Source of the DNA: Candidatus Falkowbacteria bacterium
GTDB lineage: Bacteria > Patescibacteriota > Patescibacteriia > UBA11705 > JABHMO01
Length of the DNA stretch: 64,000 bases
Assembly: GCA_018674305.1 (NCBI GenBank)
Contig: JABHAL010000001.1
Location: 4,635-68,634, forward strand
Reading direction: 5' to 3'
Below the pieces are notes generated by a model. That model was given only the letters and a program-made list of their open reading frames with translations, ran no database searches and had not been told where the DNA came from. Position 1 is the stretch's first letter; every line of letters begins with the position of its first letter. Both the position numbers and the translations under genes were made by a program. Shown here piece by piece: positions 1-64,000 of the stretch.

Positions 1-10
1 ATATATTGAT

Positions 11-769
11 TTACTCGCCTGATTCTTTCTTCATTTTACCTGTAAATCCTTCAAAAGCTCTTAAAATTTCAATTGGCAAAGCAAAGACTACTGTATTTGA
101 CTGATCTGAACTTAAGTCATTGAGTGATTGCAAAGTCCTCAAATGAAGAGCTCCCGTTGAACCAGCTAACATTTTTGCAGCCTGAGCCATATTTGCTGAC
201 GCCTGAACTTCACCTTCGGCCTTGATAATAACTGCTCTTTTTTCTCTTTCCGCTTCAGCTTGCTTGGCAATGGTTCGTTCCATGTTTTCTGGTAAAGACA
301 CATCCTTTAGTTCCACATTTTCAACTTTTACTCCCCATGGATCGGTAGCTTTATCAACAATAACTTTAATTTTCTCAGAAATCTTATCGCGCTGACTCAA
401 TAATTCATCCAACTCAACCTCACCAACAATATTTCTCATCGTTGTTTGAGCTAATTGAGAAACAGCATAATAGAAATTTTCCACTTCCAAAATTGCCTTA
501 CCGGCATCTGTTATTTTGTAATAAATAACGGCATTAACACCAACTGAGATGTTATCCTTGGTAATTGCTTTTTGATCAGGAACGTCAACGGCTTTTGTTC
601 GCATATCCACTTTGGTCATCTGTTGAAAGACTGGCAACACAATTCTCCAGCCAGCATTTTTTACTCCTGTAAATCGTCCCATAGTAAACATCACACCTCT
701 TTGGAATGCATTGATCTGCCGCAAACTAATCACAATAAGAAAAATGATAACTCCAATAATATAATACAT
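11..769 (-). CDS. SPFH/band-7 (stomatin/prohibitin-like) membrane protein
   Basis: N-terminal TM helix, then an SPFH-like core (AVDVPDQKAITKDNISVGVNAVIYYKI...RNIVGEVELDELLSQRDKISEKIK) and a coiled-coil/Ala-rich tail (KQAEAEREKRAVIIKAEGE). Confidence 0.8.
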   Translation of the reverse strand: MYYIIGVIIFLIVISLRQINAFQRGVMFTMGRFTGVKNAGWRIVLPVFQQMTKVDMRTKAVDVPDQKAITKDNISVGVNAVIYYKITDAGKAILEVENFYYAVSQLAQTTMRNIVGEVELDELLSQRDKISEKIKVIVDKATDPWGVKVENVELKDVSLPENMERTIAKQAEAEREKRAVIIKAEGEVQASANMAQAAKMLAGSTGALHLRTLQSLNDLSSDQSNTVVFALPIEILRAFEGFTGKMKKESGE

Positions 770-811
770 ATGAATGGCAAAACTCGAATTTTAAAATTTG
801 AGTTTTTATTA

Positions 812-1882
812 TTAATTATTTATTTCTTCAAGTTGTTTTTTTAAATCTTCTAGCTGTTTTTCCAATTCAGCAGGATCAACACCTTCAATTTGCTTGAGTT
901 GCTCTTCGAAATCAAGTGTAGCACCATCTTCACTGTCCAATCCCATCAAATCCAAATCCATACCGGGCATAAATACTTCTGCCATGTTGAAATCACGGAC
1001 ATTAGCAGGTTCCTTGATTTCAAATTCCTGATCATAATCTGAAAAACTTAATGAGATATCATATTTCATGGAACCACGCTCTTCAGTTTCGGTCAACCAC
1101 CCTAGCTCTGCTTTGTATATTAGATAATCATCCACACCAATCCATAGATTACCAGTTACACTAGATAGAGCCTGAACTGATTCATCTAAATCAGTTTTTT
1201 CCTGAGCTGTTAAATTACGATCCTCCATGATCTCTGTAGCTTTTTGTAAAAACATTTTTAGATCCTTTTGATTCAAATTAGTTTGAAAGTTATATACTTC
1301 CTTGCCATCAAGATCCTTGATACCATTATTGGTAACAACATCAAAAAAATCTGTATTCTTGATCAATTTACGCAATTCTTTATTTTTCTTTTCATCAATC
1401 TTTTTTTGTTTACTTGATAAATCTTGTCCAAAACCAAGAGAACTAAAATCAAACTTGTACCAATTCCCTTTCAACTTAGATAAATCAGCAATTTGCAAAT
1501 TAGGTACCTCTGACAATGAAAAGTATAAAGTTTCCGATAAGTAACGGATTACTCCACTGAAAGATAGTTCTGATTCATCCAACCGATATTTAATATCGCC
1601 CGCCAAATCATAAGCCAAGTCCTTGCGCACATCAATCGGCCCATTAAGTTTAACTATCAACGCGCCCGGCACTAATGCCGCATTTGTAGACCCAAGATTT
1701 TCCAACTGTGGAAACTGGCCATGTACTCCGATACTGATTTCAGTATTATATGATTGCACACCAGACATCGCCAAAACCATTTTTTTCAAAACCTTTTCTG
1801 GACTTGGAGTACAAGCAGTTACACTAACCAAGACGACCACACACATTAAAATCATCCCTCCTATTTTCATTGTTCGCTGCAT
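812..1882 (-). CDS. hypothetical lipoprotein (signal peptide + lipobox VTAC), coiled-coil C-terminus
   Basis: MKIGGMILMCVVVLVSVTAC lipoprotein signal; no recognisable catalytic motifs. Confidence 0.5.
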   Translation of the reverse strand: MQRTMKIGGMILMCVVVLVSVTACTPSPEKVLKKMVLAMSGVQSYNTEISIGVHGQFPQLENLGSTNAALVPGALIVKLNGPIDVRKDLAYDLAGDIKYRLDESELSFSGVIRYLSETLYFSLSEVPNLQIADLSKLKGNWYKFDFSSLGFGQDLSSKQKKIDEKKNKELRKLIKNTDFFDVVTNNGIKDLDGKEVYNFQTNLNQKDLKMFLQKATEIMEDRNLTAQEKTDLDESVQALSSVTGNLWIGVDDYLIYKAELGWLTETEERGSMKYDISLSFSDYDQEFEIKEPANVRDFNMAEVFMPGMDLDLMGLDSEDGATLDFEEQLKQIEGVDPAELEKQLEDLKKQLEEINN

Positions 1883-1895
1883 ATAAACAAGTTTC

Positions 1896-1939
1896 GAATA
1901 TTACGCGAATATTACACTAATATTACACGAATATTGTAT
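1896..1939. repeat. four direct 11-bp repeats GAATATTAC(G/A)C, iteron-like
   Basis: gaatattacgc/gaatattacac/taatattacac/gaatattgtat with an exact 11-nt period, immediately upstream of the lipoprotein gene start. Confidence 0.6.
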
Positions 1940-1960
1940 TCACATTAATTAAACATTCTC

Positions 1961-2338
1961 TTAAGAATCTCTAGAAGAATAAGTTGTTTTAATCCATTTA
2001 TTTAACTGGTAATGGACTTGTTGTGCTCTCTCCACAAATAATTTATACTTTTCCTGAGTAATTTTTTCTCTCTTATACATTAGATCACACCAATGTTTTG
2101 ACTCCATTAATGATGCCCTTGCATTATAATAAAATTTAATTCGATCAAGATAGTGAAAACGACCATAACCTTCAACAATATTTGCAGCGTTAGAATCAAC
2201 TGAGCGAATAAATTGATCGCCAAGTATTTTTCTGTCTTGCCAACTTAAAAACTCATACAGCTGCCAACCCAAATCGCACAACTCTAGGGATATTTTATAA
2301 ACAAAAACATCTTCAATTGGAATATACTTACTTTCCAT
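1961..2338 (-). CDS. four-helix-bundle protein (23S rRNA intervening-sequence protein family, PF05635-like)
   Basis: SNAANIVEGYGRF...FYYNARASLMES matches the family signature AANIAEG.GR...A.GS..E. Confidence 0.75.
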   Translation of the reverse strand: MESKYIPIEDVFVYKISLELCDLGWQLYEFLSWQDRKILGDQFIRSVDSNAANIVEGYGRFHYLDRIKFYYNARASLMESKHWCDLMYKREKITQEKYKLFVERAQQVHYQLNKWIKTTYSSRDS

Positions 2339-2394
2339 TTTGTTATAATATTTGTTTAATATTTGCGCAATATCTGTTCAATATCTGTTCAAAT

Positions 2395-2715
2395 TTAAAA
2401 TTCTAATGAAGCTTCTTGCCAAGCGTCTTGTGAACCATTCCATTTGAAAATTTCTAAATTGTTTACAAACTCAGTGGCTGAATAATCATATTTCACGGAC
2501 ATATCACTACCAGATCGACTAGAATAAAAAGTTTTTTTATCCAATACTTTAGGAGTAGTTGTCCGTATTAATTTAATTCTTCCCATAGGTGAATCAAAGA
2601 CCACGGTTTCGATAATGCCACTCTCAATTTCAGGATGATCCTCAGTCAATTCTTCCTCCAACTGAAAATTTTCCTTAATTTTGAGCATCGCATCTTCCCA
2701 TTTTTCATCATTCAT
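2395..2715 (-). CDS. hypothetical protein
   Basis: 106-aa ORF, coding-like composition, no recognisable motif. Confidence 0.4.
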   Translation of the reverse strand: MNDEKWEDAMLKIKENFQLEEELTEDHPEIESGIIETVVFDSPMGRIKLIRTTTPKVLDKKTFYSSRSGSDMSVKYDYSATEFVNNLEIFKWNGSQDAWQEASLEF

Positions 2716-2921
2716 ATTATTAATAGTAAAACAAGCTAAACAAGTAAAACTAGCAAGACAAGTTATGTTAACTTGTTTTACTTGCTTTCCCTGAACTTAA
2801 CGAGCTTTGCGAGTTATAGTTTAGGGTCTCGCCCGCCTGCCAGAAAGCAGGCTAGTCTAGCTAGTCTTGCTCGTTCTAGTATATCAAAACAGTAGATTTT
2901 AGCAAATAATTTCCAACTAAA

Positions 2922-2957
2922 CAAAAAACGTGACTAAAGTAGTCACGTGTAATTTTA
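2922..2957 (-). terminator. rho-independent terminator (hairpin acgtgact..agtcacgt with flanking A/T runs)
   Basis: perfect 8-bp stem followed by a T-run on the minus strand, directly downstream of the 2980..3411 gene. Confidence 0.5.
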
Positions 2958-2979
2958 GACAACTCACAGTTGAGTGTTG

Positions 2980-3411
2980 TCATTTACTTTTCTTTCCTTT
3001 GCCCTTTCTTTCCCTGGCAGCTTGTTTCCTTTTTTCGAACTCATACAATCGATGAGCTTCTTTGAGATATATTCCTCGATAATACCGGAGCATGCTCTTG
3101 GTAGTTTCAAGTGTCAACCCATATCTTTTAGCTACCTGGTCACGAACATTCGCGTTACTAGATCTATCCTTCTCAGGAACTTTGGTGTTAATATAAAGAT
3201 GAAGTCGGCCTGCTGTCGGCCATAATCTCTTCCACTTGGGATCCTTTTGGCTCAAACTGTGAATAATTTCGGCCATTCGCTGACATTCAGCTTTTTGATC
3301 ATGATTTTTTTGTCCGGACTTCAACCACTCACTAACGTTTCGCCTGAACACAATCAACAAAATTAGCAGAACAAGAACAACTGCCAAAAACATATAAGTG
3401 GGAGTCAACAT
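2980..3411 (-). CDS. hypothetical membrane-anchored protein with basic tail
   Basis: N-terminal TM (FLAVVLVLLILLIVF), Lys/Arg-rich C-terminus. Confidence 0.45.
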   Translation of the reverse strand: MLTPTYMFLAVVLVLLILLIVFRRNVSEWLKSGQKNHDQKAECQRMAEIIHSLSQKDPKWKRLWPTAGRLHLYINTKVPEKDRSSNANVRDQVAKRYGLTLETTKSMLRYYRGIYLKEAHRLYEFEKRKQAARERKGKGKKSK

Positions 3412-3561
3412 TTAAGACCTCCAATCTTTAAATGAACTAATTGTATATTCCATATTAACTCTTTTGTAGTGCTCTGTCAAGGCTAACTTAAAAACCCTCC
3501 TTTCTAAATTCTGAACACAGTTCAGGGCAACAGAAAGGAGGGTTTTTATATTTCTATACTT

Positions 3562-4680
3562 TTATAATTCCGAACGAATCTTTTCCATCAAGCTTAAATA
3601 AAACTCAAGGTTATTTAACGTTGCCAACCTCTGCGCTAATGGCTCATCAGTATTAAACATATGCCGTAAATATGCCTTGGAATAATTTCTTAACTCTGCA
3701 AACTGAGACTCAGCGTTGATTGGACTTTGATCGAACTTAAATTTCTCGTTCTTTATATTTATTGTTGAATAAAACTCTTTTCCTGCCTCTAAAATATTAT
3801 CTACTTGATTCTTATCACTTGAAGATTGAAACTTGTATAAACGTCCATGTCGCGCTTCCCGAGTTGGAATCACGCAATCAAACATATCAATTCCACGCTT
3901 GACTGCCTCCACAATCTGATGTGGATAGCCAACTCCCATTAAGTAACGTGGTTTGTCCTCAGGCAGGTGTGGGCAGGTCATTTCTAGAGCTGAATACATT
4001 TCTTGCTCAGACTCTCCTACTGCCAATCCACCAACTGCATAACCATCAAACCCAATTTTAATCAAATCCTTTGCACTCTTTTCTCGCAAATCAGGTTCCA
4101 AGCCACCCTGAACTATCCCGAATAATAGAGGTTGCTTGGTTAATTGGTTAATTAGGTGATTATTTAAAAAAGCTTTACACCGCTTAGCCCAAGCTGTAGT
4201 TAATTCAACTGATCTTTCCAAGTAATCACGCTCAGCTGGCAATTTCACACATTCATCTAGTACCATCATAATATCTGAACCAATGTTAATTTGGATTTTG
4301 ATTGATTCTTCAGGTGTCATGAAAAACTTTTTACCATCTAGATGTGAATTGAATTCAACTCCATCTGGGGTGATCTTACTAATCTTGGACAAAGAAAAAA
4401 CCTGAAAACCACCAGAATCTGTCAAGATCGGTTTTCCCCAATTCATAAATTTATGTAAACCACCCAGCTTCTTGATTTCCTCTGACCCAGGTCGGAGCAT
4501 TAGATGATAAGTATTACCCAGAATAACATCTGGACCTAGCTTCTCAACCTCCTGATAACTCAAAGTTTTAATCGCACCCTTGGTAGCAATCGGCATAAAA
4601 CAAGGGGTTTGGATTTTACCCTTGCGTGTAGTTAACTCACCTCGGCGAGCCTTACCTTTAGTTGTTTTTAGATTAAACAT
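3562..4680 (-). CDS. tgt: queuine tRNA-ribosyltransferase (tRNA-guanine transglycosylase)
   Basis: LTDSGGFQ, GGLAVGE and GIDMFDCV catalytic/substrate motifs; TIM-barrel Tgt family throughout. Confidence 0.85.
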   Translation of the reverse strand: MFNLKTTKGKARRGELTTRKGKIQTPCFMPIATKGAIKTLSYQEVEKLGPDVILGNTYHLMLRPGSEEIKKLGGLHKFMNWGKPILTDSGGFQVFSLSKISKITPDGVEFNSHLDGKKFFMTPEESIKIQINIGSDIMMVLDECVKLPAERDYLERSVELTTAWAKRCKAFLNNHLINQLTKQPLLFGIVQGGLEPDLREKSAKDLIKIGFDGYAVGGLAVGESEQEMYSALEMTCPHLPEDKPRYLMGVGYPHQIVEAVKRGIDMFDCVIPTREARHGRLYKFQSSSDKNQVDNILEAGKEFYSTINIKNEKFKFDQSPINAESQFAELRNYSKAYLRHMFNTDEPLAQRLATLNNLEFYLSLMEKIRSEL

Positions 4681-4768
4681 ATTGTTCTAAACGATTATAC
4701 TACAAAATTAAACCTTTTTCAAGACTAAAAAAGCTCCGCATAAGATGCAGAGCTTTATTTTTCACTTG

Positions 4769-5102
4769 CTAAATAACTGGAATCACCAGTTGCTTCAGTT
4801 CAGTTACAACATAGGCTCTGAGCTTCTCACCATGATCAAGCATTCGAATAACCATTTCTTCTTCAAGAACAAACGGGTACCAATAACTGACCAAATTGTG
4901 ATGAAGGGTTGCTTTTCCAGGAACTCCTACTAAACCTTTGAATTCGTATTTCCTCAAACCGATTTTCTCTGCTGCCTGTTCCACAGACTCAGCATCCACA
5001 TAACCCATCTTTTGCCTGGCATCATGACAAAAAATCGGCGTTGAGTTAGGTTTGTCCGGAATAACTTCAAAAAATTCCACAAGAAAAACTTCATTCGCCA
5101 TC
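4769..5102 (-). CDS. hypothetical protein (start reassigned to MANEV, behind SD GGAGAAATCTG)
   Basis: ORF with a good SD; third gene of a three-gene small-protein operon. Confidence 0.4.
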
Positions 5103-5141
5103 AGATTTCTCCTCGAGTTCAACAAAAAGAATTTTTTCTGA

Positions 5142-5462
5142 TCAGTTCAACTGACCAGCATCTTCCAATTTCTCAACCTGTCGCAAGCGAAAGCCTTTGA
5201 CAATTTCACCATTACTGAGTTTTCTCAAAACTTCACCTAGGTCATCTTCCTTGTACCAATAGGATTCAAACTGACCACGGAACCAAACTGCTTTAACTTC
5301 AGAAAAATCTAATTTCCCTAGACCGAAGAGAACTGCTGCTTGGTTGGGATCTGTGCAACCCTCAAAATCAACTACACCAAGAACATTTTCGTTCTCATCA
5401 AAAATAGGTTGTTGTGGATTGCTATCCGGGTGAATATTAAACTCACCAATCAAATATTCCAT
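5142..5462 (-). CDS. hypothetical protein
   Basis: SD AGGAGAATA before the ATG; operon partner of 5477..5797. Confidence 0.4.
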   Translation of the reverse strand: MEYLIGEFNIHPDSNPQQPIFDENENVLGVVDFEGCTDPNQAAVLFGLGKLDFSEVKAVWFRGQFESYWYKEDDLGEVLRKLSNGEIVKGFRLRQVEKLEDAGQLN

Positions 5463-5476
5463 TATTCTCCTGTAAA

Positions 5477-5797
5477 TCAGTCCTCTTCAGGGCCATCAAC
5501 TTCAGTGATTTTGTATCCGTAAATAGCTGAGCCATCCTTCATTGTCACATCACAACCTAGTGTGATTACCAATTTCCCATCCACTTCTTCGACTTTAGTT
5601 CCTTCAGGCAAATAGAGCGGCTCATCAGTTAGAGGGTCAGAAATCAAAGACTCTTTTCCTAACCCATGCTTTTTGAAAATCGCATCAACTTTTTCAGCAC
5701 CAATTGCACCGAAAGATGTAGAAAAAGTCCGTTCCTCAATTTTTCCGTCTTTCAGAATATACTTCTGCCTGGTAACCAAAAACCATTTTTCAGACAT
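5477..5797 (-). CDS. hypothetical protein
   Basis: SD GGGAGG 6 nt upstream; preceded by a promoter-like conserved element. Confidence 0.4.
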   Translation of the reverse strand: MSEKWFLVTRQKYILKDGKIEERTFSTSFGAIGAEKVDAIFKKHGLGKESLISDPLTDEPLYLPEGTKVEEVDGKLVITLGCDVTMKDGSAIYGYKITEVDGPEED

Positions 5798-5828
5798 AAT
5801 TACCTCCCATTAAATTAAAGAACAATTC

Positions 5829-5869
5829 AATAATTAATCCTACCTTAATTCCAACAGTTTGTCAATACA
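5829..5869 (-). promoter_or_regulatory. conserved 41-nt promoter-region element, copy 1 (TTGACA ...17 nt... TAGGAT)
   Basis: aataattaatcctaccttaattccaacagtttgtcaataca, near-identical to 6581..6621; contains TTGACA on the gene strand directly after an upstream terminator hairpin. Confidence 0.5.
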
Positions 5870-5917
5870 AAAAAAGACCCCGCAATTTACGGGGTCAAAG
5901 CATTTCGTAAGATCGAA

Positions 5918-6550
5918 TTACTCGCTATACTGCTTTTTTTTATTTTCTTCGAGAGCTGCATCAATCAAGAGCCTATCTTCCGGATACTTTCCCAAAAGCA
6001 TTTCACGAAGAGTCGGGCCAGCCTCGTCAGATCCATCTTTGATCTTTGTATCTCGATGAGAATATGCGTCCACAAAGTCACAAATAGAAATGATCGTGGA
6101 AATGTTCAATACCTTCTTAATAGTGGCAGGATTCCAATGCTTTGGAAAATCCTCAACTGTCAGACCATAGCCAGCCTTGTAAACTGCGTGATGCAAACCA
6201 GCGCAAAGCGCAGTAAATTCATGAAAATCTTTCAGTGCTTCTACTCCTGCGACAGCATGTCTTTTTACTTCAGCATACTCCTCGGCAGTAATATTGCGTC
6301 CGTCAAAAAGGTAATAAGGCAAGACAATCTTGCCAATGTCGTGCAGTAAGCCAGCGAAAAATGCCGCTTTTCCATCCTTGTGAAGCTTCAGGGCCACAGC
6401 TTCGCTAAGTAATGCCACGCGCTCCAGATGTACCTTTACTTCTGGATGCTGTACTCCACTCAAAGCCAGGAAGATTTTTGCAGTTTGATCCAGGCTACCT
6501 TGGGGCTGATATTTTTCAATCTTCCTCTTAACCAAGGTTGATATCTTCAT
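5918..6550 (-). CDS. HD-domain phosphohydrolase
   Basis: H...HDIGK motif (FAGLLHDIGKIVLPYY) plus a downstream conserved His/Asp. Confidence 0.7.
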   Translation of the reverse strand: MKISTLVKRKIEKYQPQGSLDQTAKIFLALSGVQHPEVKVHLERVALLSEAVALKLHKDGKAAFFAGLLHDIGKIVLPYYLFDGRNITAEEYAEVKRHAVAGVEALKDFHEFTALCAGLHHAVYKAGYGLTVEDFPKHWNPATIKKVLNISTIISICDFVDAYSHRDTKIKDGSDEAGPTLREMLLGKYPEDRLLIDAALEENKKKQYSE

Positions 6551-6580
6551 CTGAACCTCCTATTATACAAAGAACTATTT

Positions 6581-6621
6581 AATAATTAAGCCTACCTTAA
6601 TTTAAACAGTTTGTCAAGAAT
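6581..6621 (-). promoter_or_regulatory. conserved 41-nt promoter-region element, copy 2
   Basis: aataattaagcctaccttaatttaaacagtttgtcaagaata; downstream of it lie a TATAAT and an AGGAGG SD before the HD gene ATG. Confidence 0.5.
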
Positions 6622-6637
6622 ACCCCCGATCCTTGTC

Positions 6638-6696
6638 ATCCCGGACACTGATCCGGGATCTAGTAAATTTCAGGGGATTCCGGATTAAATCCGGAA
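6638..6696 (-). other. pair of GC-containing hairpins (atcccggacactgatccgggat / attccggattaaatccggaat) 3' of ftsL
   Basis: two perfect 8-9 bp inverted repeats sharing a tcc(c)gga core; no T-run follows. Confidence 0.4.
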
Positions 6697-6815
6697 TGAC
6701 GAAAAGGGGATGAATAAAAAATCCACCTAACCTAAAGGCGGATATGTTAAGTGTTAAGTGTTAAGTAATTATAAAATAACAACCCTCGAGCTGTTATTTT
6801 TATACTTTTATATTT

Positions 6816-7163
6816 TTATCTTTGGGCCACCAACTGACCAGCAGAATCATAATAGGTTATACAATCAATTGGAACCATATTTAATTGGCTAACTTTTTCG
6901 GACAAATCTGTCATGGATCTCATCTCAATAGCTTGCAGTTGTAATTTTTCATTAGATTCCTGTAATGCAGTAATTTGTTTTTCAATATCACGAACTTGAA
7001 AACCCTTAGCAGCAATGTAATTGACCTCAACTAAATACACAACAATCGAACCAACAAACAAAAGACCTACCATCACCAAAAATACTGGCTTAGTCAATTT
7101 AGCCAAACGACGGTGCAAGTGGCTACTTCTTTTTGGCTTTAATGATTGTGAATATTTAGTCAT
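6816..7163 (-). CDS. ftsL: cell division protein FtsL-like (bitopic, coiled coil)
   Basis: immediately follows rsmH in the conserved dcw order; single TM plus coiled coil. Confidence 0.6.
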   Translation of the reverse strand: MTKYSQSLKPKRSSHLHRRLAKLTKPVFLVMVGLLFVGSIVVYLVEVNYIAAKGFQVRDIEKQITALQESNEKLQLQAIEMRSMTDLSEKVSQLNMVPIDCITYYDSAGQLVAQR

Positions 7164-7184
7164 AGAAATAATTAAAGGGAATAA

Positions 7185-8138
7185 TTAGATCTTTTCAGCA
7201 ACTCTGAGTTTAGCACTTCGACAACGAAAGTTCTGAATAATTTCTTCTTCTGATGGAACGATTGGTTTTTTGGTTATTATTTTGTACTGAGATCTATGTT
7301 CACAACGACAGACTGGAATCTCTTTTGGACAATGACACTGCGTTGCTTCATGACGAAAAAACTCTTTTATAATACGGTCTTCAATTGAATGAAAAGCGAT
7401 TACTGCCACTCTGGCCCCTGGCTCCAACAACTGTGTAATATCTTTCAATACCATGCGAATATTGGCTAATTCATTATTAACCTCCATTCGCAAAGCCTGA
7501 AAAACTTTTGTTGCTGGATGAATTCTTGATTTTTTACGTGGTAAAGTTCTAACGATTAGACCGACCAACTCCAAAGTTGTTTTAAGTCTATCTTGTTTTC
7601 TGGTTTCACAAATAGCTGTGGCAATTTTCCTAGCTGATTCTTCCTCAGCATTTTCCCTGAAAATATTAGTTAACTTATCTAACGGATACGTATTGACAAT
7701 GTGCTCGGCTGTTAAAGGATTACTTTCTGCATCATAACGCATGTCTAGCGGTTCATTAACCTGAAAAGAAAATCCACGTCCTGAATCTTGCAATTGATCT
7801 GAAGAAAGGCCAAGATCAAAAAGGATCCCGTCAATTTTATTAAATTTTTTATCATACACTGCTTGTTTTATTTCTATATAAGATTCATTTACTAAAACCA
7901 ATCGGCTGGCATATTTTGCTAATCGTTCTCTGGTTCTAGTAATTGCCTGCTTGTCCCAGTCTAAGCCTAGGACTTTCCCGTTTGGTCCAGTTAGAGACAA
8001 GATCGCCTCTGCGTGCCCTCCACCTCCAATGGTACAGTCAACAAAATTTTGATTTTTATGAGGATTTAACGCCTCAATGACCTCTTTCATGAGGACCGGT
8101 TTATGTACTGTCATCACATTTTTTGGATCTATTACCAA
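7185..8138 (-). CDS. rsmH: 16S rRNA (cytosine1402-N4)-methyltransferase RsmH/MraW
   Basis: VDCTIGGGGHAEAIL and LDLGLSSDQL motifs; dcw-cluster position. Confidence 0.9.
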   Translation of the reverse strand: MVIDPKNVMTVHKPVLMKEVIEALNPHKNQNFVDCTIGGGGHAEAILSLTGPNGKVLGLDWDKQAITRTRERLAKYASRLVLVNESYIEIKQAVYDKKFNKIDGILFDLGLSSDQLQDSGRGFSFQVNEPLDMRYDAESNPLTAEHIVNTYPLDKLTNIFRENAEEESARKIATAICETRKQDRLKTTLELVGLIVRTLPRKKSRIHPATKVFQALRMEVNNELANIRMVLKDITQLLEPGARVAVIAFHSIEDRIIKEFFRHEATQCHCPKEIPVCRCEHRSQYKIITKKPIVPSEEEIIQNFRCRSAKLRVAEKI

Positions 8139-8199
8139 ATAAAGATTAGTTCTAAAATTTTTAATAATTGCTTAGCCATACTATTTATTTTTATTTTAT

Positions 8200-8631
8200 T
8201 TAAACACCTAACTCACCTAATTGTTCAGCAATATCATTGCTATCCTTCTCTGTCTGATTTTTGTATGTATTCCATTTACCTTCATCCCAAATTTCCAAAC
8301 GATTATAAAGACCGGTAATAACAACCTTCTTTTTTACACTTGAATACTGACGCAGATAATCTGGCAACATAATTCGGCCTTGAGAATCTAATTTAACGTC
8401 CATAGCGCCAGCTAACATAAGCCGAGAAAAAGCCCGGCTATTCGCCTGGCTAATTGGAAGGGTTGCTAATTTTTGGGCAAGAACTGTCCATTCAGTTTTG
8501 GTATACACAAAAAGACAGTTATCTAATCCCCGTGTAACGACTGCCCCTGACTTTAATGCAGCTCGAAATTTGGCAGGGATTGCTAGTCTGCCTTTGGAAT
8601 CAACTGAATAATTGTATTCACCGATGAACAT
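8200..8631 (-). CDS. mraZ: transcriptional regulator MraZ
   Basis: MFIGEYNYSVDSKGRLAIPAKFR, duplicated MraZ/SpoVT-AbrB-like domains; start moved to the internal Met. Confidence 0.85.
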   Translation of the reverse strand: MFIGEYNYSVDSKGRLAIPAKFRAALKSGAVVTRGLDNCLFVYTKTEWTVLAQKLATLPISQANSRAFSRLMLAGAMDVKLDSQGRIMLPDYLRQYSSVKKKVVITGLYNRLEIWDEGKWNTYKNQTEKDSNDIAEQLGELGV

Positions 8632-8749
8632 AATTGAACGTTTAAACAAAAATGAAGAAAAGAGTTGTGAAAGTAATTCCACAATTCCCCACTTTTCTTC
8701 ACTCTGCAGTCATTATACCCCACCAAATACCATTGAGCAACACTTTTCT

Positions 8750-8819
8750 TGTGGATAACTTCTTGTGTAAAATTAAACAATCTAGACCTTTCCTAAATAA
8801 ATTATTGCGCTGTGGATAA
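8750..8819. promoter_or_regulatory. two direct repeats TGTGGATAACT(T/A), 61 bp apart, upstream of mraZ
   Basis: exact 11/12-mer repeated; reverse complement equals the DnaA-box consensus TTATCCACA; an additional TTGTG(G/T) half-repeat lies nearby. Confidence 0.45.
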
Positions 8820-8857
8820 CTATTTCTCTAAATTAAATAAAAAAACAGCCGTAGGTA

Positions 8858-8891
8858 CAAGTCTCGACGTATCCCTACGGCTGTTTTTTTT
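8858..8891. terminator. bidirectional rho-independent terminator
   Basis: cagccgtagg...cctacggctg stem flanked by A7 and T8 runs. Confidence 0.7.
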
Positions 8892-9380
8892 CTACGTAAT
8901 ATTCGGCTCCTTACCGTAAACAGGTATTACTAATTGTTTTCTTGTTTTTTTGCTTTCTTGCCCGCCTTGACCGCCGTCAGGCGAGGCAGGCTTTCGTGCT
9001 TCTGCCCAAACTTTTTCCAACTTTTCCTTTTCAGGCAAGTCCAACCACGATTTTTTCAACTGAACTCCAACAATCGGAATATTCAAACTGTGAGCCAAAG
9101 TATTGGCCGTAACAATTCCAATTCGCAAAGCTGAAAACTGTCCCGGCCCCTGAACGACGATAATGCCCTTTAGTTGTTCTTTAATTTTTGCTCCTTGCCC
9201 CTTAACCCTTCCTTGCCCTTTGCTCCTTAACCCTTGCCCCTCAAACAATCTATCGATTGTTTTCAACAACAACTCGGACTGTTTATACGGGTTTTCAACA
9301 GTTTTTATTTTCTCAATTTTATCTTCGCCAATGGCCAAAGAAAATCGAGCATTGCTTTCAGTTGAGATTAGTAAGTACAT
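8892..9380 (-). CDS. tsaB: tRNA t6A biosynthesis protein TsaB-like (truncated YeaZ, low-complexity insert)
   Basis: VVQGPGQFSALRIGIVTANTLAHSLNIPIVGV matches the TsaB GPGSFTG.RIG core; only the N-terminal domain is present. Confidence 0.6.
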   Translation of the reverse strand: MYLLISTESNARFSLAIGEDKIEKIKTVENPYKQSELLLKTIDRLFEGQGLRSKGQGRVKGQGAKIKEQLKGIIVVQGPGQFSALRIGIVTANTLAHSLNIPIVGVQLKKSWLDLPEKEKLEKVWAEARKPASPDGGQGGQESKKTRKQLVIPVYGKEPNIT

Positions 9381-9466
9381 AAATAATTAGTGATGAGTAA
9401 TAAGTGGTGAGTTGCCAATCAACAAAACCAACAAGAAGACCTTGGTCTACTAATAGCTGTTCTGGA

Positions 9467-10906
9467 TTAATCATAATAATTAATAATTTTCCCCATTACC
9501 ACAACACCTTCAACATCACCTTCAAAGAAAAATCTTCCACATACTTTACCTCCAACATTATGAACGTTCCTACAGTTTTTTATTTTCCTTCCTTCAATTT
9601 CAGTTATAATTTCTCCATTAATAACTGGGTAATAATCACCAGGGAGATCCTCAAATCTGGCGCTACAATTCAGTTTACCTTCAATAACCTCCACAGATTC
9701 TGTTTGCTTAATCTTATGCCCGTCAATCTCGCGGATTACTCGCCCTTCAACTATTGGATATTCTAGTACATACCCAGCCATTTGCCCAGGTCGTTTATAT
9801 GAAACTTTTGCTCTACCGTTTATAGAGTTTTCCGTATATTCAATATAATCAACATCATGTGAAACTGGATTATCATCTGGCAAATCATCAAGTTGTACTT
9901 CTTCACCACGGTTGACCACGACAACACCTTTGGATACTATTGATAGTCTTGCACAAAGTTTATTATCGATATTTTTAACATAACGACAATCAATTATTTC
10001 GTTGCCCTTAAACTCAACTATGTCCTTTCCGTCTATGACCGGAGTGTGTTTCCTTTGTTCAGTAAAACCTTTCGTGGTAATATAACCATTTAACTCACCA
10101 TTAATAAATTCTAATTCCTTAATATAATTAAGAGGGTGGCCATCCACTTGGTCAACTTCTGTCATCTTACCATTTTCCACATAAACTGGAATTCTTTTTG
10201 CTCTCCATTCTTGCGTTTTCGGATCAATATATTTATCATTCATGGAAAAACCAAAACTTCCAGTTGTTTGATCAAAATGGATATCCTCTGGATGAGCATA
10301 AACAGGGTCAGCAACTTCAAATTTATTATCTCCACATGCACCGACCTGTTCTAAAATCCTACCAGAATCATCAATCACAGCAATAGTCTTCCCAGATTCT
10401 AAATTGAAATGAGCCAGAATCTTCCCATTCTGAAAGCTCATGTCATAAACACTTTTTACTGAATATTTATTGCCGTCAGCATCAACCAACTCTCTGATAA
10501 TTTCTCCTTTGATTATCGGTAGCCAGACATCGTCTATACAAATACGGCCATACAACTTACCATTCATTTCAGCATAGCTGTTCCATTTATCCAACTTAAC
10601 ACTTAAGGCCTCTAGGTCATCTACAAAAGATTCAATCAAACCTGGATCAACCAGCTCCTTGTTAGCAAATGGTATTTTCTTAGTTTCAATAAACTCTACG
10701 ATCCGCTCTTTCTTGGCGATATAATTCCTCATCACTTGCAGTGTTTCTTTATCACCTGCCTCAGCCTTTGCTTTGAGCTCAGCAAAACCCAAACCTCCCG
10801 AAATCCTTTCCAGTTCAGACATTAATCTATCAAAATGTTGCTGCTGAAATTCGGTGAAGTTAGCTTTAAGTGCGTTTTCTTGTAATTGTTTTTCTGGATT
10901 TATCAT
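9467..10906 (-). CDS. paralog-family protein A: conserved 75-aa N-module + repeat-containing C-domain
   Basis: N-terminus MINPEKQLQENALKANFTEFQQQHFDRLMSELERISGGLGFAELKAKAEAGDKETLQVMRNYIAKKERIVEFIETKK; the C-terminus has ~35-aa internal repeats (V.G..I.EI.G.KIK). Confidence 0.6.
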   Translation of the reverse strand: MINPEKQLQENALKANFTEFQQQHFDRLMSELERISGGLGFAELKAKAEAGDKETLQVMRNYIAKKERIVEFIETKKIPFANKELVDPGLIESFVDDLEALSVKLDKWNSYAEMNGKLYGRICIDDVWLPIIKGEIIRELVDADGNKYSVKSVYDMSFQNGKILAHFNLESGKTIAVIDDSGRILEQVGACGDNKFEVADPVYAHPEDIHFDQTTGSFGFSMNDKYIDPKTQEWRAKRIPVYVENGKMTEVDQVDGHPLNYIKELEFINGELNGYITTKGFTEQRKHTPVIDGKDIVEFKGNEIIDCRYVKNIDNKLCARLSIVSKGVVVVNRGEEVQLDDLPDDNPVSHDVDYIEYTENSINGRAKVSYKRPGQMAGYVLEYPIVEGRVIREIDGHKIKQTESVEVIEGKLNCSARFEDLPGDYYPVINGEIITEIEGRKIKNCRNVHNVGGKVCGRFFFEGDVEGVVVMGKIINYYD

Positions 10907-11210
10907 ATTTAATGTGTATTATGTGTCAGATGTTACTCGTTATGTGTTACGTGTTACGTGCTACGTGCCTAGCTATTCTTTCTCAACCAACGTAAAACTC
11001 TCTTTAAATCCTGCTATTCCATTTGATAAATCAGCATATTCTTCTACGTTTTCGTAAGCTACCCTTATCTCAGCTTCCTTTGTGTTTAATTCTTTTGATC
11101 GTTTGACCAAGTTTTAGTTTTCCTTTTTCTAGTAGGAATTTGTAAAAATCTAATTAAAATTCGCCCCAAAGGGACCACTTCGTGGTAGATTCGGATTATA
11201 TTGTTCAGAT

Positions 11211-11936
11211 TTATTTCATAATTAAAGTTAAAAATCTTTTTTTTAATGATTTCGGGGTATGAATCATAGTCCTGTATAGCCCGCTTCCCAAATCAAACTC
11301 AATAGTTACATTATATCTACCAAACTTATAGTCAAAACAGATTACTTCAACAGATTCAATATCCTCAAGGCCTATTCCTGCTGGCAAATCCTTAATTGAC
11401 GGTGAGGAAGCACGAAATTCCAATTTTTGGCCAATGTAAATTCCCTCATATTTATTTAAGTCCAATTCGCCAGTCGCTTTATCAATAATTCTTGCAACAT
11501 GCTCATTTGTGGTAGAAACCACCTTACCATTCTTTAATTTAACATCTAAATACAAATATGATTCACCAGTTTCAGTAGAAGTATCAGACCTTTCTCCAAC
11601 GTACTCTCCCTGCTTGGCTCCATCACCAAAAAAGTCCACTGCCACTAAGTCACCTACTCTAAGTTCTTTATCCCGTAATGGAATAGTATCATAGTCGATT
11701 TCAATCTCTTTCGTTTCAATAAACTCAACTATCTGTTCTTTCTTAGCAACATAATCACGCAGCACTTGAAGTGCATCTTTATCACCGGCTTCTGCTTTTA
11801 CTTTCAGCTCAGTAAAACCCAAGCCACCTGAAATTTGTTCTAACTCAGACATTAACCTATCAAAATGCTCCTGCTGAACTTCAGTGAAGTTAACTTTTAA
11901 TGCCCTTTCTTGTAACTGTTGTTCTGGGTTAATCAT
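11211..11936 (-). CDS. paralog-family protein B
   Basis: same N-module (>65% identical), different C-domain; its C-region is distantly similar to D. Confidence 0.6.
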   Translation of the reverse strand: MINPEQQLQERALKVNFTEVQQEHFDRLMSELEQISGGLGFTELKVKAEAGDKDALQVLRDYVAKKEQIVEFIETKEIEIDYDTIPLRDKELRVGDLVAVDFFGDGAKQGEYVGERSDTSTETGESYLYLDVKLKNGKVVSTTNEHVARIIDKATGELDLNKYEGIYIGQKLEFRASSPSIKDLPAGIGLEDIESVEVICFDYKFGRYNVTIEFDLGSGLYRTMIHTPKSLKKRFLTLIMK

Positions 11937-12616
11937 ACATCCTCATATAATAGTTTAAACTCGGGTATTGATAAACAAGGGAACCTTTTTTCTCCCTCAT
12001 GATCACGATACAAATACTTCACATTAACTTGATGACTGTTATCAGTCCAACCAAACTCCAAAACCGTTACTTCCTTGGAGCCTAACATTTGCTTATCTTT
12101 ACATTTATATTTTTTCCCTCTTTCTAAACCACTCATAGCATTTCGAGCAATCAATTCTAAACTTGTACCACCTTCAGCTTGAGTTGTTGTGCCAACTAAC
12201 TTGATAACATCACTTTGTAAAACCCTCTCATTAGAACCATACTGGCGCCTTACTAAAATTATATTACCACTTCTGGCTCTTTCAATCCTAAGCACCTCTG
12301 CAACAATTGGGAACGAAGAATGATAACGTACTACCACTTGATCCCCAACATGAATTTCTTCATCATATTTTTCAAAATGCTCAGGGTCCTTTTTCTTTTC
12401 AATAAACTCCACAATCTGCTCTTTCTTCGCAATGTAATCTCGAAGCACCTGCAACGCTTCTTTGTCACCGGTTTCAGCTTTTTCTTTAAGCTCATCAAAA
12501 CCCAAGCCACCTGAAACCACTTCCAATTCAGACATTAACCTATCAAAATGCTCTTGCTGAACTTCGGTAAAGCTAGCTTTGAGTGCGTTTTCAGTTAGTT
12601 GTTCTATACTTTTCAT
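11933..12616 (-). CDS. paralog-family protein C
   Basis: same N-module, unrelated C-domain; 4-nt overlap with B. Confidence 0.6.
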   Translation of the reverse strand: MKSIEQLTENALKASFTEVQQEHFDRLMSELEVVSGGLGFDELKEKAETGDKEALQVLRDYIAKKEQIVEFIEKKKDPEHFEKYDEEIHVGDQVVVRYHSSFPIVAEVLRIERARSGNIILVRRQYGSNERVLQSDVIKLVGTTTQAEGGTSLELIARNAMSGLERGKKYKCKDKQMLGSKEVTVLEFGWTDNSHQVNVKYLYRDHEGEKRFPCLSIPEFKLLYEDV

Positions 12617-12721
12617 GTTTGATATTCTTTATTAAATATTGGATACTGTGTATTAGATATTTTACTCGTTATTGTTCTCGTCCCGCATAGCGGGATCCCG
12701 TTTGCGGGAGATTTAACATAA

Positions 12722-13453
12722 TTAAACTTTCTCATATAATTTTTCTAAATCTTTTGGTGAATATAAAACAGAGGATGCTGAGCTACCATCTTTATACAAA
12801 ATATCCAAACTTATTTTTAATCCATTAAATACATGCCAAAACCCCACAACTAAAATTGAATCAATTTGCTCAATATTAAGTGGTATACCCTGAGCTTCCG
12901 GCAACGGACTTTTTATTTTTAACTTTTGACCCGTAAAAAACCCTCCGTATTTATTCAAATCCAACTTACCACTTTGTTCATTAACAATCTCTGCCACTAT
13001 ATGAGGCCTAACCACGTGGCGCTTATCCCCAAAATCAACAGAATAATATACGGTGCCATCGTCATATCGACTTATTGAAGCAATTACTCCTTTTGATCCA
13101 GCGGGGATACCGGGATTATAATACCGTAAAACAATCACCTCGTCACCACGCTGTAACTCTTTATTTCTAAATGGTATATCATTATAAGAAACAGGTGTTT
13201 CTTTAGTTTCAATAAAAACCACAATTTGCTCTTTTTTGACGATGTAATCCCTCATCACTTGAAGTGCTTCTTTGTCACCAGCCTCAGCCTTCTCTTTTAA
13301 TTCAGCGAAGCCTAAGCCACCTGAGATCACTTCTAATTCCGACATCAGTTTATCAAAATGCGCCTGCTGAACTTCGGTGAAGCTAGCGTGGAGTGCGTTT
13401 TGTTGTAGTTGCTCTAAGTTTTTCATAGAAAAACGTTCTTGTTTAAGGGTCAA
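12722..13453 (-). CDS. paralog-family protein D
   Basis: same N-module after a 10-aa leader; C-domain shares GxLDLNKYxGxxxGQKL with B. Confidence 0.6.
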   Translation of the reverse strand: MTLKQERFSMKNLEQLQQNALHASFTEVQQAHFDKLMSELEVISGGLGFAELKEKAEAGDKEALQVMRDYIVKKEQIVVFIETKETPVSYNDIPFRNKELQRGDEVIVLRYYNPGIPAGSKGVIASISRYDDGTVYYSVDFGDKRHVVRPHIVAEIVNEQSGKLDLNKYGGFFTGQKLKIKSPLPEAQGIPLNIEQIDSILVVGFWHVFNGLKISLDILYKDGSSASSVLYSPKDLEKLYEKV

Positions 13454-13506
13454 AGTATATTCTTCAATAATTACTTTTCCTTTTTACCTTTGAACTTTTA
13501 ACTAAT

Positions 13507-14910
13507 TTATTCATGTATAATCACTGGCGTGCTAATCGGTGCCCACTTGTAAAGTGCTTCTGCTGGACCAACACCAAGTCGAACGCAACCATGCGAAACT
13601 GCCTTCCCTAAATGATCTTCACCTTCTTTATAACCATTCGGCCATTCTGGCAACTCGTGTAACCCATAGCGGGGTTTAAACGACATCCACCAAGGCATAT
13701 ATAAACCATATGTTGCAGAATAGGCTCGTGGTGATTTTTGAAAAATTTTAAATTCGCCGAGAGGCGTGGGCATAGACTTCAATCCACTGGAAATTATATA
13801 TTGGTCAACTAATTTTCCATTTTGATAATATTTTAGTTTTTGTTCTGAAATATCAATATCAATATATTTATGTAAAAACCCCTTTCCACCATCTCCAAGT
13901 TGTTGTGGCATGGTTATCAATTCTAATTGATCATCATTATTAATGTCAGAATAGTCAACGTTTACTCCCCCGCGAAAATCCTCGTCGTAGGCAAAAAAAG
14001 ATGGCTTGTCTATCAATTCGCCAAATGAATCAAAGAAACGAACATGAGGACCACCACTGTAGCCAGCTCCAGTTACAATTATGTTTCGCTCCAAAGTTTT
14101 GGCAACTGAAAAATTAACACCTCCACCAAAGCCAGGATGATAAGCAAAAAACTCTTTGATCATCGAACCGTCTCGACGAAAAATTTTAACCTTAGGAGAA
14201 TTACCAGACCCTAAACCGACAATTACTTCTTCAATGCCGTCACTCCCCAAATCAACAGCTTCAATTTTTACTGGCTCAAAATTATTTTCCAATTCAATTT
14301 CAATCGGCTGACCAATCTCCTCACCAAACCTAGTAAAAAATTTGATCCAACCACGAGAACCTTCTATCACGCTAACAATAATTTCTTTTTGTGAATCGCC
14401 ATCCACATCACCAGCCGTCACTTCCACTCCACCGCGATAATCCTTGTTATGAGCCCAGAAACCAAATGTATATAGTGGCTGGCCCTGGCCGTTGAATATT
14501 CGTATTTGTGGCCCACCGCCCGCGCCAGGGCCAGCAATGATCTCTTCACGCCCATCTCCATCCAGATCTGCTACAGCTAATGAAATTTCACCTGTAAAAC
14601 CTGGGGCATATGGTTGCCATTGATTTTGCAAGTTGCCCTCAAAATCAAAAATCTGAATTGTTGGCTGATCTTGATTACCCAAAGCAACTGCCAACTGCTT
14701 ATTACCAGATCCCTGTAAATCAATAGTTTGAAACCGCAAGCTACCTGAAAAATCATTAGGCATGATGTCCAACGTCTTTTCTAGCTTCAAGTCTTGATCG
14801 TAAACCATTAAGTCCGGCAAATCGCTTGCCAAAGAAGTTTGGACAAATAAAAAAAGCCCCCCGCAAAGGACTAAAACAAAAATCACTTGACTTTTCATAT
14901 ATTTAAGCAT
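13507..14910 (-). CDS. secreted FG-GAP-repeat protein with C-terminal L,D-transpeptidase (YkuD) domain
   Basis: signal peptide; repeated DLDGDG.EEII.G.G.GGGP..R.F units; C-terminal SHGCVRL catalytic motif. Confidence 0.7.
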   Translation of the reverse strand: MLKYMKSQVIFVLVLCGGLFLFVQTSLASDLPDLMVYDQDLKLEKTLDIMPNDFSGSLRFQTIDLQGSGNKQLAVALGNQDQPTIQIFDFEGNLQNQWQPYAPGFTGEISLAVADLDGDGREEIIAGPGAGGGPQIRIFNGQGQPLYTFGFWAHNKDYRGGVEVTAGDVDGDSQKEIIVSVIEGSRGWIKFFTRFGEEIGQPIEIELENNFEPVKIEAVDLGSDGIEEVIVGLGSGNSPKVKIFRRDGSMIKEFFAYHPGFGGGVNFSVAKTLERNIIVTGAGYSGGPHVRFFDSFGELIDKPSFFAYDEDFRGGVNVDYSDINNDDQLELITMPQQLGDGGKGFLHKYIDIDISEQKLKYYQNGKLVDQYIISSGLKSMPTPLGEFKIFQKSPRAYSATYGLYMPWWMSFKPRYGLHELPEWPNGYKEGEDHLGKAVSHGCVRLGVGPAEALYKWAPISTPVIIHE

Positions 14911-14926
14911 GGTTCTTGGCTAATTA

Positions 14927-15568
14927 TTAACTGATTATTTCAGTGTATTGAGAATCAATCTTTTTCTTGGCCAAATTATTAATAATAACGATATGACCAT
15001 CATTATCCATTATACTCTCTAAAAAATTATCTGCAATGTCTTTCCTTAAATTATACTCTGCTAATGTCAATAAAGTATAACGAATCTCCTTGCCTAATTC
15101 TTTTTCAAATTTCCTAAAACTCTCTTTTGCTTTCACTATGTCAAAGTCTCCGATAATAACAACGTCTGTTTCATCCTTATCCTTGTCAACAAACAATCCC
15201 CCAAAAGCCATATAATGAATATCACCCAATCGCTTGATCTTTTCTACTAATTTCTTTTCCAGGAGTATCTTACCCTTGTTAAACAAATTAGTTAAATCTT
15301 GCAAAAATAGATTCTTGGTGTTCAAGGAATAAAACTTTTTTACATTCAAACCTTTTTTTAGAGGCTTTTCATTTTCTGAATTATCAACAGCTTCCTCAGC
15401 CTGAATTATCTTCAAATTTACGAGATTATCAAGCTCTCTCCGAATAGAATTAATCAAAGAATCAGTTAAACGTGTTAGTTCCCGAACAAAAAATTTCTTT
15501 TCTGGATTATCCAGAAAAACCTTTATCAACTTCACGCGCGTCTTTGAACCAAATAATTGTTCAAACAT
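14927..15568 (-). CDS. winged-helix domain protein, putative regulator
   Basis: N-terminal wHTH-like segment (VRELTRLTDSLINSIRRELDNLVNLKII); C-terminus not assignable. Confidence 0.35.
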   Translation of the reverse strand: MFEQLFGSKTRVKLIKVFLDNPEKKFFVRELTRLTDSLINSIRRELDNLVNLKIIQAEEAVDNSENEKPLKKGLNVKKFYSLNTKNLFLQDLTNLFNKGKILLEKKLVEKIKRLGDIHYMAFGGLFVDKDKDETDVVIIGDFDIVKAKESFRKFEKELGKEIRYTLLTLAEYNLRKDIADNFLESIMDNDGHIVIINNLAKKKIDSQYTEIIS

Positions 15569-15614
15569 ATTTTATTACCATCTTGCCATTATCCCCCTTT
15601 TGTGGCTCAAATAG

Positions 15615-15644
15615 TTGATTATTTCTTTGCAAGTATAGTATAAT
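15615..15644 (+). promoter_or_regulatory. sigma70-type promoter (TTGATT, 18 nt, TATAAT)
   Basis: consensus-like hexamers 77 nt upstream of the only long plus-strand gene. Confidence 0.5.
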
Positions 15645-15720
15645 ATATATGTTGTTAAAACGTCAAATTAATAAGGGCTAAAATCACAACTATCTATTAA
15701 CGTTAAATCTAATTTTTCCC

Positions 15721-17922
15721 ATGGAACCAAATCACGATATTACCATCGAGGAACTGTATATCCCTTCAAAGCACGAAAAAAACACATACTTATGTGAAGA
15801 TTTTATTATTTATCCAGAAGGCAAAGAAAAAAACGGTGGCTATTTAATGGGTATTATTGAAATCAGGGCAACAAACATTGATGAAAGTGAAAAAATTGTT
15901 CAAACCATAATCAACAATCTCAAAGAGCATTATTACAATCAAATCAATTCATCACCCGAGCCACATAAACTCAATCTAGAAACAGTTTTCGAACACGCAC
16001 TACAAAAGACTAATGCTGCGCTAGTAGAAATGATACAAATCGGTCATATAAATCTAGTACTGGAAAATCTTCATTATGTTATCGCTGTAGCAAAGCCAAA
16101 TCAAGTCAAAAAAGAAATTGATTTTGTGTTTGCACATCAAGGGTTGATTCAAGTCTATTTATTACACAAAACCAAACAAAACAATTACAAGGTTTTAAAC
16201 ATAGTTGACAATACACCTCGAATCAAAGAGGAACAGTCTGACAAGCTAAAGATTTTTTCATCAACAATCAATGGAAAGATTTTTCACCACAATGCACTAT
16301 ACCTATGCTCAGAAATTTTCAGCAACTATATCCCTGCCCACAAAGTAAACAAAATCCTTTCCAGCAATGACTTATCAACAGCAATTGATTATTTCAAGAA
16401 CCTAATCAACAATGTAAAAAACAACTCCCACCTCACCTACTGCTCACTATTCATAAAAATGGAAGAAAAACGCAGCATATCTGATCAACCAATCTCCCAA
16501 CGATCAATTAACAAACTAATTGACACCAAGGACATTACTGAAAAATATTTATCACCCAATGTTGCTTTAAACATCTGGGGCACGTTGGGCAAAGTAATTG
16601 GCTGGGTCAAGAGTAAAAAAAGCAAGAAAACACTCCACTCTCCAAAAAATGAAAAGAAAATGAAATTTGGTATTCTAAAGTACATACTTAATGTAATAAA
16701 AATATTTGGCAGCTCTATTACTAAAATCGGAAAATCTATTGTAAATATATTTACTGGAAAAAGAAAACCAAAAACCGAAAAAACAGGTTCCCTAACTGCT
16801 CGCGCTGGAAAAAAATTATTCAGTTTACCAAAATTCAACAAAGCTCTTTTAATTTCTATTATTGTATTGATAGTAATATTTATATCTGGCATCTTTTGGA
16901 TGAATCACAATAAACAAGTCAAAGCTGATCAAGCTGCTTATACAACTGAAATACAAAAAGCAAAAAACTTTATTAACAATGCCCAAGTTAATTTAATCTA
17001 TAAAAATGAAAGCAAAAGCTTGGAGTTAATAAAACAGGCTGAGCAAATAATTCAGTACCTACCCCAAGCCTCAACTGTACAAAAAGCTAATCACACTGAA
17101 CTAACACGCCAAACTGAAAATATTAAAAATAAATTACTACACATTACTACACTTACACCACAATTAATTACAGAAATAAAAAAAGACGATCAACCAGTAC
17201 AACTAGCAAGCCTAAAAAAGATTGGGCAATCACTTTACACAAATAACCATAATAACAATTTATACTCAGTCAATTTGGACAACAAACAAACCACGTCCCT
17301 GAGCACCAGTACAGCTGGAGACTTTAATTTGAGCTTGCAGGAAGATGACAATCTGTACTTTATTACAAACCAAAACAAATTAATCAGATTTAATTCCGAA
17401 TCTAATGACTACAACACCTTATCTATTGACTGGGGAGAAAGTACAAATATTACAGCTGTTCAACTTTACAGTAAAAATATCTACGTATTAGACAAAGCCA
17501 AAGAACAAATCATCAAATGGAAAGCTAATGGCGATGACTTTGGCACAAGTACAAACTGGATAAAAGACAAAGGTGATGCTGTTTTAACTAAAGCTACCAG
17601 CCTGACAATTGATGGTAATATCTATATTGCCACAGAGCAAGGACAAATTTATAAATTCTTCACAGGAAGCAAGCAAGACTTTAACCTAACGACCATTGAA
17701 CCTAGTCTTAACGGTATCACAAAATTGTACACTTCACTTGACTTGGACCGTATTTACATCTTGGAAAGTAACAGTAAACGTATTGTGGTAATTAACAAGG
17801 AAGGTGCATTTGTAGCTCAATACTTATTTGACCTACTAGATCAAAACATTTCTGACTTTATTATCGAAGGCAAAACTCTATATTTAACTGTTGGCGGTAA
17901 ACTATACCAAGCTGAATTATAG
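15721..17922 (+). CDS. hypothetical bitopic membrane protein (cytoplasmic N-domain, TM, probable beta-propeller ectodomain)
   Basis: 733 aa; central TM ALLISIIVLIVIFISGIFWM; repetitive YxL/YVLD-type C-terminus. Confidence 0.5.
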   Translation: MEPNHDITIEELYIPSKHEKNTYLCEDFIIYPEGKEKNGGYLMGIIEIRATNIDESEKIVQTIINNLKEHYYNQINSSPEPHKLNLETVFEHALQKTNAALVEMIQIGHINLVLENLHYVIAVAKPNQVKKEIDFVFAHQGLIQVYLLHKTKQNNYKVLNIVDNTPRIKEEQSDKLKIFSSTINGKIFHHNALYLCSEIFSNYIPAHKVNKILSSNDLSTAIDYFKNLINNVKNNSHLTYCSLFIKMEEKRSISDQPISQRSINKLIDTKDITEKYLSPNVALNIWGTLGKVIGWVKSKKSKKTLHSPKNEKKMKFGILKYILNVIKIFGSSITKIGKSIVNIFTGKRKPKTEKTGSLTARAGKKLFSLPKFNKALLISIIVLIVIFISGIFWMNHNKQVKADQAAYTTEIQKAKNFINNAQVNLIYKNESKSLELIKQAEQIIQYLPQASTVQKANHTELTRQTENIKNKLLHITTLTPQLITEIKKDDQPVQLASLKKIGQSLYTNNHNNNLYSVNLDNKQTTSLSTSTAGDFNLSLQEDDNLYFITNQNKLIRFNSESNDYNTLSIDWGESTNITAVQLYSKNIYVLDKAKEQIIKWKANGDDFGTSTNWIKDKGDAVLTKATSLTIDGNIYIATEQGQIYKFFTGSKQDFNLTTIEPSLNGITKLYTSLDLDRIYILESNSKRIVVINKEGAFVAQYLFDLLDQNISDFIIEGKTLYLTVGGKLYQAEL

Positions 17923-17933
17923 TTATAATAAAA

Positions 17934-17989
17934 AACAGGCTATGAAGGCGAAGATGCGTATCTTTGCCTTCATAGCCTGTTTTATTTTC
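17934..17989. terminator. bidirectional rho-independent terminator between convergent genes
   Basis: 16-bp perfect stem aacaggctatgaaggc/gccttcatagcctgtt followed by a T-run. Confidence 0.75.
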
Positions 17990-17995
17990 AAAAAA

Positions 17996-18319
17996 TTAAA
18001 GCAAAAACAAGAAAACAATCACAGTCAGTATCAATAACCAGCCCAGATTGTAGGCTAACTGCTTTACTGCTTGCGACCAATCCTTCTTTAGCAACAAATA
18101 TACGGGCTTCCCAAACAATAAACTTCCGACAGTCGCTACTGACAGCACAAGCAACAATAAGACTGCAACAAATGTTAAATAGCCACCTTCATTACCATTA
18201 CCAAACAATTCTTCACCTCGGCTCATCAACAAGGAAACTAAACCAACATACGCAACGGTACAGGCTGCATACAAAAACCCCCAGGATAGATCATTGCACT
18301 TACATTTACATTTAAACAT
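17996..18319 (-). CDS. hypothetical small membrane protein
   Basis: three predicted TM helices; CKCKC N-terminus. Confidence 0.4.
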   Translation of the reverse strand: MFKCKCKCNDLSWGFLYAACTVAYVGLVSLLMSRGEELFGNGNEGGYLTFVAVLLLLVLSVATVGSLLFGKPVYLLLKKDWSQAVKQLAYNLGWLLILTVIVFLFLL

Positions 18320-18377
18320 ACGAATATTTTATTTATATTTTCATTATAACAAACATAGGACAAAACATAAAACGCCC

Positions 18378-18405
18378 TGAATTAGATTCAGGACGTTAAG
18401 CTTAT
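18378..18405 (-). terminator. rho-independent terminator
   Basis: cctgaat/attcagg stem then ttttatgtttt on the minus strand, after the 18435..18800 gene. Confidence 0.5.
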
Positions 18406-18434
18406 CCAATTGCCCACTCTGGGACAGCCCATCC

Positions 18435-18800
18435 TTACACTTCTTGACCTGAGGTCTCAACAAGCTCCACAGTTGGATTCGCACTTTTAACAAAATTCAG
18501 TTCGTATTTTCTTGGCGACGATTGAGGGGGATCAGTAAACTCAGTCAAAACTACAGTTACTTGAACTTCTAGTTCTTTATTAACTCCACATAACGCAGTC
18601 AATTTATACGTGTGGCCATTCATATCCATGCAGATTGCTACAACATAGTACTCTCCGGGAGCATCTGCTTCCCTTAATGTTACATCTGACAACAGGATCT
18701 TTCCAAAACCTGGATTAATTTCATCAGCACAAACCTCTATCCCTTCTGGCAAATACCGTAATATAGCGATTTGAGCTATATTTAAAGTAACTTCTCCCAT
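18435..18800 (-). CDS. hypothetical protein
   Basis: own promoter (TTGACA, 17 nt, TATTAT at ~18870-18898) and SD AGGAG; GC somewhat above background. Confidence 0.45.
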   Translation of the reverse strand: MGEVTLNIAQIAILRYLPEGIEVCADEINPGFGKILLSDVTLREADAPGEYYVVAICMDMNGHTYKLTALCGVNKELEVQVTVVLTEFTDPPQSSPRKYELNFVKSANPTVELVETSGQEV

Positions 18801-18939
18801 ATCTGACTCCTATTTTTTCTGTTTCAAATTTAAGAAAGACTATCTCGTCCTTTCAAAGAACTATATATAATAACAAAAAATGATACTCTTGTCAAATGAC
18901 TAACCACCAGCTTAAGCTGGTGGTTTTTATCAGAACAAA

Positions 18940-18968
18940 AAACCCGCATTAATGCGGGTTTTCTTATT
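18940..18968 (-). terminator. rho-independent terminator after rplL
   Basis: cccgcattaatgcggg stem flanked by A6/T-run. Confidence 0.7.
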
Positions 18969-18977
18969 CAAGAAGTT

Positions 18978-19445
18978 TTATTTTAAGTTAACTGTTCCAC
19001 CTGCTTCCATTAATTTCTTTTTCATTTCTTCAGCTTCTTCTTTCTTAACAGCTTCTTTGATGACCTTAGGTGCAGCATCAACTAAATCTTTGGCATCTTT
19101 TAGACCTAAACCTGTAATTTCTTTTACTACCTTGATCACAGCGATTTTGTTTTCACCACAACTAGCTAATTCAACATCAAATTCACTTTTTTCTTCAACT
19201 GCAGCTTCTGCTCCAGGAGCAGCGGCCATAGCCATCATAGGTGCAGCAGCGCTAACACCAAACTTATCTTCTAGGATCTCAACTAATTCAGCTAGATCCA
19301 TAACAGTCATTTTTTCAATTTCTTCTACCAATGACTTAAATTTTGCAGGAACTGCAACTTCTTTTTTTTCCTCCACAGTTGCTGGAGCTTCAGTTGCCAC
19401 GTCCTTTGTCTCCTCTACTGGAGCTGTTGTTTTTTCGTCTGCCAT
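18978..19445 (-). CDS. rplL: 50S ribosomal protein L7/L12
   Basis: N-terminal dimerisation/Ala-rich hinge and C-terminal [16 protein letters not shown]...AGGTVNLK. Confidence 0.95.
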
Positions 19446-19517
19446 ATTTAGTATATTGTTATATTGCTATATTGTTATATTGTTATATACAATTTAACAA
19501 TTTAACAGTTTAACAGT
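19446..19517. repeat. tandem repeats (TATATTGT x4, then AATTTAACAG x4) filling the rplJ-rplL spacer
   Basis: tatattgttatattgctatattgttatattgttatatacaatttaacaatttaacagtttaacagttt. Confidence 0.7.
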
Positions 19518-20039
19518 TTATTTATTTTCTTTTATTGCATTTAATACATTAACTAAACCACGAAGGTTACCGCTCAGCACATTAACAAATCCAGTAACTG
19601 GTGCTTTGATCGAACCAACGACTTTGGCCAGTAATTCTAGTTTGCTTGGTAGATCTGCTAACTTGCCAACTTGCTCAGCTGAAACAAGTGTTCCTTCTAA
19701 TACTCCGCCACAAAAAACTACCTGGCTGTGAGTCTTAGCAAAATCTTTCAGAATTTTTGCTGGAGCTACTTCATCCTCTCCACTAATCGCAATTGCTAAT
19801 CCACCAGTCATAGACTTTGTATCAGCATCTTTAATACCTGCTGACTCCAATGCCAATTTCAATAATGTTTTCTTCACTGCAACAAATTCCACATTTTGTT
19901 CTTTGCATTTTTCACGCAAGACTTGTGAATCATTCACAGTTAGACCTTCATGATTGGCAATTACTAGACCTTTTGCGTCTTTAATTTTTGCAACTATTTG
20001 ATCAATAGCTTCTTGTTTTTGTTGTTTTGTCTTCGCCAT
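19518..20039 (-). CDS. rplJ: 50S ribosomal protein L10
   Basis: MAKTKQQKQEAIDQIV...L10 family; upstream of rplL. Confidence 0.95.
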   Translation of the reverse strand: MAKTKQQKQEAIDQIVAKIKDAKGLVIANHEGLTVNDSQVLREKCKEQNVEFVAVKKTLLKLALESAGIKDADTKSMTGGLAIAISGEDEVAPAKILKDFAKTHSQVVFCGGVLEGTLVSAEQVGKLADLPSKLELLAKVVGSIKAPVTGFVNVLSGNLRGLVNVLNAIKENK

Positions 20040-20300
20040 ATATTAAAGGAGGGATAAGGAGGCTATAGGAGATAACTATGAATTATTAGATTTTAGTTAT
20101 CCTCTTGCCCCTCTATATCTTCTTTATCTTATAATAATTAAAAAATCTGCGTTAAATTCCGCAGACATATCTAAAAAAGGATATATTCCTCGACAGGTAA
20201 TTAAGCCCCTGATAAAATAAGGACACCCGTTGTCTACGGAGATTAATTTAATTGTTATAGATATTATAAAGTAAATTTTAGATTACGTCAACCCCACTAA
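20040..20300 (-). promoter_or_regulatory. rplJ promoter (TTGACG, 17 nt, TATAAT at ~20265-20293) and ~215-nt leader, putative L10 autoregulatory leader
   Basis: consensus promoter on the gene strand; long structured leader typical of rplJL operons; leader ends in a CU-rich tract instead of an SD. Confidence 0.4.
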
Positions 20301-20371
20301 ATTCACCTAAAATTACTACAACGTGAGCACTTTGCGAAACAAAAAAGAGGCTCCCCTTGCCTCTTGTGTTT

Positions 20372-21691
20372 TTATTCCAATTGAATCATTACTTCTGGAG
20401 CAATTGGATTTTGCTTGAATTTTTCCACAAAAATCTTTTTTACAATCGATTCCCTTTCAAAAGTTAGGAGCGTCGGATCATGCAAGACTTTTGACTGTCT
20501 AAGTTCTTTTTCGACATCAAAGGATAAACCTGTTACATGTTGATCAATTGATGATTGCAATACATCAGTTCGTGCCCATTTATCCAAAGCTACATGAAAC
20601 TCAATATCATCATTGATATCAAGTACATATTGGATCCTACTTTCAAATATAAAATTCTGTTCATTAGGTAAAACAGCATTCAACCGAAAATGCATTTTGA
20701 ACTCTCCATTTAACCGTAGTCCGGGCTCAATGGAATAGTATAAAGGACTGACTGACGCCTCTGTCCACTGCATAAAAGTATCTGTTTCATCCTGACTTAA
20801 ACGGGCTATTGGTCTATTTAGCTGTCGATCAATAACCACAAAACTTTTTTCCTGACCATTACTATCTTTATTAACATGAGTCCAATCGAAGCACCTACCA
20901 GCAGAAAACAGAACCAAGCTCGTCAAGATGAAACTTATCACCGTTATAGACAAGTGACGCCATTGCCAATGCATTTTTGTTCTTAATCCATAACTAGTAT
21001 AGTGTAGAAATAAGAAACCAGTGATATACACAATCCAAATCATAGCCATCAGTGGGATTGGAAAAAACTGGTACGCATGAACAGAAAATAACACCAAAGC
21101 ACCAATAGCACACACTTGGCTAAGTAAAAAAGCACTTCCGAAAACTGCTATAAAAACTAAATCACCAACAAATTCTAATTTACCGCCCCAAGATCGAACA
21201 ATACCCATATATTCAACTTTAACATTACCATTGACCAAGGTTATTTTCTCCTCGGTCCTATTGTGAATTCGATTACGCAGTTGATTCCAACGGTCACTAA
21301 CATCTGCACGCCACAGTTCAAACTTACTCAATCTTTTTTTAATATATTGCAAGTCTTGAGCTGAGCCTTCAAGCATGAACTTGAGCACTGGCCAGTGAAT
21401 AGACTTAATTGGTCGAGTAGAATACCCATCAAATCGGAAACTTTCCTTATTGTACTCAGACTCACCCGTTAGTAAATGGTAAACAGAAACACCAAGACTC
21501 TGCAAAGATACCGACACATCGCCAACTCTGTGCATTACTTCAAACTTCACCCTACCGACACTGGAAATCATGAGCCGAGTTGGAGTGAATAATGGAAACT
21601 CTCCCTTTTTCTCACCTTTGACTACTTCCTTAAATAACACTCGAAGCAACAAAAGCACTCTGTCATCATATTGTGATGATTCTTTTTCCAT
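20372..21691 (-). CDS. membrane protein with N-terminal protein-kinase C-lobe-like (pseudokinase) region
   Basis: DVSVSLQSLGVSVYHLLTGESEY resembles kinase subdomain IX (DVWSLGV.LYELLTG..PF); HRD/DFG equivalents are degenerate; 4-5 TM helices mid-protein. Confidence 0.4.
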   Translation of the reverse strand: MEKESSQYDDRVLLLLRVLFKEVVKGEKKGEFPLFTPTRLMISSVGRVKFEVMHRVGDVSVSLQSLGVSVYHLLTGESEYNKESFRFDGYSTRPIKSIHWPVLKFMLEGSAQDLQYIKKRLSKFELWRADVSDRWNQLRNRIHNRTEEKITLVNGNVKVEYMGIVRSWGGKLEFVGDLVFIAVFGSAFLLSQVCAIGALVLFSVHAYQFFPIPLMAMIWIVYITGFLFLHYTSYGLRTKMHWQWRHLSITVISFILTSLVLFSAGRCFDWTHVNKDSNGQEKSFVVIDRQLNRPIARLSQDETDTFMQWTEASVSPLYYSIEPGLRLNGEFKMHFRLNAVLPNEQNFIFESRIQYVLDINDDIEFHVALDKWARTDVLQSSIDQHVTGLSFDVEKELRQSKVLHDPTLLTFERESIVKKIFVEKFKQNPIAPEVMIQLE

Positions 21692-21797
21692 GTGATATTC
21701 CTCCTAGATTTTAATGTACAATTTTCATCAGAAAAGTCATTTTCAAAATCACTACTCTGATGAAAGCAGCACTATGTTTCGTGCTGCTTGTGTTTTT

Positions 21798-24200
21798 TTA
21801 GTTCATTGTTGGGTCACTTGGTACCGGTGTCGAATTAGACTGACTTCCACTTCCTGGATAAACAGCAGATTTTCTACTGATTCCCAGTCTTTCTTCGGCT
21901 TCAGACAAAGTCTGCTCCCAGCCCGTTGGTCTAAAGCGCTTAGAACTACATCGAAGTGCCATCACAGTTTGCCGATCCATATCAATAGGGTCTGTTTGCA
22001 TTTCCCAATCTGCAACTGCCTGGATCAAGTGTTTGGCTTCAACTATTTCCTTACCATTATCTTCTGCAATTAGATCAGCTTCACGTACCATCCAGTCGAT
22101 GTCAGCCCCCGTAATATAGAGCCTGTCTTTAGCGGCTTTGGCGAACCGGGTAAAGTCTGACAGTTGAGTTGGAATATCGTATTCGTTGAACTTAACTGCA
22201 AAAATCTGAGCCATGTCTTCTACCGTAGGCAGAACAAAGGGAATAACTTCATCGGTCCGGCCTTTTCGCCGGTAAGCAGAATCCAGTAAATCCTGCCTAT
22301 TGGTTAACCTAACCCAAATCACTCTACCCCGTCTCCTTGGATCAGAACAAAACTCAAACTTTTTCTTACGCATCCGGTTTGACACTCCAGCATCGCCACT
22401 TGCCGAATCGCGAGACCCCTCCGATTGATCAGCTTCATCTTCAATCACCACCACCGGCGACATGTCATCAATAATTCCTAGAATTTCATCTGTATTTTGT
22501 TCAGAGATGCCTTGCCACATGGATCGGAGTGTTCCAATACTCAAGCAGTTAAGGCCGGTCTCATGAGCAAAACACATCCAACAGGTTGTTTTGCCAGTAC
22601 CTGGTGGACCAGGTGACAAAATGCCAACTGGCACGCGTCGGTAAATCCCGTTTAGCATGTAGTACTGCAACTTTTGCAAATACTCAATCAGTTCAGGTCG
22701 ACCACCAAAATGATCATACCCGTATTCAGGATTTAACACATTAATTCGACCACCAAATTCATTCTGCAGTAAAGCTCTTTTTCGCTTGCGAATACTAGCT
22801 AAACTGATCCCCTGTCTTCGCACTACACTCAAACGATAAACCTCATCGATTTGCCGTAAAGACAAACCATTAGTCGCTCGACTAAGCATAGCAGGGGCTA
22901 GGCCCTCTTCCATTTCAACAGCTGTCTTGGTGGTCAAAAATCCCCAACGATCAGCTCGTTGCTCCTGCGTTGGTTTGGCAACTCGAATTGGCACAATTTC
23001 TGTATGCCCCTCGCGAATAGCCGGGTCCAACCGGGAAAGTTGCGGTGTGATCAGAAAGACTAGTGTGCCCGAATCTCTTACTCGATGATCCATTGCCCAA
23101 CGCTGAAGAGTTTCTGATACAATTCGGTCTCCCCGACCTTGCCCTTGGCTAGCATTGTAAGGAAACACATTATCCGCAAAGTTAATAACTAACACCTTGG
23201 GAGATGGTTTACGCTCTTTTCTTTCCCTTTTTGAATCACCAATCAAGGCTTTTTCCAAAAGCGGGAAAACTTTTTCTGGCATAGTACCAATCAAATCCTG
23301 CAAGGGCGTATTTTGCCGACTGGTGTTAAATGCATCAGCCAACTTTTGTTCACCACCTGAACCTGATCGTCTAGATCTACCACCATGACTTTCAGGTGGC
23401 GGCTGAGCTTCAGATTTTGGCATATATAAGTCACGAAAAGTATCTTCCATTTCTTCGTCAGCAAATTGCAGACCAGCTGAAAGACAATAATACATAATCA
23501 GCTTGCGCTGACTAAATATTTCTTCCAGATACTGCTGCAAAGTCAGATAAACACCTTTTTGATTTTGCTGCAAATCAGCAACATTACCCCACAGCGCAAA
23601 CACATGGCCAAACTTAGCTCGTCTTTTTTCATCAAGCTCAGTTAACCAATCAGCCATTGGAGTAAATTCATGTGTTCCTTCAACAGCAAATTCCTTAGCA
23701 GGTGATTCATTGACTTTGAGCTTTTGTTTGGCTTCTGGTGTAAAAACACTCAGTTCGCACCAAACATAGCGCTTACCATCATACTTGAACTGCTTAGGGA
23801 ACCAGGGCTTTTTCTTGTCCTTATTAGAAATTTCCTGCCCATCTTTAAAGGTTGCAAACTCAACCAACAAAGCATTGGTATAAGGGTTTATTGCGCGAAC
23901 AATTCCATTCAGATGTTTCGCCTTGCCACGTTGTGGTGTTACTCCATCACTTATCTTGTACAACAAGTCTGGCCGCTCAAATAAGATCAAGCCTTCCGCA
24001 GAAACTGGGGTTACCATTTTCTTTGTGGTCATGTTTTCTAACCACAGATTTTCCGTACCCTCAACTCCCTTGACTAGAAACTTGGCAATTTTTGAACGTC
24101 CCTGCTGAAAAGAAACTTGCACCACAATATCGTTCGCTCGAAACCCCCACAAAACTTTTTCTGTATCGATAGTTGAATTGCCTTCACGAAAACTTACCAT
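21798..24200 (-). CDS. AAA+ ATPase, 800 aa: N-domain, degenerate D1 and active D2
   Basis: Walker A GPPGTGKTT, Walker B VVVIEDEAD, C-terminal lid GADIDWMVREA...AKHLIQAV; the preceding ~200 aa look like an ATPase fold without a P-loop. Confidence 0.7.
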   Translation of the reverse strand: MVSFREGNSTIDTEKVLWGFRANDIVVQVSFQQGRSKIAKFLVKGVEGTENLWLENMTTKKMVTPVSAEGLILFERPDLLYKISDGVTPQRGKAKHLNGIVRAINPYTNALLVEFATFKDGQEISNKDKKKPWFPKQFKYDGKRYVWCELSVFTPEAKQKLKVNESPAKEFAVEGTHEFTPMADWLTELDEKRRAKFGHVFALWGNVADLQQNQKGVYLTLQQYLEEIFSQRKLIMYYCLSAGLQFADEEMEDTFRDLYMPKSEAQPPPESHGGRSRRSGSGGEQKLADAFNTSRQNTPLQDLIGTMPEKVFPLLEKALIGDSKRERKERKPSPKVLVINFADNVFPYNASQGQGRGDRIVSETLQRWAMDHRVRDSGTLVFLITPQLSRLDPAIREGHTEIVPIRVAKPTQEQRADRWGFLTTKTAVEMEEGLAPAMLSRATNGLSLRQIDEVYRLSVVRRQGISLASIRKRKRALLQNEFGGRINVLNPEYGYDHFGGRPELIEYLQKLQYYMLNGIYRRVPVGILSPGPPGTGKTTCWMCFAHETGLNCLSIGTLRSMWQGISEQNTDEILGIIDDMSPVVVIEDEADQSEGSRDSASGDAGVSNRMRKKKFEFCSDPRRRGRVIWVRLTNRQDLLDSAYRRKGRTDEVIPFVLPTVEDMAQIFAVKFNEYDIPTQLSDFTRFAKAAKDRLYITGADIDWMVREADLIAEDNGKEIVEAKHLIQAVADWEMQTDPIDMDRQTVMALRCSSKRFRPTGWEQTLSEAEERLGISRKSAVYPGSGSQSNSTPVPSDPTMN

Positions 24201-24215
24201 TGGCTACCTCCCCTT

Positions 24216-24407
24216 CTATCCGCAAGGGCTGTCGGTCGTAACATCGACCCTAAAACCCGCTTTTTGAAGTAGCACTAGGAACAACTGACTTCCTTTATGA
24301 CCGTCCTGGGAAAAGTCCTGCAAAACTAGTCGACCGTCGATAAAGTCAATCACAACGTCATAATGACGTCTTACTTTTGGATCAAGTTTTTTGACGTTTT
24401 TTGACAT
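24216..24407 (-). CDS. small protein (63 aa), paralog of 24382..24606
   Basis: MSKNVKKL...LQKAGFRVDVTTD shares the MSK start and AG(K)(M)GFRVD motif with the neighbouring small ORF; SD-like ggaggtag before the next gene. Confidence 0.35.
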   Translation of the reverse strand: MSKNVKKLDPKVRRHYDVVIDFIDGRLVLQDFSQDGHKGSQLFLVLLQKAGFRVDVTTDSPCG

Positions 24408-24606
24408 GGACTTCCTCCACTTGAGCCTCAGGACGACGACTACCCCCTTCTTCCTCAGTATCAACCCTAAATCCCATTTTACCAGCCAACACCTTAAAAA
24501 GGGCCATCTTGGCTTGACAACGTTTTCCTCCGGGATCACCAGGACAATGAACATCCATGATCAACTTACCATCTTCGACTTTAACGTCTACAATGTCCTT
24601 GCTCAT
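24382..24606 (-). CDS. small protein (74 aa)
   Basis: ATGA start/stop overlap with the upstream 171-aa gene (translational coupling); MSKDIVDVKVEDGKLIMDVHCPGDPGGKRC...AGKMGFRVDTEEE. Confidence 0.45.
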   Translation of the reverse strand: MSKDIVDVKVEDGKLIMDVHCPGDPGGKRCQAKMALFKVLAGKMGFRVDTEEEGGSRRPEAQVEEVHVKKRQKT

Positions 24607-25118
24607 GATACGCTCACCCCCTGAAAACTGATCGACTCAATTTTCCCAGTGCTCGAATTTTGTCGCGTTGACAACTCTGAAACCTCATGACCAGTTGCTC
24701 TCATCAAAGCCAACAGAGTTTCACTCAACATCAGGTTGACAAACTCTTGTTCCAGCAAATCCGCAGCCTTAGCTGTTTCACCCTCGGCGCGATAGAATTG
24801 AACCTGACCATTGTAATTATGGACACCCACGGCCAAGCCGTAAGTCAACCCACTTGGCTTAACAACTCCACGAAATTGCGTGTTGTTATAGCTTCTGATT
24901 CTTTCACCACGATCCATCAGAGCAAGCTCAACGGTTGTGTCTACTTCATCTCGATAACGATTCAAGACTCGATCAAGGCATTCCATGATCAAGTCAGCAG
25001 AATCAAAATCTCTGGCAACTACGGCTAACTGCTCATCAAGAGCAGCTAACTCTTCCATGGCTTCTTCCACAACTTGTGGCACGTCAATACAGACACCTGC
25101 AATCAACACTCTACTCAT
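24603..25118 (-). CDS. hypothetical protein, first gene of the GC-elevated cassette
   Basis: strong SD GAAGGAGGT before the ATG; ~48% GC. Confidence 0.45.
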   Translation of the reverse strand: MSRVLIAGVCIDVPQVVEEAMEELAALDEQLAVVARDFDSADLIMECLDRVLNRYRDEVDTTVELALMDRGERIRSYNNTQFRGVVKPSGLTYGLAVGVHNYNGQVQFYRAEGETAKAADLLEQEFVNLMLSETLLALMRATGHEVSELSTRQNSSTGKIESISFQGVSVS

Positions 25119-25247
25119 TGGAACCTCCTTCTCGTTGGGTTACACAAATGTAAAGAACACACTAACTACCTATACTTTTATTATAACTTGTCAAATTTTA
25201 AATAGCTAGCATTTGACTCTATATCTTAAAACTTTTTTTTAGTTAAA

Positions 25248-25292
25248 TCAATAAAAAACTCATGCTATACCATTTAACATGAGTTTTAGTCA
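25248..25292 (-). terminator. rho-independent terminator after pyrH
   Basis: aaactcatg...catgagttt stem then tttttatt on the minus strand. Confidence 0.55.
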
Positions 25293-25307
25293 AATTTACT
25301 TATTTTT

Positions 25308-25994
25308 TTAGGCAATTGTGGTGCCAATAAAATCATTTCCATTTAAAAAAGCCGCAAAGTTTTCTACATTTGTACCATTCATAAAAACAACTTTAAGACC
25401 AATCTCCTCAGCCAACTTGCAGGCCAATGGATCAAGCGGAGTGTTGGCTCCAGGAATCCATTCGTCTCCAACAATGGCCTTTAAATCTGCCCAAGTCATT
25501 TTTTCAATTGGTTTAGCATCATCAAACTTGCGAGGATCTTTGTCGTACACATAATCAACATTAGTTAAAATAACTAAAGTTGAAATCTCTTGTTTTGCTG
25601 CAACCTTTACTGCCACATAGTCAGTAGAGTTACCCGGCTTCCAACCACCACCAACCACAATATTTTCTTTGACTTCAGGTAAACTGGTCGGGTCAGTGAA
25701 AATTGTTTTGCTAGCGGCTTCACCCAAAAGAGTAGCCAGGAAAAATGCATTCAAGTGTGTAACCTTAATTCCCAGCCAATCCAGAGATTCAGAACTGAGC
25801 TTAGTAACCTGCTCAGCCCGACGATTAAATTCACGACATGGCCAACCTCCGCCTACCACAATGTAGAATTTTTTGTCTTTGGCTTGTTCAATTAAAAGAG
25901 TTCTTAACTTCTGAAGAAACTCTGATTGAAAATCTTTAGGCATAACAATTGAACCACCTAAATCAATAACAAATTTTTGCATATAGAAAACCAC
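25308..25994 (-). CDS. pyrH: uridylate kinase (amino-acid-kinase family)
   Basis: IVVGGG and VDYVYDKDPRKFDDAKPIEKMTWADL resemble the PyrH G-loop and VDGVY.ADP region; true start probably MQKF (25982). Confidence 0.7.
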   Translation of the reverse strand: MVFYMQKFVIDLGGSIVMPKDFQSEFLQKLRTLLIEQAKDKKFYIVVGGGWPCREFNRRAEQVTKLSSESLDWLGIKVTHLNAFFLATLLGEAASKTIFTDPTSLPEVKENIVVGGGWKPGNSTDYVAVKVAAKQEISTLVILTNVDYVYDKDPRKFDDAKPIEKMTWADLKAIVGDEWIPGANTPLDPLACKLAEEIGLKVVFMNGTNVENFAAFLNGNDFIGTTIA

Positions 25995-25999
25995 CTTAG

Positions 26000-27280
26000 T
26001 TATTTAAATATTAAAAACTCAGCATATAAAACAATGGTTACAATTATAACAAATGGTACAGTCGCGATTATTCCATATTTTGTAAAATCCCACAAACTAA
26101 TTTTATGTTTCTTCTTTTTAATTAAATGAAACCACATTATCCCAGCCAAAGAACCGAGAATCGTAATATTGGCACCAACATTAGAACCAATAATAATTGC
26201 ATAAGCAATAATATCTTGTTCAACCGACTTTACATTATACAGAATTGAAGAAAGTAAAGCGGTTGACGGAATATTATTAAAAATTCCACAAATTAAAGTT
26301 ACCAGAAACGACACAGCAAGAAAAACATAATAAGAAGCTCCAACTACTACGGAATCCAATCGCTGAATAATGTCATAAAGTAAGCCGGTACTAATGAAAC
26401 CATATAAAAGGATAAACAATCCTGTAACCAAAACAACTACGTTCCAAGGTAAATCTTTCAACAGTTGTTTAATTTTTATTTGTGAAACAAAAATTGCCAA
26501 CAAGGCACATATTGCAGAAACTATCCATAATTCCAATTTTATTAATGGAGCGACCGCAAAAAATAGCATTAGAACTAAAAGCATCACCACAAAAATTCGA
26601 CACTGATATTTGTTTTTTATTATTTTACTAAGATCAGTTTTTTTCTCTTTGTATTTAAGGTTAAATTCTTTATAAAAAACTTTTTTCAAAATAAAATATA
26701 TTGCGATTAAACCTAAAATTGTTGGCAAAAACATGTAAAGCAAATTTTCTAAAAAAGCAATGTCAAAAACCATAGACACGATAAAATTTGTGGGATTGGA
26801 AGTAATCTGTCCAATCGAGGCTGTATTAGCCACAACAAACATGGAAATCAAATATCCCCGAGCTTTTATTTTAGTGTACTTAGTAAAATATAAAATAAAT
26901 GGAGTCAAAGTCAAGATAACAATATCATTTGCAGCAACATAACTAACTACAGCCGACAACACAAAAAGATATTTATACAATTTCAAGCCATCATGCTTAG
27001 CCAATTGAATAGCTTTTATTGATAGATACTCAAAAAAACCAAGTTCATCAAGGCCGGTTGATAAAATAGCAAATGTTATAAAAAATACCAAAACAGCATA
27101 AGGCTTGACTACATCAAATGATATCAAGGCTTGACCTAAATCCGTAAATCTAAGTATCCCAGTAATTAACAAAAATATTATTGCGATAAAAACATAAATA
27201 CTTTCTGGAACATTCAAAGGACGAAAAAAAATTGCCAAAAATGTTACAACGATAACGATTAGAAAAATCCCCTCCAACAT
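26000..27280 (-). CDS. ArsB/NhaD-superfamily anion permease
   Basis: ~12 TM helices with an internal repeat; YbiR/ArsB-like topology. Confidence 0.55.
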   Translation of the reverse strand: MLEGIFLIVIVVTFLAIFFRPLNVPESIYVFIAIIFLLITGILRFTDLGQALISFDVVKPYAVLVFFITFAILSTGLDELGFFEYLSIKAIQLAKHDGLKLYKYLFVLSAVVSYVAANDIVILTLTPFILYFTKYTKIKARGYLISMFVVANTASIGQITSNPTNFIVSMVFDIAFLENLLYMFLPTILGLIAIYFILKKVFYKEFNLKYKEKKTDLSKIIKNKYQCRIFVVMLLVLMLFFAVAPLIKLELWIVSAICALLAIFVSQIKIKQLLKDLPWNVVVLVTGLFILLYGFISTGLLYDIIQRLDSVVVGASYYVFLAVSFLVTLICGIFNNIPSTALLSSILYNVKSVEQDIIAYAIIIGSNVGANITILGSLAGIMWFHLIKKKKHKISLWDFTKYGIIATVPFVIIVTIVLYAEFLIFK

Positions 27281-27281
27281 A

Positions 27282-28418
27282 TTAATTTAATAACTTTATT
27301 AACTTTTTCGATTGTTCAGACCAATTAAACTTTTGTTCTACTCGCAACTTTCCTCGCTGACCCAACTCTTGTGCACGACGTGGGTTTTGCAGCAATAAAA
27401 ATATAGCCTTGGCTATTTCACTCTCACTAAGTGGATTCACTAATAAGCCATTAACTCCCTCCTCGACAGCTTCAACTGCTCCACCTGCACGTCCAGCAAT
27501 TACCGGCTTGCCATAACAATTAGCTTCCAAGTAAACAATTCCAAAACCCTCAATGTCACCATCGTCCAGTTGCCGGCTTGGCATTATAAAAATATCTGAC
27601 AAATGATAAAACAACGGCACTTCTTTATTCATAACATCCGAAAAGAACAAGACACTTTCTCCCAAATTAGCTCCTTTTACCTGATTCTTCAATTTGTCTA
27701 ATTCTGGACCTTGACCAACAATTAAATAAACCACATTGGGGAATTTTTGGATTACTCTTTGCATAGCTGCAATAACTTTATCATGTCCCTTGCGCTCAAC
27801 CAATCGTCCAACCGTCAAAAGAATTTTTTTGTTATGAAGTTTAAATGATTTCTTAAATTCTTCAAGCCTGTCTGAATCAATATTTTCATAAACAAAATTT
27901 GGGCAAGGATAAACCGTACTTACTGGTTGAGAAATTGAACAAATCGAATTTAATAATTCATGTGTGTATTTACTGTTGGTCACAACACCTGAAGCATTAC
28001 GACAAATTAAACGTAGTAACCATCTTTTTCGTGGACGAACTTGGGTCATAGCAACATCCAAACCATGAACAGAAATCAAATATGGAATTTTAAATATTTT
28101 TTTCATCAAATACGCTACTGTTCCAGTTGGTAAAACATGAGCTACAATTAATCGTTGAATCTTTTCTTGACGAACTAATCGCCAAGTATGCCAGAAAAGT
28201 GGTAACCATTTAGGCCACATCCACTTTAAATTTGAAATTATATTTTTCCGATATATTAGATAGTTTTGTTTAATGTCAAAATCCAAGGTGTTATTATATT
28301 CAGAAGCCAAAACGACAAAATTATCCGCAGGTAACTGCCGACATAAATTAGACCAATAATTAGCCACTCCGCCAAACATCGGAGGGAAATCAATTGTAAT
28401 TAATAGTGTTCTCTTCAT
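27282..28418 (-). CDS. glycosyltransferase family 4
   Basis: EGFGIVYLEANCYGKPVIAGRAGGAVEAV E-x7-E motif region. Confidence 0.8.
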   Translation of the reverse strand: MKRTLLITIDFPPMFGGVANYWSNLCRQLPADNFVVLASEYNNTLDFDIKQNYLIYRKNIISNLKWMWPKWLPLFWHTWRLVRQEKIQRLIVAHVLPTGTVAYLMKKIFKIPYLISVHGLDVAMTQVRPRKRWLLRLICRNASGVVTNSKYTHELLNSICSISQPVSTVYPCPNFVYENIDSDRLEEFKKSFKLHNKKILLTVGRLVERKGHDKVIAAMQRVIQKFPNVVYLIVGQGPELDKLKNQVKGANLGESVLFFSDVMNKEVPLFYHLSDIFIMPSRQLDDGDIEGFGIVYLEANCYGKPVIAGRAGGAVEAVEEGVNGLLVNPLSESEIAKAIFLLLQNPRRAQELGQRGKLRVEQKFNWSEQSKKLIKLLN

Positions 28419-28467
28419 TTATAAACTTTATGTGTACAAACGCGATTAATCGCGTCTCTACTTTTAC

Positions 28468-29205
28468 TTAAGATTTATCCATCAACCAAATCAAACCTAG
28501 CATTCCCCCATCACAACTTTGTTTTTCTCTTCGAAATGAGTGAAAATTTAATTCACAACAAGTACACCTCTCAGAAATTTTAATATTTATTAAATCAACG
28601 TTTCTAATAATCAACTGTCTTTTTACAATATCAGCCAAATTTATATAATGTTTACCTTGTTCAATTTTAATAGAATCCGGATAATCCTGAAATTGTTCAA
28701 CCACATCTGACTGGACCTCAAAACAACATTGCTGAATATGCGGTCCTATAGCCACTTCTATATTACCAACTTCAGCGCCTTGGTCAAGCATTTTGTCAAA
28801 TAAAGCTACAACCGCATTATTTTTCACCCCACGCCAACCAGCATGAACAATTCCAATTACTTGAGCTTTTGGATCAAATGCATAAATCAAAAGGCAATCT
28901 GAAGCTTCCGCTCCTAAAACAATTCCCGGAGCCTTGGTTACCAAGCCCTCAACCCCTTCTAACCAATCATTTTTCAAAGCGCCTCGCCCCTGCAAGTCAT
29001 TTGTTATTACCTTGATAATTTTACCATGAACTTGCTCAGGCATCACCAGTTTATTCAAATTTAAATTTAAACTAGCAAAAAGCTTCTGTCTATGTTCCAA
29101 AACTTTTTCACCTGGCCACTTGAACGACAAATTACCCCAACTTTTGTCAGCAAAACAAGCCTGAACATTCTTGCTTTCTGGAAAATATTTTATAACCTTA
29201 GGCAT
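28468..29205 (-). CDS. peptidoglycan editing factor PgeF / YfiH (DUF152) family
   Basis: EQVHG, GIVHAGWRG and C..E.. motifs typical of YfiH. Confidence 0.7.
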   Translation of the reverse strand: MPKVIKYFPESKNVQACFADKSWGNLSFKWPGEKVLEHRQKLFASLNLNLNKLVMPEQVHGKIIKVITNDLQGRGALKNDWLEGVEGLVTKAPGIVLGAEASDCLLIYAFDPKAQVIGIVHAGWRGVKNNAVVALFDKMLDQGAEVGNIEVAIGPHIQQCCFEVQSDVVEQFQDYPDSIKIEQGKHYINLADIVKRQLIIRNVDLINIKISERCTCCELNFHSFRREKQSCDGGMLGLIWLMDKS

Positions 29206-30643
29206 GTTTTTTCTTGATTAATACTTCAATGAAATATTTTATATCTTTTTGAGTTAAACCTCTAGTGATGAACATAGTAGTGATATATACTACCCCACCG
29301 ACTAAAATCAGAATAGTGAAATGTAATTGGGCCATTAAATAATAAATAACCGCGGCCATAACCAAAACACTAATAAATGATTGGAAAATAGTTTTTAAAA
29401 GTAAAAACTTACTGTATGGGATAATCTTTCTAGCTACTACCATGCTTATGAAAAATAAAAAAGTATGACTGATTAAAAAAGCAATTGCTGCGCCAGTAAA
29501 ACTATATCGTGGAATTATAAAAATATTAATTATTACATTAAAAACCATGGTAATACCAACCAACACTGTATTCGCAACTTGCCGATCACAACCATTTAAC
29601 AAAGAACCCAAGGGGAAATTTAGAAACACAAAAATTAATCCCAGCATCAAAATCTGCAAAGGCAAAACCGAAGGCAAGTATTCATTGCCATAGAAAAACA
29701 AAATTATTGGTCGAGCCAAAAGTGCAACTCCAATTGAAATTGGCACAACGATTATAACTAAAAATTTCATCACTCGATCAAAGGTGAATTTGAGTTGTTT
29801 TTTATCATGTAAATAATAACGAGAAAAAGCTGGAAAAATAGCTGCCGCCAAAGCTGCAGGGATGAATTGCAAAGCAAAAGGGATCTTCATCGCCACACTA
29901 TACCAACCAACCGCCTTATCACCAATCAACTTGGACAACATTATTGAATCAATATAACCATAAACCCGACTAAAAATTGCAATTAATGCAAATGGAATAC
30001 CTATCTTAAAAAGAAACTTCAAAACTTCCTTGCTAAGCATTACAGAAAAATCTATTTTCAAAGCTTTTCTCACACTAATTCCAGCAAACAACAAACTAAA
30101 TAAACTGCCACAAATAAATGGCAGCATCAAATAAATTAATGGGAGCTTTAAATATATAACAACCACACCAACGGCCACAATAATTACCTGATTAATAGCA
30201 ATGCTAATAGCTTCGTATTTTAGGTTTTGAAAACCACGAAACACACCCCAAAAGCTCGCAGTAAATTGGTCAAAGATCATAGCAATACCAGCCACATAAA
30301 CTAGATTTTTGGTAACTTCTGGATAACCCATCAAATTTACCAACACAACAACCAAGGCATAAACTAAACCAGAAAATATCAATTTCATTCCCAGAACTGA
30401 TGAAATAAACTCTTTGGCTTTTTCTTTTCTTTTGGCTGCCTCCCGAATTAGTGACTGAGTTAAGCCAATATCCACGAATACAGCAAATAGCGTCACATAA
30501 GACAAAGCAAATGTATATTTACCTAGATCTTCAACTCCAATGAATCTAGCGATTAAAACAAAATAAAAAAATGACAATATTTTTTGCCAAATATAGGATC
30601 CGGTTAAGTAAGTAGTGTTTTTGGTTACTGTTTCACCTTGCAT
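29198..30643 (-). CDS. polysaccharide/oligosaccharide flippase (Wzx/MOP superfamily)
   Basis: 14-TM MOP-type topology, 481 aa, adjacent to GT4 and PgeF. Confidence 0.7.
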   Translation of the reverse strand: MQGETVTKNTTYLTGSYIWQKILSFFYFVLIARFIGVEDLGKYTFALSYVTLFAVFVDIGLTQSLIREAAKRKEKAKEFISSVLGMKLIFSGLVYALVVVLVNLMGYPEVTKNLVYVAGIAMIFDQFTASFWGVFRGFQNLKYEAISIAINQVIIVAVGVVVIYLKLPLIYLMLPFICGSLFSLLFAGISVRKALKIDFSVMLSKEVLKFLFKIGIPFALIAIFSRVYGYIDSIMLSKLIGDKAVGWYSVAMKIPFALQFIPAALAAAIFPAFSRYYLHDKKQLKFTFDRVMKFLVIIVVPISIGVALLARPIILFFYGNEYLPSVLPLQILMLGLIFVFLNFPLGSLLNGCDRQVANTVLVGITMVFNVIINIFIIPRYSFTGAAIAFLISHTFLFFISMVVARKIIPYSKFLLLKTIFQSFISVLVMAAVIYYLMAQLHFTILILVGGVVYITTMFITRGLTQKDIKYFIEVLIKKKHA

Positions 30644-30778
30644 AAAAGTAGTTAAATTGTAACAAAACCAAGAGAAAAAATCAATTATAACCGTTAACCT
30701 CCGACAAGCAGAACAAAACGTTAGCGGTTTAATTTTAACTACAAAAAGACCAAACTAAATTAGTTCGGTCTTTATTTT

Positions 30779-30952
30779 TCATCTTTCTTCTTCTGGTCGA
30801 TACGGTGGATCTTTATGCACTGGCGGTAACTTACTCCGCTCTTCACGTGCCTTTTTTGCAAAGGCTTCAGCATAATCAATGTTTTTGATTGCTTCGTCAA
30901 CCTGTTTTCTAAGCTCATCACCACGTGGTGGCATACCTTGTCGCTTTCCCAT
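30779..30952 (-). CDS. possible small protein (57 aa, MGKRQGMPPRGDELRKQVDEAIKNIDYAEAFAKKAREERSKLPPVHKDPPYRPEEER)
   Basis: ATG 6 nt after GGGAGGG; not in the ORF track (<60 aa); lies between a terminator and the flippase gene. Confidence 0.25.
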   Translation of the reverse strand: MGKRQGMPPRGDELRKQVDEAIKNIDYAEAFAKKAREERSKLPPVHKDPPYRPEEER

Positions 30953-31019
30953 TGAACCCTCCCGGGGTTAAAGAATCGATTTTTATAAGTTTAACACATC
31001 AACTAAAAACCAGCAAGAC

Positions 31020-31056
31020 AACAAAAAACCGCTCAAACAAGAGCGGTTCTTTTTAT
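31020..31056. terminator. bidirectional terminator (aaccgctc/gagcggtt stem)
   Basis: perfect 8-bp stem flanked by A6 and T5. Confidence 0.6.
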
Positions 31057-31091
31057 ATATTGTTACGTGATATGTGTTATATGCTACGTGA

Positions 31092-31691
31092 TTAACGCTT
31101 CTTCCATTGTGGTGCTTTTCGAGCTCGTTTCAATCCTGGTTTCTTTCTTTCCTTCTTTCTTGGATCTCGAGTTAAATAACCTGCTTTTTTTAATGGCTTT
31201 CTAAAATTAGCATTTAATAATAATAGTGCTCTGGCAATACCATGACGAACAGCTTCAGCTTGAGCAGTAGAACCACCGCCTTTGACTTTGGCTGAAACAT
31301 CTAATTTATCCTGTTGGCCAACAATCTTTAATGGAGATACAACCTTTTCTGCCAAACTTGGAGTTGCACAATATTCTTTAACTGTTTTTTCATTGATTAT
31401 AATCTTTCCATCTCCCTTTTTGAAAACTCTAACCTGAGCAATAGCAGTTTTACGTTTACCCACACCATACAGATATTCTGCCTTTTTCTTGCCTGCAACC
31501 ATTTCACTATCTTCGACGTCTTTCACAATCGGTGTGGATTCAACAGTATCAACCTTTTTATCTGAAACTGGCTTTTTGACAGCTGTTTTTTCTACCTTAA
31601 CCTTCTTAACAGTGTCTTTGTCAACTTTAGGCTTTGTTACTTTTGCAACAGTCTTTTTTGTAGCAGTTGTTGTTTTCTTTTTTTCTACCAT
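31092..31691 (-). CDS. rpsI: 30S ribosomal protein S9 with ~70-aa Lys/Thr/Val-rich N-terminal extension
   Basis: C-terminal GGG.TAQAEA.RHGIARAL...PRKKERKK.G...ARKA.Q..KR is canonical S9. Confidence 0.9.
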   Translation of the reverse strand: MVEKKKTTTATKKTVAKVTKPKVDKDTVKKVKVEKTAVKKPVSDKKVDTVESTPIVKDVEDSEMVAGKKKAEYLYGVGKRKTAIAQVRVFKKGDGKIIINEKTVKEYCATPSLAEKVVSPLKIVGQQDKLDVSAKVKGGGSTAQAEAVRHGIARALLLLNANFRKPLKKAGYLTRDPRKKERKKPGLKRARKAPQWKKR

Positions 31692-31714
31692 ATTGGATGA
31701 AACACTGAATTAAC

Positions 31715-32068
31715 TTATTTTTTTATAAATCTTAACCGTTTAATCATTTCTTTACGTAATTTATTACTTGGCAACATATGAACAACTGCATTACGTAAAA
31801 CAAAATGCGGCTCTTCTGCCATTTTCTTTTTTAAACCAGTTTCTTTCAAACCACCAGGATAACCTGAGTGACGGTAATACTTTTTTTGCTCCATTTTGTT
31901 GCCAGTGAATTTAAGTTTATCAACATTACTGACTTCAACTATATCACCACCGTCCACATTAGGCTGAAAAGTAACTTTGTGTTTTCCACGGATCAAAATA
32001 GCAATTTCGGTAGCTAATCGTCCCAAAACTCTATCTGTAGCATCAATTTTATGTAATTTTCTTTCCAT
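31715..32068 (-). CDS. rplM: 50S ribosomal protein L13
   Basis: IDATDRVLGRLATEIAILIRGKHK...YYRHSGYPGG. Confidence 0.9.
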   Translation of the reverse strand: MERKLHKIDATDRVLGRLATEIAILIRGKHKVTFQPNVDGGDIVEVSNVDKLKFTGNKMEQKKYYRHSGYPGGLKETGLKKKMAEEPHFVLRNAVVHMLPSNKLRKEMIKRLRFIKK

Positions 32069-32069
32069 A

Positions 32070-32420
32070 TTATACTAATTCTATTAAGGCCATTGGTGCA
32101 TTGTCACCTTTTCTTTCATTTAACTTTATAATTCTAGTGTATCCACCTTTTCGATCTTTATATTTAGGGCCAATTTTATCTATTAATTTTTTAACTGCCT
32201 TTTCGTCATAAAAATACTCTAACAATTGCCGTCTTGTAGCAAGATCACTTTTTTTACTAAGAGTAATGTATTTTTCAACAACTGGTCGCAACGCTTTAGC
32301 TCTTGTAGCAGTTGTTTTAATTTTTTCCTTCATCACAAAACTCGTTGCTAATCCTCGAAGCAATGCTTTTCGTGGGCCAACTTTCAGCCCTAATTTTGCA
32401 ATTGTTTTCTTATGTCGCAT
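32070..32420 (-). CDS. rplQ: 50S ribosomal protein L17
   Basis: MRHKKTIAKLG...LLRGLATSF...GGYTRIIKL. Confidence 0.9.
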   Translation of the reverse strand: MRHKKTIAKLGLKVGPRKALLRGLATSFVMKEKIKTTATRAKALRPVVEKYITLSKKSDLATRRQLLEYFYDEKAVKKLIDKIGPKYKDRKGGYTRIIKLNERKGDNAPMALIELV

Positions 32421-32439
32421 AAAATATATCTAATTTACG

Positions 32440-33129
32440 TTATTCCTTGTTTGAAAATAAAGAAAAGTGATCAATTAAAATTTTTGATGCTTGTTCGACT
32501 GCTTCCTGTGGAGTAAATGTACCATCAGTTTCAATCTCCATAACAAGCTTATCATAGTTAGTAATATCTCCCACACGAGTAGGAACAACTTTGTAACCAA
32601 CTTTTCTAACAGGTGTAAATACTGAATCAAGTAAAATTGTACCAATTTCAATATCTTCCTTTGTTCTTTCTTCTGTTGGCCAATAACCACGACCTTGCTG
32701 AACAGTAATTTCCATATTCAACTCTGCCTTTTTGTCAGTTAATTCTGTAATAACCAATGATGGATTAACAATTTCAACATCACTATTTTTTTCAAAATCT
32801 TCAGCTGTAACTGGCTTTGCGCCCTTAGTATTCAGCTTGAGTTTTACTGGTTCTTCACTATGAACCTTTAGTCTCAACTCTTTTAATTTTAAACAAATTT
32901 TCAAAATATCATCTTTTACATTTTCTAGTGCAGAAAATTCTTGATCAACACCATCAATTTTTACAGCTGTAACAGCTGCGCCTGGCAAAGATGATAGTAA
33001 AACTCTACGTAGAGCATTTCCCAAGGTTGTACCATAACCAAAATAACATGGTTCAATGGTCAATACTGCCTTGTTGGGCTCTTTGGTTTCCTCATAAGAA
33101 ATGTTTGAGGGCAAAAGTAGATTTTCCAT
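32440..33129 (-). CDS. rpoA: DNA-directed RNA polymerase alpha subunit, N-terminal domain only (no alphaCTD)
   Basis: LGNALRRVLLSSLPGAAVTAVKIDGV...; ORF ends at 229 aa and rplQ follows immediately. Confidence 0.85.
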   Translation of the reverse strand: MENLLLPSNISYEETKEPNKAVLTIEPCYFGYGTTLGNALRRVLLSSLPGAAVTAVKIDGVDQEFSALENVKDDILKICLKLKELRLKVHSEEPVKLKLNTKGAKPVTAEDFEKNSDVEIVNPSLVITELTDKKAELNMEITVQQGRGYWPTEERTKEDIEIGTILLDSVFTPVRKVGYKVVPTRVGDITNYDKLVMEIETDGTFTPQEAVEQASKILIDHFSLFSNKE

Positions 33130-33258
33130 ATTTTTTTGTTCTTGATCTTGAATTAATACTTAATTATTAGTTCAACACCAATCCCCTGTTGGGGTTTATA
33201 CTGTCTTCGGACTTTTTTTGTCCAGCAACAGTGATTTATTATTTTAATATCCTTAAAC

Positions 33259-33894
33259 TTATTTTGAATAAAACTCAATTATCAATTTTAGATCAAATCC
33301 AGGAGTACTCTTTTCAAGATTCGGTTCATCAATCATGGTTATTTGCATTTCTTTTGCATCAATACTTAACCATTCAGGTGCTTCAAAGTTTTTTAATTTC
33401 TCAGGTAGTGCGATAAACTCTTGCATTTTTTGACTCTTTGGTTTAACGGTAATTTTATCTTTAACTTTTACTTGAAATGATGGAATATTAACCTTTTTTC
33501 CATTTACCAAGAAATGATAATGACTGATCAATTGTCTTGCCGCATCACGACTATTACCAAAGCCAGCTTTGTAAATAACATTATCTAACCTGGTTTCTAG
33601 CAAATTGAATAAATTATCACCCGTTTCACCAGTTTTATGAATTGCTTTATCAAAATAATTTCTGAATTGTTTTTCTAAAATTCTATACATTCTCTTGGCT
33701 TTTTGTTTTTCTCTCAATTGAATTCCATAACCAGTTAAACGGCCACCACGACCAAGTTTAATACCATGTATTCCTGGAATATAGTTTCTTTTTACCATTG
33801 CACACTTTGAGCTATTACAACGCTCACCTTTAATAAAAAGTTTAACGCCTTCTCTTCTACATTGTTTACATTTTGCATTCAGATCCCTTGCCAT
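33259..33894 (-). CDS. rpsD: 30S ribosomal protein S4
   Basis: MARDLNAKCKQCRREGVKLFIKGERC zinc-ribbon-like N-terminus plus S4 domain. Confidence 0.9.
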   Translation of the reverse strand: MARDLNAKCKQCRREGVKLFIKGERCNSSKCAMVKRNYIPGIHGIKLGRGGRLTGYGIQLREKQKAKRMYRILEKQFRNYFDKAIHKTGETGDNLFNLLETRLDNVIYKAGFGNSRDAARQLISHYHFLVNGKKVNIPSFQVKVKDKITVKPKSQKMQEFIALPEKLKNFEAPEWLSIDAKEMQITMIDEPNLEKSTPGFDLKLIIEFYSK

Positions 33895-33905
33895 ATATAT
33901 ATTTT

Positions 33906-34445
33906 TTAAACTCTTCTTGGTTTACGTTTGCGACAACCATTATGAGGAATCGGAGTCACATCCTTAATTGCTAAAATATTTAAACCGTTAGCATTTAGCC
34001 CACGAACTGCTGATTCCCGGCCCATGCCAACACCCTTAACAAACACATTAACATCCTTTAATCCATAAGGTCGTGCTTTTTCTACTGCGTTACGAACAAT
34101 AATTGTAGCTGCAAATGGAGTGGCCTTTTTAGGTCCCTTGAAACCATTAGCGCCCGCGCTAGAAAAAGATATTACATTACCAGCCTGATCAGTCAAGGTT
34201 ACAATTGTATTATTATATGTAGCTTTAACGTAAGCATTACCTATTGGAACACTACGATATACTTTCTTCTTGCTTCTTTTGCCTTTTACCTTTTTTCCAC
34301 CTTTCTTTTTTTGTTCTCCTGCTTCTAAAGGCATATCAGGCAATCCATCGACTGGCGCTTGTTCAACCTGAACATCGCCCTCAGTTAGATTAACCGGTTC
34401 TTCAACTTTCTTATCTTCAATTGGTTGTTTGTTTTCTTCTGCCAT
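33906..34445 (-). CDS. rpsK: 30S ribosomal protein S11 with ~55-aa acidic/basic N-terminal extension
   Basis: [30 protein letters not shown]...[13 protein letters not shown]. Confidence 0.9.
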
Positions 34446-34472
34446 ATGTAAATATAATGCTAATACGTAATT

Positions 34473-34859
34473 TTAGGTTTTTTGTGCTGCCCCTTTACGA
34501 CCACTTCCCATGGTTCTCCGAGTATTACCACGCACAGTTCGACTATTAGTTTTTGATCGTTGGCCTCGAGCAGGTAATCCTTTGGAGTGACGAGTCCCTC
34601 TATAACTTTTAATTTCTTTTAGTCTTTTAATATTTGCTAACATTTCCCGTCTAAGAGTTCCTTCTACATTGTCCTTTTCAATTTCTTTACGTAAAGTATT
34701 TACTTGTTCTTCCGTTAGCTCCTTTACTCTAATTGATTTATCAATATCCAGCTGCTTTAATAGCTTTTCTGACTTGGTTATACCAATACCATAAATATAA
34801 GTTAGTGCAATTACTACTCTTTTATCTTTTGGAATGTTTACACCTGCAATTCGTGCCAT
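34473..34859 (-). CDS. rpsM: 30S ribosomal protein S13
   Basis: [26 protein letters not shown]. Confidence 0.9.
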
Positions 34860-34861
34860 AG

Positions 34862-34948
34862 TTTATCATGAATCATGAATCCTGTATCATGTATCACCAC
34901 GAAAGATAGTGAGTGCTACATGTTACATGTTACATGCTATATGTTTAT
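34862..34948. repeat. degenerate tandem heptamer/octamer repeats (ATCATGA / YTACATG) filling the rpmJ-rpsM spacer
   Basis: atcatgaatcatgaatcctgtatcatgtatc...gctacatgttacatgttacatgctatatg. Confidence 0.65.
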
Positions 34949-35062
34949 TTAACCTTGTCTTTGTTTATGTTTAGGATTTTTGCAGACAACCCAAACTCTT
35001 CGTTTACGACGAATGGTTTTACAATCTTTACAGATTTTTTTGACTGATGTTCTTACTTTCAT
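34949..35062 (-). CDS. rpmJ: 50S ribosomal protein L36
   Basis: translates to [37 protein letters not shown]; not in the ORF track (<60 aa). Confidence 0.8.
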
Positions 35063-35123
35063 AAGTAGTTAAACACTAGCCACTCCACTACGGAAGCGGT
35101 TATCAACAAAATTAGAAAATTAA

Positions 35124-35339
35124 TTAATATCTATAGACTATTCTTCCCTTGGTCAAGTCATACGGAGTCATCTCTATCTTTACTTTATCTCCAACTAGAA
35201 TTCTAATCCGATTCATACGCATTCTTCCTGCCAAATGCGCTCTAATAGAATGACCATTCTCAAGGGTAACCTGAAAAGATCCTGCCGGGAACAGTTCTTC
35301 AACCATGCCCGTCATTTCAATCACATCTTTTTTTCCCAT
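35124..35339 (-). CDS. infA: translation initiation factor IF-1
   Basis: [41 protein letters not shown]... Confidence 0.9.
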
Positions 35340-35354
35340 GCAAAAGTTAACTTA

Positions 35355-35382
35355 ATTATAATGATTTTAAAAAATATGTCAA
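35355..35382 (-). promoter_or_regulatory. sigma70 promoter (TTGACA, 16 nt, TATAAT) ending 14 nt before the infA ATG, giving a near-leaderless mRNA
   Basis: consensus hexamers on the gene strand; a second TTGACA/TAGTAT pair lies ~130 nt further upstream. Confidence 0.55.
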
Positions 35383-35558
35383 TATGGATGCTTTTAATAT
35401 GCGATTCCTGACATACTTTTGGTAAAATTAAATAAAATTAAAACTTATATAATTTTTTAATAAATTTCAAATGGCTAAATTTAGTCATATCAATTACTTA
35501 TATATACTAATGTATAATTAATATTTTGTCAAATGGTTTATTAACATATCACAAACAA

Positions 35559-37391
35559 TTACTTCTTTCGCTTAAACAACTTTTCAAGTTCACCAAATCT
35601 ATATTCCAAAAAGCAAGGTCTACCATGGACACAGGTATATTGATTTTCAAGACACTCAAGATCATTAATTAGGGCTGTCATTCCCAACTCGTTAAGCTGA
35701 TCACCAAACTTGATTGCGCTTTTGCAAGCCATCATTTTTAAAATAGTGTCAACGGGTTTACTAATTTTATCCTCAACTACAACTGGTTCAATTAACTCCC
35801 CAACAATTTGAAAAACTAATTCTTTTAGATCTACCCTAGCCAAAACCTGAGGCACCGCTGAAATCGCAAAAGTATTGTTGCCAAAATTTTCAACCTCAAA
35901 ACCCAGCTTATTCAAAAGTGAAAAATTACTATCCAATAGTTGCGCTTCCGCAGGAACTAATTCAATGTTTTGTGGCAATAACATTTTCTGACTAGCTAAT
36001 TTACCAATTTGCCACTCACGCTTAAGTTTTTCATATTGCACACGCTCTGAAGTTGCATGTTGATCATAGATTTTCAGACTCTCCGCACATTCAACAATAA
36101 TATATGAATTTTGCACTTGACCTAATATTTTAAAATCTTTATCCGGTTCACGAGATATTCCTTCTTCGCTATTGCTAAGAAGTACAGGCTCTGACTCGCC
36201 TCCTTCACGTAATCCTTCTACATCTGCGGTCTGTTGCATTATCTTATTAAAATCGGCTGAAGCCTTTTTAAATTCAGGACTTGGTTGAATAAAATCTTTT
36301 TTAATTCGAATATTACTTACCGGAAACCTTGATTGTACTGAACTTAATACTTGTTTAACTGGTATGAATTTTTTCATATCCTCAACTGGCACCTGCCGGC
36401 CAAGATCATTGTCGTCTAATGCCTTTGCAACCACTTGATAAACTGTTTTATAGATAATATGCGGCTCTGAAAATCGCACCTCAAGTTTACGAGGATGGAC
36501 GTTAACATCAATTTTCTCATTTTCAATTTTTAAGTTTAAAATATAGACGGGGTGCAACTCCTTGGACAAAAGGGTTGTATATGCCTGTTTAATTTGTTTA
36601 GCCACGATATATTCATTTACCGGTCGTTGGTTAACAAACAAATATTGTAACTTTCTATTATTACGAGCGATCTGTGGTTTACCAATAAACCCTTTAACAG
36701 AAACATTATTTAATTTTAAATCAACCTCTATTAAGTTCCCTGCAACCTCGTCGCCCAAGCAATCAGCAATGCGCTGAAACTGTCTTGCTGACGGGAATTG
36801 ATAAACTACTTTGTTATTATGAATAAGTTTCCAGGTAACCTCAGGGTAAGCCAAACAATAATTCAAAAACAAATCAACCACATGATTAAATTCAGTAACC
36901 GCAGTTTTTAAATACTTTTGCCGGGCAGGTACATTATAAAAAATATTTCTTATTTCCACACTGGTACCGTCTGCTGCTCCCGATTGTTCAGTTTTGACCT
37001 GTCCATTTTCAACTGTAACCTTCGTGCCCGCGACAGAATCACTGGTTTTACTAATTAAACAAAATTCACTGACCGAAGAAATACTTGCCAATGCTTCGCC
37101 ACGAAAACCTAAGCTACCAATATTGAATAAATCTTCCTGGCTGCCAATTTTACTAGTGGCATGCTGAACAATACTAAGCTCGGCATCCTCTTTATTCATG
37201 CCTGAACCATCGTCTGTGATTTTAATTAAGTTGATTCCTCCATTTTCTATTTCAACCTGAACATTAGTCGCTCCAGCATCAAGCGAATTTTCCACTAACT
37301 CCTTCACAACAGAAGCTGGTCGTTCAACTACTTCTCCAGCTGCGATTTTGTTGATTAGATCTTGAGGTAAAACTTTTATATTCATAAACAA
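35559..37391 (-). CDS. mutL: DNA mismatch repair protein MutL (endonuclease-type C-terminus)
   Basis: GHKL ATPase N-terminus (ELVENSLDAGAT, DDGSGM); C-terminal DQHA..E..YE and CVHGRP motifs. Confidence 0.9.
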   Translation of the reverse strand: MFMNIKVLPQDLINKIAAGEVVERPASVVKELVENSLDAGATNVQVEIENGGINLIKITDDGSGMNKEDAELSIVQHATSKIGSQEDLFNIGSLGFRGEALASISSVSEFCLISKTSDSVAGTKVTVENGQVKTEQSGAADGTSVEIRNIFYNVPARQKYLKTAVTEFNHVVDLFLNYCLAYPEVTWKLIHNNKVVYQFPSARQFQRIADCLGDEVAGNLIEVDLKLNNVSVKGFIGKPQIARNNRKLQYLFVNQRPVNEYIVAKQIKQAYTTLLSKELHPVYILNLKIENEKIDVNVHPRKLEVRFSEPHIIYKTVYQVVAKALDDNDLGRQVPVEDMKKFIPVKQVLSSVQSRFPVSNIRIKKDFIQPSPEFKKASADFNKIMQQTADVEGLREGGESEPVLLSNSEEGISREPDKDFKILGQVQNSYIIVECAESLKIYDQHATSERVQYEKLKREWQIGKLASQKMLLPQNIELVPAEAQLLDSNFSLLNKLGFEVENFGNNTFAISAVPQVLARVDLKELVFQIVGELIEPVVVEDKISKPVDTILKMMACKSAIKFGDQLNELGMTALINDLECLENQYTCVHGRPCFLEYRFGELEKLFKRKK

Positions 37392-37457
37392 ACCTTAACA
37401 TATTTTATTTAAAAAACAAAAGGGTATATTCACGTTGTGAATATACCCTTGTTAAAA

Positions 37458-37901
37458 CTACTGCAACCAACGGTAACCGTTAAATTCGTCACCATCTTCT
37501 TCGTCCTCGGCGACATCACCAAAATATGACATTCGCCGACGTACATCTTGCTTGATTCTTTCTTCCGGAATCCGAGCAAGCACTGCCTCATGAGCTCGCT
37601 CCGACAGGCGCTTCTTGTCATCTTCTGACAAAATCACTTCCGTCTCGACGACCAGGGATTCCATGAATGCCAATCGCAAGGCTTCCGCGACACGTCTGTC
37701 GACATGGTCAAATCTCGACAACCGATCTTCAATCGCCTGAATCGCGAACCTGACCAAGTCCGGTCGCTTGTCCATGAGAGTGTCTCGTACATCCCTCAAT
37801 TGCTGTACAGAACCGATTTTAAACAAATGTTCATACATAGAAGTACAACCACTTCTTCGCCGACTCTCGCAATTCTCACACTTCTTTCGCATTTCGATCA
37901 T
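37458..37901 (-). CDS. hypothetical Cys-motif protein (paralog of 38027..38638)
   Basis: C-x2-C-x7-C N-terminus then RPDL..FAIQAIEDRL; SD GGAGG; ~48% GC. Confidence 0.4.
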   Translation of the reverse strand: MIEMRKKCENCESRRRSGCTSMYEHLFKIGSVQQLRDVRDTLMDKRPDLVRFAIQAIEDRLSRFDHVDRRVAEALRLAFMESLVVETEVILSEDDKKRLSERAHEAVLARIPEERIKQDVRRRMSYFGDVAEDEEDGDEFNGYRWLQ

Positions 37902-38026
37902 CCCTTTCCTCCATCATTATAATAATTTATCAATATAGCACTATAGCACATATCCAGACTATTGTCAACATCAAGTAAAGTTAAACAAAAAAAGCACCGT
38001 ATATTTACGATGCTTAGGTAATTTAA

Positions 38027-38638
38027 CTAATGAACAAACGGTGAACCACCTCCCGAAGAACCAGGACAAGCCCCACCATCAAACATGATCTCAGCGTCAC
38101 AACCTTCTCGTTTTAGGATTCTGAGTAGTTCTTCATTAACTTTTTGACCAAGCCTTCTGATAAAATCAAAAACGGCGGCGTTATACAGAACTTCAATATG
38201 CTCAGCTCTATCAGTCAAACACTTGGCAACTTCCATTCCAAGCTCAGGTCTGTCAAACTCACACAGCAACTCAATAAATGAATGCATATGCTCATAGTCT
38301 TTTTTCATCTCCACGTAGAGCTGTTCTGCATCTGCGCCAGACAAAAAAATCTTTTTCAGACGTGCCTTAACAGCAGAGCACGTTTTCGGGGTTTCAATGA
38401 ACGTTTTCATTTGATACCGTAAACTGTCAAAGGCTGACGCATTACTCCTATCTGCCAAAGCTCTATCTTCAAGCGCCAGAATCGCCACCTTTTGCAAATC
38501 CGTACGCATGAGTAAAATAACCAACAAGGAACTTAGCATATCGTCAGGTTCAGCCATATTTACCACAGCCTGCAGTCTTGCCGTACAGTTTGCTCTGTCA
38601 TTGCAATCTTTGCAAGATTCACTCATTTCTTCCCCCAT
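38027..38638 (-). CDS. hypothetical Cys-motif protein (paralog of 37458..37901)
   Basis: C-x2-C-x6-C then RTDL..VAILALEDRAL; C-terminal CDAE...GGACPG. Confidence 0.4.
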   Translation of the reverse strand: MGEEMSESCKDCNDRANCTARLQAVVNMAEPDDMLSSLLVILLMRTDLQKVAILALEDRALADRSNASAFDSLRYQMKTFIETPKTCSAVKARLKKIFLSGADAEQLYVEMKKDYEHMHSFIELLCEFDRPELGMEVAKCLTDRAEHIEVLYNAAVFDFIRRLGQKVNEELLRILKREGCDAEIMFDGGACPGSSGGGSPFVH

Positions 38639-38748
38639 ATTAGAATGAACAAATTACAGTTTATTATATTCATCTTTTCAAAATTTGTCAATATAATTAA
38701 AAAAACGCCCCCGCATTACGAGGGCACTGAATTCAATAAAAACTTCTC

Positions 38749-39480
38749 TTAATATTCGCTTTCTCTAAACGCCTTGGCTTTTTCAGTCGGGCCGGAATAA
38801 CGTTCCTTGATTTCATCCACGCAAACATAGCTGAGCGTCCACATTTTGGCTGCCTGTTCAACAGTATAATCCGCAAAAGACTTGTCCTCTATCAATTCTC
38901 TCGTGTCTTGCTTGAAAGTGCCAACAGATCTCAAATACACATTGACACCATTGACCGAACTGCCACATTCCTGTGTTACTGATTCCGAAACAAAACCCAA
39001 CCGCAAATAATACTTTTTTCCGTCAGCCTTATCCCTAAACAGACAAAGCACGTCCGATAAATCAGTCAAGGCAGGTTGATACATCCATCCCATAAATTCA
39101 ACTTTCGACCATGGAACAAATGCTGACACCAAGTTCATCTTATCTGGAACTTCAGTCCTAAGAGATTTTACTTCCTCAAGCGAAAATCCCGGCAAACAAC
39201 GACGAGCAACAACAGGATCCAATTCCGAATTGTTCGCACGGTCATACGCGACCTCGAAGGTCTTGGAAGTATCAATGGCTTTCCTGTACGAAGGATTCTT
39301 TTCCTGAAGTAATTCAAGGTCCTGAACGCCTTGCTCAAAAGCAAGGACAATAGGATTCTTTTTTGTTTGTTCAACAACTACGGCTGACGGTGTATCAGCT
39401 TGTTTTTTTTCGACCAAGTCACAACCGTTAATCAAGAAAACTAAAAAGCAAGAAAATAACAAAACAATACATTTTCTCAT
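38749..39480 (-). CDS. hypothetical lipoprotein (start reassigned to MRKCIV behind SD GGAGGGAAAG; lipobox LINGC)
   Basis: strong SD 7 nt before the internal ATG; signal peptide with a cysteine lipobox. Confidence 0.45.
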   Translation of the reverse strand: MRKCIVLLFSCFLVFLINGCDLVEKKQADTPSAVVVEQTKKNPIVLAFEQGVQDLELLQEKNPSYRKAIDTSKTFEVAYDRANNSELDPVVARRCLPGFSLEEVKSLRTEVPDKMNLVSAFVPWSKVEFMGWMYQPALTDLSDVLCLFRDKADGKKYYLRLGFVSESVTQECGSSVNGVNVYLRSVGTFKQDTRELIEDKSFADYTVEQAAKMWTLSYVCVDEIKERYSGPTEKAKAFRESEY

Positions 39481-39714
39481 CTTTCCCTCCATAAGAAAAT
39501 AAATAACTGCTATTAATATTAACGAGAACGCCACGAATACATATTTTCGCCTCTTGCGGCTGCGCGGCGAATACGCCACCTCTTGATAATTCGCGCCATA
39601 AAAGCGACAAATAAACCAAGAAAAAATACTGGCACAAACAACCAAAAATAAGCACCAAACATTTTGACTCCTCACTAGTTGTTAAATTTCATGTTTCGGT
39701 TTATTTTAATACAA

Positions 39715-42285
39715 TTACTTGCTACCGTCAAGTTTAACCTTCAACTCCGCAATCTTTTGAAGTGCTTCAAGCGGTGTCATTTTATTAACATCAATTTTAT
39801 CTAAAGCTTTGGTGACTTTTTCTTCTTGTGGACTAATAGATAACGGCAAACTGCTTTGTTCAGCTTTTTTGCTAACTTTAATCTCAGTCTTTTTTTCCAG
39901 ACCATTCAAAATATCAGTTGCCCTGCTAATCATTTCATCAGGCAAACCTGCCAACTTAGCAACTTCAATACCATAACTTTCAGATGTAGCGCCTTTTACA
40001 ATTTTATGTAAGAAAACTACGTTACCCGCTTCTTCACTAACCGCCACACAATAATTTTCTGCGCGTTCTAATTTTTCAATAATATCTGTCAACTCATGGT
40101 AATGTGTAGCAAAAATTGTTTTAGCGCCAAGTTTATCGTGAATGTGTTCAATAATTGCCCAGGCAATACTAACGCCGTCGTAAGTGGAAGTACCACGTCC
40201 GAGTTCATCCAAGATTATTAATGATTTCTTAGTTGCATTATTTAAAATGTTAGCAGCTTCCTGCATTTCTGCCATAAAAGTGGAAACACCTTGAGTAATA
40301 TTATCTGAAGCGCCAACTCGAGTAAAAATTCGATCAACAATACCTAACTGAGCTGAATCAACTGGTACAAAGCTACCAATTTGTGCTAATAAACAAATCA
40401 GAGCCGACTGACGCAAATAACTGGACTTACCACTCATATTCGGACCGGTCAAAAGAAGAAACTCATTTTTTTTGTGGTCCATCTGCAAATCGTTAGGAAC
40501 ATAACGCTCAGTTTGAATTGCCTCAATTACTGAATGCCGACCAGCCTTAATATTAATTTCACCATTGCTGGTTATTTCAGGCTGATTATAATTATTTGAA
40601 TTAGCCAGTAAAGCAAAACCGGTTAACACATCCAACTTAGCAATAATCGAAGCTACACCTAACACATCAGAAAAATATTTAATAATCTTTTCAACAGTTT
40701 CCTGAAAAATCTGCAACTCCATGGTTTTGATTTTATCTTCAGCAGTTAAAATCTTTTCTTCGTATTCTTTTAGTTCAGGTGTAATGAATCGTTCAGCATT
40801 AACTAGAGTTTGCTTACGAGTATAATCTTCTGGAACTTGATTCAAATTGGAATTACTAACTTCAATATAATATCCAAACACTCGATTGAATTTTACTTTT
40901 AAAGATGAAATCTTAGTGCGTTCAACCTGCTTGGCCTGAAACTCTAATAACCAATCTTTACCACCACGTGAAATTTTTCTCAACTCATCCAAATCAGGAC
41001 TATAACCATCTTTGATCATCCCACCTTCAGTAATAAGAGCAGGTGGTTCCTCAATAATTATTTTATCAATAAATTCAACTACTTCTTTTAGCGGATCCAA
41101 GTTTTTATGATATTTTTGTAACAATTCTGCTTTTTTATCTTGCAATAATAGTTTTAATTCAGGAACGATCTGTAAACTTTTTTTCAAAGAAACTAAATCA
41201 CGAGCACTGCCTCGCCCACAACCCAACCGACCAATTAATCTTTCTAAATCCGCGATTTGTTTTAATTTTTCTTGAATACTTTTTATTACAGTTGTCTGTT
41301 CTTTGATTTCGGCCACAGCCTGCAGTCGACGGTTTATTTTATCTTCGTCCAAAAGTGGCAATATCAGCCAGCGCCGTAAACGTCGCCCACCCATACTGGT
41401 TACAGTTTTATCAATAACTGAAAGTAAGCTTCCCTCATATCCAGCGGTGTTGGCAGTTTGAAATAATTCCAAGTTCCGGACGGTCGCTTCGTCCAAAACC
41501 ATATAATTTTGAAAACTAAATCTTTGTATACGGGTAATATGACTTAAATCACTTTTTTGAGTATCTTTTAAATAACCCAGCAACAATCCTGCCGCTTCAA
41601 TACCAATTGGTAATTCTTCAACACCGAAACTTTGTAAATTTTTTACTTTAAACTGTTTAATCAAAAGTGCATATGCCTTTTGAAAAACTGACAATTGAAA
41701 AACATTAACATTGGACAAAGAACTTATAAATTCTTTATACCGAGTATCATTGAATAACTCTTGGTTAATTATTATTTCCGAAAAATCAAACCGGTAAATT
41801 TCATTCTTCAATAAACTTAAATCCAATACTTCTGCCACTCGAAATTCACCTGTAGTCAAATCTGCAATCGCCAAACCCCAAGTATTTTTCTGAAAAGTCA
41901 AAGCGGCAATAAAATTATTACTTTTATTATTTAAAGTTGAGTTAACTAAAGTCGTACCAGGTGTAACGACCTGCACAACTTCCCTCTTTACAATACCCGG
42001 TAAGCTTGCGTCACCAACTTGATCACAAATAGCCACTCGCTGACCAGCTCTTAATAATTTAGCTAAATAATTTTCTAAAGCATGATGAGGAATTCCACAC
42101 ATGGGCATTTCATTTGAAGAACCCTTGTGCCTAGCAGTCAAAACAATATCCAAAATAGCTGAAGCTTTTTTTGCATCCTCTCCAAACAATTCATAAAAAT
42201 CACCTAACCTAAAAAACAACAACTCATTCGGATGCTTTTCTTTTATTTCATTGTATTGCCTTAACATTGGAGTTAATTCGGCCAT
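39715..42285 (-). CDS. mutS: DNA mismatch repair protein MutS
   Basis: GPNMSGKSSYLRQ Walker A, DELGRGTSTYDG, N-terminal mismatch-binding domain. Confidence 0.95.
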   Translation of the reverse strand: MAELTPMLRQYNEIKEKHPNELLFFRLGDFYELFGEDAKKASAILDIVLTARHKGSSNEMPMCGIPHHALENYLAKLLRAGQRVAICDQVGDASLPGIVKREVVQVVTPGTTLVNSTLNNKSNNFIAALTFQKNTWGLAIADLTTGEFRVAEVLDLSLLKNEIYRFDFSEIIINQELFNDTRYKEFISSLSNVNVFQLSVFQKAYALLIKQFKVKNLQSFGVEELPIGIEAAGLLLGYLKDTQKSDLSHITRIQRFSFQNYMVLDEATVRNLELFQTANTAGYEGSLLSVIDKTVTSMGGRRLRRWLILPLLDEDKINRRLQAVAEIKEQTTVIKSIQEKLKQIADLERLIGRLGCGRGSARDLVSLKKSLQIVPELKLLLQDKKAELLQKYHKNLDPLKEVVEFIDKIIIEEPPALITEGGMIKDGYSPDLDELRKISRGGKDWLLEFQAKQVERTKISSLKVKFNRVFGYYIEVSNSNLNQVPEDYTRKQTLVNAERFITPELKEYEEKILTAEDKIKTMELQIFQETVEKIIKYFSDVLGVASIIAKLDVLTGFALLANSNNYNQPEITSNGEINIKAGRHSVIEAIQTERYVPNDLQMDHKKNEFLLLTGPNMSGKSSYLRQSALICLLAQIGSFVPVDSAQLGIVDRIFTRVGASDNITQGVSTFMAEMQEAANILNNATKKSLIILDELGRGTSTYDGVSIAWAIIEHIHDKLGAKTIFATHYHELTDIIEKLERAENYCVAVSEEAGNVVFLHKIVKGATSESYGIEVAKLAGLPDEMISRATDILNGLEKKTEIKVSKKAEQSSLPLSISPQEEKVTKALDKIDVNKMTPLEALQKIAELKVKLDGSK

Positions 42286-42448
42286 GAGCGACTAGAAGGA
42301 AGAAGAAGGGATAAGAAGATAACAAAAATGCTAACATTATCTTTTTTCGCCTTATTTCGACCAATTCATCATTTTGTAATATTTTAACAAAGAATCACTA
42401 TTATCGCAAATAAAAATACACTGATAAAAGCAGTGTATTTTAAAGTAT

Positions 42449-42844
42449 TTAAGCTTGTTCTTTTTTTCCTTGGTCTTCCGTAGCTTCAAGCGAAGGAAGG
42501 TCTTCCTCAACAGGAGTTTCTTCAAGTGGGATAGCTTCAATCTGCTCTTCCTTTAACTCTTCAGCCCATTCTTCTTGTTTATCTTCATCCTTAGAAACCG
42601 CAGGTTCTTCAACTTTCTCTGCAGGGGCACTCTCTGCTACTGCTGATGTTGGAATAGTTGGTGCAGTTGGTCTAGCAGTCTCTTTACCACTATCAAGATC
42701 CTTGACTGATTCTTCCCCAATCTTATCTTCACATTTATTACAATAATCTGGATTTTTTGCAGATTTTTTTACTCCAGCAAGACCTGAAATCTTTGCCCAA
42801 AATCCTTCAATTGGAGCACTACAGGCTTTACATTTTTTAGACAT
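42449..42844 (-). CDS. zinc-ribbon protein with acidic disordered tail
   Basis: CKAC...CNKC N-terminal ribbon, Glu/Pro-rich C-terminus. Confidence 0.4.
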   Translation of the reverse strand: MSKKCKACSAPIEGFWAKISGLAGVKKSAKNPDYCNKCEDKIGEESVKDLDSGKETARPTAPTIPTSAVAESAPAEKVEEPAVSKDEDKQEEWAEELKEEQIEAIPLEETPVEEDLPSLEATEDQGKKEQA

Positions 42845-42958
42845 AAACTCTTTTTTATTAGTAATTTAACTACAAATTGAATGTAGCATGAAATAAATGA
42901 TTATTCAAGTAAAAACCACCCTTTTTCAAGAGCGGTTTTTACTATTAAACTTTATAAA

Positions 42959-45900
42959 TTATTTGATCTGCACACTATCAGCCTTGGAATAATTAATTAT
43001 TGATGGACTATTACTAGATTGAATAGTTACCGGCTCAGCTCGGTATTCACCAAGAGCAGCTACTCGAGCATAGTACTTAAAGTAGTTTAGACCTTTACAC
43101 GGTTGCCAATTCTTATTCATACCAAACTTTATCTTCTGATCATTAATTTCGTAAGGATAACGTAGACCACACCAACTCCTAATACCAATTGAGTAAGGTC
43201 TAGTTACGCCTTTCAAACCACTTGGTAAAATATCGGTTATTTGATAATAACCATCGACCGAATCAACAGAAATCTGAGGATATAAACGAACCTCAATTAT
43301 ATCTCCAGCTGAAAAATGATTAACCTGCTGACCATCCACATAATATTGACGGTCAACTGACACATACTGACTAAATGCCTGATCAGTTACTTTTTCTTGA
43401 TAAATACTGGTTACGCCAATATCACCTTGTACGTCCTCAATTTTTAGCCTAGCCAACTGTTCAGGTAATAAGTCTAGCTTGAAGTTTTGACCATTTTCTA
43501 ATTCTTTTTTGTATTTTTTCCCATCAACGTTAACAGTGAAACTAACTGGCCCAACATTCAAGGTTGGCAGACGCTTTGTCAAATAATTAACTTCTTCTAA
43601 ATTGATCAAGACATCTTTAGTCCGGTGATCTGCCAGATAAGACCAAAGCCCTTTATGATATGGGTCATTCAGACCAGCTGCCAACACAGCAGCTAAACTT
43701 GTTGCCTGCAAAACATCATCTTGATCTTTGCCAGTTTTAATTCGGACATAAGAATCTAATTCTTCAGCATTTTCTTTCATTACCTCTAGATAAAGTTTAC
43801 GACCAAGTTCACGATCACCGATCTCAAATGCTGCCAATGCAATATATAATTTTTCTTTAACAGTAACATCTTCAAGTGTCGCAATATTTTGAATTGGCAA
43901 AAGCACAGGCTCTCCCAATCCAGCTAATCCGTAAAGGGAAATAATTACTTCCTCCTGACTAGACTCTTCTGAATTTAGTTTTGTGTAAAAATACTTTGAC
44001 AAAGAAACTTTATCAAATTCAGCCCCTGCAATTGAAGCAACTTTGGCACTCAATTCAAAGTCACTTGAACTATAAGGCAATAAAGTCAAACCACCTTTAC
44101 TCTCCTGATAAGTAGCTGAATTAAAGTTATCTACTTTGTATTCCTTACTGAAATACTGCTTAAATAACTTTTGAGCGGCAACTTTGGAAACTCTCTGGTC
44201 CAACCGATCTCCGTACTGCCAACTTAATCGAAGTAGTCGATGATAAAGCTGTCCAATACTCTCGTCCATAAAAACTAGAGTTGTTCTGTCCGTTGCCGAA
44301 CCAGAAATTTCCACGCCTGACTCATACTTATAATAATCCTGCACTTCTTTGGTCAACAAACTTTCAGCCACAGCAAATTTATTTATCAAGGTATCTTCAA
44401 GTTCACCCTTTTTGGCAGTTGAACTAATTTCATACTGTCCAACGCCAACTTCCCCTAGCGCTACGCTTAAAGCATCAAAAGCTTCCGTTTGTTTAACTAT
44501 TTTATTCAAGTCTAATGCTTCAGAACTAATTTCATAATCAATCACATCACCTGAAGTTAAAGTTTCACCATATGTTCGTAACTGCATAACAGGAGAATCC
44601 CCTTCCAAAAACTTATCTGGTAAAGTTGAGTTTATAAACAAAGGAAGACTAACCGGCAAGGCTGTTACCTCTCTACCAGCGTAAATATCCTTATTAATTG
44701 CCTGCGTAGTAATTCGCCATGAGGTTATATTATCAGGTAATTCAAATCTAACAGTTGCGCGACCAAATAAATCAGTCTTGGCCATTTTGAATAAAGCAGT
44801 ATCCTGAAAGTCTTCTCGCGCTCCACCTTTGTCATTGTGAACAAAGAAACCTTCTGCGAAATATGTGTGATATTTTTCAATATGTAAATTATAAACATCA
44901 ACCATTTGACCGAATCTCTCAATGCTCTCAATTTTAACTCTTTGACCAAATTCATCTAATAAATAATCACCTACTTTAGACTGACCAATCATCTGCCAAC
45001 CATTATTAACAAATACTCTATGCTCAGGAGTAACCCGCAACTTCCCATTAATTAGGTAATAGCCATAAACTGTATGCTCAAAAGTGTTTAACACTTTAGC
45101 TCTAACTAATTTCTTCGATAGCGGATCACTAAAAGTTAAGATCTCATCACCAATCTGAATTTCTTCAATATTCTTGTATGAGCCGTCAGCCATCTTGATC
45201 TGGGTACCAGCCACAAAACAACCGCCCATACCACTCGCATCAGGCGCCAAAGACAATGCTTCATGGGAAGCATAAGTCGTTTTTAGTCCAGCACTTTCCA
45301 ACTGATATACACTGGCCAAAATATCTGCCCAATCTTCGCTCAGCTGAAAAAAGGCTTCATCAACCAAACTTAAATTCAAAGTTGCTGCAACCGGATTTCC
45401 TTTTTGATTAGTAACTTTAACTTCTAATTCCACATCCTCACCTGGTGCATACTCCTCCTTATTTGAAGTAACTTCAACATTTAATTCTTTTTCTGAATAA
45501 TCATATCTGATTGATGTTCCACTGCTAGAACTATACCAATTGTTACTTCCGCTCTGATGATATTTCTCACCATCAAACCAAACTCCACTAACATAAATAT
45601 TTGGAATATAGCTATCCTTGAAGTTAAATTCGTAAACTGGTTCAGTTGACAATGAATAGTCAACTAGACCACGTCGCATCTTGTAGTACAAATAATCTTT
45701 CTTTTCCTGAGAAGATAAAATATCATTATTTTTTGTGAATTCCAAAATCACACTCTCGTCTACCTTAAACTTAACTTTATCACCCTTAATTGCCAACTTA
45801 TAATATTCGTAATTATTGGAACTATATGGATTGCCATAATATGAAGAGCCATACATTTGAGTGGATAAATAATTATTCCCTTGCTCATCAATGGCAATCA

Positions 45901-48505
45901 AGCGAATTTGGTAATAACTCTTTTCTTCAGTTTCAAATTCATAAGTAAACTCACCTGCGGCATCAGTTAAACCTGACATCTCATGAATAACTTTTTCTTC
46001 TTTTTCGTACTTGTATTTTTTATTAACGACCTTATTAATATAATCATACTCTTCACCAATTTCATTCTTGTGCCAAATTATTTGGATAATTTTACCTTTA
46101 ATAGCTGTATTTGGCGCCACTTCTTCCTCATCAACAACACTCCAAAGACTCCCTTTGGCCCTTTTCTCTAAATCGTATTTTTTCACTGTGGCCTTTATTT
46201 TTGCTGTTAATGAATTCTTTTCTTTTGGCGCAACTTCCATCTTGGTATAAACACGAGAGTTATAAGTATAGACATAAGCTGTTTGATTAATCTGTGCCAC
46301 TTCCGGTTGCGTTGAATTCAAATTTAAGTATACTGTTTGCATGTTGGAACAATATGTTTTTTCTAAAGTACACTTAGTCGCGACTGATGGCACCTCGATA
46401 CGCGCCTCACCAGCTAAGTCAACCTCGACTTCTCCTTTCACAGACTTATTACTGGAACTATAATCTAAAACTAAATCTGACACGGGAGTACCTTCAAAAA
46501 ATTCCGCATTAACATCAAAAACTGCAGTTTCTCCGGACCAAATCACTTTATTCTCTGGCTCAACCTTGATTTGATATGCTGGTTTATCGTAAGTCTGAAT
46601 ATTAATGTACTTAGTAGACAAAATCTCATCACCAAGTCTAACGTCCACATAATAATAACCCGGGACTAACTTTTCAAGCTTCAACTCACCAGAATAAACA
46701 AAATCAGGAGACACTTCAAGTTCTTGTTCTGCCAAACTTATTTCTTCATTATAATAATTATAATAACGAGCATAACTATTTTGCCGCAAAGCAACTGTAA
46801 CTTTTTCATCAATCCCCTTTGAATCCTTGGGTTTTACAAATCCCCAAAATTTAATAGTATCGTCAGGTTGAAATAAATTTCGATCAGTGTAAAAATATTT
46901 CCAATACTCTTTTTGCTCTTGTTTAGAAAAACTAACAGGAACAATAGTTACATCACCATCTTTTCGAACCCTCAAGTAGTCAGTCTCATATCGATCTTCC
47001 TCGCTAAAAACAAAAGCTGTGTCGGTATTAAATTTAGTAATTCCTTGACCGTCAGTACTTTTAGTAATTCCACTGGAAATTATTTTAACCTCAGCATTTT
47101 GAACTGACCCTTTATCCACAATACTATTAACCCAAACTAGGCTTTCACTGGTAGACACCATAGAAAATACTGCTAATTCACTAACTGAGAAAAAAGTCTG
47201 TCTTTTCACGTCCTGAACAGTTGATTCAATGACATAAAACCCCGGTTCATATACTTCTGGAAAAACTATAAACTTATTGTAATTAACTTCTCGAACTTCC
47301 AATTCATAGTCAGTTATATGACTAAGGGTATTAGTGTCAACCAAAGAAGACTCGCGATTATAGCTTGCCCAAGCAGGATAATCATATCTACTTTTCAGCG
47401 CCTCTAAATAAGCTGTATCATTGGCCAAGGAATAAACATTTAACTTAATTTTACTATCAAGTAAATTTCGTTCGTAAACTTTGAAGGCTGGCTCTCTAGT
47501 TGGAGAAAATTCTAGATAATCACCGATAATCATGAAGTAAGGTTTATTATTTGAACCTCGCTTATAATTTACCAATGGACTGGTCTCAAATTGCAGGGTG
47601 TAATCTTTTACCATTTTTTCATCTGACTCCGACAAAGGTAACTCCTTGTCTACAATTATTCTGTAAATAGTACCAGGCATTAAATTCTTGGGTACAAAAA
47701 CCCAAGTTCTTTTATGCTTTTCGAAACTTCCATCAACCTTTGGTTCAATTGTAAAATGTTTAGCAAACTCTTCCACATTGTCATGACTGAAAGTAAATTC
47801 AATTCCTGTATCAAGTGGTACCCCAGAACTTTTATCACGAGGCAAAGAGCCGATAATTTTGAATTGGTCTTTAGTTTGAAACGCCCAAGAATAATCTTGT
47901 TCAAATGTTAAACCGCTTTCTGCCATAATAGAGGCCGAAATTACAACACTATAAACAACTCGTGGTTGCAATGGTTCACTTGGAATAATCTTAAACTCAT
48001 GATCATTTACTTTTTTAAAACTAAACTCTAATTCAGGTTTGATCTGAATATTCTCTTCCAATAATTCTGAATCTACGACTTCTTTACTTTTAATAACAAA
48101 AGCAGTGTCCGACTCAACGCCAATACTATCACTAACTGTCGCCTCAACTGTAAAATTATCCTGCGCGTATGCTGGACTAATTATAAGTCGAGAAAATTCA
48201 CTGAAAGGTGAATCTTGGCCAGGCCAGTAATGACTAGCTGTTACAAGTAAAGCAAAAATCACCAGAACAGCTAGAACTGGAGATAAGCGCCTGACAGTAA
48301 AAAGTGAAGAAAATCCTTTTACAAAATTTAGCATATGTTTTTTTTGCTGCCGTTTTTCTAGGATCTTCGATTTTAATGCATAACGAAAATCATCAGAAGC
48401 AGGCTCATTTTTAAATTGTGCTTTTTTTAGCATACTCTCTGCTTCCTGTAACGGATGATTTTCACTTTTATTACGTTTTTTATTGTTATTGTTGTAATTT
48501 TGCAT
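42959..48505 (-). CDS. giant (1848 aa) surface protein: anti-sigma-like cytoplasmic N-terminus, TM, MG/Ig-like repeats, embedded Hint domain, alpha-2-macroglobulin-like TED region (no CGEQ)
   Basis: start 3 nt after the ECF sigma stop; TM LSPVLAVLVIFALLVTA at ~aa 75-95; LSLVDEAFFQL and ITSWRITTQAIN resemble A2M-family motifs; C...HN Hint domain. Confidence 0.6.
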   Translation of the reverse strand: MQNYNNNNKKRNKSENHPLQEAESMLKKAQFKNEPASDDFRYALKSKILEKRQQKKHMLNFVKGFSSLFTVRRLSPVLAVLVIFALLVTASHYWPGQDSPFSEFSRLIISPAYAQDNFTVEATVSDSIGVESDTAFVIKSKEVVDSELLEENIQIKPELEFSFKKVNDHEFKIIPSEPLQPRVVYSVVISASIMAESGLTFEQDYSWAFQTKDQFKIIGSLPRDKSSGVPLDTGIEFTFSHDNVEEFAKHFTIEPKVDGSFEKHKRTWVFVPKNLMPGTIYRIIVDKELPLSESDEKMVKDYTLQFETSPLVNYKRGSNNKPYFMIIGDYLEFSPTREPAFKVYERNLLDSKIKLNVYSLANDTAYLEALKSRYDYPAWASYNRESSLVDTNTLSHITDYELEVREVNYNKFIVFPEVYEPGFYVIESTVQDVKRQTFFSVSELAVFSMVSTSESLVWVNSIVDKGSVQNAEVKIISSGITKSTDGQGITKFNTDTAFVFSEEDRYETDYLRVRKDGDVTIVPVSFSKQEQKEYWKYFYTDRNLFQPDDTIKFWGFVKPKDSKGIDEKVTVALRQNSYARYYNYYNEEISLAEQELEVSPDFVYSGELKLEKLVPGYYYVDVRLGDEILSTKYINIQTYDKPAYQIKVEPENKVIWSGETAVFDVNAEFFEGTPVSDLVLDYSSSNKSVKGEVEVDLAGEARIEVPSVATKCTLEKTYCSNMQTVYLNLNSTQPEVAQINQTAYVYTYNSRVYTKMEVAPKEKNSLTAKIKATVKKYDLEKRAKGSLWSVVDEEEVAPNTAIKGKIIQIIWHKNEIGEEYDYINKVVNKKYKYEKEEKVIHEMSGLTDAAGEFTYEFETEEKSYYQIRLIAIDEQGNNYLSTQMYGSSYYGNPYSSNNYEYYKLAIKGDKVKFKVDESVILEFTKNNDILSSQEKKDYLYYKMRRGLVDYSLSTEPVYEFNFKDSYIPNIYVSGVWFDGEKYHQSGSNNWYSSSSGTSIRYDYSEKELNVEVTSNKEEYAPGEDVELEVKVTNQKGNPVAATLNLSLVDEAFFQLSEDWADILASVYQLESAGLKTTYASHEALSLAPDASGMGGCFVAGTQIKMADGSYKNIEEIQIGDEILTFSDPLSKKLVRAKVLNTFEHTVYGYYLINGKLRVTPEHRVFVNNGWQMIGQSKVGDYLLDEFGQRVKIESIERFGQMVDVYNLHIEKYHTYFAEGFFVHNDKGGAREDFQDTALFKMAKTDLFGRATVRFELPDNITSWRITTQAINKDIYAGREVTALPVSLPLFINSTLPDKFLEGDSPVMQLRTYGETLTSGDVIDYEISSEALDLNKIVKQTEAFDALSVALGEVGVGQYEISSTAKKGELEDTLINKFAVAESLLTKEVQDYYKYESGVEISGSATDRTTLVFMDESIGQLYHRLLRLSWQYGDRLDQRVSKVAAQKLFKQYFSKEYKVDNFNSATYQESKGGLTLLPYSSSDFELSAKVASIAGAEFDKVSLSKYFYTKLNSEESSQEEVIISLYGLAGLGEPVLLPIQNIATLEDVTVKEKLYIALAAFEIGDRELGRKLYLEVMKENAEELDSYVRIKTGKDQDDVLQATSLAAVLAAGLNDPYHKGLWSYLADHRTKDVLINLEEVNYLTKRLPTLNVGPVSFTVNVDGKKYKKELENGQNFKLDLLPEQLARLKIEDVQGDIGVTSIYQEKVTDQAFSQYVSVDRQYYVDGQQVNHFSAGDIIEVRLYPQISVDSVDGYYQITDILPSGLKGVTRPYSIGIRSWCGLRYPYEINDQKIKFGMNKNWQPCKGLNYFKYYARVAALGEYRAEPVTIQSSNSPSIINYSKADSVQIK
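44834..45220 (-). other. Hint / bacterial intein-like (BIL) domain, 129 aa, embedded in the giant protein
   Basis: GMGG|CFVAGTQIKMADG...HIEKYHTYFAEGFFVHN|DKGG: N-terminal Cys, block-A-like start, C-terminal His-Asn; the +1 residue is Asp, so a BIL-type cleavage module rather than a splicing intein; coordinates +/-1 nt. Confidence 0.6.
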
Positions 48506-48508
48506 AAA

Positions 48509-49042
48509 TTATTTATGTAAACTTTTGAATTTATTTAAGGCTCGATAAAGTAAAACTCCCACATTATTTGCTGAAATATGCATCGTTTCGGCAATCTCCT
48601 GATTGGACAATTCAGCGAAATACTTCAAATTTACCACCTGTTGATAACGGCCGGACATTTTCTGAATAATCTGCATAACCTTTTTCTTATCTTCTAAACT
48701 CATTAAATATTCTTCTGTAGTTTGTTTAATTTCCGCTGGTTCAGTTATGTCTTCAATATCCACCTTTGTATTTTTTAATTCTTTGCGATAATAATCAATT
48801 AAATTATTAGTGGCAATTTTATAAACCCAGGACTTAAATGATCCTTTACGTGGATTAAAATTCTTTAAACCACAAAAAACCTTGGTAAAGGTTTCTGAAA
48901 CAATATCCTCAGCAATTTCACGTTTACCACAACGCTTAAATACATAGCCGTAAATTTTATCAAAATAAAAATCATACAAGACACCAAAAGCCTGGTGATC
49001 ATGTACTGCATCTTTGACCAGTTGTTTTTCATTTTCCAACAT
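48509..49042 (-). CDS. ECF-type RNA polymerase sigma factor (sigma-70 regions 2 and 4)
   Basis: YDFYFDKIYGYVFKRCGKREIAEDIVSETFTKVF (region 2) and LSNQEIAETMHISANNVGVLLYRAL (region 4 HTH). Confidence 0.8.
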   Translation of the reverse strand: MLENEKQLVKDAVHDHQAFGVLYDFYFDKIYGYVFKRCGKREIAEDIVSETFTKVFCGLKNFNPRKGSFKSWVYKIATNNLIDYYRKELKNTKVDIEDITEPAEIKQTTEEYLMSLEDKKKVMQIIQKMSGRYQQVVNLKYFAELSNQEIAETMHISANNVGVLLYRALNKFKSLHK

Positions 49043-49100
49043 TAATCTAATTATAGCACAAAAAAAGACGCTCTTGAATCAAGAACGTCTTGTGTTTAAC

Positions 49101-50561
49101 TTAACGTTGGAATGGCCGGCAAGATTTACCTTTCTTAGCCCACATACCAACTCGGAACCTTTGAACAATCCGGTGAGTTCTGGATCCGTAAACCGGTGGC
49201 GGCTTGGTCAGGTCAACCTTGTCCGGTACTTGGTCCATGGAATAGTTAGAAGCAAGGAACTCTTGATGCGCCTGGCGGGCTACCTCCTCCCTTTCTCTCT
49301 CAATCTGCCATTTGGATTTTGGCGGCATTTTGACCACCTTGGCTTTTTTCTTTTTCTCAGGCTTTTTCCCGTCAACTTCTTTTCTGGTTGCTGTCTTCCT
49401 GGCAACATTGTTTTTTCTTTGTTCACGAGATTTTCGTCTTTGTACAGCCATAGCTCGAAAAAACTTCTTAACCAAGTTAGTATACTTGCTCCACTTTTGT
49501 AGAGCACGAGAACGAAAACGAACAGACCATTGCATTTTGCAGTTGATCAAGAAATAGGTAAAACCAAGAGCACCTGCTCCTGAAGCAAAATTTCCTAACC
49601 AGTATAAACCCTCCCCATGAGTGGGCACCTGCACAAAAGACCAAACAGCCAGAGTCATAATCCCGACCCAGACTAAAAAACCAATTGGAGAAAACGGTAG
49701 ATATTGACGTTTTTCATAAGGATATCCGCTCTTACTCCATAGCAGTCGAATTTCTGGATGCACTCTCCAATAAGCTTTCAACCATCCATCTCGACCACGA
49801 AGAACATTCCACACTTCCCGTCGAATAGAGATCGTTCGCCAACCGGCCATAAAAAATGCTGCACAGCCAAAGATAATTAACAAACTGCGAAACAACTTGG
49901 CAATCACTTCTGTGAACAGTAAATACAGCAAATAGCAAGGAACAGCTAAGACCTTAGGTATTGAAAGAATCTTGCGCCGTCTATACTGACACTCATCACG
50001 AGGCGGCTCTGAATGCAACCAATTTACATAGTGCCAAACCAACTTGCTAAACTTAGTTTCTGGCTCTTTAGCAAATAAAGCTTCTGGCACCTCCACTTCA
50101 ACAAGCTTAGAAGCAACTGACCTCCGAGGAAGATCATATAATCGATAAAACTCCAGACCCTGCCAAGAAATGCACTGATAAAAGCGGCCATTACGATCAC
50201 GCTCTAAAAGCCCCTTTATATACTCTTGGTCATCGTCACGAAAAGAAAAAACAAGCACACCAAGACGATGCTTGCCAGCACGCAGAAATTGCAGAAACTG
50301 CAGACCATCAGCAATTCGAAACAGCTGACGACGACCATAATCCCGATCATTCCTCCAATAATCACGATCCACCTTATCGGATTTTTCCAAGCACTGTTCA
50401 ATCAATAAAATATGAGTAGGGTTCTTGGCTAACAATTCTTCACCCAGTCCAATCTGAACTGGAATTGTAGCAGAATCCATCTCCTCTTTACCACCATTGA
50501 ATACTACTTTAAACTCTGGACTCAATGACTCATTTTCCGCAGCGGCTTGTAAATCTGACAT
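49101..50561 (-). CDS. hypothetical membrane protein with basic C-terminal tail
   Basis: 486 aa, 4-5 TM helices, ~45% GC versus ~32% background. Confidence 0.4.
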   Translation of the reverse strand: MSDLQAAAENESLSPEFKVVFNGGKEEMDSATIPVQIGLGEELLAKNPTHILLIEQCLEKSDKVDRDYWRNDRDYGRRQLFRIADGLQFLQFLRAGKHRLGVLVFSFRDDDQEYIKGLLERDRNGRFYQCISWQGLEFYRLYDLPRRSVASKLVEVEVPEALFAKEPETKFSKLVWHYVNWLHSEPPRDECQYRRRKILSIPKVLAVPCYLLYLLFTEVIAKLFRSLLIIFGCAAFFMAGWRTISIRREVWNVLRGRDGWLKAYWRVHPEIRLLWSKSGYPYEKRQYLPFSPIGFLVWVGIMTLAVWSFVQVPTHGEGLYWLGNFASGAGALGFTYFLINCKMQWSVRFRSRALQKWSKYTNLVKKFFRAMAVQRRKSREQRKNNVARKTATRKEVDGKKPEKKKKAKVVKMPPKSKWQIEREREEVARQAHQEFLASNYSMDQVPDKVDLTKPPPVYGSRTHRIVQRFRVGMWAKKGKSCRPFQR

Positions 50562-50720
50562 GCTTAACCTCCATTTAAATAGTCAAAGTTCAATATAACT
50601 AATTATAATATCAACTAATTACAAAAATGTCAACCCCGCCGCTCGCGAACAGCTGGGTCAAGGACTTAAGTAAAATAACCTAAAAGCCCCCTAATGGGGG
50701 CTTCTTCTTAAATTCTTATT

Positions 50721-51056
50721 TTAATCATCAAAACGTGCCTCTCTCTCTTGCCTATCCCTTTCATCTTGGTCAACATTGGGTTCTCCTTCAATTTTCCTAG
50801 TTACTCTTTCATCCAGAGTTTCTGGAGCTTCTAAATCTTTTTCCTTATTACGAATGCGTCGTTTCATTTCCTCAATTAATCGGAGCAATCTTTGTTTTTC
50901 TTGTTCTAATTTTTCCACATCCCCCTCGCCTTTTCTAATTTTCTCCTCAATTCTTGATAAACTACTTTGCAAAGATCGCAACTCATCTTTTAGGTGCTCT
51001 AGATCTTCTTGGATGCTGGGTCTTTGTGGTGAGCGCTCCCCAAAACCTTTAAACAT
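50721..51056 (-). CDS. hypothetical coiled-coil protein
   Basis: heptad-rich charged sequence (LKDELRSLQSSLSRIEEKIRK...). Confidence 0.35.
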   Translation of the reverse strand: MFKGFGERSPQRPSIQEDLEHLKDELRSLQSSLSRIEEKIRKGEGDVEKLEQEKQRLLRLIEEMKRRIRNKEKDLEAPETLDERVTRKIEGEPNVDQDERDRQEREARFDD

Positions 51057-51067
51057 AATATTATAAG

Positions 51068-52897
51068 TTATTCTAAAATCGCTTTTATTCTACGAACACC
51101 AGCTGAACTGGATTCTTCTTTTCTAATTTTAAAATGGCCCAAGTCACCAGTTTGTTCAACATGCGGACCGCCACACATTTCAGCACTCACATCACCGATG
51201 GAGAAAACTTTTACCACATCGCCATATTTATCTTCAAACAAACCAACCACACCACGTTCTTTTGCGTCCATATAGGGGATTTCTTCACACACAATCTGCA
51301 AGTCTTGTTTAATCCAATCATTAACTAAATCTTCAACTTGTTTTTTTTGTTCATCTGTCATCTTCTCTTCATGGGTAAAGTCAAAACGTAAACGATCAGG
51401 AGTAATGTTACTTCCCTTTTGTTTAATATGTTCGCCTAAAACTTGTTGTAATGCTGCTTGCAGTAAATGAGTGGCAGTATGCAACTTCGTGGTTGATTCA
51501 CCCTGATCAGCTAGACCACCTTTGAACTTTTGTTCAGCACCCGCGCGGGATAACTCTTGATGTTTTACAAATTCTTTTTCAAATTCTACTTCATCAACTG
51601 TAAGCCCTTGCTCGCCGGCTAATTCTTTAGTCATTTCCAAAGGAAATCCATAAGTAGAAAATAAATCAAATGCTTCTTCCCCAGTAATTTTGCTTTCTTG
51701 CTTTTTTTCTTTTTTACTTTCTTGCAATTTCCCAAGTTGCTTTAATCCATTCTCAAGTGTATGGGCAAACTTTTCTTCTTCCAAAACCAATTGATTGATA
51801 ATGAAATCTTTATTATTTTTCAATTCAGGATAAACATCTGCCATTTGTTTAATCACAACTTCAGCAATTTTAGATGTAAACACTTCTTCAATTCCTAGCT
51901 GTTTACCATAACGAACTGCGCGACGAATTAAACGCCGAAGAATGTAGCCTTGATCAACATTTGAGGGTTGAACTCCCTTTTCATCACCTAAAATGAAAGC
52001 TGCAGCTCGAACATGATCAGCAACAATGCGAAAAGCTGATTTATTGTCCTCATACTTTTTATCACAAAGCTCACTTATTTTTTCAAATAAAACGGCAAAC
52101 TCTTCAATATCAAATACTTCTTTTTCGCCATTCAAAACCGCTACCGTGCGTTCCAATCCCATGCCAGTGTCCACATTTTTCTTTTCTAGTGGAGTTAACT
52201 TACCAGCCGCATCTTTATCGAATTCCATAAACACGTCATTCCAAACTTCAAAAAACTTACCGTTATCTACCAGTTCATCAAAAGTTAATTCAGTGAACCC
52301 TTCTTCTGGTCGGGTGTCATAAAACATTTCTGAACATGGTCCGCAAGGTCCAATATTTAAGCCCCACCAATTATCTTCTGCTGGCAAAGCAAAAATGCGC
52401 ACATTTTCACTTGTCCATTTACCTTCTTTATCTAATTCGGCGGTAATATTAACTTTAGCAAACTGCTCTTGCCAAAGTTTAACGGATTCTTCGTCCAAAG
52501 GGGCTGAATCATCACCTTGAAAAACCGTAATATAAATTCGTTTAGGGTCTAAACCTAACCAATCTTTGGAAGTTAAAAATTCCCAACTCCATTCAATAGC
52601 TTCTTTTTTAAAATAATCACCTAAACTCCAATTGCCCAACATTTCAAAAAATGTTAAATGCCGATTATCTCCAACATCTTCAATATCGCCTGTACGAATA
52701 CATTTTTGTGAATCAACTAAACGAGTTCCACTAGCATGTTTTTCGCCCATTAAAAATGGTACTAATGGGTGCATTCCCGCCATAGTAAATAAAACTGTAG
52801 CATCATTTTCTGGAATTAATGAAGCTGATGGAATAATTTCATGTCCTTTACTTTTGAAAAAATCTAAGTATTTTTGTCTAAGTTCCTTCGTTGTCAT
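51068..52897 (-). CDS. alaS: alanine--tRNA ligase, catalytic + editing domains, no C-Ala domain
   Basis: class II motifs, the AlaRS tRNA-recognition region, and the editing-site H...H / CGG.H motifs (TATHLLQAAL, MCGGPHV). Confidence 0.9.
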   Translation of the reverse strand: MTTKELRQKYLDFFKSKGHEIIPSASLIPENDATVLFTMAGMHPLVPFLMGEKHASGTRLVDSQKCIRTGDIEDVGDNRHLTFFEMLGNWSLGDYFKKEAIEWSWEFLTSKDWLGLDPKRIYITVFQGDDSAPLDEESVKLWQEQFAKVNITAELDKEGKWTSENVRIFALPAEDNWWGLNIGPCGPCSEMFYDTRPEEGFTELTFDELVDNGKFFEVWNDVFMEFDKDAAGKLTPLEKKNVDTGMGLERTVAVLNGEKEVFDIEEFAVLFEKISELCDKKYEDNKSAFRIVADHVRAAAFILGDEKGVQPSNVDQGYILRRLIRRAVRYGKQLGIEEVFTSKIAEVVIKQMADVYPELKNNKDFIINQLVLEEEKFAHTLENGLKQLGKLQESKKEKKQESKITGEEAFDLFSTYGFPLEMTKELAGEQGLTVDEVEFEKEFVKHQELSRAGAEQKFKGGLADQGESTTKLHTATHLLQAALQQVLGEHIKQKGSNITPDRLRFDFTHEEKMTDEQKKQVEDLVNDWIKQDLQIVCEEIPYMDAKERGVVGLFEDKYGDVVKVFSIGDVSAEMCGGPHVEQTGDLGHFKIRKEESSSAGVRRIKAILE

Positions 52898-52963
52898 ATT
52901 AGAAAATTAACTATAATTAGCTATTTAAAATAATACAGCAAATTGCTATTTTTCGCAATGGTA

Positions 52964-52992
52964 TTGACAAATCCATCAATATTTGCTATAGT
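52964..52992 (+). promoter_or_regulatory. consensus sigma70 promoter P1 (TTGACA, 17 nt, TATAGT)
   Basis: ttgacaaatccatcaatatttgctatagt. Confidence 0.65.
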
Positions 52993-52999
52993 AAATGCA

Positions 53000-53126
53000 C
53001 AAAGACGGTGTGTCGCTGACACAAGCCTTAGGGCGTCGGCTTAACACATCTAGAGACTCTAAACCCATTCATGCAGTTAACATCTACGAAGGACCAGTGA
53101 TTCAATATCACTGGCCTTTTCTTTTG
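53000..53126 (+). ncRNA. candidate small RNA 1 (~125 nt, promoter P1 to terminator)
   Basis: bounded by P1 and the intrinsic terminator ccagtgattcaatatcactgg+ccttttctttt; contains GTGTGTC...AAGCCTTAGGGCG; no ORF. Confidence 0.45.
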
Positions 53127-53177
53127 TCTCGACGAGACTACTTTATTGTAATTTTAGTACATATCAACTAACATAGC

Positions 53178-53206
53178 TTGACTAATCTAAAAAAGTATGC
53201 TATAAT
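53178..53206 (+). promoter_or_regulatory. consensus sigma70 promoter P2 (TTGACT, 17 nt, TATAAT)
   Basis: ttgactaatctaaaaaagtatgctataat. Confidence 0.65.
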
Positions 53207-53212
53207 GCAATT

Positions 53213-53566
53213 GAACGTGATGAATAGCGTGTGTCTCCCCACTCTTCAAAAGCCTTAGGGCGAAGTTGTGGGTAAATAAAATTTTGTTATTATTAGTTAG
53301 AAAAAGAAAAGAAAAGAAAAAATCATTCATCACTTAGTTCACTTGTTCGTTCTTTTGCAGTCTTTTTTCATGGTTCTTGGTAGTTTTCTTTTTTGTCTCG
53401 TGGTAGTTCTCAGCTGGTAGACATAGTCTACCGAAAGAAAGCTACTAACAGATTAATTCTGTTAGTAGCAACATTTTCACTGCATATGCAGTGAAAAAAC
53501 TCGCCAACATGAGCCTTAGGGACTTGTTGGTTTAACCCCTTAATAAAATTAAGGGGTTTTTTCTTT
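53213..53566 (+). ncRNA. candidate small/structured RNA 2 (~350 nt, promoter P2 to terminator)
   Basis: terminator aaccccttaataaaattaaggggtt+tttttcttt; internal perfect hairpins (cactgcatatgcagtg; gctactaacag..ctgttagtagc); two copies of the AGCCTTAGGG motif; no ORF >20 codons. Confidence 0.4.
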
Positions 53567-53584
53567 ATTAGAATAAACTAAAAC

Positions 53585-53613
53585 TTGACATACTTAAGTA
53601 TCTGTGATATACT
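53585..53613 (+). promoter_or_regulatory. consensus sigma70 promoter P3 (TTGACA, 17 nt, TATACT)
   Basis: ttgacatacttaagtatctgtgatatact, 64 nt upstream of the 53677 ATG. Confidence 0.6.
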
Positions 53614-53676
53614 GTTAAATCAATAAACAATGATAACTTATCTTTTTAACTACAACATTTGAAGGAGATCAGAAAG

Positions 53677-54006
53677 ATGTCTAGCAGAAAGGAAACTCGG
53701 GTAGAAAAAGAGGCTCGGCTCGAAGCAACGGCTATTGCCAATGCGGCAGCTGGAAAGGTTGCCAACGCAGCCTCCACGGCCATCCTGGCCCAGGAACTGT
53801 TCGACGATGAGTTTGAGCGGGTTTACGAGGAAGCTTACCGCGACATTCTGCAAGATAAGCAGAATAAGGAGTTCTTCAGCGCTTGCGATGAGGATCCGCT
53901 TTTCAATGATGATCTTCAGAAAGAGCACGAGGAACTGTACTTCGCGAACCTCGCAGCTGAACAGGGTATTGCAAGGCCTCCGATCAATAAGGCCATCGAA
54001 GCATAA
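53677..54006 (+). CDS. small acidic protein (109 aa), ~52% GC
   Basis: ATG 7 nt after GAAGGAGA; Ala-rich then acidic (EELFDDEFERVYEEAYRD...); GC ~20 points above background; terminator follows. Confidence 0.5.
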   Translation: MSSRKETRVEKEARLEATAIANAAAGKVANAASTAILAQELFDDEFERVYEEAYRDILQDKQNKEFFSACDEDPLFNDDLQKEHEELYFANLAAEQGIARPPINKAIEA

Positions 54007-54020
54007 AAAAACCTACAACC

Positions 54021-54042
54021 CGGTAATATAGTTACCGGCGAC
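54021..54042 (+). terminator. hairpin terminator after the small acidic gene
   Basis: ccggtaatatagttaccgg perfect stem just after the stop codon; no T-run follows, so weak. Confidence 0.4.
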
Positions 54043-54071
54043 CGTATACTACATTGTGTGCGGTCTTTCTT

Positions 54072-54108
54072 TTAAAATAAAAAACAAAGAACTTGTCAAG
54101 CTCTTTGT
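54072..54108 (-). terminator. rho-independent terminator after mnmA
   Basis: acaaaga...tctttgt stem then tttttatttt on the minus strand. Confidence 0.55.
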
Positions 54109-54127
54109 TGTGATTTATGTAATTTTG

Positions 54128-55225
54128 CTACTCAATAACACCGCCACCTAAGCACTCCTCGCCTTTATAAAAAACACAATACTGTCCGGAAGTGATGGCG
54201 CGCTGAGGTTTTGTGAATTCAACCCGATATTTGCCTTGCGACAATTCATGAATTGTCGCTACGACAAAATCGCTTCGATAACGAATTTTACATTTACATT
54301 TTAATGGTAATTTTGGTTGCTCACCAGAAATCCAATTAACCGACCTCACAATCAATTCTTTTGAATCCAAGTCCTTTTCATCTTTACTTACCCAAAGGAT
54401 GTTTTTCTTTTTATCTAATTGAACAACATACCAAGGACCGCCGGCAAGACCAATCCCCTTCCGTTGGCCAATTGTATACAAAGGCAGTCCTTCGTGTTGG
54501 CCAAGAACATCTTCAGAACCAACGTCAACAATATTTCCCTTTTCAAATTTTATATACCTTTTTAAAAATTCGCCAACCTTGCCGTCTGCAACAAAACAAA
54601 TCTCTTGTGATTCTTTTTTACTAGCCGTTGATAAACCATATTTTTTTGCCAACTTGCGAACATTTGGTTTAGTGTAATCTCCCAATGGGAACAAAGTATG
54701 TTTTAAATGTTTTTGCTGGATTTGATGAAGGAAATATGACTGGTCTTTGTTTTTGTCGCGACCCGCGCGTAACAATGCGCGCGGTGGTAGAGACAATTCA
54801 TGAATTGTCTCTACCCGGGCATAATGCCCGGTCGCGACAAAATCAACTCCCATTGGTTTCAATTTCTTCCACAATTCCTCAAATTTAATATATTGGTTGC
54901 AACGCACACATGGATTTGGAGTATGACCACATTCATATTCATTAACAAAGTCATCTACAATCTTTTTCTTAAACGGAACTTTCATATCAATTACATAAAA
55001 CGGAACTCCAAGTTTATTACAAACTTGTCTCGCATCCTCTGATGACTCCAACGAACAACAAATATTTTCTCTAATTTTACCTTTAATATTCTCGCTCCAA
55101 AATTTCATAAAAACACCAATGACCTCATGGCCCTGTTCTTTTAATAATGCTGCAGCAACTGATGAATCAACACCGCCGGACATGCCTACTGCTACTCGTT
55201 GTTTAATTTCATTCTTCATAACCAT
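54128..55225 (-). CDS. mnmA: tRNA-specific 2-thiouridylase MnmA
   Basis: SGGVDSSVAA PP-loop, catalytic Cys, DKNKDQSYFL, C-terminal beta-barrel. Confidence 0.9.
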   Translation of the reverse strand: MVMKNEIKQRVAVGMSGGVDSSVAAALLKEQGHEVIGVFMKFWSENIKGKIRENICCSLESSEDARQVCNKLGVPFYVIDMKVPFKKKIVDDFVNEYECGHTPNPCVRCNQYIKFEELWKKLKPMGVDFVATGHYARVETIHELSLPPRALLRAGRDKNKDQSYFLHQIQQKHLKHTLFPLGDYTKPNVRKLAKKYGLSTASKKESQEICFVADGKVGEFLKRYIKFEKGNIVDVGSEDVLGQHEGLPLYTIGQRKGIGLAGGPWYVVQLDKKKNILWVSKDEKDLDSKELIVRSVNWISGEQPKLPLKCKCKIRYRSDFVVATIHELSQGKYRVEFTKPQRAITSGQYCVFYKGEECLGGGVIE

Positions 55226-55269
55226 ATTATAACAAAAAAGACGCTAATTGCGTCTTTCTTTATATCACA

Positions 55270-55635
55270 CTATCCTGCTTTTTTCAAGGTCACCATCACA
55301 TCTGGTAAATACTTATTATCTTTTTCATCAACAATCTCAATTTTATTATTTTTCATAAGCTCGTTCCACATAAGATCTGACATCACTTGCTTAGTATCTT
55401 TTATATCCGTTTTTAGATCTTCTACATCATTATACTCACTAGCACACTCATGGCGAACAGCAGTTTCAATTTCTTTTTTCTTGGTTTTCAGTTCTGCAAT
55501 TTCTTCCATTAACTCCTGATATTGCTTACGGTTTTCAAAGGCGTCCTTGATAACCATGGTTAATTCTCTCTTTTTTCCTTTAGCTTCTTGGATTTCATTG
55601 TATAAATCCTGAATACGCTGTTGACCATCTTCCAT
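55270..55635 (-). CDS. hypothetical coiled-coil protein
   Basis: charged heptad sequence, 121 aa. Confidence 0.35.
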   Translation of the reverse strand: MEDGQQRIQDLYNEIQEAKGKKRELTMVIKDAFENRKQYQELMEEIAELKTKKKEIETAVRHECASEYNDVEDLKTDIKDTKQVMSDLMWNELMKNNKIEIVDEKDNKYLPDVMVTLKKAG

Positions 55636-55717
55636 ACATTAGGTAAATGTTAAAAATTAAAGTAAATACAAATTCAAGTATAACAAAAATTCCCCTACTT
55701 AACAATTGTGTATAAAA

Positions 55718-55742
55718 AAATAGCTACTACAGCTATTTTTTA
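55718..55742. terminator. bidirectional terminator (aatagct/agctatt stem, A7/T6 flanks)
   Basis: perfect stem flanked by homopolymer runs, after the carboxypeptidase gene. Confidence 0.6.
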
Positions 55743-55754
55743 ATTTTAATCTAT

Positions 55755-56969
55755 CTATAAATATTTTTTTAGCAAGTTATACACTTCCTCATAATTCATC
55801 CGAATCTTGGCGCCCATCACCAAGGCAATTAATTCCGTGGTAGATCCTTTCGCCTGCATGACAAGATTATAACCAGCCTCATCAGTCCAGCCAGTCTTAG
55901 AACCCGTAATATATAAATCTCGATCTAAAATCTTTATGCAAGTATTTTTCACCCAGTAAACTACATCTTTGTTTATCGGTTCAACTTTGTACCACTTTGT
56001 GGTTGTAGACTTGAGAATATCAATATTCTTGAATGCTCTTTTCGAAATTGCGGCCATCTCAAAAGCGGTAGAAATATTATTTTCATTTAATCCAGTGGGT
56101 TCAACAAAGTTAGTTTTCGTTAATCCAAATCCTCTTACTTTTTCATTCATCTTCTGAACAAACTCATCCAGTGTCAATCCAGTGGCTCGAACGAGAACGT
56201 GAGTAGTATTGTTTTTTGAACCGACCAAGGTCGCGTAAAATATATCTTTTACTGTAATCTGATCCCCTTCTTTTGCCCAGAGAGTAGCTCCGCCTACATA
56301 GTCTGACTTCTGCATAGTCATAACCTTGTCCCAACCAGGATTGTGGTCAAGAAAAACTAAAGCGGAAACTAATTTTGTCATGCTAGCAATCGGTCGCACA
56401 TCATTCATGTTCTTTTGAAAAATGATACTACCGGAATCTTTATCAACCACGATTGCGGACTGCGCAGTTAAAGCGCTCGAATCATTTTCCAAAACAGCCA
56501 CTTTCGCATATGGGAAAATTGTTTTGGCTCGAATTAATTTATTTTCATAATCAATCTTTGAAGGAAGCTCTCGCCACTTTTGTTGATGATTATCATAAAA
56601 ATAAATCGCCTTATCTAGGTCATTATCACTTTCATAAGTCATCGCAATCAGCTGGGCACGTTCCATAAACCCCGGTTTATCTTTTCGAATATCAAAAGTA
56701 TAAAACCCAGAAACTGCTTTCTTCTTTTCAGGTAAATCATTAAAATTATCATTCTTGGAAATTTTAACTAATAGTTTACCCTGATGAAAATTTGGGAAAA
56801 TTGGAACCCAAAGCTGTTTATCAACACTTTGAACTGTATACCCTCTTTCCAGTGTCGACTGATCAAAATCAACAATAACAGTGTCTAATGTTTTAGCATC
56901 AGCTGCCTGGTAAATTGCAAAGCAAAACACAATAATTGAGAGTAAAACTACCCAACGCTTAATATCCAT
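55755..56969 (-). CDS. D-alanyl-D-alanine carboxypeptidase (peptidase S11, PBP5/6-like) with N-terminal extra domain
   Basis: signal peptide; SMTK (SxxK) at ASMTKLVSALV; SGN-like and KTG-like (SKTGWT) motifs. Confidence 0.8.
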   Translation of the reverse strand: MDIKRWVVLLSIIVFCFAIYQAADAKTLDTVIVDFDQSTLERGYTVQSVDKQLWVPIFPNFHQGKLLVKISKNDNFNDLPEKKKAVSGFYTFDIRKDKPGFMERAQLIAMTYESDNDLDKAIYFYDNHQQKWRELPSKIDYENKLIRAKTIFPYAKVAVLENDSSALTAQSAIVVDKDSGSIIFQKNMNDVRPIASMTKLVSALVFLDHNPGWDKVMTMQKSDYVGGATLWAKEGDQITVKDIFYATLVGSKNNTTHVLVRATGLTLDEFVQKMNEKVRGFGLTKTNFVEPTGLNENNISTAFEMAAISKRAFKNIDILKSTTTKWYKVEPINKDVVYWVKNTCIKILDRDLYITGSKTGWTDEAGYNLVMQAKGSTTELIALVMGAKIRMNYEEVYNLLKKYL

Positions 56970-57008
56970 ACTTTATTTAATCGTGAATTCTAAACTTTAA
57001 TGTCTCCT

Positions 57009-57482
57009 CTACTTTTTACTAATGCCGTCTGGTGTCACCTTGTAACAACCACCTTCATTATACTGACCTGAACCCTTTTCTAAATTAAACAAAATTTCAT
57101 AATCATTTTCTTCCAGTTTCACAAGAGTATAATTACAGCCCTTACTCAAACAAGCATCTGGTGTAGCACAACTAACATTTTTTACTTTTGGATCGTTAAT
57201 TGATTTTAATTCTGGCAAAACTTTGATTAATTCAGAATTCTCAACATTTGCGCACATACTAACAAATGACAAAGGACAGTATGATCTTTGAAAACTTCCA
57301 GTCTCATTTTTCACTACTGCCAATGCGCTATGCACAGCCTGCATATCACTAACTCGCTTAGAATCTCTTAATTCTTTTTCTTTTGCACTTAAAACCAAAA
57401 CTAATCCAGATAAGAGTATCCCTACAATAACTAATACTATCAAAATTTCAACCAAAGTAAAGCCTTTGCTTTTTGTAAACAT
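57009..57482 (-). CDS. type IV pilin-like protein (class III signal, GFTLVE)
   Basis: MFTKSKGFTLVEILIVLVIVGILL prepilin cleavage/methylation motif. Confidence 0.75.
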   Translation of the reverse strand: MFTKSKGFTLVEILIVLVIVGILLSGLVLVLSAKEKELRDSKRVSDMQAVHSALAVVKNETGSFQRSYCPLSFVSMCANVENSELIKVLPELKSINDPKVKNVSCATPDACLSKGCNYTLVKLEENDYEILFNLEKGSGQYNEGGCYKVTPDGISKK

Positions 57483-57497
57483 AGTTATTCTGTTATG

Positions 57498-57971
57498 TTA
57501 TTTCTTTATAATCCCTTTGTCTGTCAAAAAGTAACAACCAGGTTCTTTGAATTGGCCAGCCCCAGTTTCCAGATAAAAGTAAACTGCAAATTCATCATCA
57601 TTAATTCCTCTAATAGTATAATCACAAGGCTTAGTACAATCACTTTGACAACTTGCCACACCTAGCGGGTCTTTCATGTTTGCCACGGTTGTTAAATACT
57701 CTCCTAAATTTCCACCTACACACTGATGAACAAAAGCTCCACCATAATCCTGGGCCTCATTTGGACAACCCAAATCTGCTCCAAATCCGCCATATTCATT
57801 ATTAACAAGTTGCAAGGAAGTCTGAAGAGCATCCATATCACTAAGACGTTTGGTATCACGAGCTTTTTCTCTAATATCACCAAGAGAAACAACTGCCAAA
57901 GATGAGAGTAACCCAATAATAGCAATAACGACTAATAGTTCAATCAAAGTAAACCCTTTAATTCTTTTCAT
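57498..57971 (-). CDS. type IV pilin-like protein
   Basis: [27 protein letters not shown]; paralog of 57983..58438. Confidence 0.75.
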   Translation of the reverse strand: MKRIKGFTLIELLVVIAIIGLLSSLAVVSLGDIREKARDTKRLSDMDALQTSLQLVNNEYGGFGADLGCPNEAQDYGGAFVHQCVGGNLGEYLTTVANMKDPLGVASCQSDCTKPCDYTIRGINDDEFAVYFYLETGAGQFKEPGCYFLTDKGIIKK

Positions 57972-57982
57972 AAATTTATTTA

Positions 57983-58438
57983 TTAGTTTTTAAATACACC
58001 TTTTTCTGTTTGAATATAACATCCTGGTTCATCATACTGTCCAGCTCCATTTTCTAAATAGAATAGCACTGCCCAATCATAATCATCGACTTCAATAGGT
58101 GTGTAATCACACGCTTTATTACAAGTCGCAACAGTACAAACAGTATCACCCAAAGGATCTTTTAAAGTTGCAACTCCTGGTAAAAATTCCTCTAAAGTTC
58201 CGCCCGTACAAGTATGCATAGCATCCCCTGGATCACAATCAGCAACACCTTCAAACCCATATTCTTCTTGAACTAAGGCCATGGCTGTTTGTACAGCAGA
58301 TAAATCACTAAGACGTTTAGTATCACGAGCTTTTTCTCTAATGTTACCAAGAGAAACAACTGCTAGCGATGATAATAACCCAATAATGGCTATTACCACC
58401 AAAAGTTCAATTAAAGTAAAACCTTTGACTCTTTTCAT
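57983..58438 (-). CDS. type IV pilin-like protein
   Basis: [27 protein letters not shown]; N-terminal 45 aa nearly identical to its neighbour, C-terminus diverged. Confidence 0.75.
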
Positions 58439-58496
58439 ACTTTTTTTAAAGTTATTTATAATTTAGGTACTTTTGTTTAACTACTTATATATATTA

Positions 58497-59702
58497 TCAC
58501 ATATTTGTTGAAATTTCATACATTGGGAGTACTATCGCTGTAATCATTAAACCAACTGCGACGCCCAAGACTACCATTATAAATGGCTCCATCAGAGACA
58601 TCATATTTGAAATGAGATTATTAACTTCACGAGTATAAAAATCGCTGACTTTTTCTAGGACATCTTCAATCTTTCCGGTAGCCTCTCCTGTATCCAACAT
58701 TTGAGGTAACATTTTAGGGACTAATTTATTGTTTTCAAAAATTTCGCCAAAACCTCCGCCACTCTCTATATTTTCTCGTGTCTTATCAATCAAATCAGAA
58801 TAAACAACATTACCAACCATAGCAGAACTAATTTCCAGACCACTGACAACATCAACCCCACCAAGCATTAAAGTTCGCAGTCCAAGAGAAAATCGAATAA
58901 CAGAAATATAATTAAACAACTTACCAAAGATTGGCAATCGCAACTTTATATTGTCAATATGTTTTCGACCAACAACACTTTTAGAATAAAAATATACAAG
59001 TATTATAATAACAATAATTATCAAAAACACCAACCACCAAAAATTAACCATAAAATCACTTGTCCCTTTCAAAATTCTTGTCGCCAAAGGAAGTTGGGCG
59101 CCAGTTTGGGACAACATATCCGTCAATTTAGGAATAACAAAGACCATCATTAAAACGCCAATGGCAAACAAACTACCAACCACAAAGGCTGGATAAATTA
59201 ATGCGCCCTTGATTTTACTACGTAAATCATAATCCTTTTCTAATTGATCGGCTAAATATAAAAGCACTTCTTGTAAACGACCTGACACTTCTCCAGACTT
59301 GATAATATTAACAAAAAAATTATCAAAAACTTTTGGATGATTAGCCAATGCTTCAGAAAACTTTACTCCGCCTTCCACCTCAGTTGCCACTTCAACAATT
59401 GATTTTTTTAGTTTTTTATTCTTGGTTTGATTAACAACATCTTTCAGCGATTCAACCACAGGCACGCCAGCAGAAATTAAAATTGACAATTGTCGTGAGA
59501 AAATTACTAAATCTTTTGCCTTAACACCACCCAACATTAATTCCAAATTTGCTAAACCAGTTTTTTTTTCTTCAACAAATAAAACCATGAAGCCTCTTTC
59601 TTCCAAAATGTCCACAGCCAAACTTTCAGACTCAGCTTCAACTAATCCTTCAAATATATCTTCTTCTTGTTTTTTTCGTGCTCGATAACTGAATATTGGC
59701 AT
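58497..59702 (-). CDS. pilC: type IV pilus platform protein PilC (GspF family)
   Basis: duplicated GspF domains, 3 TM helices, 401 aa. Confidence 0.85.
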   Translation of the reverse strand: MPIFSYRARKKQEEDIFEGLVEAESESLAVDILEERGFMVLFVEEKKTGLANLELMLGGVKAKDLVIFSRQLSILISAGVPVVESLKDVVNQTKNKKLKKSIVEVATEVEGGVKFSEALANHPKVFDNFFVNIIKSGEVSGRLQEVLLYLADQLEKDYDLRSKIKGALIYPAFVVGSLFAIGVLMMVFVIPKLTDMLSQTGAQLPLATRILKGTSDFMVNFWWLVFLIIIVIIILVYFYSKSVVGRKHIDNIKLRLPIFGKLFNYISVIRFSLGLRTLMLGGVDVVSGLEISSAMVGNVVYSDLIDKTRENIESGGGFGEIFENNKLVPKMLPQMLDTGEATGKIEDVLEKVSDFYTREVNNLISNMMSLMEPFIMVVLGVAVGLMITAIVLPMYEISTNM

Positions 59703-59819
59703 AAACTATCACATATCATAGATCACATACCACGTATCAATCACCAAGTCATGTGCTACGTGTTATGTGCTACATATTATGTGTTACGTGTTATGTGCTA
59801 CGTGTTATGTGCTACGTGT
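59703..59819. repeat. tandem degenerate repeats (unit ~TGYTACGTGTTATG, 14-16 nt) filling the pilB-pilC spacer
   Basis: tcatgtgctacgtgttatgtgctacatattatgtgttacgtgttatgtgctacgtgttatgtgctacgtgttt. Confidence 0.7.
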
Positions 59820-61580
59820 TTACTCTTGCTCTTCAACTTCTTTGCTAACCCTAAAGACCTCCTCCAAAGCTGTACTGCCTTGTAGCGCTTTTATAATTCC
59901 GTCTTGTAATAAACTGACTACCCCAATCTCAGCCAACTCCTTCAGGACTTCGGCTTTTGGAAAATTATTAGCAATTAGAGAGCGCATTTTTTCATTAATA
60001 GGTAAAACCTCTGAAAAAACAACTCTTCCACTGTAACCAGAATTCTTACACGCTGGACAACCCTTACCCTTATATCCAGACAATTCTCCTTCTAAATTAA
60101 TATCTTTTGGCAATAGACGACGAGGTAATTTAGCCAACTCTTTGCGTATTTTATTTGCCGTTTCTTCAGGTAAAGGTGTTTTTTCCTTGCATTTAGAACA
60201 GATTCGCCGACCCAGTCTCTGAGCAATTACTAAATTTAAAGTTGAGGCTAATAAAAATGGTTCTACTTTCATATCAACCAAACGAGGAACTGAACCAATA
60301 GAATCATTAGTATGTAAAGTCGAAAACAATAAATGACCTGTCAGAGCAGCGTGTACTGACATTTCCGCAGTTTCACTATCTCTAATTTCACCAACCATGA
60401 TAATATCGGGGTCTTGCCTCATCAAAGAACGTAAACCAGACGCAAAAGTAAATTTCACTTCAGGACGAACTTGCGCTTGATTAATTCCTGGAACATTATA
60501 CTCAATAGGATCTTCTAACGTTGTAATATTCACTCCTTCTTTGTTCAAAATACTTAAAAGTGAAAACAAAGTAGTTGATTTACCAGATCCAGTCGGCCCA
60601 GTAACTAAAACCATGCCAAAAGTTTGCTTTAGTGCTTTGTGAATTATTTCAATTATATTATCACTAAAGCCAAGCTGTTCTAGCGACAGGGCCTTGCTAG
60701 AAACATCCAATAACCTCATTGTCACTTTTTCTTTGCCTGACAAAGGCATAACTGAAACACGTAAATCAAATTCATGTTTACCAGATTTATACTTAAATCG
60801 CCCATCTTGAGGAACACGAGTTTCGTCAATTTTCAAATTAGACAACACTTTGATACGAGAAATAATTGAATCATGAACATGTGCAGGAACAGTTAAAACT
60901 GTAGTTAATATTCCATCAATGCGATAGCGAACACGGGAAGATTTTTCAAACGGCTCAATATGTATATCTGAAGCCCTACTTTCTACAGCATGCTTAACAA
61001 TCATTGATACAATCTGAGCAACTGGGGCTCTTTTAATGACTTCCTCAATATTATCAGTTGACAGATCATCTTCGTCTTTTTTTTCTTCGCGCTCTTTTTC
61101 AACCTGATCAACTGCGCTGGCCACATCTTCTCCAAACACATTATAATTTTGAAACTTCTCCTGCCAGGCATGAAGAGAGCAAACATAGTATTCCACAGTA
61201 TAACCTTTACTGGAGGCCCAAAAATCCAAGGCTTCTCGAGCATCATAATCTTCTGGTTTAGCTAAAGCTAATTTTAATTTTGTTCCATGTTTAGAAAAAC
61301 ATAAGACGAAATGTTGCTCTGCTAAATTACGAGGTAAAACATCATTCACTTCCGCTGTAAGTTTTTCAAGTATTAAATTAACATATGGGTGGTTATAAAA
61401 CTCTGCCTCTGCCTGAGCTAAAACTTCTGCATCCACAAACCCACCCTTAACTAAAATTTCGCGCAAATCTTTGTCATTTGCGCTTTTTAGAACATTCTCA
61501 ACTTCCTGTTCCTGAATTTCCCTAATTGCCTTTTTCCCAACCAGGAAGTGTAATAAATTTTTTTGGTTTTCCCTTAACAT
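59820..61580 (-). CDS. pilB: type IV pilus assembly ATPase PilB (GspE family)
   Basis: Walker A GPTGSGKSTT, Asp box, His box, C-terminal CxxC...CxxC zinc motif. Confidence 0.9.
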   Translation of the reverse strand: MLRENQKNLLHFLVGKKAIREIQEQEVENVLKSANDKDLREILVKGGFVDAEVLAQAEAEFYNHPYVNLILEKLTAEVNDVLPRNLAEQHFVLCFSKHGTKLKLALAKPEDYDAREALDFWASSKGYTVEYYVCSLHAWQEKFQNYNVFGEDVASAVDQVEKEREEKKDEDDLSTDNIEEVIKRAPVAQIVSMIVKHAVESRASDIHIEPFEKSSRVRYRIDGILTTVLTVPAHVHDSIISRIKVLSNLKIDETRVPQDGRFKYKSGKHEFDLRVSVMPLSGKEKVTMRLLDVSSKALSLEQLGFSDNIIEIIHKALKQTFGMVLVTGPTGSGKSTTLFSLLSILNKEGVNITTLEDPIEYNVPGINQAQVRPEVKFTFASGLRSLMRQDPDIIMVGEIRDSETAEMSVHAALTGHLLFSTLHTNDSIGSVPRLVDMKVEPFLLASTLNLVIAQRLGRRICSKCKEKTPLPEETANKIRKELAKLPRRLLPKDINLEGELSGYKGKGCPACKNSGYSGRVVFSEVLPINEKMRSLIANNFPKAEVLKELAEIGVVSLLQDGIIKALQGSTALEEVFRVSKEVEEQE

Positions 61581-61616
61581 TAGAAAATTAAATTGTATTC
61601 AAAACTATTCTTATGA

Positions 61617-62027
61617 TTATTCAACAACAGGTACTTCAGGCATTAAATCTTCTGTCTCTACTAACTCTGTTATAGTCCCTTCTTCCAATATCTCGATCAC
61701 TATCTCAGAAGTTGGATCAAAAGGATTACTGATTTCTTTTTCAATTGAATCAATTTGCAATGGCCAATCACCATTTTTTTGTAAATTGATAAACTCCTCG
61801 TTGGTCAATAATTCTTCCTTGATTGCAGTAAACTCCTTTTCAATCTTACTGCTATTGCTACCAATACTAATCCCATCATTTGATATATCAATTTGCTGTT
61901 CTGCTGGTTGAAAATACAAAAATTCAGCCAACCCTAAAAATATTATAAGTAATAATATTATTATAGTTAAAATAATAACTGAAGGAATCTTACTCTTCTT
62001 CTTGTGTAATTGCATAACCTTCGCCAA
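61617..62027 (-). CDS. bitopic membrane protein, putative pilus assembly component (PilO/PilP-like position)
   Basis: single TM then acidic ectodomain; in the pil operon. Confidence 0.35.
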   Translation of the reverse strand: MAKVMQLHKKKSKIPSVIILTIIILLLIIFLGLAEFLYFQPAEQQIDISNDGISIGSNSSKIEKEFTAIKEELLTNEEFINLQKNGDWPLQIDSIEKEISNPFDPTSEIVIEILEEGTITELVETEDLMPEVPVVE

Positions 62028-62739
62028 AATAATATGTATTCATGGAAATATTGTAGGTATTGCCTTCTGGTGAATAAACAATTGACCTAATATCCAGCAA
62101 TCTCAAATTATTTTCTACATCATTTAAAAAGTTTTTTAGGGTAAAATAATCACCTCCAGACAAGCTAAGGTTAATAACCAATTTATGCAACTCAACTTTG
62201 TCCTTCTTCCTTTTTTCTTCGCCAGTTGATTGTTCAGCCGCAATATCAACCGTCGACAAAAACAAATTATGTTTATAAGCTAAAGCTTCTAATTGCACAA
62301 AAACACTAGGCAAATCTCTTTCGTCCGGCAAAACCTGCAAGATCTTTTTTGATGAATCTTCTAAATCCTCATAACTAACCTTGATAGATTTTAATTGGTT
62401 TAATTCCTGTTCCTTGATATCCAAGGTTTGCTGTTTTTTTTCAATTAGACCTTGCCACTCTACGATATTAACTTTATATAACCAATACCCACCATAAGAC
62501 ACCGCCAATAATACAATAATCACAACCAATAAAAAAATTAGACGATATAACCGAATAAAACTTTCTGCAAAATTAATAAATCCATTTTTCTTTTTTACAC
62601 CATCAGAAATTAAAGTTGGCCCTGCCTTGCGCTTGACCATGGAGCCCGGAACTTGTCTCTTCAGTTTAATATTATCCGGTTGATTGGACTTAACCTTGCC
62701 GGATTTATTAGGATTGTTCTGCTTTTTTTGTTCAAACAT
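61990..62739 (-). CDS. bitopic membrane protein, PilN-like (TM + coiled coil)
   Basis: TM LLVVIIVLLAVSYGGYWLY followed by a coiled coil, PilN-like architecture. Confidence 0.4.
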   Translation of the reverse strand: MFEQKKQNNPNKSGKVKSNQPDNIKLKRQVPGSMVKRKAGPTLISDGVKKKNGFINFAESFIRLYRLIFLLVVIIVLLAVSYGGYWLYKVNIVEWQGLIEKKQQTLDIKEQELNQLKSIKVSYEDLEDSSKKILQVLPDERDLPSVFVQLEALAYKHNLFLSTVDIAAEQSTGEEKRKKDKVELHKLVINLSLSGGDYFTLKNFLNDVENNLRLLDIRSIVYSPEGNTYNISMNTYYFGEGYAITQEEE

Positions 62740-62742
62740 AAA

Positions 62743-63858
62743 TTATTTCAATAATGCATCTTGTTTTAGCTTGAGTGTAATACTAAAGTCAATTGGGGAA
62801 ACCGGCGCTACTTCCACTGCTTCCACCGCCTCAATTTCATCACTTAATTCCAGGTCTAAAAAAGTTAAATCTTCCACGACTTCTTCAGGTGCTTGACTAG
62901 CAGAATTAATTTCTACAGAATCGACAAAATCTGATTCCTTGAACGTCAAAAGCTGTTCTGCCACATTGTTATAAGTTTTGGCTTTAGCACTTAGCACTAT
63001 ATTACCATTACTTTGAGCAACAAAATTTGTATAATATACATCTTTAACAGTATGGTGTTCCAATTTATCCAAAAACTGCGTCCAATAAATATGATTATTC
63101 AGGAGAATCTGCAAAACCTGGGCTCTATCCTTTAGCGAAATTGCTTGTATTTTTTCTAGACTATGAGAATTAATTTCTGCTTCAGTTTGATTTATAGTCT
63201 GACCTAATTCAGCGTACTGTTTTAATAAATTTGTTTTCTGAATTTTAATAAAAATATAACCACCAACAAAAATCATTGAGAATATAAAAACGACAACCAA
63301 TAAATTTCGTACTCTTAACCAAAACTGTCTACGTACCAACAATACATAATCCTCTTCCATTAAATTCACTTCAGGTTGTGGTCCTTGCTCTTGCCAATTT
63401 TTTTTGCCAAACTGATCTGCTAGCGGAGGAGGACTTACAACTTCTTCAAGCTGATCAGCAGTTTCCCGAATAATCTTTTTTCCTTTTCCATTCAACCGAT
63501 TAAGTATCTTTGGAATATGCATTAAAAAAGTTGATTCGTCTCGTTTTACTGGCGCAGGTGGTGGAGCAAGAGGTGCAACTGGCTTCTCAATCTTTGGTGG
63601 GGCGGGTGGTTTTAAGGGCTGCGGAGATTTTTTTTTAACCATTCGAAAAATTCCTTTTTTTTGTTCGGGCTTAGCGTTTTCTAGACCAATCTCAATACCA
63701 ACCTCCTGTTTTTTAACAGGTTGTTTATCACCCAAGGCATTTGTCTTTTCTTCTGGCAAATGCATCTTGAACTTAGGATCACCCATGGCTTGTTTAACTT
63801 TTTCCTTTTCCTGATCTTCTTTGTCCCGCAGGTCTTCTGGAAGTAAACTGATAGACAT
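62743..63858 (-). CDS. Pro-rich cytoplasmic N-terminus + TM + periplasmic domain protein, putative pilus assembly component
   Basis: first gene of the pil operon; PAPPKIEKPVAPLAPPPAP linker; TM LLVVVFIFSMIFVGGYIFI. Confidence 0.35.
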   Translation of the reverse strand: MSISLLPEDLRDKEDQEKEKVKQAMGDPKFKMHLPEEKTNALGDKQPVKKQEVGIEIGLENAKPEQKKGIFRMVKKKSPQPLKPPAPPKIEKPVAPLAPPPAPVKRDESTFLMHIPKILNRLNGKGKKIIRETADQLEEVVSPPPLADQFGKKNWQEQGPQPEVNLMEEDYVLLVRRQFWLRVRNLLVVVFIFSMIFVGGYIFIKIQKTNLLKQYAELGQTINQTEAEINSHSLEKIQAISLKDRAQVLQILLNNHIYWTQFLDKLEHHTVKDVYYTNFVAQSNGNIVLSAKAKTYNNVAEQLLTFKESDFVDSVEINSASQAPEEVVEDLTFLDLELSDEIEAVEAVEVAPVSPIDFSITLKLKQDALLK

Positions 63859-63885
63859 AAATTATACTGTTAAATTGCTATATTG

Positions 63886-64000
63886 TTATATTGCTAATTT
63901 TTCGTTTGTATACTTAATTAAATGATTTATTTCTCGAGGCATTTTTTCTAATGCACTTTTAATATACTTATATTGCTCTTCTAAAATTAATTTCCTATAA
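63886..64000 (-). CDS. partial CDS (C-terminal ~38 codons) running off the window end
   Basis: open frame ...KLILEEQYKYIKSALEKMPREINHLIKYTNEKLAI* on the minus strand; too short to classify. Confidence 0.2.
   Translation of the reverse strand, partial: YRKLILEEQYKYIKSALEKMPREINHLIKYTNEKLAI

What the first reader, a model, noticed from the sequence alone, without database searches (positions are those of the whole stretch)
53677..54006. 52%-GC small acidic protein gene behind a perfect promoter in a 32%-GC genome
The GC content is ~20 points above the flanks and above every other gene in the window. It has a consensus promoter (P3), a canonical SD (GAAGGAGA) and a terminator hairpin. It encodes a 109-aa protein with an Ala-rich amphipathic N-terminus and a strongly acidic C-terminus (DDEFERVYEEAYRD...DEDPLFNDDLQKEHEELYFANLAAEQ). 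The compositional outlier plus an expression-optimised context suggests a recently acquired, highly expressed factor. Candidates include an anti-restriction or DNA-mimic-like acidic protein or a chaperone-like adaptor.
Basis: partly seen in the sequence, partly recalled or inferred. Interest (0 to 1): 0.55.

Follow-up and report, generated by a model that had tools for sequence, protein, structure and literature searches.

The report
Old foreign orphan gene, acidic protein
This is a real but fairly ordinary gene for a small acidic helical protein of unknown function that a small group of Falkowbacteria (ultra-small CPR bacteria) picked up long ago from a GC-richer source and has kept; it is not a recent arrival.

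Summary
ORF 53677-54006 (+) has 51.5% GC and GC3 0.55, against 36.4% for the window. It is the top GC outlier and has the lowest codon-adaptation index of 45 genes. It has a near-consensus extended -10 promoter, an AAGGAG SD and a terminator. It is protein-coding: against its 73%-identical orthologue, substitutions fall mainly on third codon positions (6/4/23 in the first 60 codons). No RNA family matches.

Only three orthologues exist among about 15 billion proteins. All lie beside alaS and all have about 52% GC. Relatives with 69-70% AlaRS identity have mnmA and alaS 73-97 nt apart, with no ORF. The gene was therefore inserted in the ancestor of a small clade, so "recently acquired" is wrong.

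A neighbouring sub-lineage carries unrelated, interleaved genes with GC3 0.57-0.95, including a different small acidic gene at the same alaS-upstream site. These genes show the same codon-family pattern. A simple relaxation model and 7 GC-to-AT versus 2 AT-to-GC changes fit old horizontal transfer with partial amelioration.

The function is unknown. The protein is helical, with a conserved Ala-rich N-terminal core and a fast-evolving acidic tail. It matches no anti-restriction, defence, phage, plasmid, Pfam or PDB entry. Interest is low to moderate.

The parts
53585..53613 (+). Sigma-70-type promoter: TTGACA, 17-nt spacer, TG-extended TATACT
   Evidence: 11/12 matches, TG present. (one of 14 sites scoring at least 11/12 in the window). 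The orthologues also have near-consensus promoters: L088 has TTGACA-17-TATAAT and L001 has TTGACA-17-TGcTATAAT.
53662..53667 (+). Shine-Dalgarno AAGGAG, 9 nt upstream of the ATG
   Evidence: Read directly from the sequence.
53677..54006 (+). CDS of a 109-aa acidic helical protein. Residues 1-66 form the conserved core; residues 67-109 form a fast-evolving acidic tail with a D-PL[FW] motif.
   Evidence: Third-position substitution bias against the orthologue. Orthologues P0001 and P0002. AlphaFold2 helices 8-72 and 78-95. pI 4.5.
54020..54038 (+). Conserved 3' hairpin CCGGUAAU-AUA-GUUACCGG
   Evidence: Stems are invariant in all three orthologues and changes occur only in the loop. It is unique in the window. 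In L088 the stop codon lies inside this hairpin.
54040..54075 (+). Intrinsic terminator: 10-bp stem followed by UCUUUCUUUU
   Evidence: Conserved in three orthologues with only pair-preserving one-sided changes.

Best explanation
The ORF is a real protein-coding gene restricted to one small lineage.

**Origin.** A GC-rich foreign gene was inserted, on the opposite strand, into the short mnmA-alaS spacer in the common ancestor of a small clade of Candidatus Falkowbacteria (Patescibacteria/CPR). It gained or brought a strong promoter, an SD and a double 3' hairpin. It has since been inherited vertically, with purifying selection on its N-terminal 66 residues. Its high GC is mostly a leftover of the donor's codon usage: no TTA/TTG leucine codons and C-ending Phe/Tyr/Ile codons. 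AT-biased mutation is slowly eroding this (partial amelioration).

**Function (inference, low confidence).** The product is a 12-kDa all-helical protein. It has an Ala-rich helix packed against an aromatic-rich helix and a rapidly evolving acidic tail. It most likely acts by binding another protein, as an oligomeric adaptor or decoy, rather than as an enzyme. The tail probably works through its charge and the short D-PL[F/W] motif.
For: **Coding**
- Against L001, substitutions by codon position are 6/4/23 in the first 60 codons and 8/4/24 in the first 66.
- No Rfam family, tRNA or tmRNA is found.
- The open alternative frames are expected given the codon usage.

**Age and vertical descent**
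- Orthologues lie divergently beside alaS in L001 and L088.
- AlaRS identity among the three is 75-76%.
- GC is 0.51-0.55 and GC3 0.55-0.64 in all three.
- Window versus L088, 71% of codons with the same amino acid differ.

**Insertion**
- L146, L147 and L148 (AlaRS 69-70% identical) keep the order pilins, S11 peptidase, mnmA, alaS, mutS, mutL.
- Their mnmA-alaS spacer is only 73-97 nt, and no homologue is present.
- None is found near alaS in 80 more distant genomes.

**Foreign GC-rich pool**
- L144, L149 and L150 carry interleaved genes with GC3 0.57-0.95 among housekeeping genes with GC3 0.24-0.46 (most 0.24-0.37).
- These include a different small acidic gene at the same alaS-upstream site, with GC3 0.80-0.93.
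- Their pooled codon usage shows the same heterogeneity as the ORF. Leu CTN, Phe TTC and Tyr TAC are strongly favoured; Asp GAC and Glu GAG only weakly.

**Amelioration**
- A simple relaxation model needs an ancestral GC3 of 0.76-0.93 to reach 0.58 today.
- Polarised synonymous changes are 7 GC-to-AT versus 2 AT-to-GC.
- Horizontal transfer into Patescibacteria is documented, at up to 13% of genome length (PMC12455944).

**Protein**
- AlphaFold2 predicts long helices, with pLDDT above 90 for residues 11-60.
- The conserved core and variable acidic tail are seen in the alignment.
- The remaining 47 aligned codons show 13/11/13 substitutions, obtained by subtraction from the figures. That indicates no third-position bias.
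Against: - No donor or outside homologue exists among about 15 billion proteins, so transfer is inferred from composition and synteny only.
- All three lineages sit at a similar GC3. No TTR leucine codon has appeared in 25 Leu codons. Phe/Tyr differ from Asp/Asn (p = 0.003). Together these could instead mean selection on synonymous sites.
- The polarised counts are small, and the outgroup is saturated.
- The functional statement rests only on composition, predicted helices and the conservation pattern. The AlphaFold2 models have low pTM (0.33 and 0.42) and were built from only 2-3 sequences.
Confidence: 0.6

Rival explanations
1. The GC-rich codon usage is actively maintained by gene-specific selection on synonymous sites. 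Possible reasons are a very stable, RNase-resistant mRNA, or translation made independent of the tRNAs that read TTR and A/U-ending codons. The origin of the gene would then be irrelevant.
For: - GC3 is 0.55-0.64 in three lineages although synonymous sites are saturated between the window and L088.
- TTR codons are 0 of 25 Leu codons, against 70% in the genome.
- Codon families are heterogeneous, p = 0.003.
- Folding energy is the lowest of the compared 330-nt segments, -109 kcal/mol against -49 to -107.
- The 3' double hairpin is almost invariant.
Against: - The same codon-family pattern occurs in clearly foreign GC-rich genes of sister lineages.
- CDS folding z-scores of -1.4 to -2.4 lie within the control spread of -0.62 +/- 1.32.
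- Between the window and L088, third positions are at chance identity, so no RNA-level constraint acts inside the CDS.
- Ribosomal-protein genes use the opposite codons.
- GC-to-AT changes are in excess.
Confidence: 0.2
2. The protein is a DNA-mimic or anti-restriction protein (like Ocr or ArdA) or some other anti-defence factor.
For: It is small, has pI 4.2-4.5, is helical, is rich in Asp, Glu and aromatic residues, and has a strong promoter.
Against: - No PADLOC or meaningful PHROGs hit. The best is an unknown-function phrog at E = 0.02, matched by one of three members.
- No tblastn match in 50,697 phage or 72,556 plasmid records.
- No match in viral contigs.
- It is a single chromosomal gene between housekeeping genes, with no mobility genes, and is inherited vertically.
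Confidence: 0.05
3. The GC-rich stretch is really a structured non-coding RNA, or a dual-function RNA, and the ORF is incidental.
For: - GC-rich islands in AT-rich genomes are often RNA genes.
- The whole-transcript fold has a z-score of -4.1.
- Two other reading frames are also open in all three orthologues.
Against: - The third-position substitution bias and the conserved protein N-terminus.
- No Rfam or ARAGORN hit.
- The open alternative frames are expected from the codon usage, P = 0.3-0.6.
- The CDS alone is not unusually structured. The low z-score comes mainly from the 3' hairpins.
Confidence: 0.03
4. It is a hydrophilin or LEA/YtxH-like stress protectant: an abundant hydrophilic helical protein that protects macromolecules during desiccation or cold.
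For: - GRAVY is -0.62 and an Ala-rich amphipathic helix is predicted.
- From memory, the N-terminal SRKETR/GKSETR resembles the 'SGKETR' motif of YtxH proteins. This is a lead, not a test.
Against: - Glycine is 1.8%; hydrophilins need more than 6%.
- No Pfam hit to YtxH or LEA families even at E <= 10.
- There are no 11-mer repeats.
- The strict conservation of residues 10-33 on all helix faces suggests a specific interface rather than a bulk effect.
Confidence: 0.07

Closest known systems
Horizontally acquired ORFan genes and genomic islets undergoing amelioration (Lawrence and Ochman model). HGT in Patescibacteria is described in PMC12455944.
   Same: It has atypical composition and codon usage. 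It is absent from the same locus in the next relatives. It has no homologues outside a narrow clade. It has the lowest CAI in the region. GC-to-AT changes are in excess.
   Different: It is GC-richer than its host genome, whereas most ORFans are AT-richer. It is a single gene with no mobility genes or tRNA nearby. It is old enough to be shared by three species, and its protein is under clear purifying selection.
DNA-mimic anti-restriction proteins (T7 Ocr, ArdA)
   Same: Small, strongly acidic, helical, and behind a strong promoter.
   Different: It has no sequence or fold match. It is not on a phage, plasmid or transposon. It is vertically inherited. Its most conserved part is the neutral Ala-rich N-terminus, not the acidic surface.
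Small acidic coiled-coil adaptors such as ZapB (named from memory as an analogy only)
   Same: About 80-110 aa, acidic, with predicted long helices and probably oligomeric.
   Different: No homology. Partners and cellular role are unknown.
The GC-rich small acidic lipoprotein-like genes found divergently beside alaS in sister Falkowbacteria (L144 3853-4356, L149 2901-3341, L150 1761-2210)
   Same: They occupy the same position and orientation relative to alaS. They are small (146-167 aa), acidic (pI about 5), have no Pfam domain, and have GC far above their neighbours.
   Different: They are an unrelated sequence family. They have a signal peptide with a lipobox-like Cys and CCW motifs. Their GC3 of 0.80-0.93 is much higher, which suggests a more recent arrival.

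Membership tests
Horizontally acquired gene (islet) | Composition and codon usage deviate from the host genome | tested here: met
   GC is 0.515 against 0.364. GC3 is 0.55 against 0.25-0.33. CAI is the lowest of 45 genes. TTR codons are 0 of 8 Leu codons, against 70% in the genome.
Horizontally acquired gene (islet) | Absent from the orthologous locus in related genomes | tested here: met
   mnmA and alaS are 73-97 nt apart with no ORF in L146, L147 and L148.
Horizontally acquired gene (islet) | An identifiable donor or homologues in another lineage | tested here: not met
   Only three family members exist among about 15 billion proteins. None is found in GTDB genomes, JGI metagenomes or viral contigs.
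Horizontally acquired gene (islet) | Recent arrival: present in one genome only, or flanked by mobility genes or a tRNA | tested here: not met
   It is shared by three species with AlaRS 75-76% identical. No integrase, transposase or tRNA lies nearby.
Highly expressed gene class | Codon usage like the ribosomal-protein genes | tested here: not met
   CAI is 0.359, the lowest in the window. Ribosomal-protein genes have GC3 of 0.19-0.23.
Highly expressed gene class | Strong promoter, SD and efficient terminator | tested here: met
   The signals are conserved in the orthologues. Actual expression was not measured.
Anti-restriction / DNA-mimic proteins (Ocr, ArdA and similar) | Sequence or fold similarity to a known family | tested here: not met
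   PADLOC gave 0 hits. PHROGs gave only unknown-function families at E >= 0.02. Pfam gave 0 hits. PDB hits by sequence had E >= 0.46. Foldseek against PDB gave none at E <= 0.001.
Anti-restriction / DNA-mimic proteins (Ocr, ArdA and similar) | Carried by a phage, plasmid or other mobile element | tested here: not met
   No match in phage, plasmid or viral collections. The gene is chromosomal, between alaS and mnmA.
Anti-restriction / DNA-mimic proteins (Ocr, ArdA and similar) | A surface charge pattern that mimics B-DNA, and binding to restriction enzymes | not testable with these tools
   Only the overall acidity is known (pI 4.5).
Structured non-coding RNA | A covariance-model match or covarying helices within the GC-rich body | tested here: not met
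   No Rfam hit. The CDS fold z-score lies within the control range. Substitutions follow codon periodicity.
Hydrophilin / LEA-like proteins | Glycine above 6% together with high hydrophilicity | tested here: not met
   Glycine is 1.8% and GRAVY is -0.62. No Pfam LEA or YtxH hit.

The most novel reading that the evidence does not exclude
The site upstream of alaS may be a preferred landing and expression site in Falkowbacteria. Different lineages would have independently installed unrelated small, acidic, GC-rich foreign genes there behind strong promoters. This ORF is one example; the lipoprotein-like family with GC3 0.8-0.9 in L144, L149 and L150 is another. Their GC-rich codon usage might be kept for a reason linked to the symbiont-host lifestyle, for example genes taken from, or acting on, a GC-rich host.
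Probability: 0.1. Interest if true: 0.6.

Novelty: new member of a known kind. Interest (0 to 1): 0.3.

Why it matters
It adds one well-documented case of an old, partly ameliorated foreign orphan gene in an ultra-small CPR genome. The insertion point, approximate age and purifying selection are all established. It also shows that related Falkowbacteria genomes are fine-scale mosaics of AT-rich core genes and very GC-rich accessory genes.

The protein family (three members, no known relatives) is a candidate for lineage-specific biology of these uncultivated episymbionts. Nothing here points to a new mechanism.

Tried and rejected
- **Hidden RNA gene (tmRNA, RNase P, 6S, SRP).** Rejected by Rfam and ARAGORN and by codon periodicity.
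- **Overlapping or antisense gene** suggested by open frames +1 and -0 in all three orthologues. Rejected: the open frames are expected from the codon usage, and substitutions hit the positions that would be non-synonymous in those frames.
- **Exceptional mRNA structure in the CDS.** Rejected: z-scores of -1.4 to -2.4 against controls of -0.62 +/- 1.32.
- **Link with the upstream small RNAs.** Rejected as an obligatory link. They are absent from the L088 spacer, and in L001 another gene separates them from the ORF.
- **A split-off C-terminal piece of AlaRS.** No NCBIfam or Pfam similarity.
- **Homologue hunts that found nothing.** GTDB genomes, JGI metagenomes and viral contigs by protein pattern. 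The 3' hairpin pattern in metagenomes returned only L088 again. Phages and plasmids. ORFs near alaS in 80 distant genomes.
- **Fold searches.** No significant hits. Encapsulated-ferritin-like two-helix proteins appeared only at E > 4.
- **Within-species polymorphism to polarise mutations.** All copies are identical.
- **Literature search for accessions and samples.** Nothing useful.
- **Viral-contig scan for the small-RNA loop motif.** Only single hits, which I judged to be at chance level.

Full report
**1. Observation**

The ORF at 53677-54006 (+) encodes 109 aa. Its GC is 0.515, with 0.64/0.35/0.55 by codon position. The window as a whole is 0.364, the flanks are 0.33-0.38, and neighbouring genes have GC3 of 0.25-0.33.

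Among 63 ORFs of at least 80 aa it has the highest GC; the next is 0.484. Against the window's ribosomal-protein genes it has the lowest codon-adaptation index, 0.359. It is the only gene with no TTA/TTG leucine codons and 89% C-ending Phe/Tyr codons. Amino-acid composition alone would give 0.41 GC with host codon usage, so most of the excess comes from synonymous codon choice.

The promoter is TTGACA-17-TATACT with a TG extension. It scores 11/12 and is one of 14 such sites in 64 kb. The SD AAGGAG lies 9 nt before the ATG. The 3' end has two hairpins, the second being an intrinsic terminator. The protein has pI 4.5, a neutral Ala-rich first 40 residues and an acidic remainder.

**2. Protein gene or RNA?**

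A GC-rich island behind a strong promoter in an AT-rich genome could be a structured RNA, so I tested that first.
- Rfam, at both gathering and permissive thresholds, and ARAGORN found nothing.
- An orthologue with 73% identity exists (P0001). Against it, substitutions by codon position are 6/4/23 in the first 60 codons and 8/4/24 in the first 66. This is the signature of a translated, constrained ORF.
- Frames +1 and antisense -0 are also open in all three orthologues. Simulations show this is expected from the codon usage, P = 0.3-0.6.
- CDS folding z-scores of -1.4 to -2.4 lie within the spread of other genes, -0.62 +/- 1.32. The whole-transcript z of -4.1 comes mainly from the 3' hairpins.

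I conclude that it is a protein-coding gene.

**3. Distribution**

Searches of 5.8 billion cluster representatives, and of every 50%-identity representative of about 15 billion proteins, found only two relatives. These are P0001 (109 aa) and P0002 (143 aa, in which only the first 76 residues are alignable). Nothing turned up in GTDB species genomes, JGI metagenomes, viral contigs, phage genomes or plasmids. No Pfam, NCBIfam, PADLOC or PDB similarity was found, and PHROGs gave only unknown-function families at E >= 0.02.

The identical AlaRS is named Candidatus Falkowbacteria by NCBI.

All three orthologues are transcribed divergently from alaS. AlaRS identity among the three genomes is 75-76%. 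All three orthologues have about 52% GC, with GC3 of 0.55-0.64, and near-consensus promoters.

The 3' double hairpin is almost invariant in all three, with changes only in loops or preserving pairs. This holds even though the protein C-termini cannot be aligned and, in L088, the stop codon lies inside the first hairpin.

**4. Gain or loss, recent or old?**

Relatives with 69-70% AlaRS identity (L146, L147, L148) keep the same surrounding gene order: pilins, S11 peptidase, mnmA, alaS, mutS, mutL. All these genes are co-oriented. In those genomes mnmA and alaS are only 73-97 nt apart, with no ORF and no similarity to the family. None of 80 more distant genomes has a homologue near alaS.

The block between alaS and mnmA (52898-54127) is therefore an insertion in the ancestor of the {window, L001, L088} group.

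It is not recent. Between the window and L088, 71% of codons with the same amino acid differ, and 10 of 12 four-fold sites differ. For alaS the figures are 35% and 48%.

**5. Why is it still GC-rich?**

Two readings were compared.

(a) Selection keeps it GC-rich.
- For: all three lineages sit at a similar GC3; there are no TTR codons among 25 Leu codons; and Phe/Tyr are far more C-biased than Asp/Asn (p = 0.003).

(b) It is an old transfer from a GC-rich source with incomplete amelioration.
- For: a neighbouring sub-lineage (L144/L145, L149, L150) has AT-rich core genes with GC3 of 0.24-0.46 (most 0.24-0.37) interleaved with accessory genes at GC3 0.57-0.95. These include an unrelated small acidic lipoprotein-like gene at the very same alaS-upstream position, with GC3 0.80-0.93.
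- The pooled codon usage of those genes shows the same family-specific pattern: Leu CTN 88%, Phe TTC 88%, Tyr TAC 93%, but Asp GAC 64% and Glu GAG 60%. The heterogeneity therefore need not reflect selection in this gene.
- A simple F81-type relaxation model calibrated on alaS four-fold sites needs an ancestral GC3 of 0.76-0.93 to give 0.58 today, which is what those islands have.
- Synonymous changes polarised with L088 are 7 GC-to-AT against 2 AT-to-GC. The numbers are small and the outgroup is saturated.

I favour (b) at about 0.6 and keep (a) at about 0.2. HGT into Patescibacteria is well documented (PMC12455944).

**6. What the protein may do**

AlphaFold2 predicts a long helix at 8-72 (pLDDT above 90 for residues 11-60) and a second helix at 78-95. 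For the 143-aa orthologue it predicts three helices, with a break at residues 31-36. Neither model has a significant structural neighbour.

Residues 10-33 (EKEARLEATxIANxAAxKxANxAS) and the aromatic-rich stretch 42-62 are nearly invariant. The last 47 aligned codons change equally at all three codon positions, 13/11/13, obtained by subtraction from the figures. They nevertheless stay acidic and keep a D-PL[F/W] motif.

By inference only, this looks like a small helical, probably oligomeric, protein-binding factor with a charge-driven tail. It is chromosomal, vertically inherited and unrelated to any known anti-restriction or defence protein. The DNA-mimic idea therefore has no support beyond acidity.

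**7. Verdict**

This is a real, old, horizontally acquired orphan gene under purifying selection. It is an ordinary kind of object in CPR genomes, with a well-resolved history but an unknown function. Interest is low to moderate.

The most notable by-products are two findings. First, there are two conserved unannotated small-RNA genes just upstream. Second, GC-rich and AT-rich genes form a fine-scale mosaic in sister genomes, with two unrelated small acidic GC-rich genes at the same alaS-upstream site.

Noticed in passing
window 52964-53565 (+): Two conserved non-coding transcription units lie behind strong promoters (52964-52992 and 53178-53206). One is an RNA of about 120 nt and the other about 350 nt. 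Together they carry three hairpins with the same apical sequence AAGCCUUAGGG(CG), at 53024, 53251 and 53512, plus a long-range stem, a 12-bp hairpin and terminators. The region is 81% identical to L001, more than alaS third positions, with fully compensatory hairpin replacements. No Rfam family matches, and the units are absent from the L088 spacer. This is probably a new small-RNA family.
   Followed up: partly
L144 946-4356 and 8055-10503; L149 664-3341; L150 534-2210: Sister Falkowbacteria contigs are fine-scale mosaics. Genes with GC3 of 0.57-0.95 (NMT1-like, VWA, HD-domain, orphans) are interleaved with housekeeping genes of GC3 0.24-0.46 (most 0.24-0.37). An unrelated small acidic lipoprotein-like gene with GC3 0.80-0.93 sits divergently beside alaS, at the same site as the ORF studied here.
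   Followed up: partly
window 37458-38691 (-), 24216-25118 (-), 49101-50633 (-): Other ORFs with raised GC (0.43-0.48) have no Pfam domain. Several lie behind the strongest promoters in the window: 38691 (12/12), 37968 and 50633 (11/12 with TG). They may be older foreign genes of the same kind.
   Followed up: partly
window 51068-52897 (-) versus L001 968-2737: The AlaRS of the window and of L001 looks mosaic. By eye from the alignment, the C-terminal half (about residues 300-608) is roughly 90% or more identical, while the N-terminal half is much more divergent and has indels. This suggests recombination inside alaS.
   Followed up: no
window 9467-13453 (-): Four tandem paralogous ORFs share an N-terminus of the form M(I)NPE(K/Q)QLQE(N/R)ALKxxFTExQQ(Q/E)HF.
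   Followed up: no
window 42959-48505 (-): An 1848-aa alpha-2-macroglobulin-like protein (A2M, bMG3) also has PT-HINT, Vint and intein-type hits, some of them weak or faint.
   Followed up: no
L001 3657-4040 (+): In L001 a 127-aa predicted membrane protein gene with its own consensus promoter has been inserted directly upstream of the orthologue, and its 3' end overlaps the orthologue's start codon. It has no counterpart in the window.
   Followed up: partly
window 20131-20257 (-): This is the only Rfam match above threshold in the window: the ribosomal protein L10 leader, behind a TTGACG-17-TATAAT promoter at 20291-20263.
   Followed up: no

What the first reader, a model, noticed from the sequence alone, without database searches (positions are those of the whole stretch)
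59703..59819. 117-nt tract of degenerate tandem repeats (TGYTACGTGTTATG) between pilB and pilC
The whole pilB-pilC spacer is built from 14-16-nt units (tgtgctacgtgttatg, repeated 4-5 times with point variants) preceded by CA-rich cacatatcatagatcacatacc. On the mRNA strand this reads as CAUAACACGUAGCA repeats. The same repeat flavour recurs in other intra-operon spacers (see the next two findings). These are not CRISPR repeats (units too short, no spacers). They may be a dispersed regulatory or RNA-binding-protein element, mRNA-stability or translational-enhancer CA-repeats, or slipped-strand-prone phase-variation tracts.
Basis: seen in the sequence. Interest (0 to 1): 0.55.

Follow-up and report, generated by a model that had tools for sequence, protein, structure and literature searches.

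The report
Foldback tandem-repeat insert between pilB and pilC
The gap between two pilus genes of an uncultured Falkowbacteria bacterium is filled by five copies of a 14-base unit plus a degenerate inverted copy, one of many such repeat inserts between genes in this lineage, some of which carry a small "intervening-sequence protein" gene, so it looks like a tolerated selfish or regulatory RNA hairpin and not an on/off switch.

Summary
The 117-nt pilB–pilC spacer (59703–59819) holds five tandem 14-nt units, each made of two heptamers (CACGTAG + CACATAA on the mRNA strand). They start right after the pilB stop codon. A 33-nt degenerate inverted copy follows and ends 4 nt before the pilC start codon.

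The tract is far beyond chance and identical in independent assemblies. It matches no Rfam family and contains no promoter-like or terminator-like site.

It belongs to a class. Short tandem arrays are about 14-fold denser in this genome's spacers than in its coding sequence. The CACRTAR family recurs in at least six spacers, always on the sense strand.

The closest relatives have pilB and pilC only 3–4 nt apart. Other relatives carry unrelated repeat or hairpin spacers of 200–245 nt at the same junction.

The array-plus-inverted-array architecture also brackets all seven Avd-like four-helix-bundle (PF05635, "23S rRNA IVS protein") genes I examined. One of those elements has an ORF-less twin in the rplJ–rplL spacer.

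Best reading: a slippage-prone, IVS-like foldback insert that is co-transcribed, keeps the stop and start codons together and masks the pilC start. Function is inferred, not shown. Phase variation is not supported.

This is a new variant of known kinds (heptanucleotide repeat arrays of the STRR/LSSR kind, and rRNA intervening sequences).

The parts
59820..61580 (-). pilB (T2SSE ATPase, 586 aa). Its stop codon TAA (59820-59822) directly abuts the array.
   Evidence: Pfam PF00437 E 3e-122; ORF list
59750..59819 (-). 5' arm on the mRNA: five tandem 14-nt units (ACACGTAGCACATA x2, ACACGTAACACATA, ATATGTAGCACATA, ACACGTAGCACATG). Each unit is two heptamers of the CACRTAR type. There are stop codons in all three sense frames and none on the antisense strand.
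   Evidence: TRF period 14, 5.0 copies, 89%, score 119; spacing 14,14,14,14; frame test
59740..59749 (-). Loop or linker (ACTTGGTGAT on the mRNA) between the array and its inverted copy
   Evidence: Sequence; arms
59707..59739 (-). 3' arm on the mRNA: about 2.4 degenerate units in inverted orientation (TGATACGTGGTATGTGATCTATGATATGTGATA). It can pair with units 1-3 or 3-5 of the array.
   Evidence: Inverted repeats I1/I2, 33 nt, 76% complementary; TRF 59707-59739 period 14, 2.4 copies; MFE fold
59703..59706 (-). Last 4 nt (GTTT) before the pilC ATG. There is no Shine-Dalgarno sequence.
58497..59702 (-). pilC (T2SSF platform protein, 401 aa)
   Evidence: Pfam PF00482 E 2e-53
34860..34948 (-). 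Sibling element in the rpmJ-rpsM spacer: (ACATGTA)x4, an apex GTAGCAC...GGTGAT, then (TCATGAT)x4.6. Its 3' arm is about 70% like that of the pilB-pilC element.
   Evidence: TRF; alignment; genes
10931..10967 (-). Same heptamer family (CACGTAR x5.3) without an inverted arm. It ends about 25 nt upstream of the ATG of ORF 9467-10906, and degenerate CA-rich units continue to that ATG.
31050..31091 (-). Same heptamer family directly after the rpsI stop codon, followed by a terminator-like hairpin
19446..19517 (-). rplJ-rplL spacer: two complementary 8-nt arrays (hairpin z = -3.5). It is the ORF-less twin of the element that carries the second IVP gene.
1883..2394 (-). PF05635 'IVS protein' gene (1961-2338) bracketed by complementary 11-nt arrays (2339-2394 and 1883-1960)
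   Evidence: Pfam; arms 41 nt, 73%; p<0.005 vs shuffles
63859..64000 (-). Downstream 8-nt array (63859-63885) and the 3' part of a second PF05635 gene inserted between pilM and pilN. The gene continues beyond the window and is seen whole in L125.

Best explanation
SHOWN.
- The spacer is a non-coding foldback tandem-array insert.
- Immediately after the pilB stop codon come five 14-nt units, each made of two heptamers.
- A 10-nt linker follows, then about 2.4 degenerate units in inverted orientation, ending 4 nt before the pilC ATG.
- It is one member of a genome-wide class that extends to other candidate-phyla (CPR) bacteria.
- Short tandem units of 7, 8, 11 or 14 nt occupy most of the longer intra-operon spacers of this Candidatus Falkowbacteria genome.
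- A given unit family recurs at several spacers in one orientation.
- The same array-plus-inverted-array architecture brackets every Avd-like four-helix-bundle (PF05635, '23S rRNA intervening-sequence protein') gene I looked at.
- One such gene-carrying element has an ORF-less twin in the rplJ-rplL spacer.
- The nearest relatives have pilB and pilC only 3-4 nt apart. The insert is therefore lineage-specific and dispensable.

INFERRED.
- The insert is a selfish or near-neutral element of the intervening-sequence (IVS) type.
- Its arrays grow and shrink by replication slippage. Heptamers are the favoured unit, as in other repeat-rich bacteria.
- Its inverted arm arose by template switching or arrived with the element.
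- It is co-transcribed within the pil operon mRNA.
- There it folds into a long, imperfect stem-loop with several possible registers, which keeps the pilB stop and the pilC start physically adjacent. This would explain why it is tolerated at a junction that is normally translationally coupled.
- The fold buries the SD-less pilC initiation region.
- The expected effect is to damp pilC translation or uncouple it from pilB, and to offer a duplex that could serve as an RNase III site or a 3'-exonuclease barrier.
- It is not expected to act as an on/off switch.
For: - Anatomy.
- Beyond chance, and concentrated in spacers: 16 arrays in 6.7 kb of intergenic DNA against 10 in 57.3 kb of coding DNA. 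Fourteen arrays observed against 0.74 expected in shuffles.
- Sense-strand family: CAYRTRRCA 20:0, plus two more spacers outside the window.
- No promoter-like or terminator-like site and no Rfam family in the spacer.
- Junction lengths in 55 loci: most bacteria have -14 to +20 nt. The closest relatives have 4 nt (L092, PilB 78% identical) and 3 nt (L082/L093). Other Falkowbacteria-like lineages have 200-245 nt of unrelated repeats or hairpins.
- L091 has 45-nt arms, 89% complementary, running from the stop codon to 2 nt before the ATG, with fold z = -8.5.
- The window's minimum-energy fold closes the whole spacer: exterior loop 3 nt against a shuffle mean of 14.2, with 5% of shuffles as small.
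- The pilC start region has P(unpaired) 0.27.
- PF05635 genes: 7 of 7 are flanked by complementary tandem arrays, 6 of 7 with p<0.005.
- The rplJ-rplL hairpin aligns to the two ends of the pilM-IVP-pilN element.
- The orthologous IVP element in a relative (80% protein identity) keeps the same 11-nt unit, with about 17 copies against 4.
- Precedent: the Coxiella 23S IVS is a selfish element with a terminal inverted-repeat stem cut by RNase III, an S23p ORF in the loop, and tandem heptamers whose number varies between strains (PMC4990558).
- Heptamers are the commonest long simple-sequence-repeat unit in repeat-rich bacteria (Mrazek 2007 as summarised in PMC4679880). Here 25 of 53 intergenic arrays have period 7 or 14.
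Against: - The fold is no more stable than dinucleotide shuffles (z = -0.55 and -0.82).
- Mismatches in 17 such hairpins show no G.U excess over A.C on the sense strand (12 against 11). There is therefore no signature of selection on RNA pairing.
- Several members of the same heptamer family have no inverted arm (10931-10967, 31050-31091, L123 16476 and 18272), so a hairpin is not a general requirement.
- The spacers in relatives do not share one predicted behaviour: the pilC start is open in L084 and L088 (P(unpaired) 0.70-0.75) and strongly masked in L091.
- With a ribosome on the pilB stop codon, the window's pilC start opens only from 0.27 to 0.36, so coupling by unmasking is weak here.
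- No PF05635 gene with CACRTAR flanks was seen in the 84 kb available. The link between this heptamer element and the IVP-carrying elements rests on architecture only.
- No target-site duplication is visible.
- There are no expression data.
Confidence: 0.5

Rival explanations
1. A plain in-situ simple-sequence repeat of the LSSR/STRR type. A heptamer pair expanded by polymerase slippage in a slippage-prone lineage. The inverted part is fortuitous or a by-product. There is no function and no relationship to IVS-like elements.
For: - Heptamer-dominated arrays are typical of repeat-rich bacteria.
- Unit sequences differ between loci and genomes.
- The closest relatives lack the spacer.
- Fold energy is not above shuffles, and there is no G.U bias.
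- Array copy number differs between species at an orthologous site.
Against: - The inverted arm is a recognisable copy of the units: 33 nt, 76% complementary.
- Paired inverted arrays recur at many spacers and in many genomes.
- In L091 the unit variant (GCGAAT vs GCGGAT) changes in both arms together.
- The rplJ-rplL hairpin shares ordered unit variants with the ends of the IVP2 element, which is dispersal and not purely local growth.
- MutS is present, so loss of mismatch repair is not an obvious cause.
Confidence: 0.25
2. A dedicated cis-regulatory RNA array. The CA-rich heptamers on the mRNA would be binding or standby sites for a single-strand RNA-binding factor (ribosomal protein S1, a Csp-like protein) that controls translation of SD-less genes, as proposed for TAACTGA repeats in Beggiatoaceae.
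For: - The CACRTAR family shows a strict sense-strand bias.
- Only 13 of 63 genes in the window have an SD-like sequence.
- Sibling arrays lie in front of start codons: L123 14239-14306 and 16476-16500 end within about 17 nt of the ATG, and 10931-10967 ends about 25 nt upstream with CA-rich units continuing to the ATG.
- They also occur in ribosomal-protein operons.
- Similar (CACATAA)n arrays lie in 5' leaders of phage-like contigs.
- Analogy: PMC4679880.
Against: - In this spacer the CA-rich array abuts the upstream stop codon, and the pilC start is preceded by the GU-rich arm and predicted to be paired.
- One family member lies in a 3' UTR ahead of a terminator (31050-31091).
- Unit sequences are not conserved between relatives at this junction.
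- No binding protein has been identified.
Confidence: 0.12
3. A transposase-driven miniature mobile element (MITE, or REP/REPIN-like) inserted between pilB and pilC.
For: - Intergenic foldback elements with inverted termini.
- Independent occupancy of the same junction in several lineages.
- Related unit families in different genomes, for example TGCGAAT arms in L091 and in L123 12834-12942.
Against: - No near-identical copies exist; family members share only the unit motif.
- No target-site duplication.
- No transposase or RAYT gene was seen in the 84 kb examined.
- Arms made of internal tandem units are not typical of REP or MITE elements.
Confidence: 0.08
4. A phase-variable contingency tract. 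Slippage would change the number of 14-nt units and so switch or tune pilus expression within a population.
For: - Tandem short units are slippage-prone in principle.
- Pili are classic phase-variable structures.
- The heptamer number in the Coxiella IVS varies between strains.
Against: - The tract lies neither in an ORF nor between promoter hexamers.
- A 14-nt change cannot shift a reading frame here.
- Two assemblies carry the spacer with identical length. A third and fourth match the window 100% over 10.8 kb holding five other arrays. These populations are nearly clonal, so the test is weak.
Confidence: 0.04

Closest known systems
Heptanucleotide tandem repeats of bacteria: long simple sequence repeats (Mrazek 2007), cyanobacterial STRR heptamers (own knowledge), and TAACTGA repeats of Beggiatoaceae, Cyanobacteria and Bacteroidetes (MacGregor 2015, PMC4679880)
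   Same: Head-to-tail 7-nt units that are strongly intergenic. They lie on the sense strand of co-directional genes, often next to start codons of genes lacking an SD sequence, including ribosomal-protein operons. A few unit families recur per genome, the phylogenetic distribution is sporadic, and the function is unknown.
   Different: Here the unit is a pair of alternating heptamers (period 14). The array starts at the upstream stop codon and is followed by an inverted degenerate copy, giving a foldback that spans the whole spacer. Unit sequences differ (CACRTAR, not TAACTGA or CCCCAGT). The host is a CPR bacterium, and no such report turned up in the searchable literature.
23S rRNA intervening sequences (IVS) carrying an S23p / PF05635 ORF (Coxiella, Leptospira; PMC4990558)
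   Same: A stem formed by terminal inverted repeats with a loop that may or may not hold a four-helix-bundle protein gene. Tandem heptamers occur inside the element and their number varies. The element is regarded as selfish, and the stem is cut by RNase III.
   Different: The elements here lie between protein-coding genes of operons, not in 23S rRNA helices. Their arms are themselves tandem arrays with periodic mismatches. The pilB-pilC element has no ORF. RNase III processing is untested.
Intercistronic palindromic elements (REP/BIME/REPIN of enterobacteria and pseudomonads; Correia/NEMIS MITEs of Neisseria) - from own knowledge
   Same: Short non-coding hairpin-forming inserts inside operons. 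They are co-transcribed and can stabilise upstream mRNA or be cut by RNase III. They are lineage-specific and dispensable at any one site.
   Different: Those families consist of many near-identical copies with defined termini and, for REP and MITE elements, a cognate transposase. Here the copies share only a 7-nt motif, and the arms are tandem arrays.
Phase-variable simple-sequence tracts in 5' leaders (Moraxella uspA2 AGAT repeats, cited in PMC4679880)
   Same: A tandem short unit in a transcribed, untranslated region upstream of a surface-structure gene.
   Different: No length polymorphism was detected. The tract is intercistronic, not between a promoter and the first gene. It is associated with a genome-wide repeat class that includes housekeeping operons.

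Membership tests
Long simple sequence repeat / STRR-type heptanucleotide array | Head-to-tail copies of a 5-11-nt unit, longer than expected by chance | tested here: met
   Period 14 (2 x 7), 5.0 copies, score 119. Shuffled spacers reach at most 63.
Long simple sequence repeat / STRR-type heptanucleotide array | Intergenic enrichment and recurrence of the same unit at several loci of the genome | tested here: met
   2.4 arrays per kb of intergenic DNA against 0.17 per kb of coding DNA. The CACRTAR family is in 4 spacers in the window and 2 outside it.
Long simple sequence repeat / STRR-type heptanucleotide array | Copy-number differences between strains or species | tested here: inconclusive
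   The available assemblies are 99.9-100% identical and show no difference. Between species, an orthologous 11-nt array has about 17 copies against 4. No orthologous CACRTAR array was available.
TAACTGA-type pre-start heptamer repeats (MacGregor 2015) | Direct heptamer repeats within a few nt upstream of a start codon, replacing the ribosome-binding site | tested here: not met
   In this spacer the direct array abuts the pilB stop codon, and the inverted arm abuts the pilC ATG. Some siblings do meet it: L123 14239-14306 and 16476-16500 end within about 17 nt of their ATG, and 10931-10967 ends about 25 nt upstream.
TAACTGA-type pre-start heptamer repeats (MacGregor 2015) | Unit sequence TAACTGA | tested here: not met
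   The units are CACGTAG and CACATAA.
rRNA-type intervening sequence (IVS) | Terminal inverted repeats forming a stem that closes the element | tested here: met
   Arms 33 nt, 76% complementary. The MFE closes the spacer, leaving a 3-nt exterior loop. The stem is imperfect and its energy is not above shuffles.
rRNA-type intervening sequence (IVS) | Inserted in a 23S rRNA helix | tested here: not met
   It lies between pilB and pilC.
rRNA-type intervening sequence (IVS) | Excision by RNase III | not testable with these tools
   Needs RNA-end mapping or an in-vitro cleavage assay.
rRNA-type intervening sequence (IVS) | S23p / PF05635 ORF in the loop (present in a subset of IVSs) | tested here: not met
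   The 10-nt linker holds no ORF. Sibling elements at 1883-2394 and at pilM-pilN do carry one.
MITE or REP/REPIN mobile element | Many near-identical full-length copies with defined termini and a target-site duplication | tested here: not met
   Within 84 kb only the 7-nt motif is shared. The best sibling (rpmJ-rpsM) is about 70% alike in one arm. No duplication is visible at the ends. The whole genome was not available.
CRISPR array | Repeats of 23-50 nt separated by unique spacers of similar length | tested here: not met
   The units are contiguous 14-mers with no spacers.
Phase-variable contingency locus | Repeat tract inside an ORF or between promoter elements, so that unit number sets frame or promoter spacing | tested here: not met
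   The tract lies between a stop and a start codon, with no promoter-like hexamers in the spacer.
Phase-variable contingency locus | Length heterogeneity within or between populations | tested here: inconclusive
   The length is identical in L081 and L094. Reads were not available.

The most novel reading that the evidence does not exclude
PF05635 (Avd-like, '23S rRNA IVS protein') genes may be the cargo of a family of foldback tandem-array elements that colonise the intercistronic spacers of CPR operons. These would be 'intervening sequences' of mRNAs rather than of rRNA. ORF-less arrays, such as the rplJ-rplL hairpin and possibly the pilB-pilC tract, would be their non-autonomous derivatives. 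The four-helix-bundle protein would recognise the unit arrays in trans: the unit sequence and period track the protein clade, with 11-nt AATATT-type units for IVP1 relatives and 8-nt units for IVP2. The stems would be processed out of polycistronic transcripts.
Probability: 0.25. Interest if true: 0.75.

Novelty: new variant of a known kind. Interest (0 to 1): 0.55.

Why it matters
CPR bacteria have tiny, tightly packed genomes, so spacers that are repeatedly filled with 100-250 nt of tandem and inverted repeats at junctions that are normally translationally coupled need an explanation.

If the link holds, it does three things:
- It extends heptanucleotide-repeat biology, unexplained since the cyanobacterial STRRs and the Beggiatoaceae TAACTGA repeats, to a new phylum.
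- It gives the abundant but functionless PF05635 / S23p / Avd-like proteins a concrete genomic partner, namely flanking complementary tandem arrays. Their role and the long-suspected mobility of rRNA intervening sequences then become directly testable.
- It warns annotators that gene callers extend ORFs through such arrays (for example the 439-aa PilC call in L084), and that short-read assemblies may break at them.

Tried and rejected
- **Genome search with PilB.** It returned only distant homologues (46% identity or less), because conserved ATPase motifs saturated the hit list. It was useful only as a background for junction lengths and repeat density.
- **Metagenome scan with a degenerate PilB C-terminus pattern.** It did not retrieve the window's own organism, so no strain series was obtained. 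It did yield four related junctions.
- **Strain variation.** All retrievable assemblies of this species are 99.9-100% identical, so the copy-number test is uninformative.
- **RNA-fold z-scores.** The target is not more stable than dinucleotide shuffles, because the CA/UG composition pairs anyway. I therefore used arm alignment and exterior-loop length instead.
- **G.U versus A.C mismatch asymmetry as a test for RNA-level selection.** No asymmetry, 12 against 11.
- **Rfam.** No family matched.
- **Translational coupling by unmasking.** It is strong in L091, weak in the window and absent in L084 and L088. It is rejected as a general mechanism.
- **'Stop codons in all three frames' as the reason for the strand bias.** The target has stops in 3 sense frames and 0 antisense frames. 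In this genome the count is 10/14 against 3/14, but across all loci only 28/53 against 19/53. This is suggestive only.
- **Viral-contig scan for (CACRTAR)3.** 28 loci matched, one with the identical 14-mer. This shows the motif is not unique to this organism but gives no functional lead.
- **Rejected outright.** CRISPR, a protein-coding reading of the spacer (stops in every sense frame) and assembly artefact.

Full report
**Observation.**
- The window is a 36% G+C stretch in which nearly every gene lies on the minus strand.
- Exact protein look-ups place it in Candidatus Falkowbacteria, a member of the Patescibacteria / candidate phyla radiation (CPR).
- ORF 59820-61580(-) is a PilB-type T2SSE ATPase and ORF 58497-59702(-) is a PilC-type T2SSF protein.
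- The 117 nt between them (59703-59819) contain a 14-nt tandem repeat: 59751-59820, 5.0 copies, 89% matches, score 119. This is the strongest array in the window, and its copies are spaced exactly 14 nt apart.
- On the mRNA strand each unit is two related heptamers, CACGTAG + CACATAA.
- The array begins at the first base after the pilB TAA stop codon.

**The inverted arm.**
- Its 33-nt arm (59707-59739) is 76% complementary to the array in two alternative registers. It ends 4 nt before the pilC ATG.
- The spacer is therefore a foldback element, not only a tandem tract.

**Is it more than chance?**
- Dinucleotide-preserving shuffles of all 48 spacers of the window give 0.74 arrays on average (maximum 4 of 100; best score 63). 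The real spacers give 14 arrays, with a best score of 117.
- Arrays are about 14-fold denser in intergenic than in coding DNA: 16 in 6.7 kb against 10 in 57.3 kb.
- The tract is identical in an assembly from another sample that differs by 4 substitutions in 3.9 kb (L094).
- The first 10.8 kb of the window, with five other arrays, is 100% identical in two further assemblies made with a different assembler (L123, L124).
- The tract is real.

**Surroundings.**
- The spacer contains no promoter-like or terminator-like site and no Rfam family, even at a permissive threshold.
- The sense strand of the array has stop codons in all three frames and the antisense strand has none, so it is not coding.
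- pilC has no Shine-Dalgarno sequence, but that is normal here: only 13 of 63 genes have one.
- The motif CAYRTRRCA occurs 20 times on the mRNA strand and never on the other strand. It clusters in four spacers:
  - this one;
  - 10946-10967, in the spacer upstream of ORF 9467-10906, where the array ends about 25 nt before the ATG;
  - 31069-31090, directly after rpsI and followed by a terminator;
  - 34922-34943, the rpmJ-rpsM spacer (genes confirmed).
- Ten kb beyond the window the same family appears twice more (L123 16476-16500 and 18272-18300).
- The rpmJ-rpsM element has the same layout as the target: a heptamer array, an apex GTAGCAC...GGTGAT, then an inverted array ending at the ATG. 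Its 3' arm is about 70% like the target's. Its unit differs (CATGTAR), with a matching change in the other arm.
- Other spacers are filled with other units: 8-nt (19446-19517, 63859-63896), 11-nt (1883-1960, 2339-2394), CTTAACA (6745-6766) and AATACTT x8.6 (L123 14239-14306).
- By inspection, most terminator-free spacers longer than 40 nt consist of such arrays. Spacers that hold a terminator plus a promoter mostly do not.

**Relatives.**
- PilC homologues show the nearest sequenced relatives at about 70% identity. I recovered their pilB-pilC junctions through exact-protein look-ups and a degenerate PilB C-terminus pattern.
- Across 55 loci, pilB and pilC are typically -14 to +20 nt apart.
- In the closest relatives of the window the gap is 4 nt (L092, PilB 78% identical) or 3 nt (L082, L083, L093). 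L082 has no tandem arrays at all in 17 kb.
- Other lineages of the same clade have long spacers made of unrelated repeats:
  - L084/L089, 245 nt: AAATTAC-type heptamers, their inverted copy, then CACCACT x4 up to the ATG.
  - L088/L090, 245 nt: 10- and 30-nt units up to the ATG.
  - L091, 200 nt: 45-nt arms, 89% complementary, built of ATGCGGAT units, running from the stop codon to 2 nt before the ATG, with fold z = -8.5.
- L091 holds a second element with the same architecture but GCGAAT in place of GCGGAT in both arms.
- More distant CPR loci (L003, L020, L051) show the same array-plus-inverted-array pattern. The median of 80 unrelated bacterial pilB loci is zero arrays.
- Of 53 intergenic arrays collected, 25 have period 7 or 14.
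- The long spacer is therefore lineage-specific and dispensable, and it is gained or turned over repeatedly at the same junction.

**An unexpected link.**
- Both PF05635 genes near the window (the '23S rRNA intervening-sequence protein' family: four-helix-bundle proteins related to the Avd protein of diversity-generating retroelements) sit inside such elements.
  - Gene 1961-2338 is bracketed by complementary 11-nt arrays.
  - The second gene is inserted between pilM and pilN, a junction that is uninterrupted in L082 and L084. It is bracketed by complementary 8-nt arrays.
- The two proteins are only 34% identical.
- The ORF-less rplJ-rplL hairpin aligns to the two ends of the second element, with the same order of unit variants. 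It looks like that element without its gene.
- I then fetched five more PF05635 homologues from other CPR genomes. All seven genes are flanked by complementary tandem arrays that fill the gaps to co-directional housekeeping genes. Six of the seven have p<0.005 against shuffles.
- The same unit family also occurs at ORF-less sites in the same loci.
- The orthologue of gene 1961-2338 in a relative (80% identity) keeps the same AATATT-containing 11-nt unit, with about 17 copies against 4.
- This matches the published anatomy of the Coxiella burnetii 23S rRNA intervening sequence (PMC4990558). That element is considered selfish, has a terminal inverted-repeat stem cut by RNase III and an S23p ORF in the loop, and carries tandem heptamers whose number differs between strains.
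- I found no paper in the searchable library describing such elements in operons or in CPR bacteria.

**How it most likely works.**
- *Shown:* the anatomy, the class membership, the dispensability, the strand bias, and the absence of transcription signals.
- *Inferred:* the tract is transcribed within the pil operon mRNA.
- The minimum-energy fold pairs the GU-rich 3' arm with the CA-rich units and closes the whole spacer. The exterior loop is 3 nt against 14.2 in shuffles, with 5% of shuffles as small.
- The pilB stop and pilC start therefore remain neighbours, as in relatives with a 3-4-nt gap. The pilC initiation region is mostly paired, with P(unpaired) 0.27.
- I therefore favour a tolerated IVS-like or slippage-grown insert whose RNA fold damps pilC translation or uncouples it from pilB, and which may serve as a duplex processing or stability site.

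**The caveats are substantial.**
- The fold is no more stable than shuffles (z = -0.55 and -0.82).
- Hairpin mismatches show no G.U excess (12 against 11).
- Several family members lack an inverted arm.
- Relatives' spacers behave differently in silico: the start is open in L084 and L088, while in L091 it is unmasked by a terminating ribosome (0.14 to 0.58).
- The connection between the heptamer family and PF05635 elements rests on architecture only.

**Rivals.**
- A purely local, functionless slippage product (0.25).
- A protein-bound translational array like that proposed for TAACTGA repeats (PMC4679880) (0.12).
- A transposase-driven MITE or REP-like element (0.08).
- A phase-variation tract (0.04). 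The position is wrong for this and no length polymorphism was seen, although the available populations are almost clonal.
- MutS is present, so the abundance of repeats is not explained by an obvious loss of mismatch repair.

**Verdict.**
- The tract is a new variant of known kinds, namely heptanucleotide STRR/LSSR-type repeats and rRNA intervening sequences.
- Interest is moderate for the tract itself. It is higher for the wider pattern it exposes: Avd-like IVS-protein genes nested in complementary tandem arrays between the genes of CPR operons.

Noticed in passing
window 1883-2394; window 63859-64000 (continues in L125 9554-10000): Two PF05635 ('23S rRNA IVS protein', Avd-like four-helix bundle) genes are each bracketed by complementary tandem arrays (11-nt and 8-nt units). 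The second is inserted between pilM and pilN, which are adjacent in relatives. Five further homologues in other CPR genomes (L126, L128, L130, L132, L133) show the same arrangement, making 7 of 7.
   Followed up: partly
window 19446-19517: The rplJ-rplL spacer consists of two complementary 8-nt arrays (hairpin z = -3.5). It aligns to the two ends of the pilM-IVP-pilN element, as an ORF-less twin of it.
   Followed up: yes
L123 12834-12942 (about 2 kb beyond the window start) and L091 689-804 / 2026-2229: Hairpins that close a spacer from stop codon to start codon and are built of NGCGAAT / ATGCGGAT units occur in two different genomes (PilC 56% identical). Within L091 the unit variant changes in both arms together.
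   Followed up: partly
window 52898-54127 (motif at 53024, 53251 and 53512 on the - strand): A 1.2-kb gene-poor region holds three copies of CCCTAAGGCT (0.04 expected by chance), about 230-260 nt apart. By eye each seems to sit in a hairpin loop with poorly conserved flanks. They may be tandem small RNAs. No Rfam family matched.
   Followed up: partly
window 6676-6698; also L123 about 20530-20560: The perfect palindrome CATTCCGGATTTAATCCGGAAT, with nearby CCCGGA..TCCGGG hairpins, recurs in two long spacers. It looks like a separate dispersed palindromic element.
   Followed up: no
window 20131-20257 (-): Ribosomal protein L10 leader (Rfam RF00557, 55 bits) upstream of rplJ. It is the only Rfam match in the 64 kb.
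   Followed up: no
window-wide, e.g. 55226-55269 and 49043-49100: Only 13 of 63 genes have an SD-like sequence. Several genes have a TATAAT box ending 0-7 nt before the ATG, which suggests leaderless or near-leaderless mRNAs. No tRNA gene is present in 64 kb.
   Followed up: no
window 9188-9241 (inside ORF 8892-9380, TsaD-like): A degenerate heptamer array (TTGCCCC x8 on the + strand) lies inside a coding region. A 7-nt period in frame implies a 7-residue peptide repeat.
   Followed up: no
L114 381-431 (IMG/VR contig 3300036760_001025) and 27 other viral contigs: (CACRTAR)n arrays occur in 28 IMG/VR contigs, against roughly 0.1 expected by my own rough estimate. L114 carries the identical 14-mer CACATAACACGTAG about 4.5 times. 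Several arrays lie in leaders just before an SD sequence and ATG.
   Followed up: partly
L086 7078-7232: Six near-perfect (97%) tandem copies of a 26-nt G+C-rich unit (GTCGCTACGCTCCTCGCAATGACGTG) in a Falkowbacteria MAG, upstream of a 983-aa AAA protein. There are no spacers, so it is not CRISPR.
   Followed up: no
L084 10001-11320: The public gene call for PilC in this relative is 439 aa because it reads through the stop-free CACCACT repeat. The conserved start is 38 codons downstream. Repeat spacers inflate ORF calls.
   Followed up: yes
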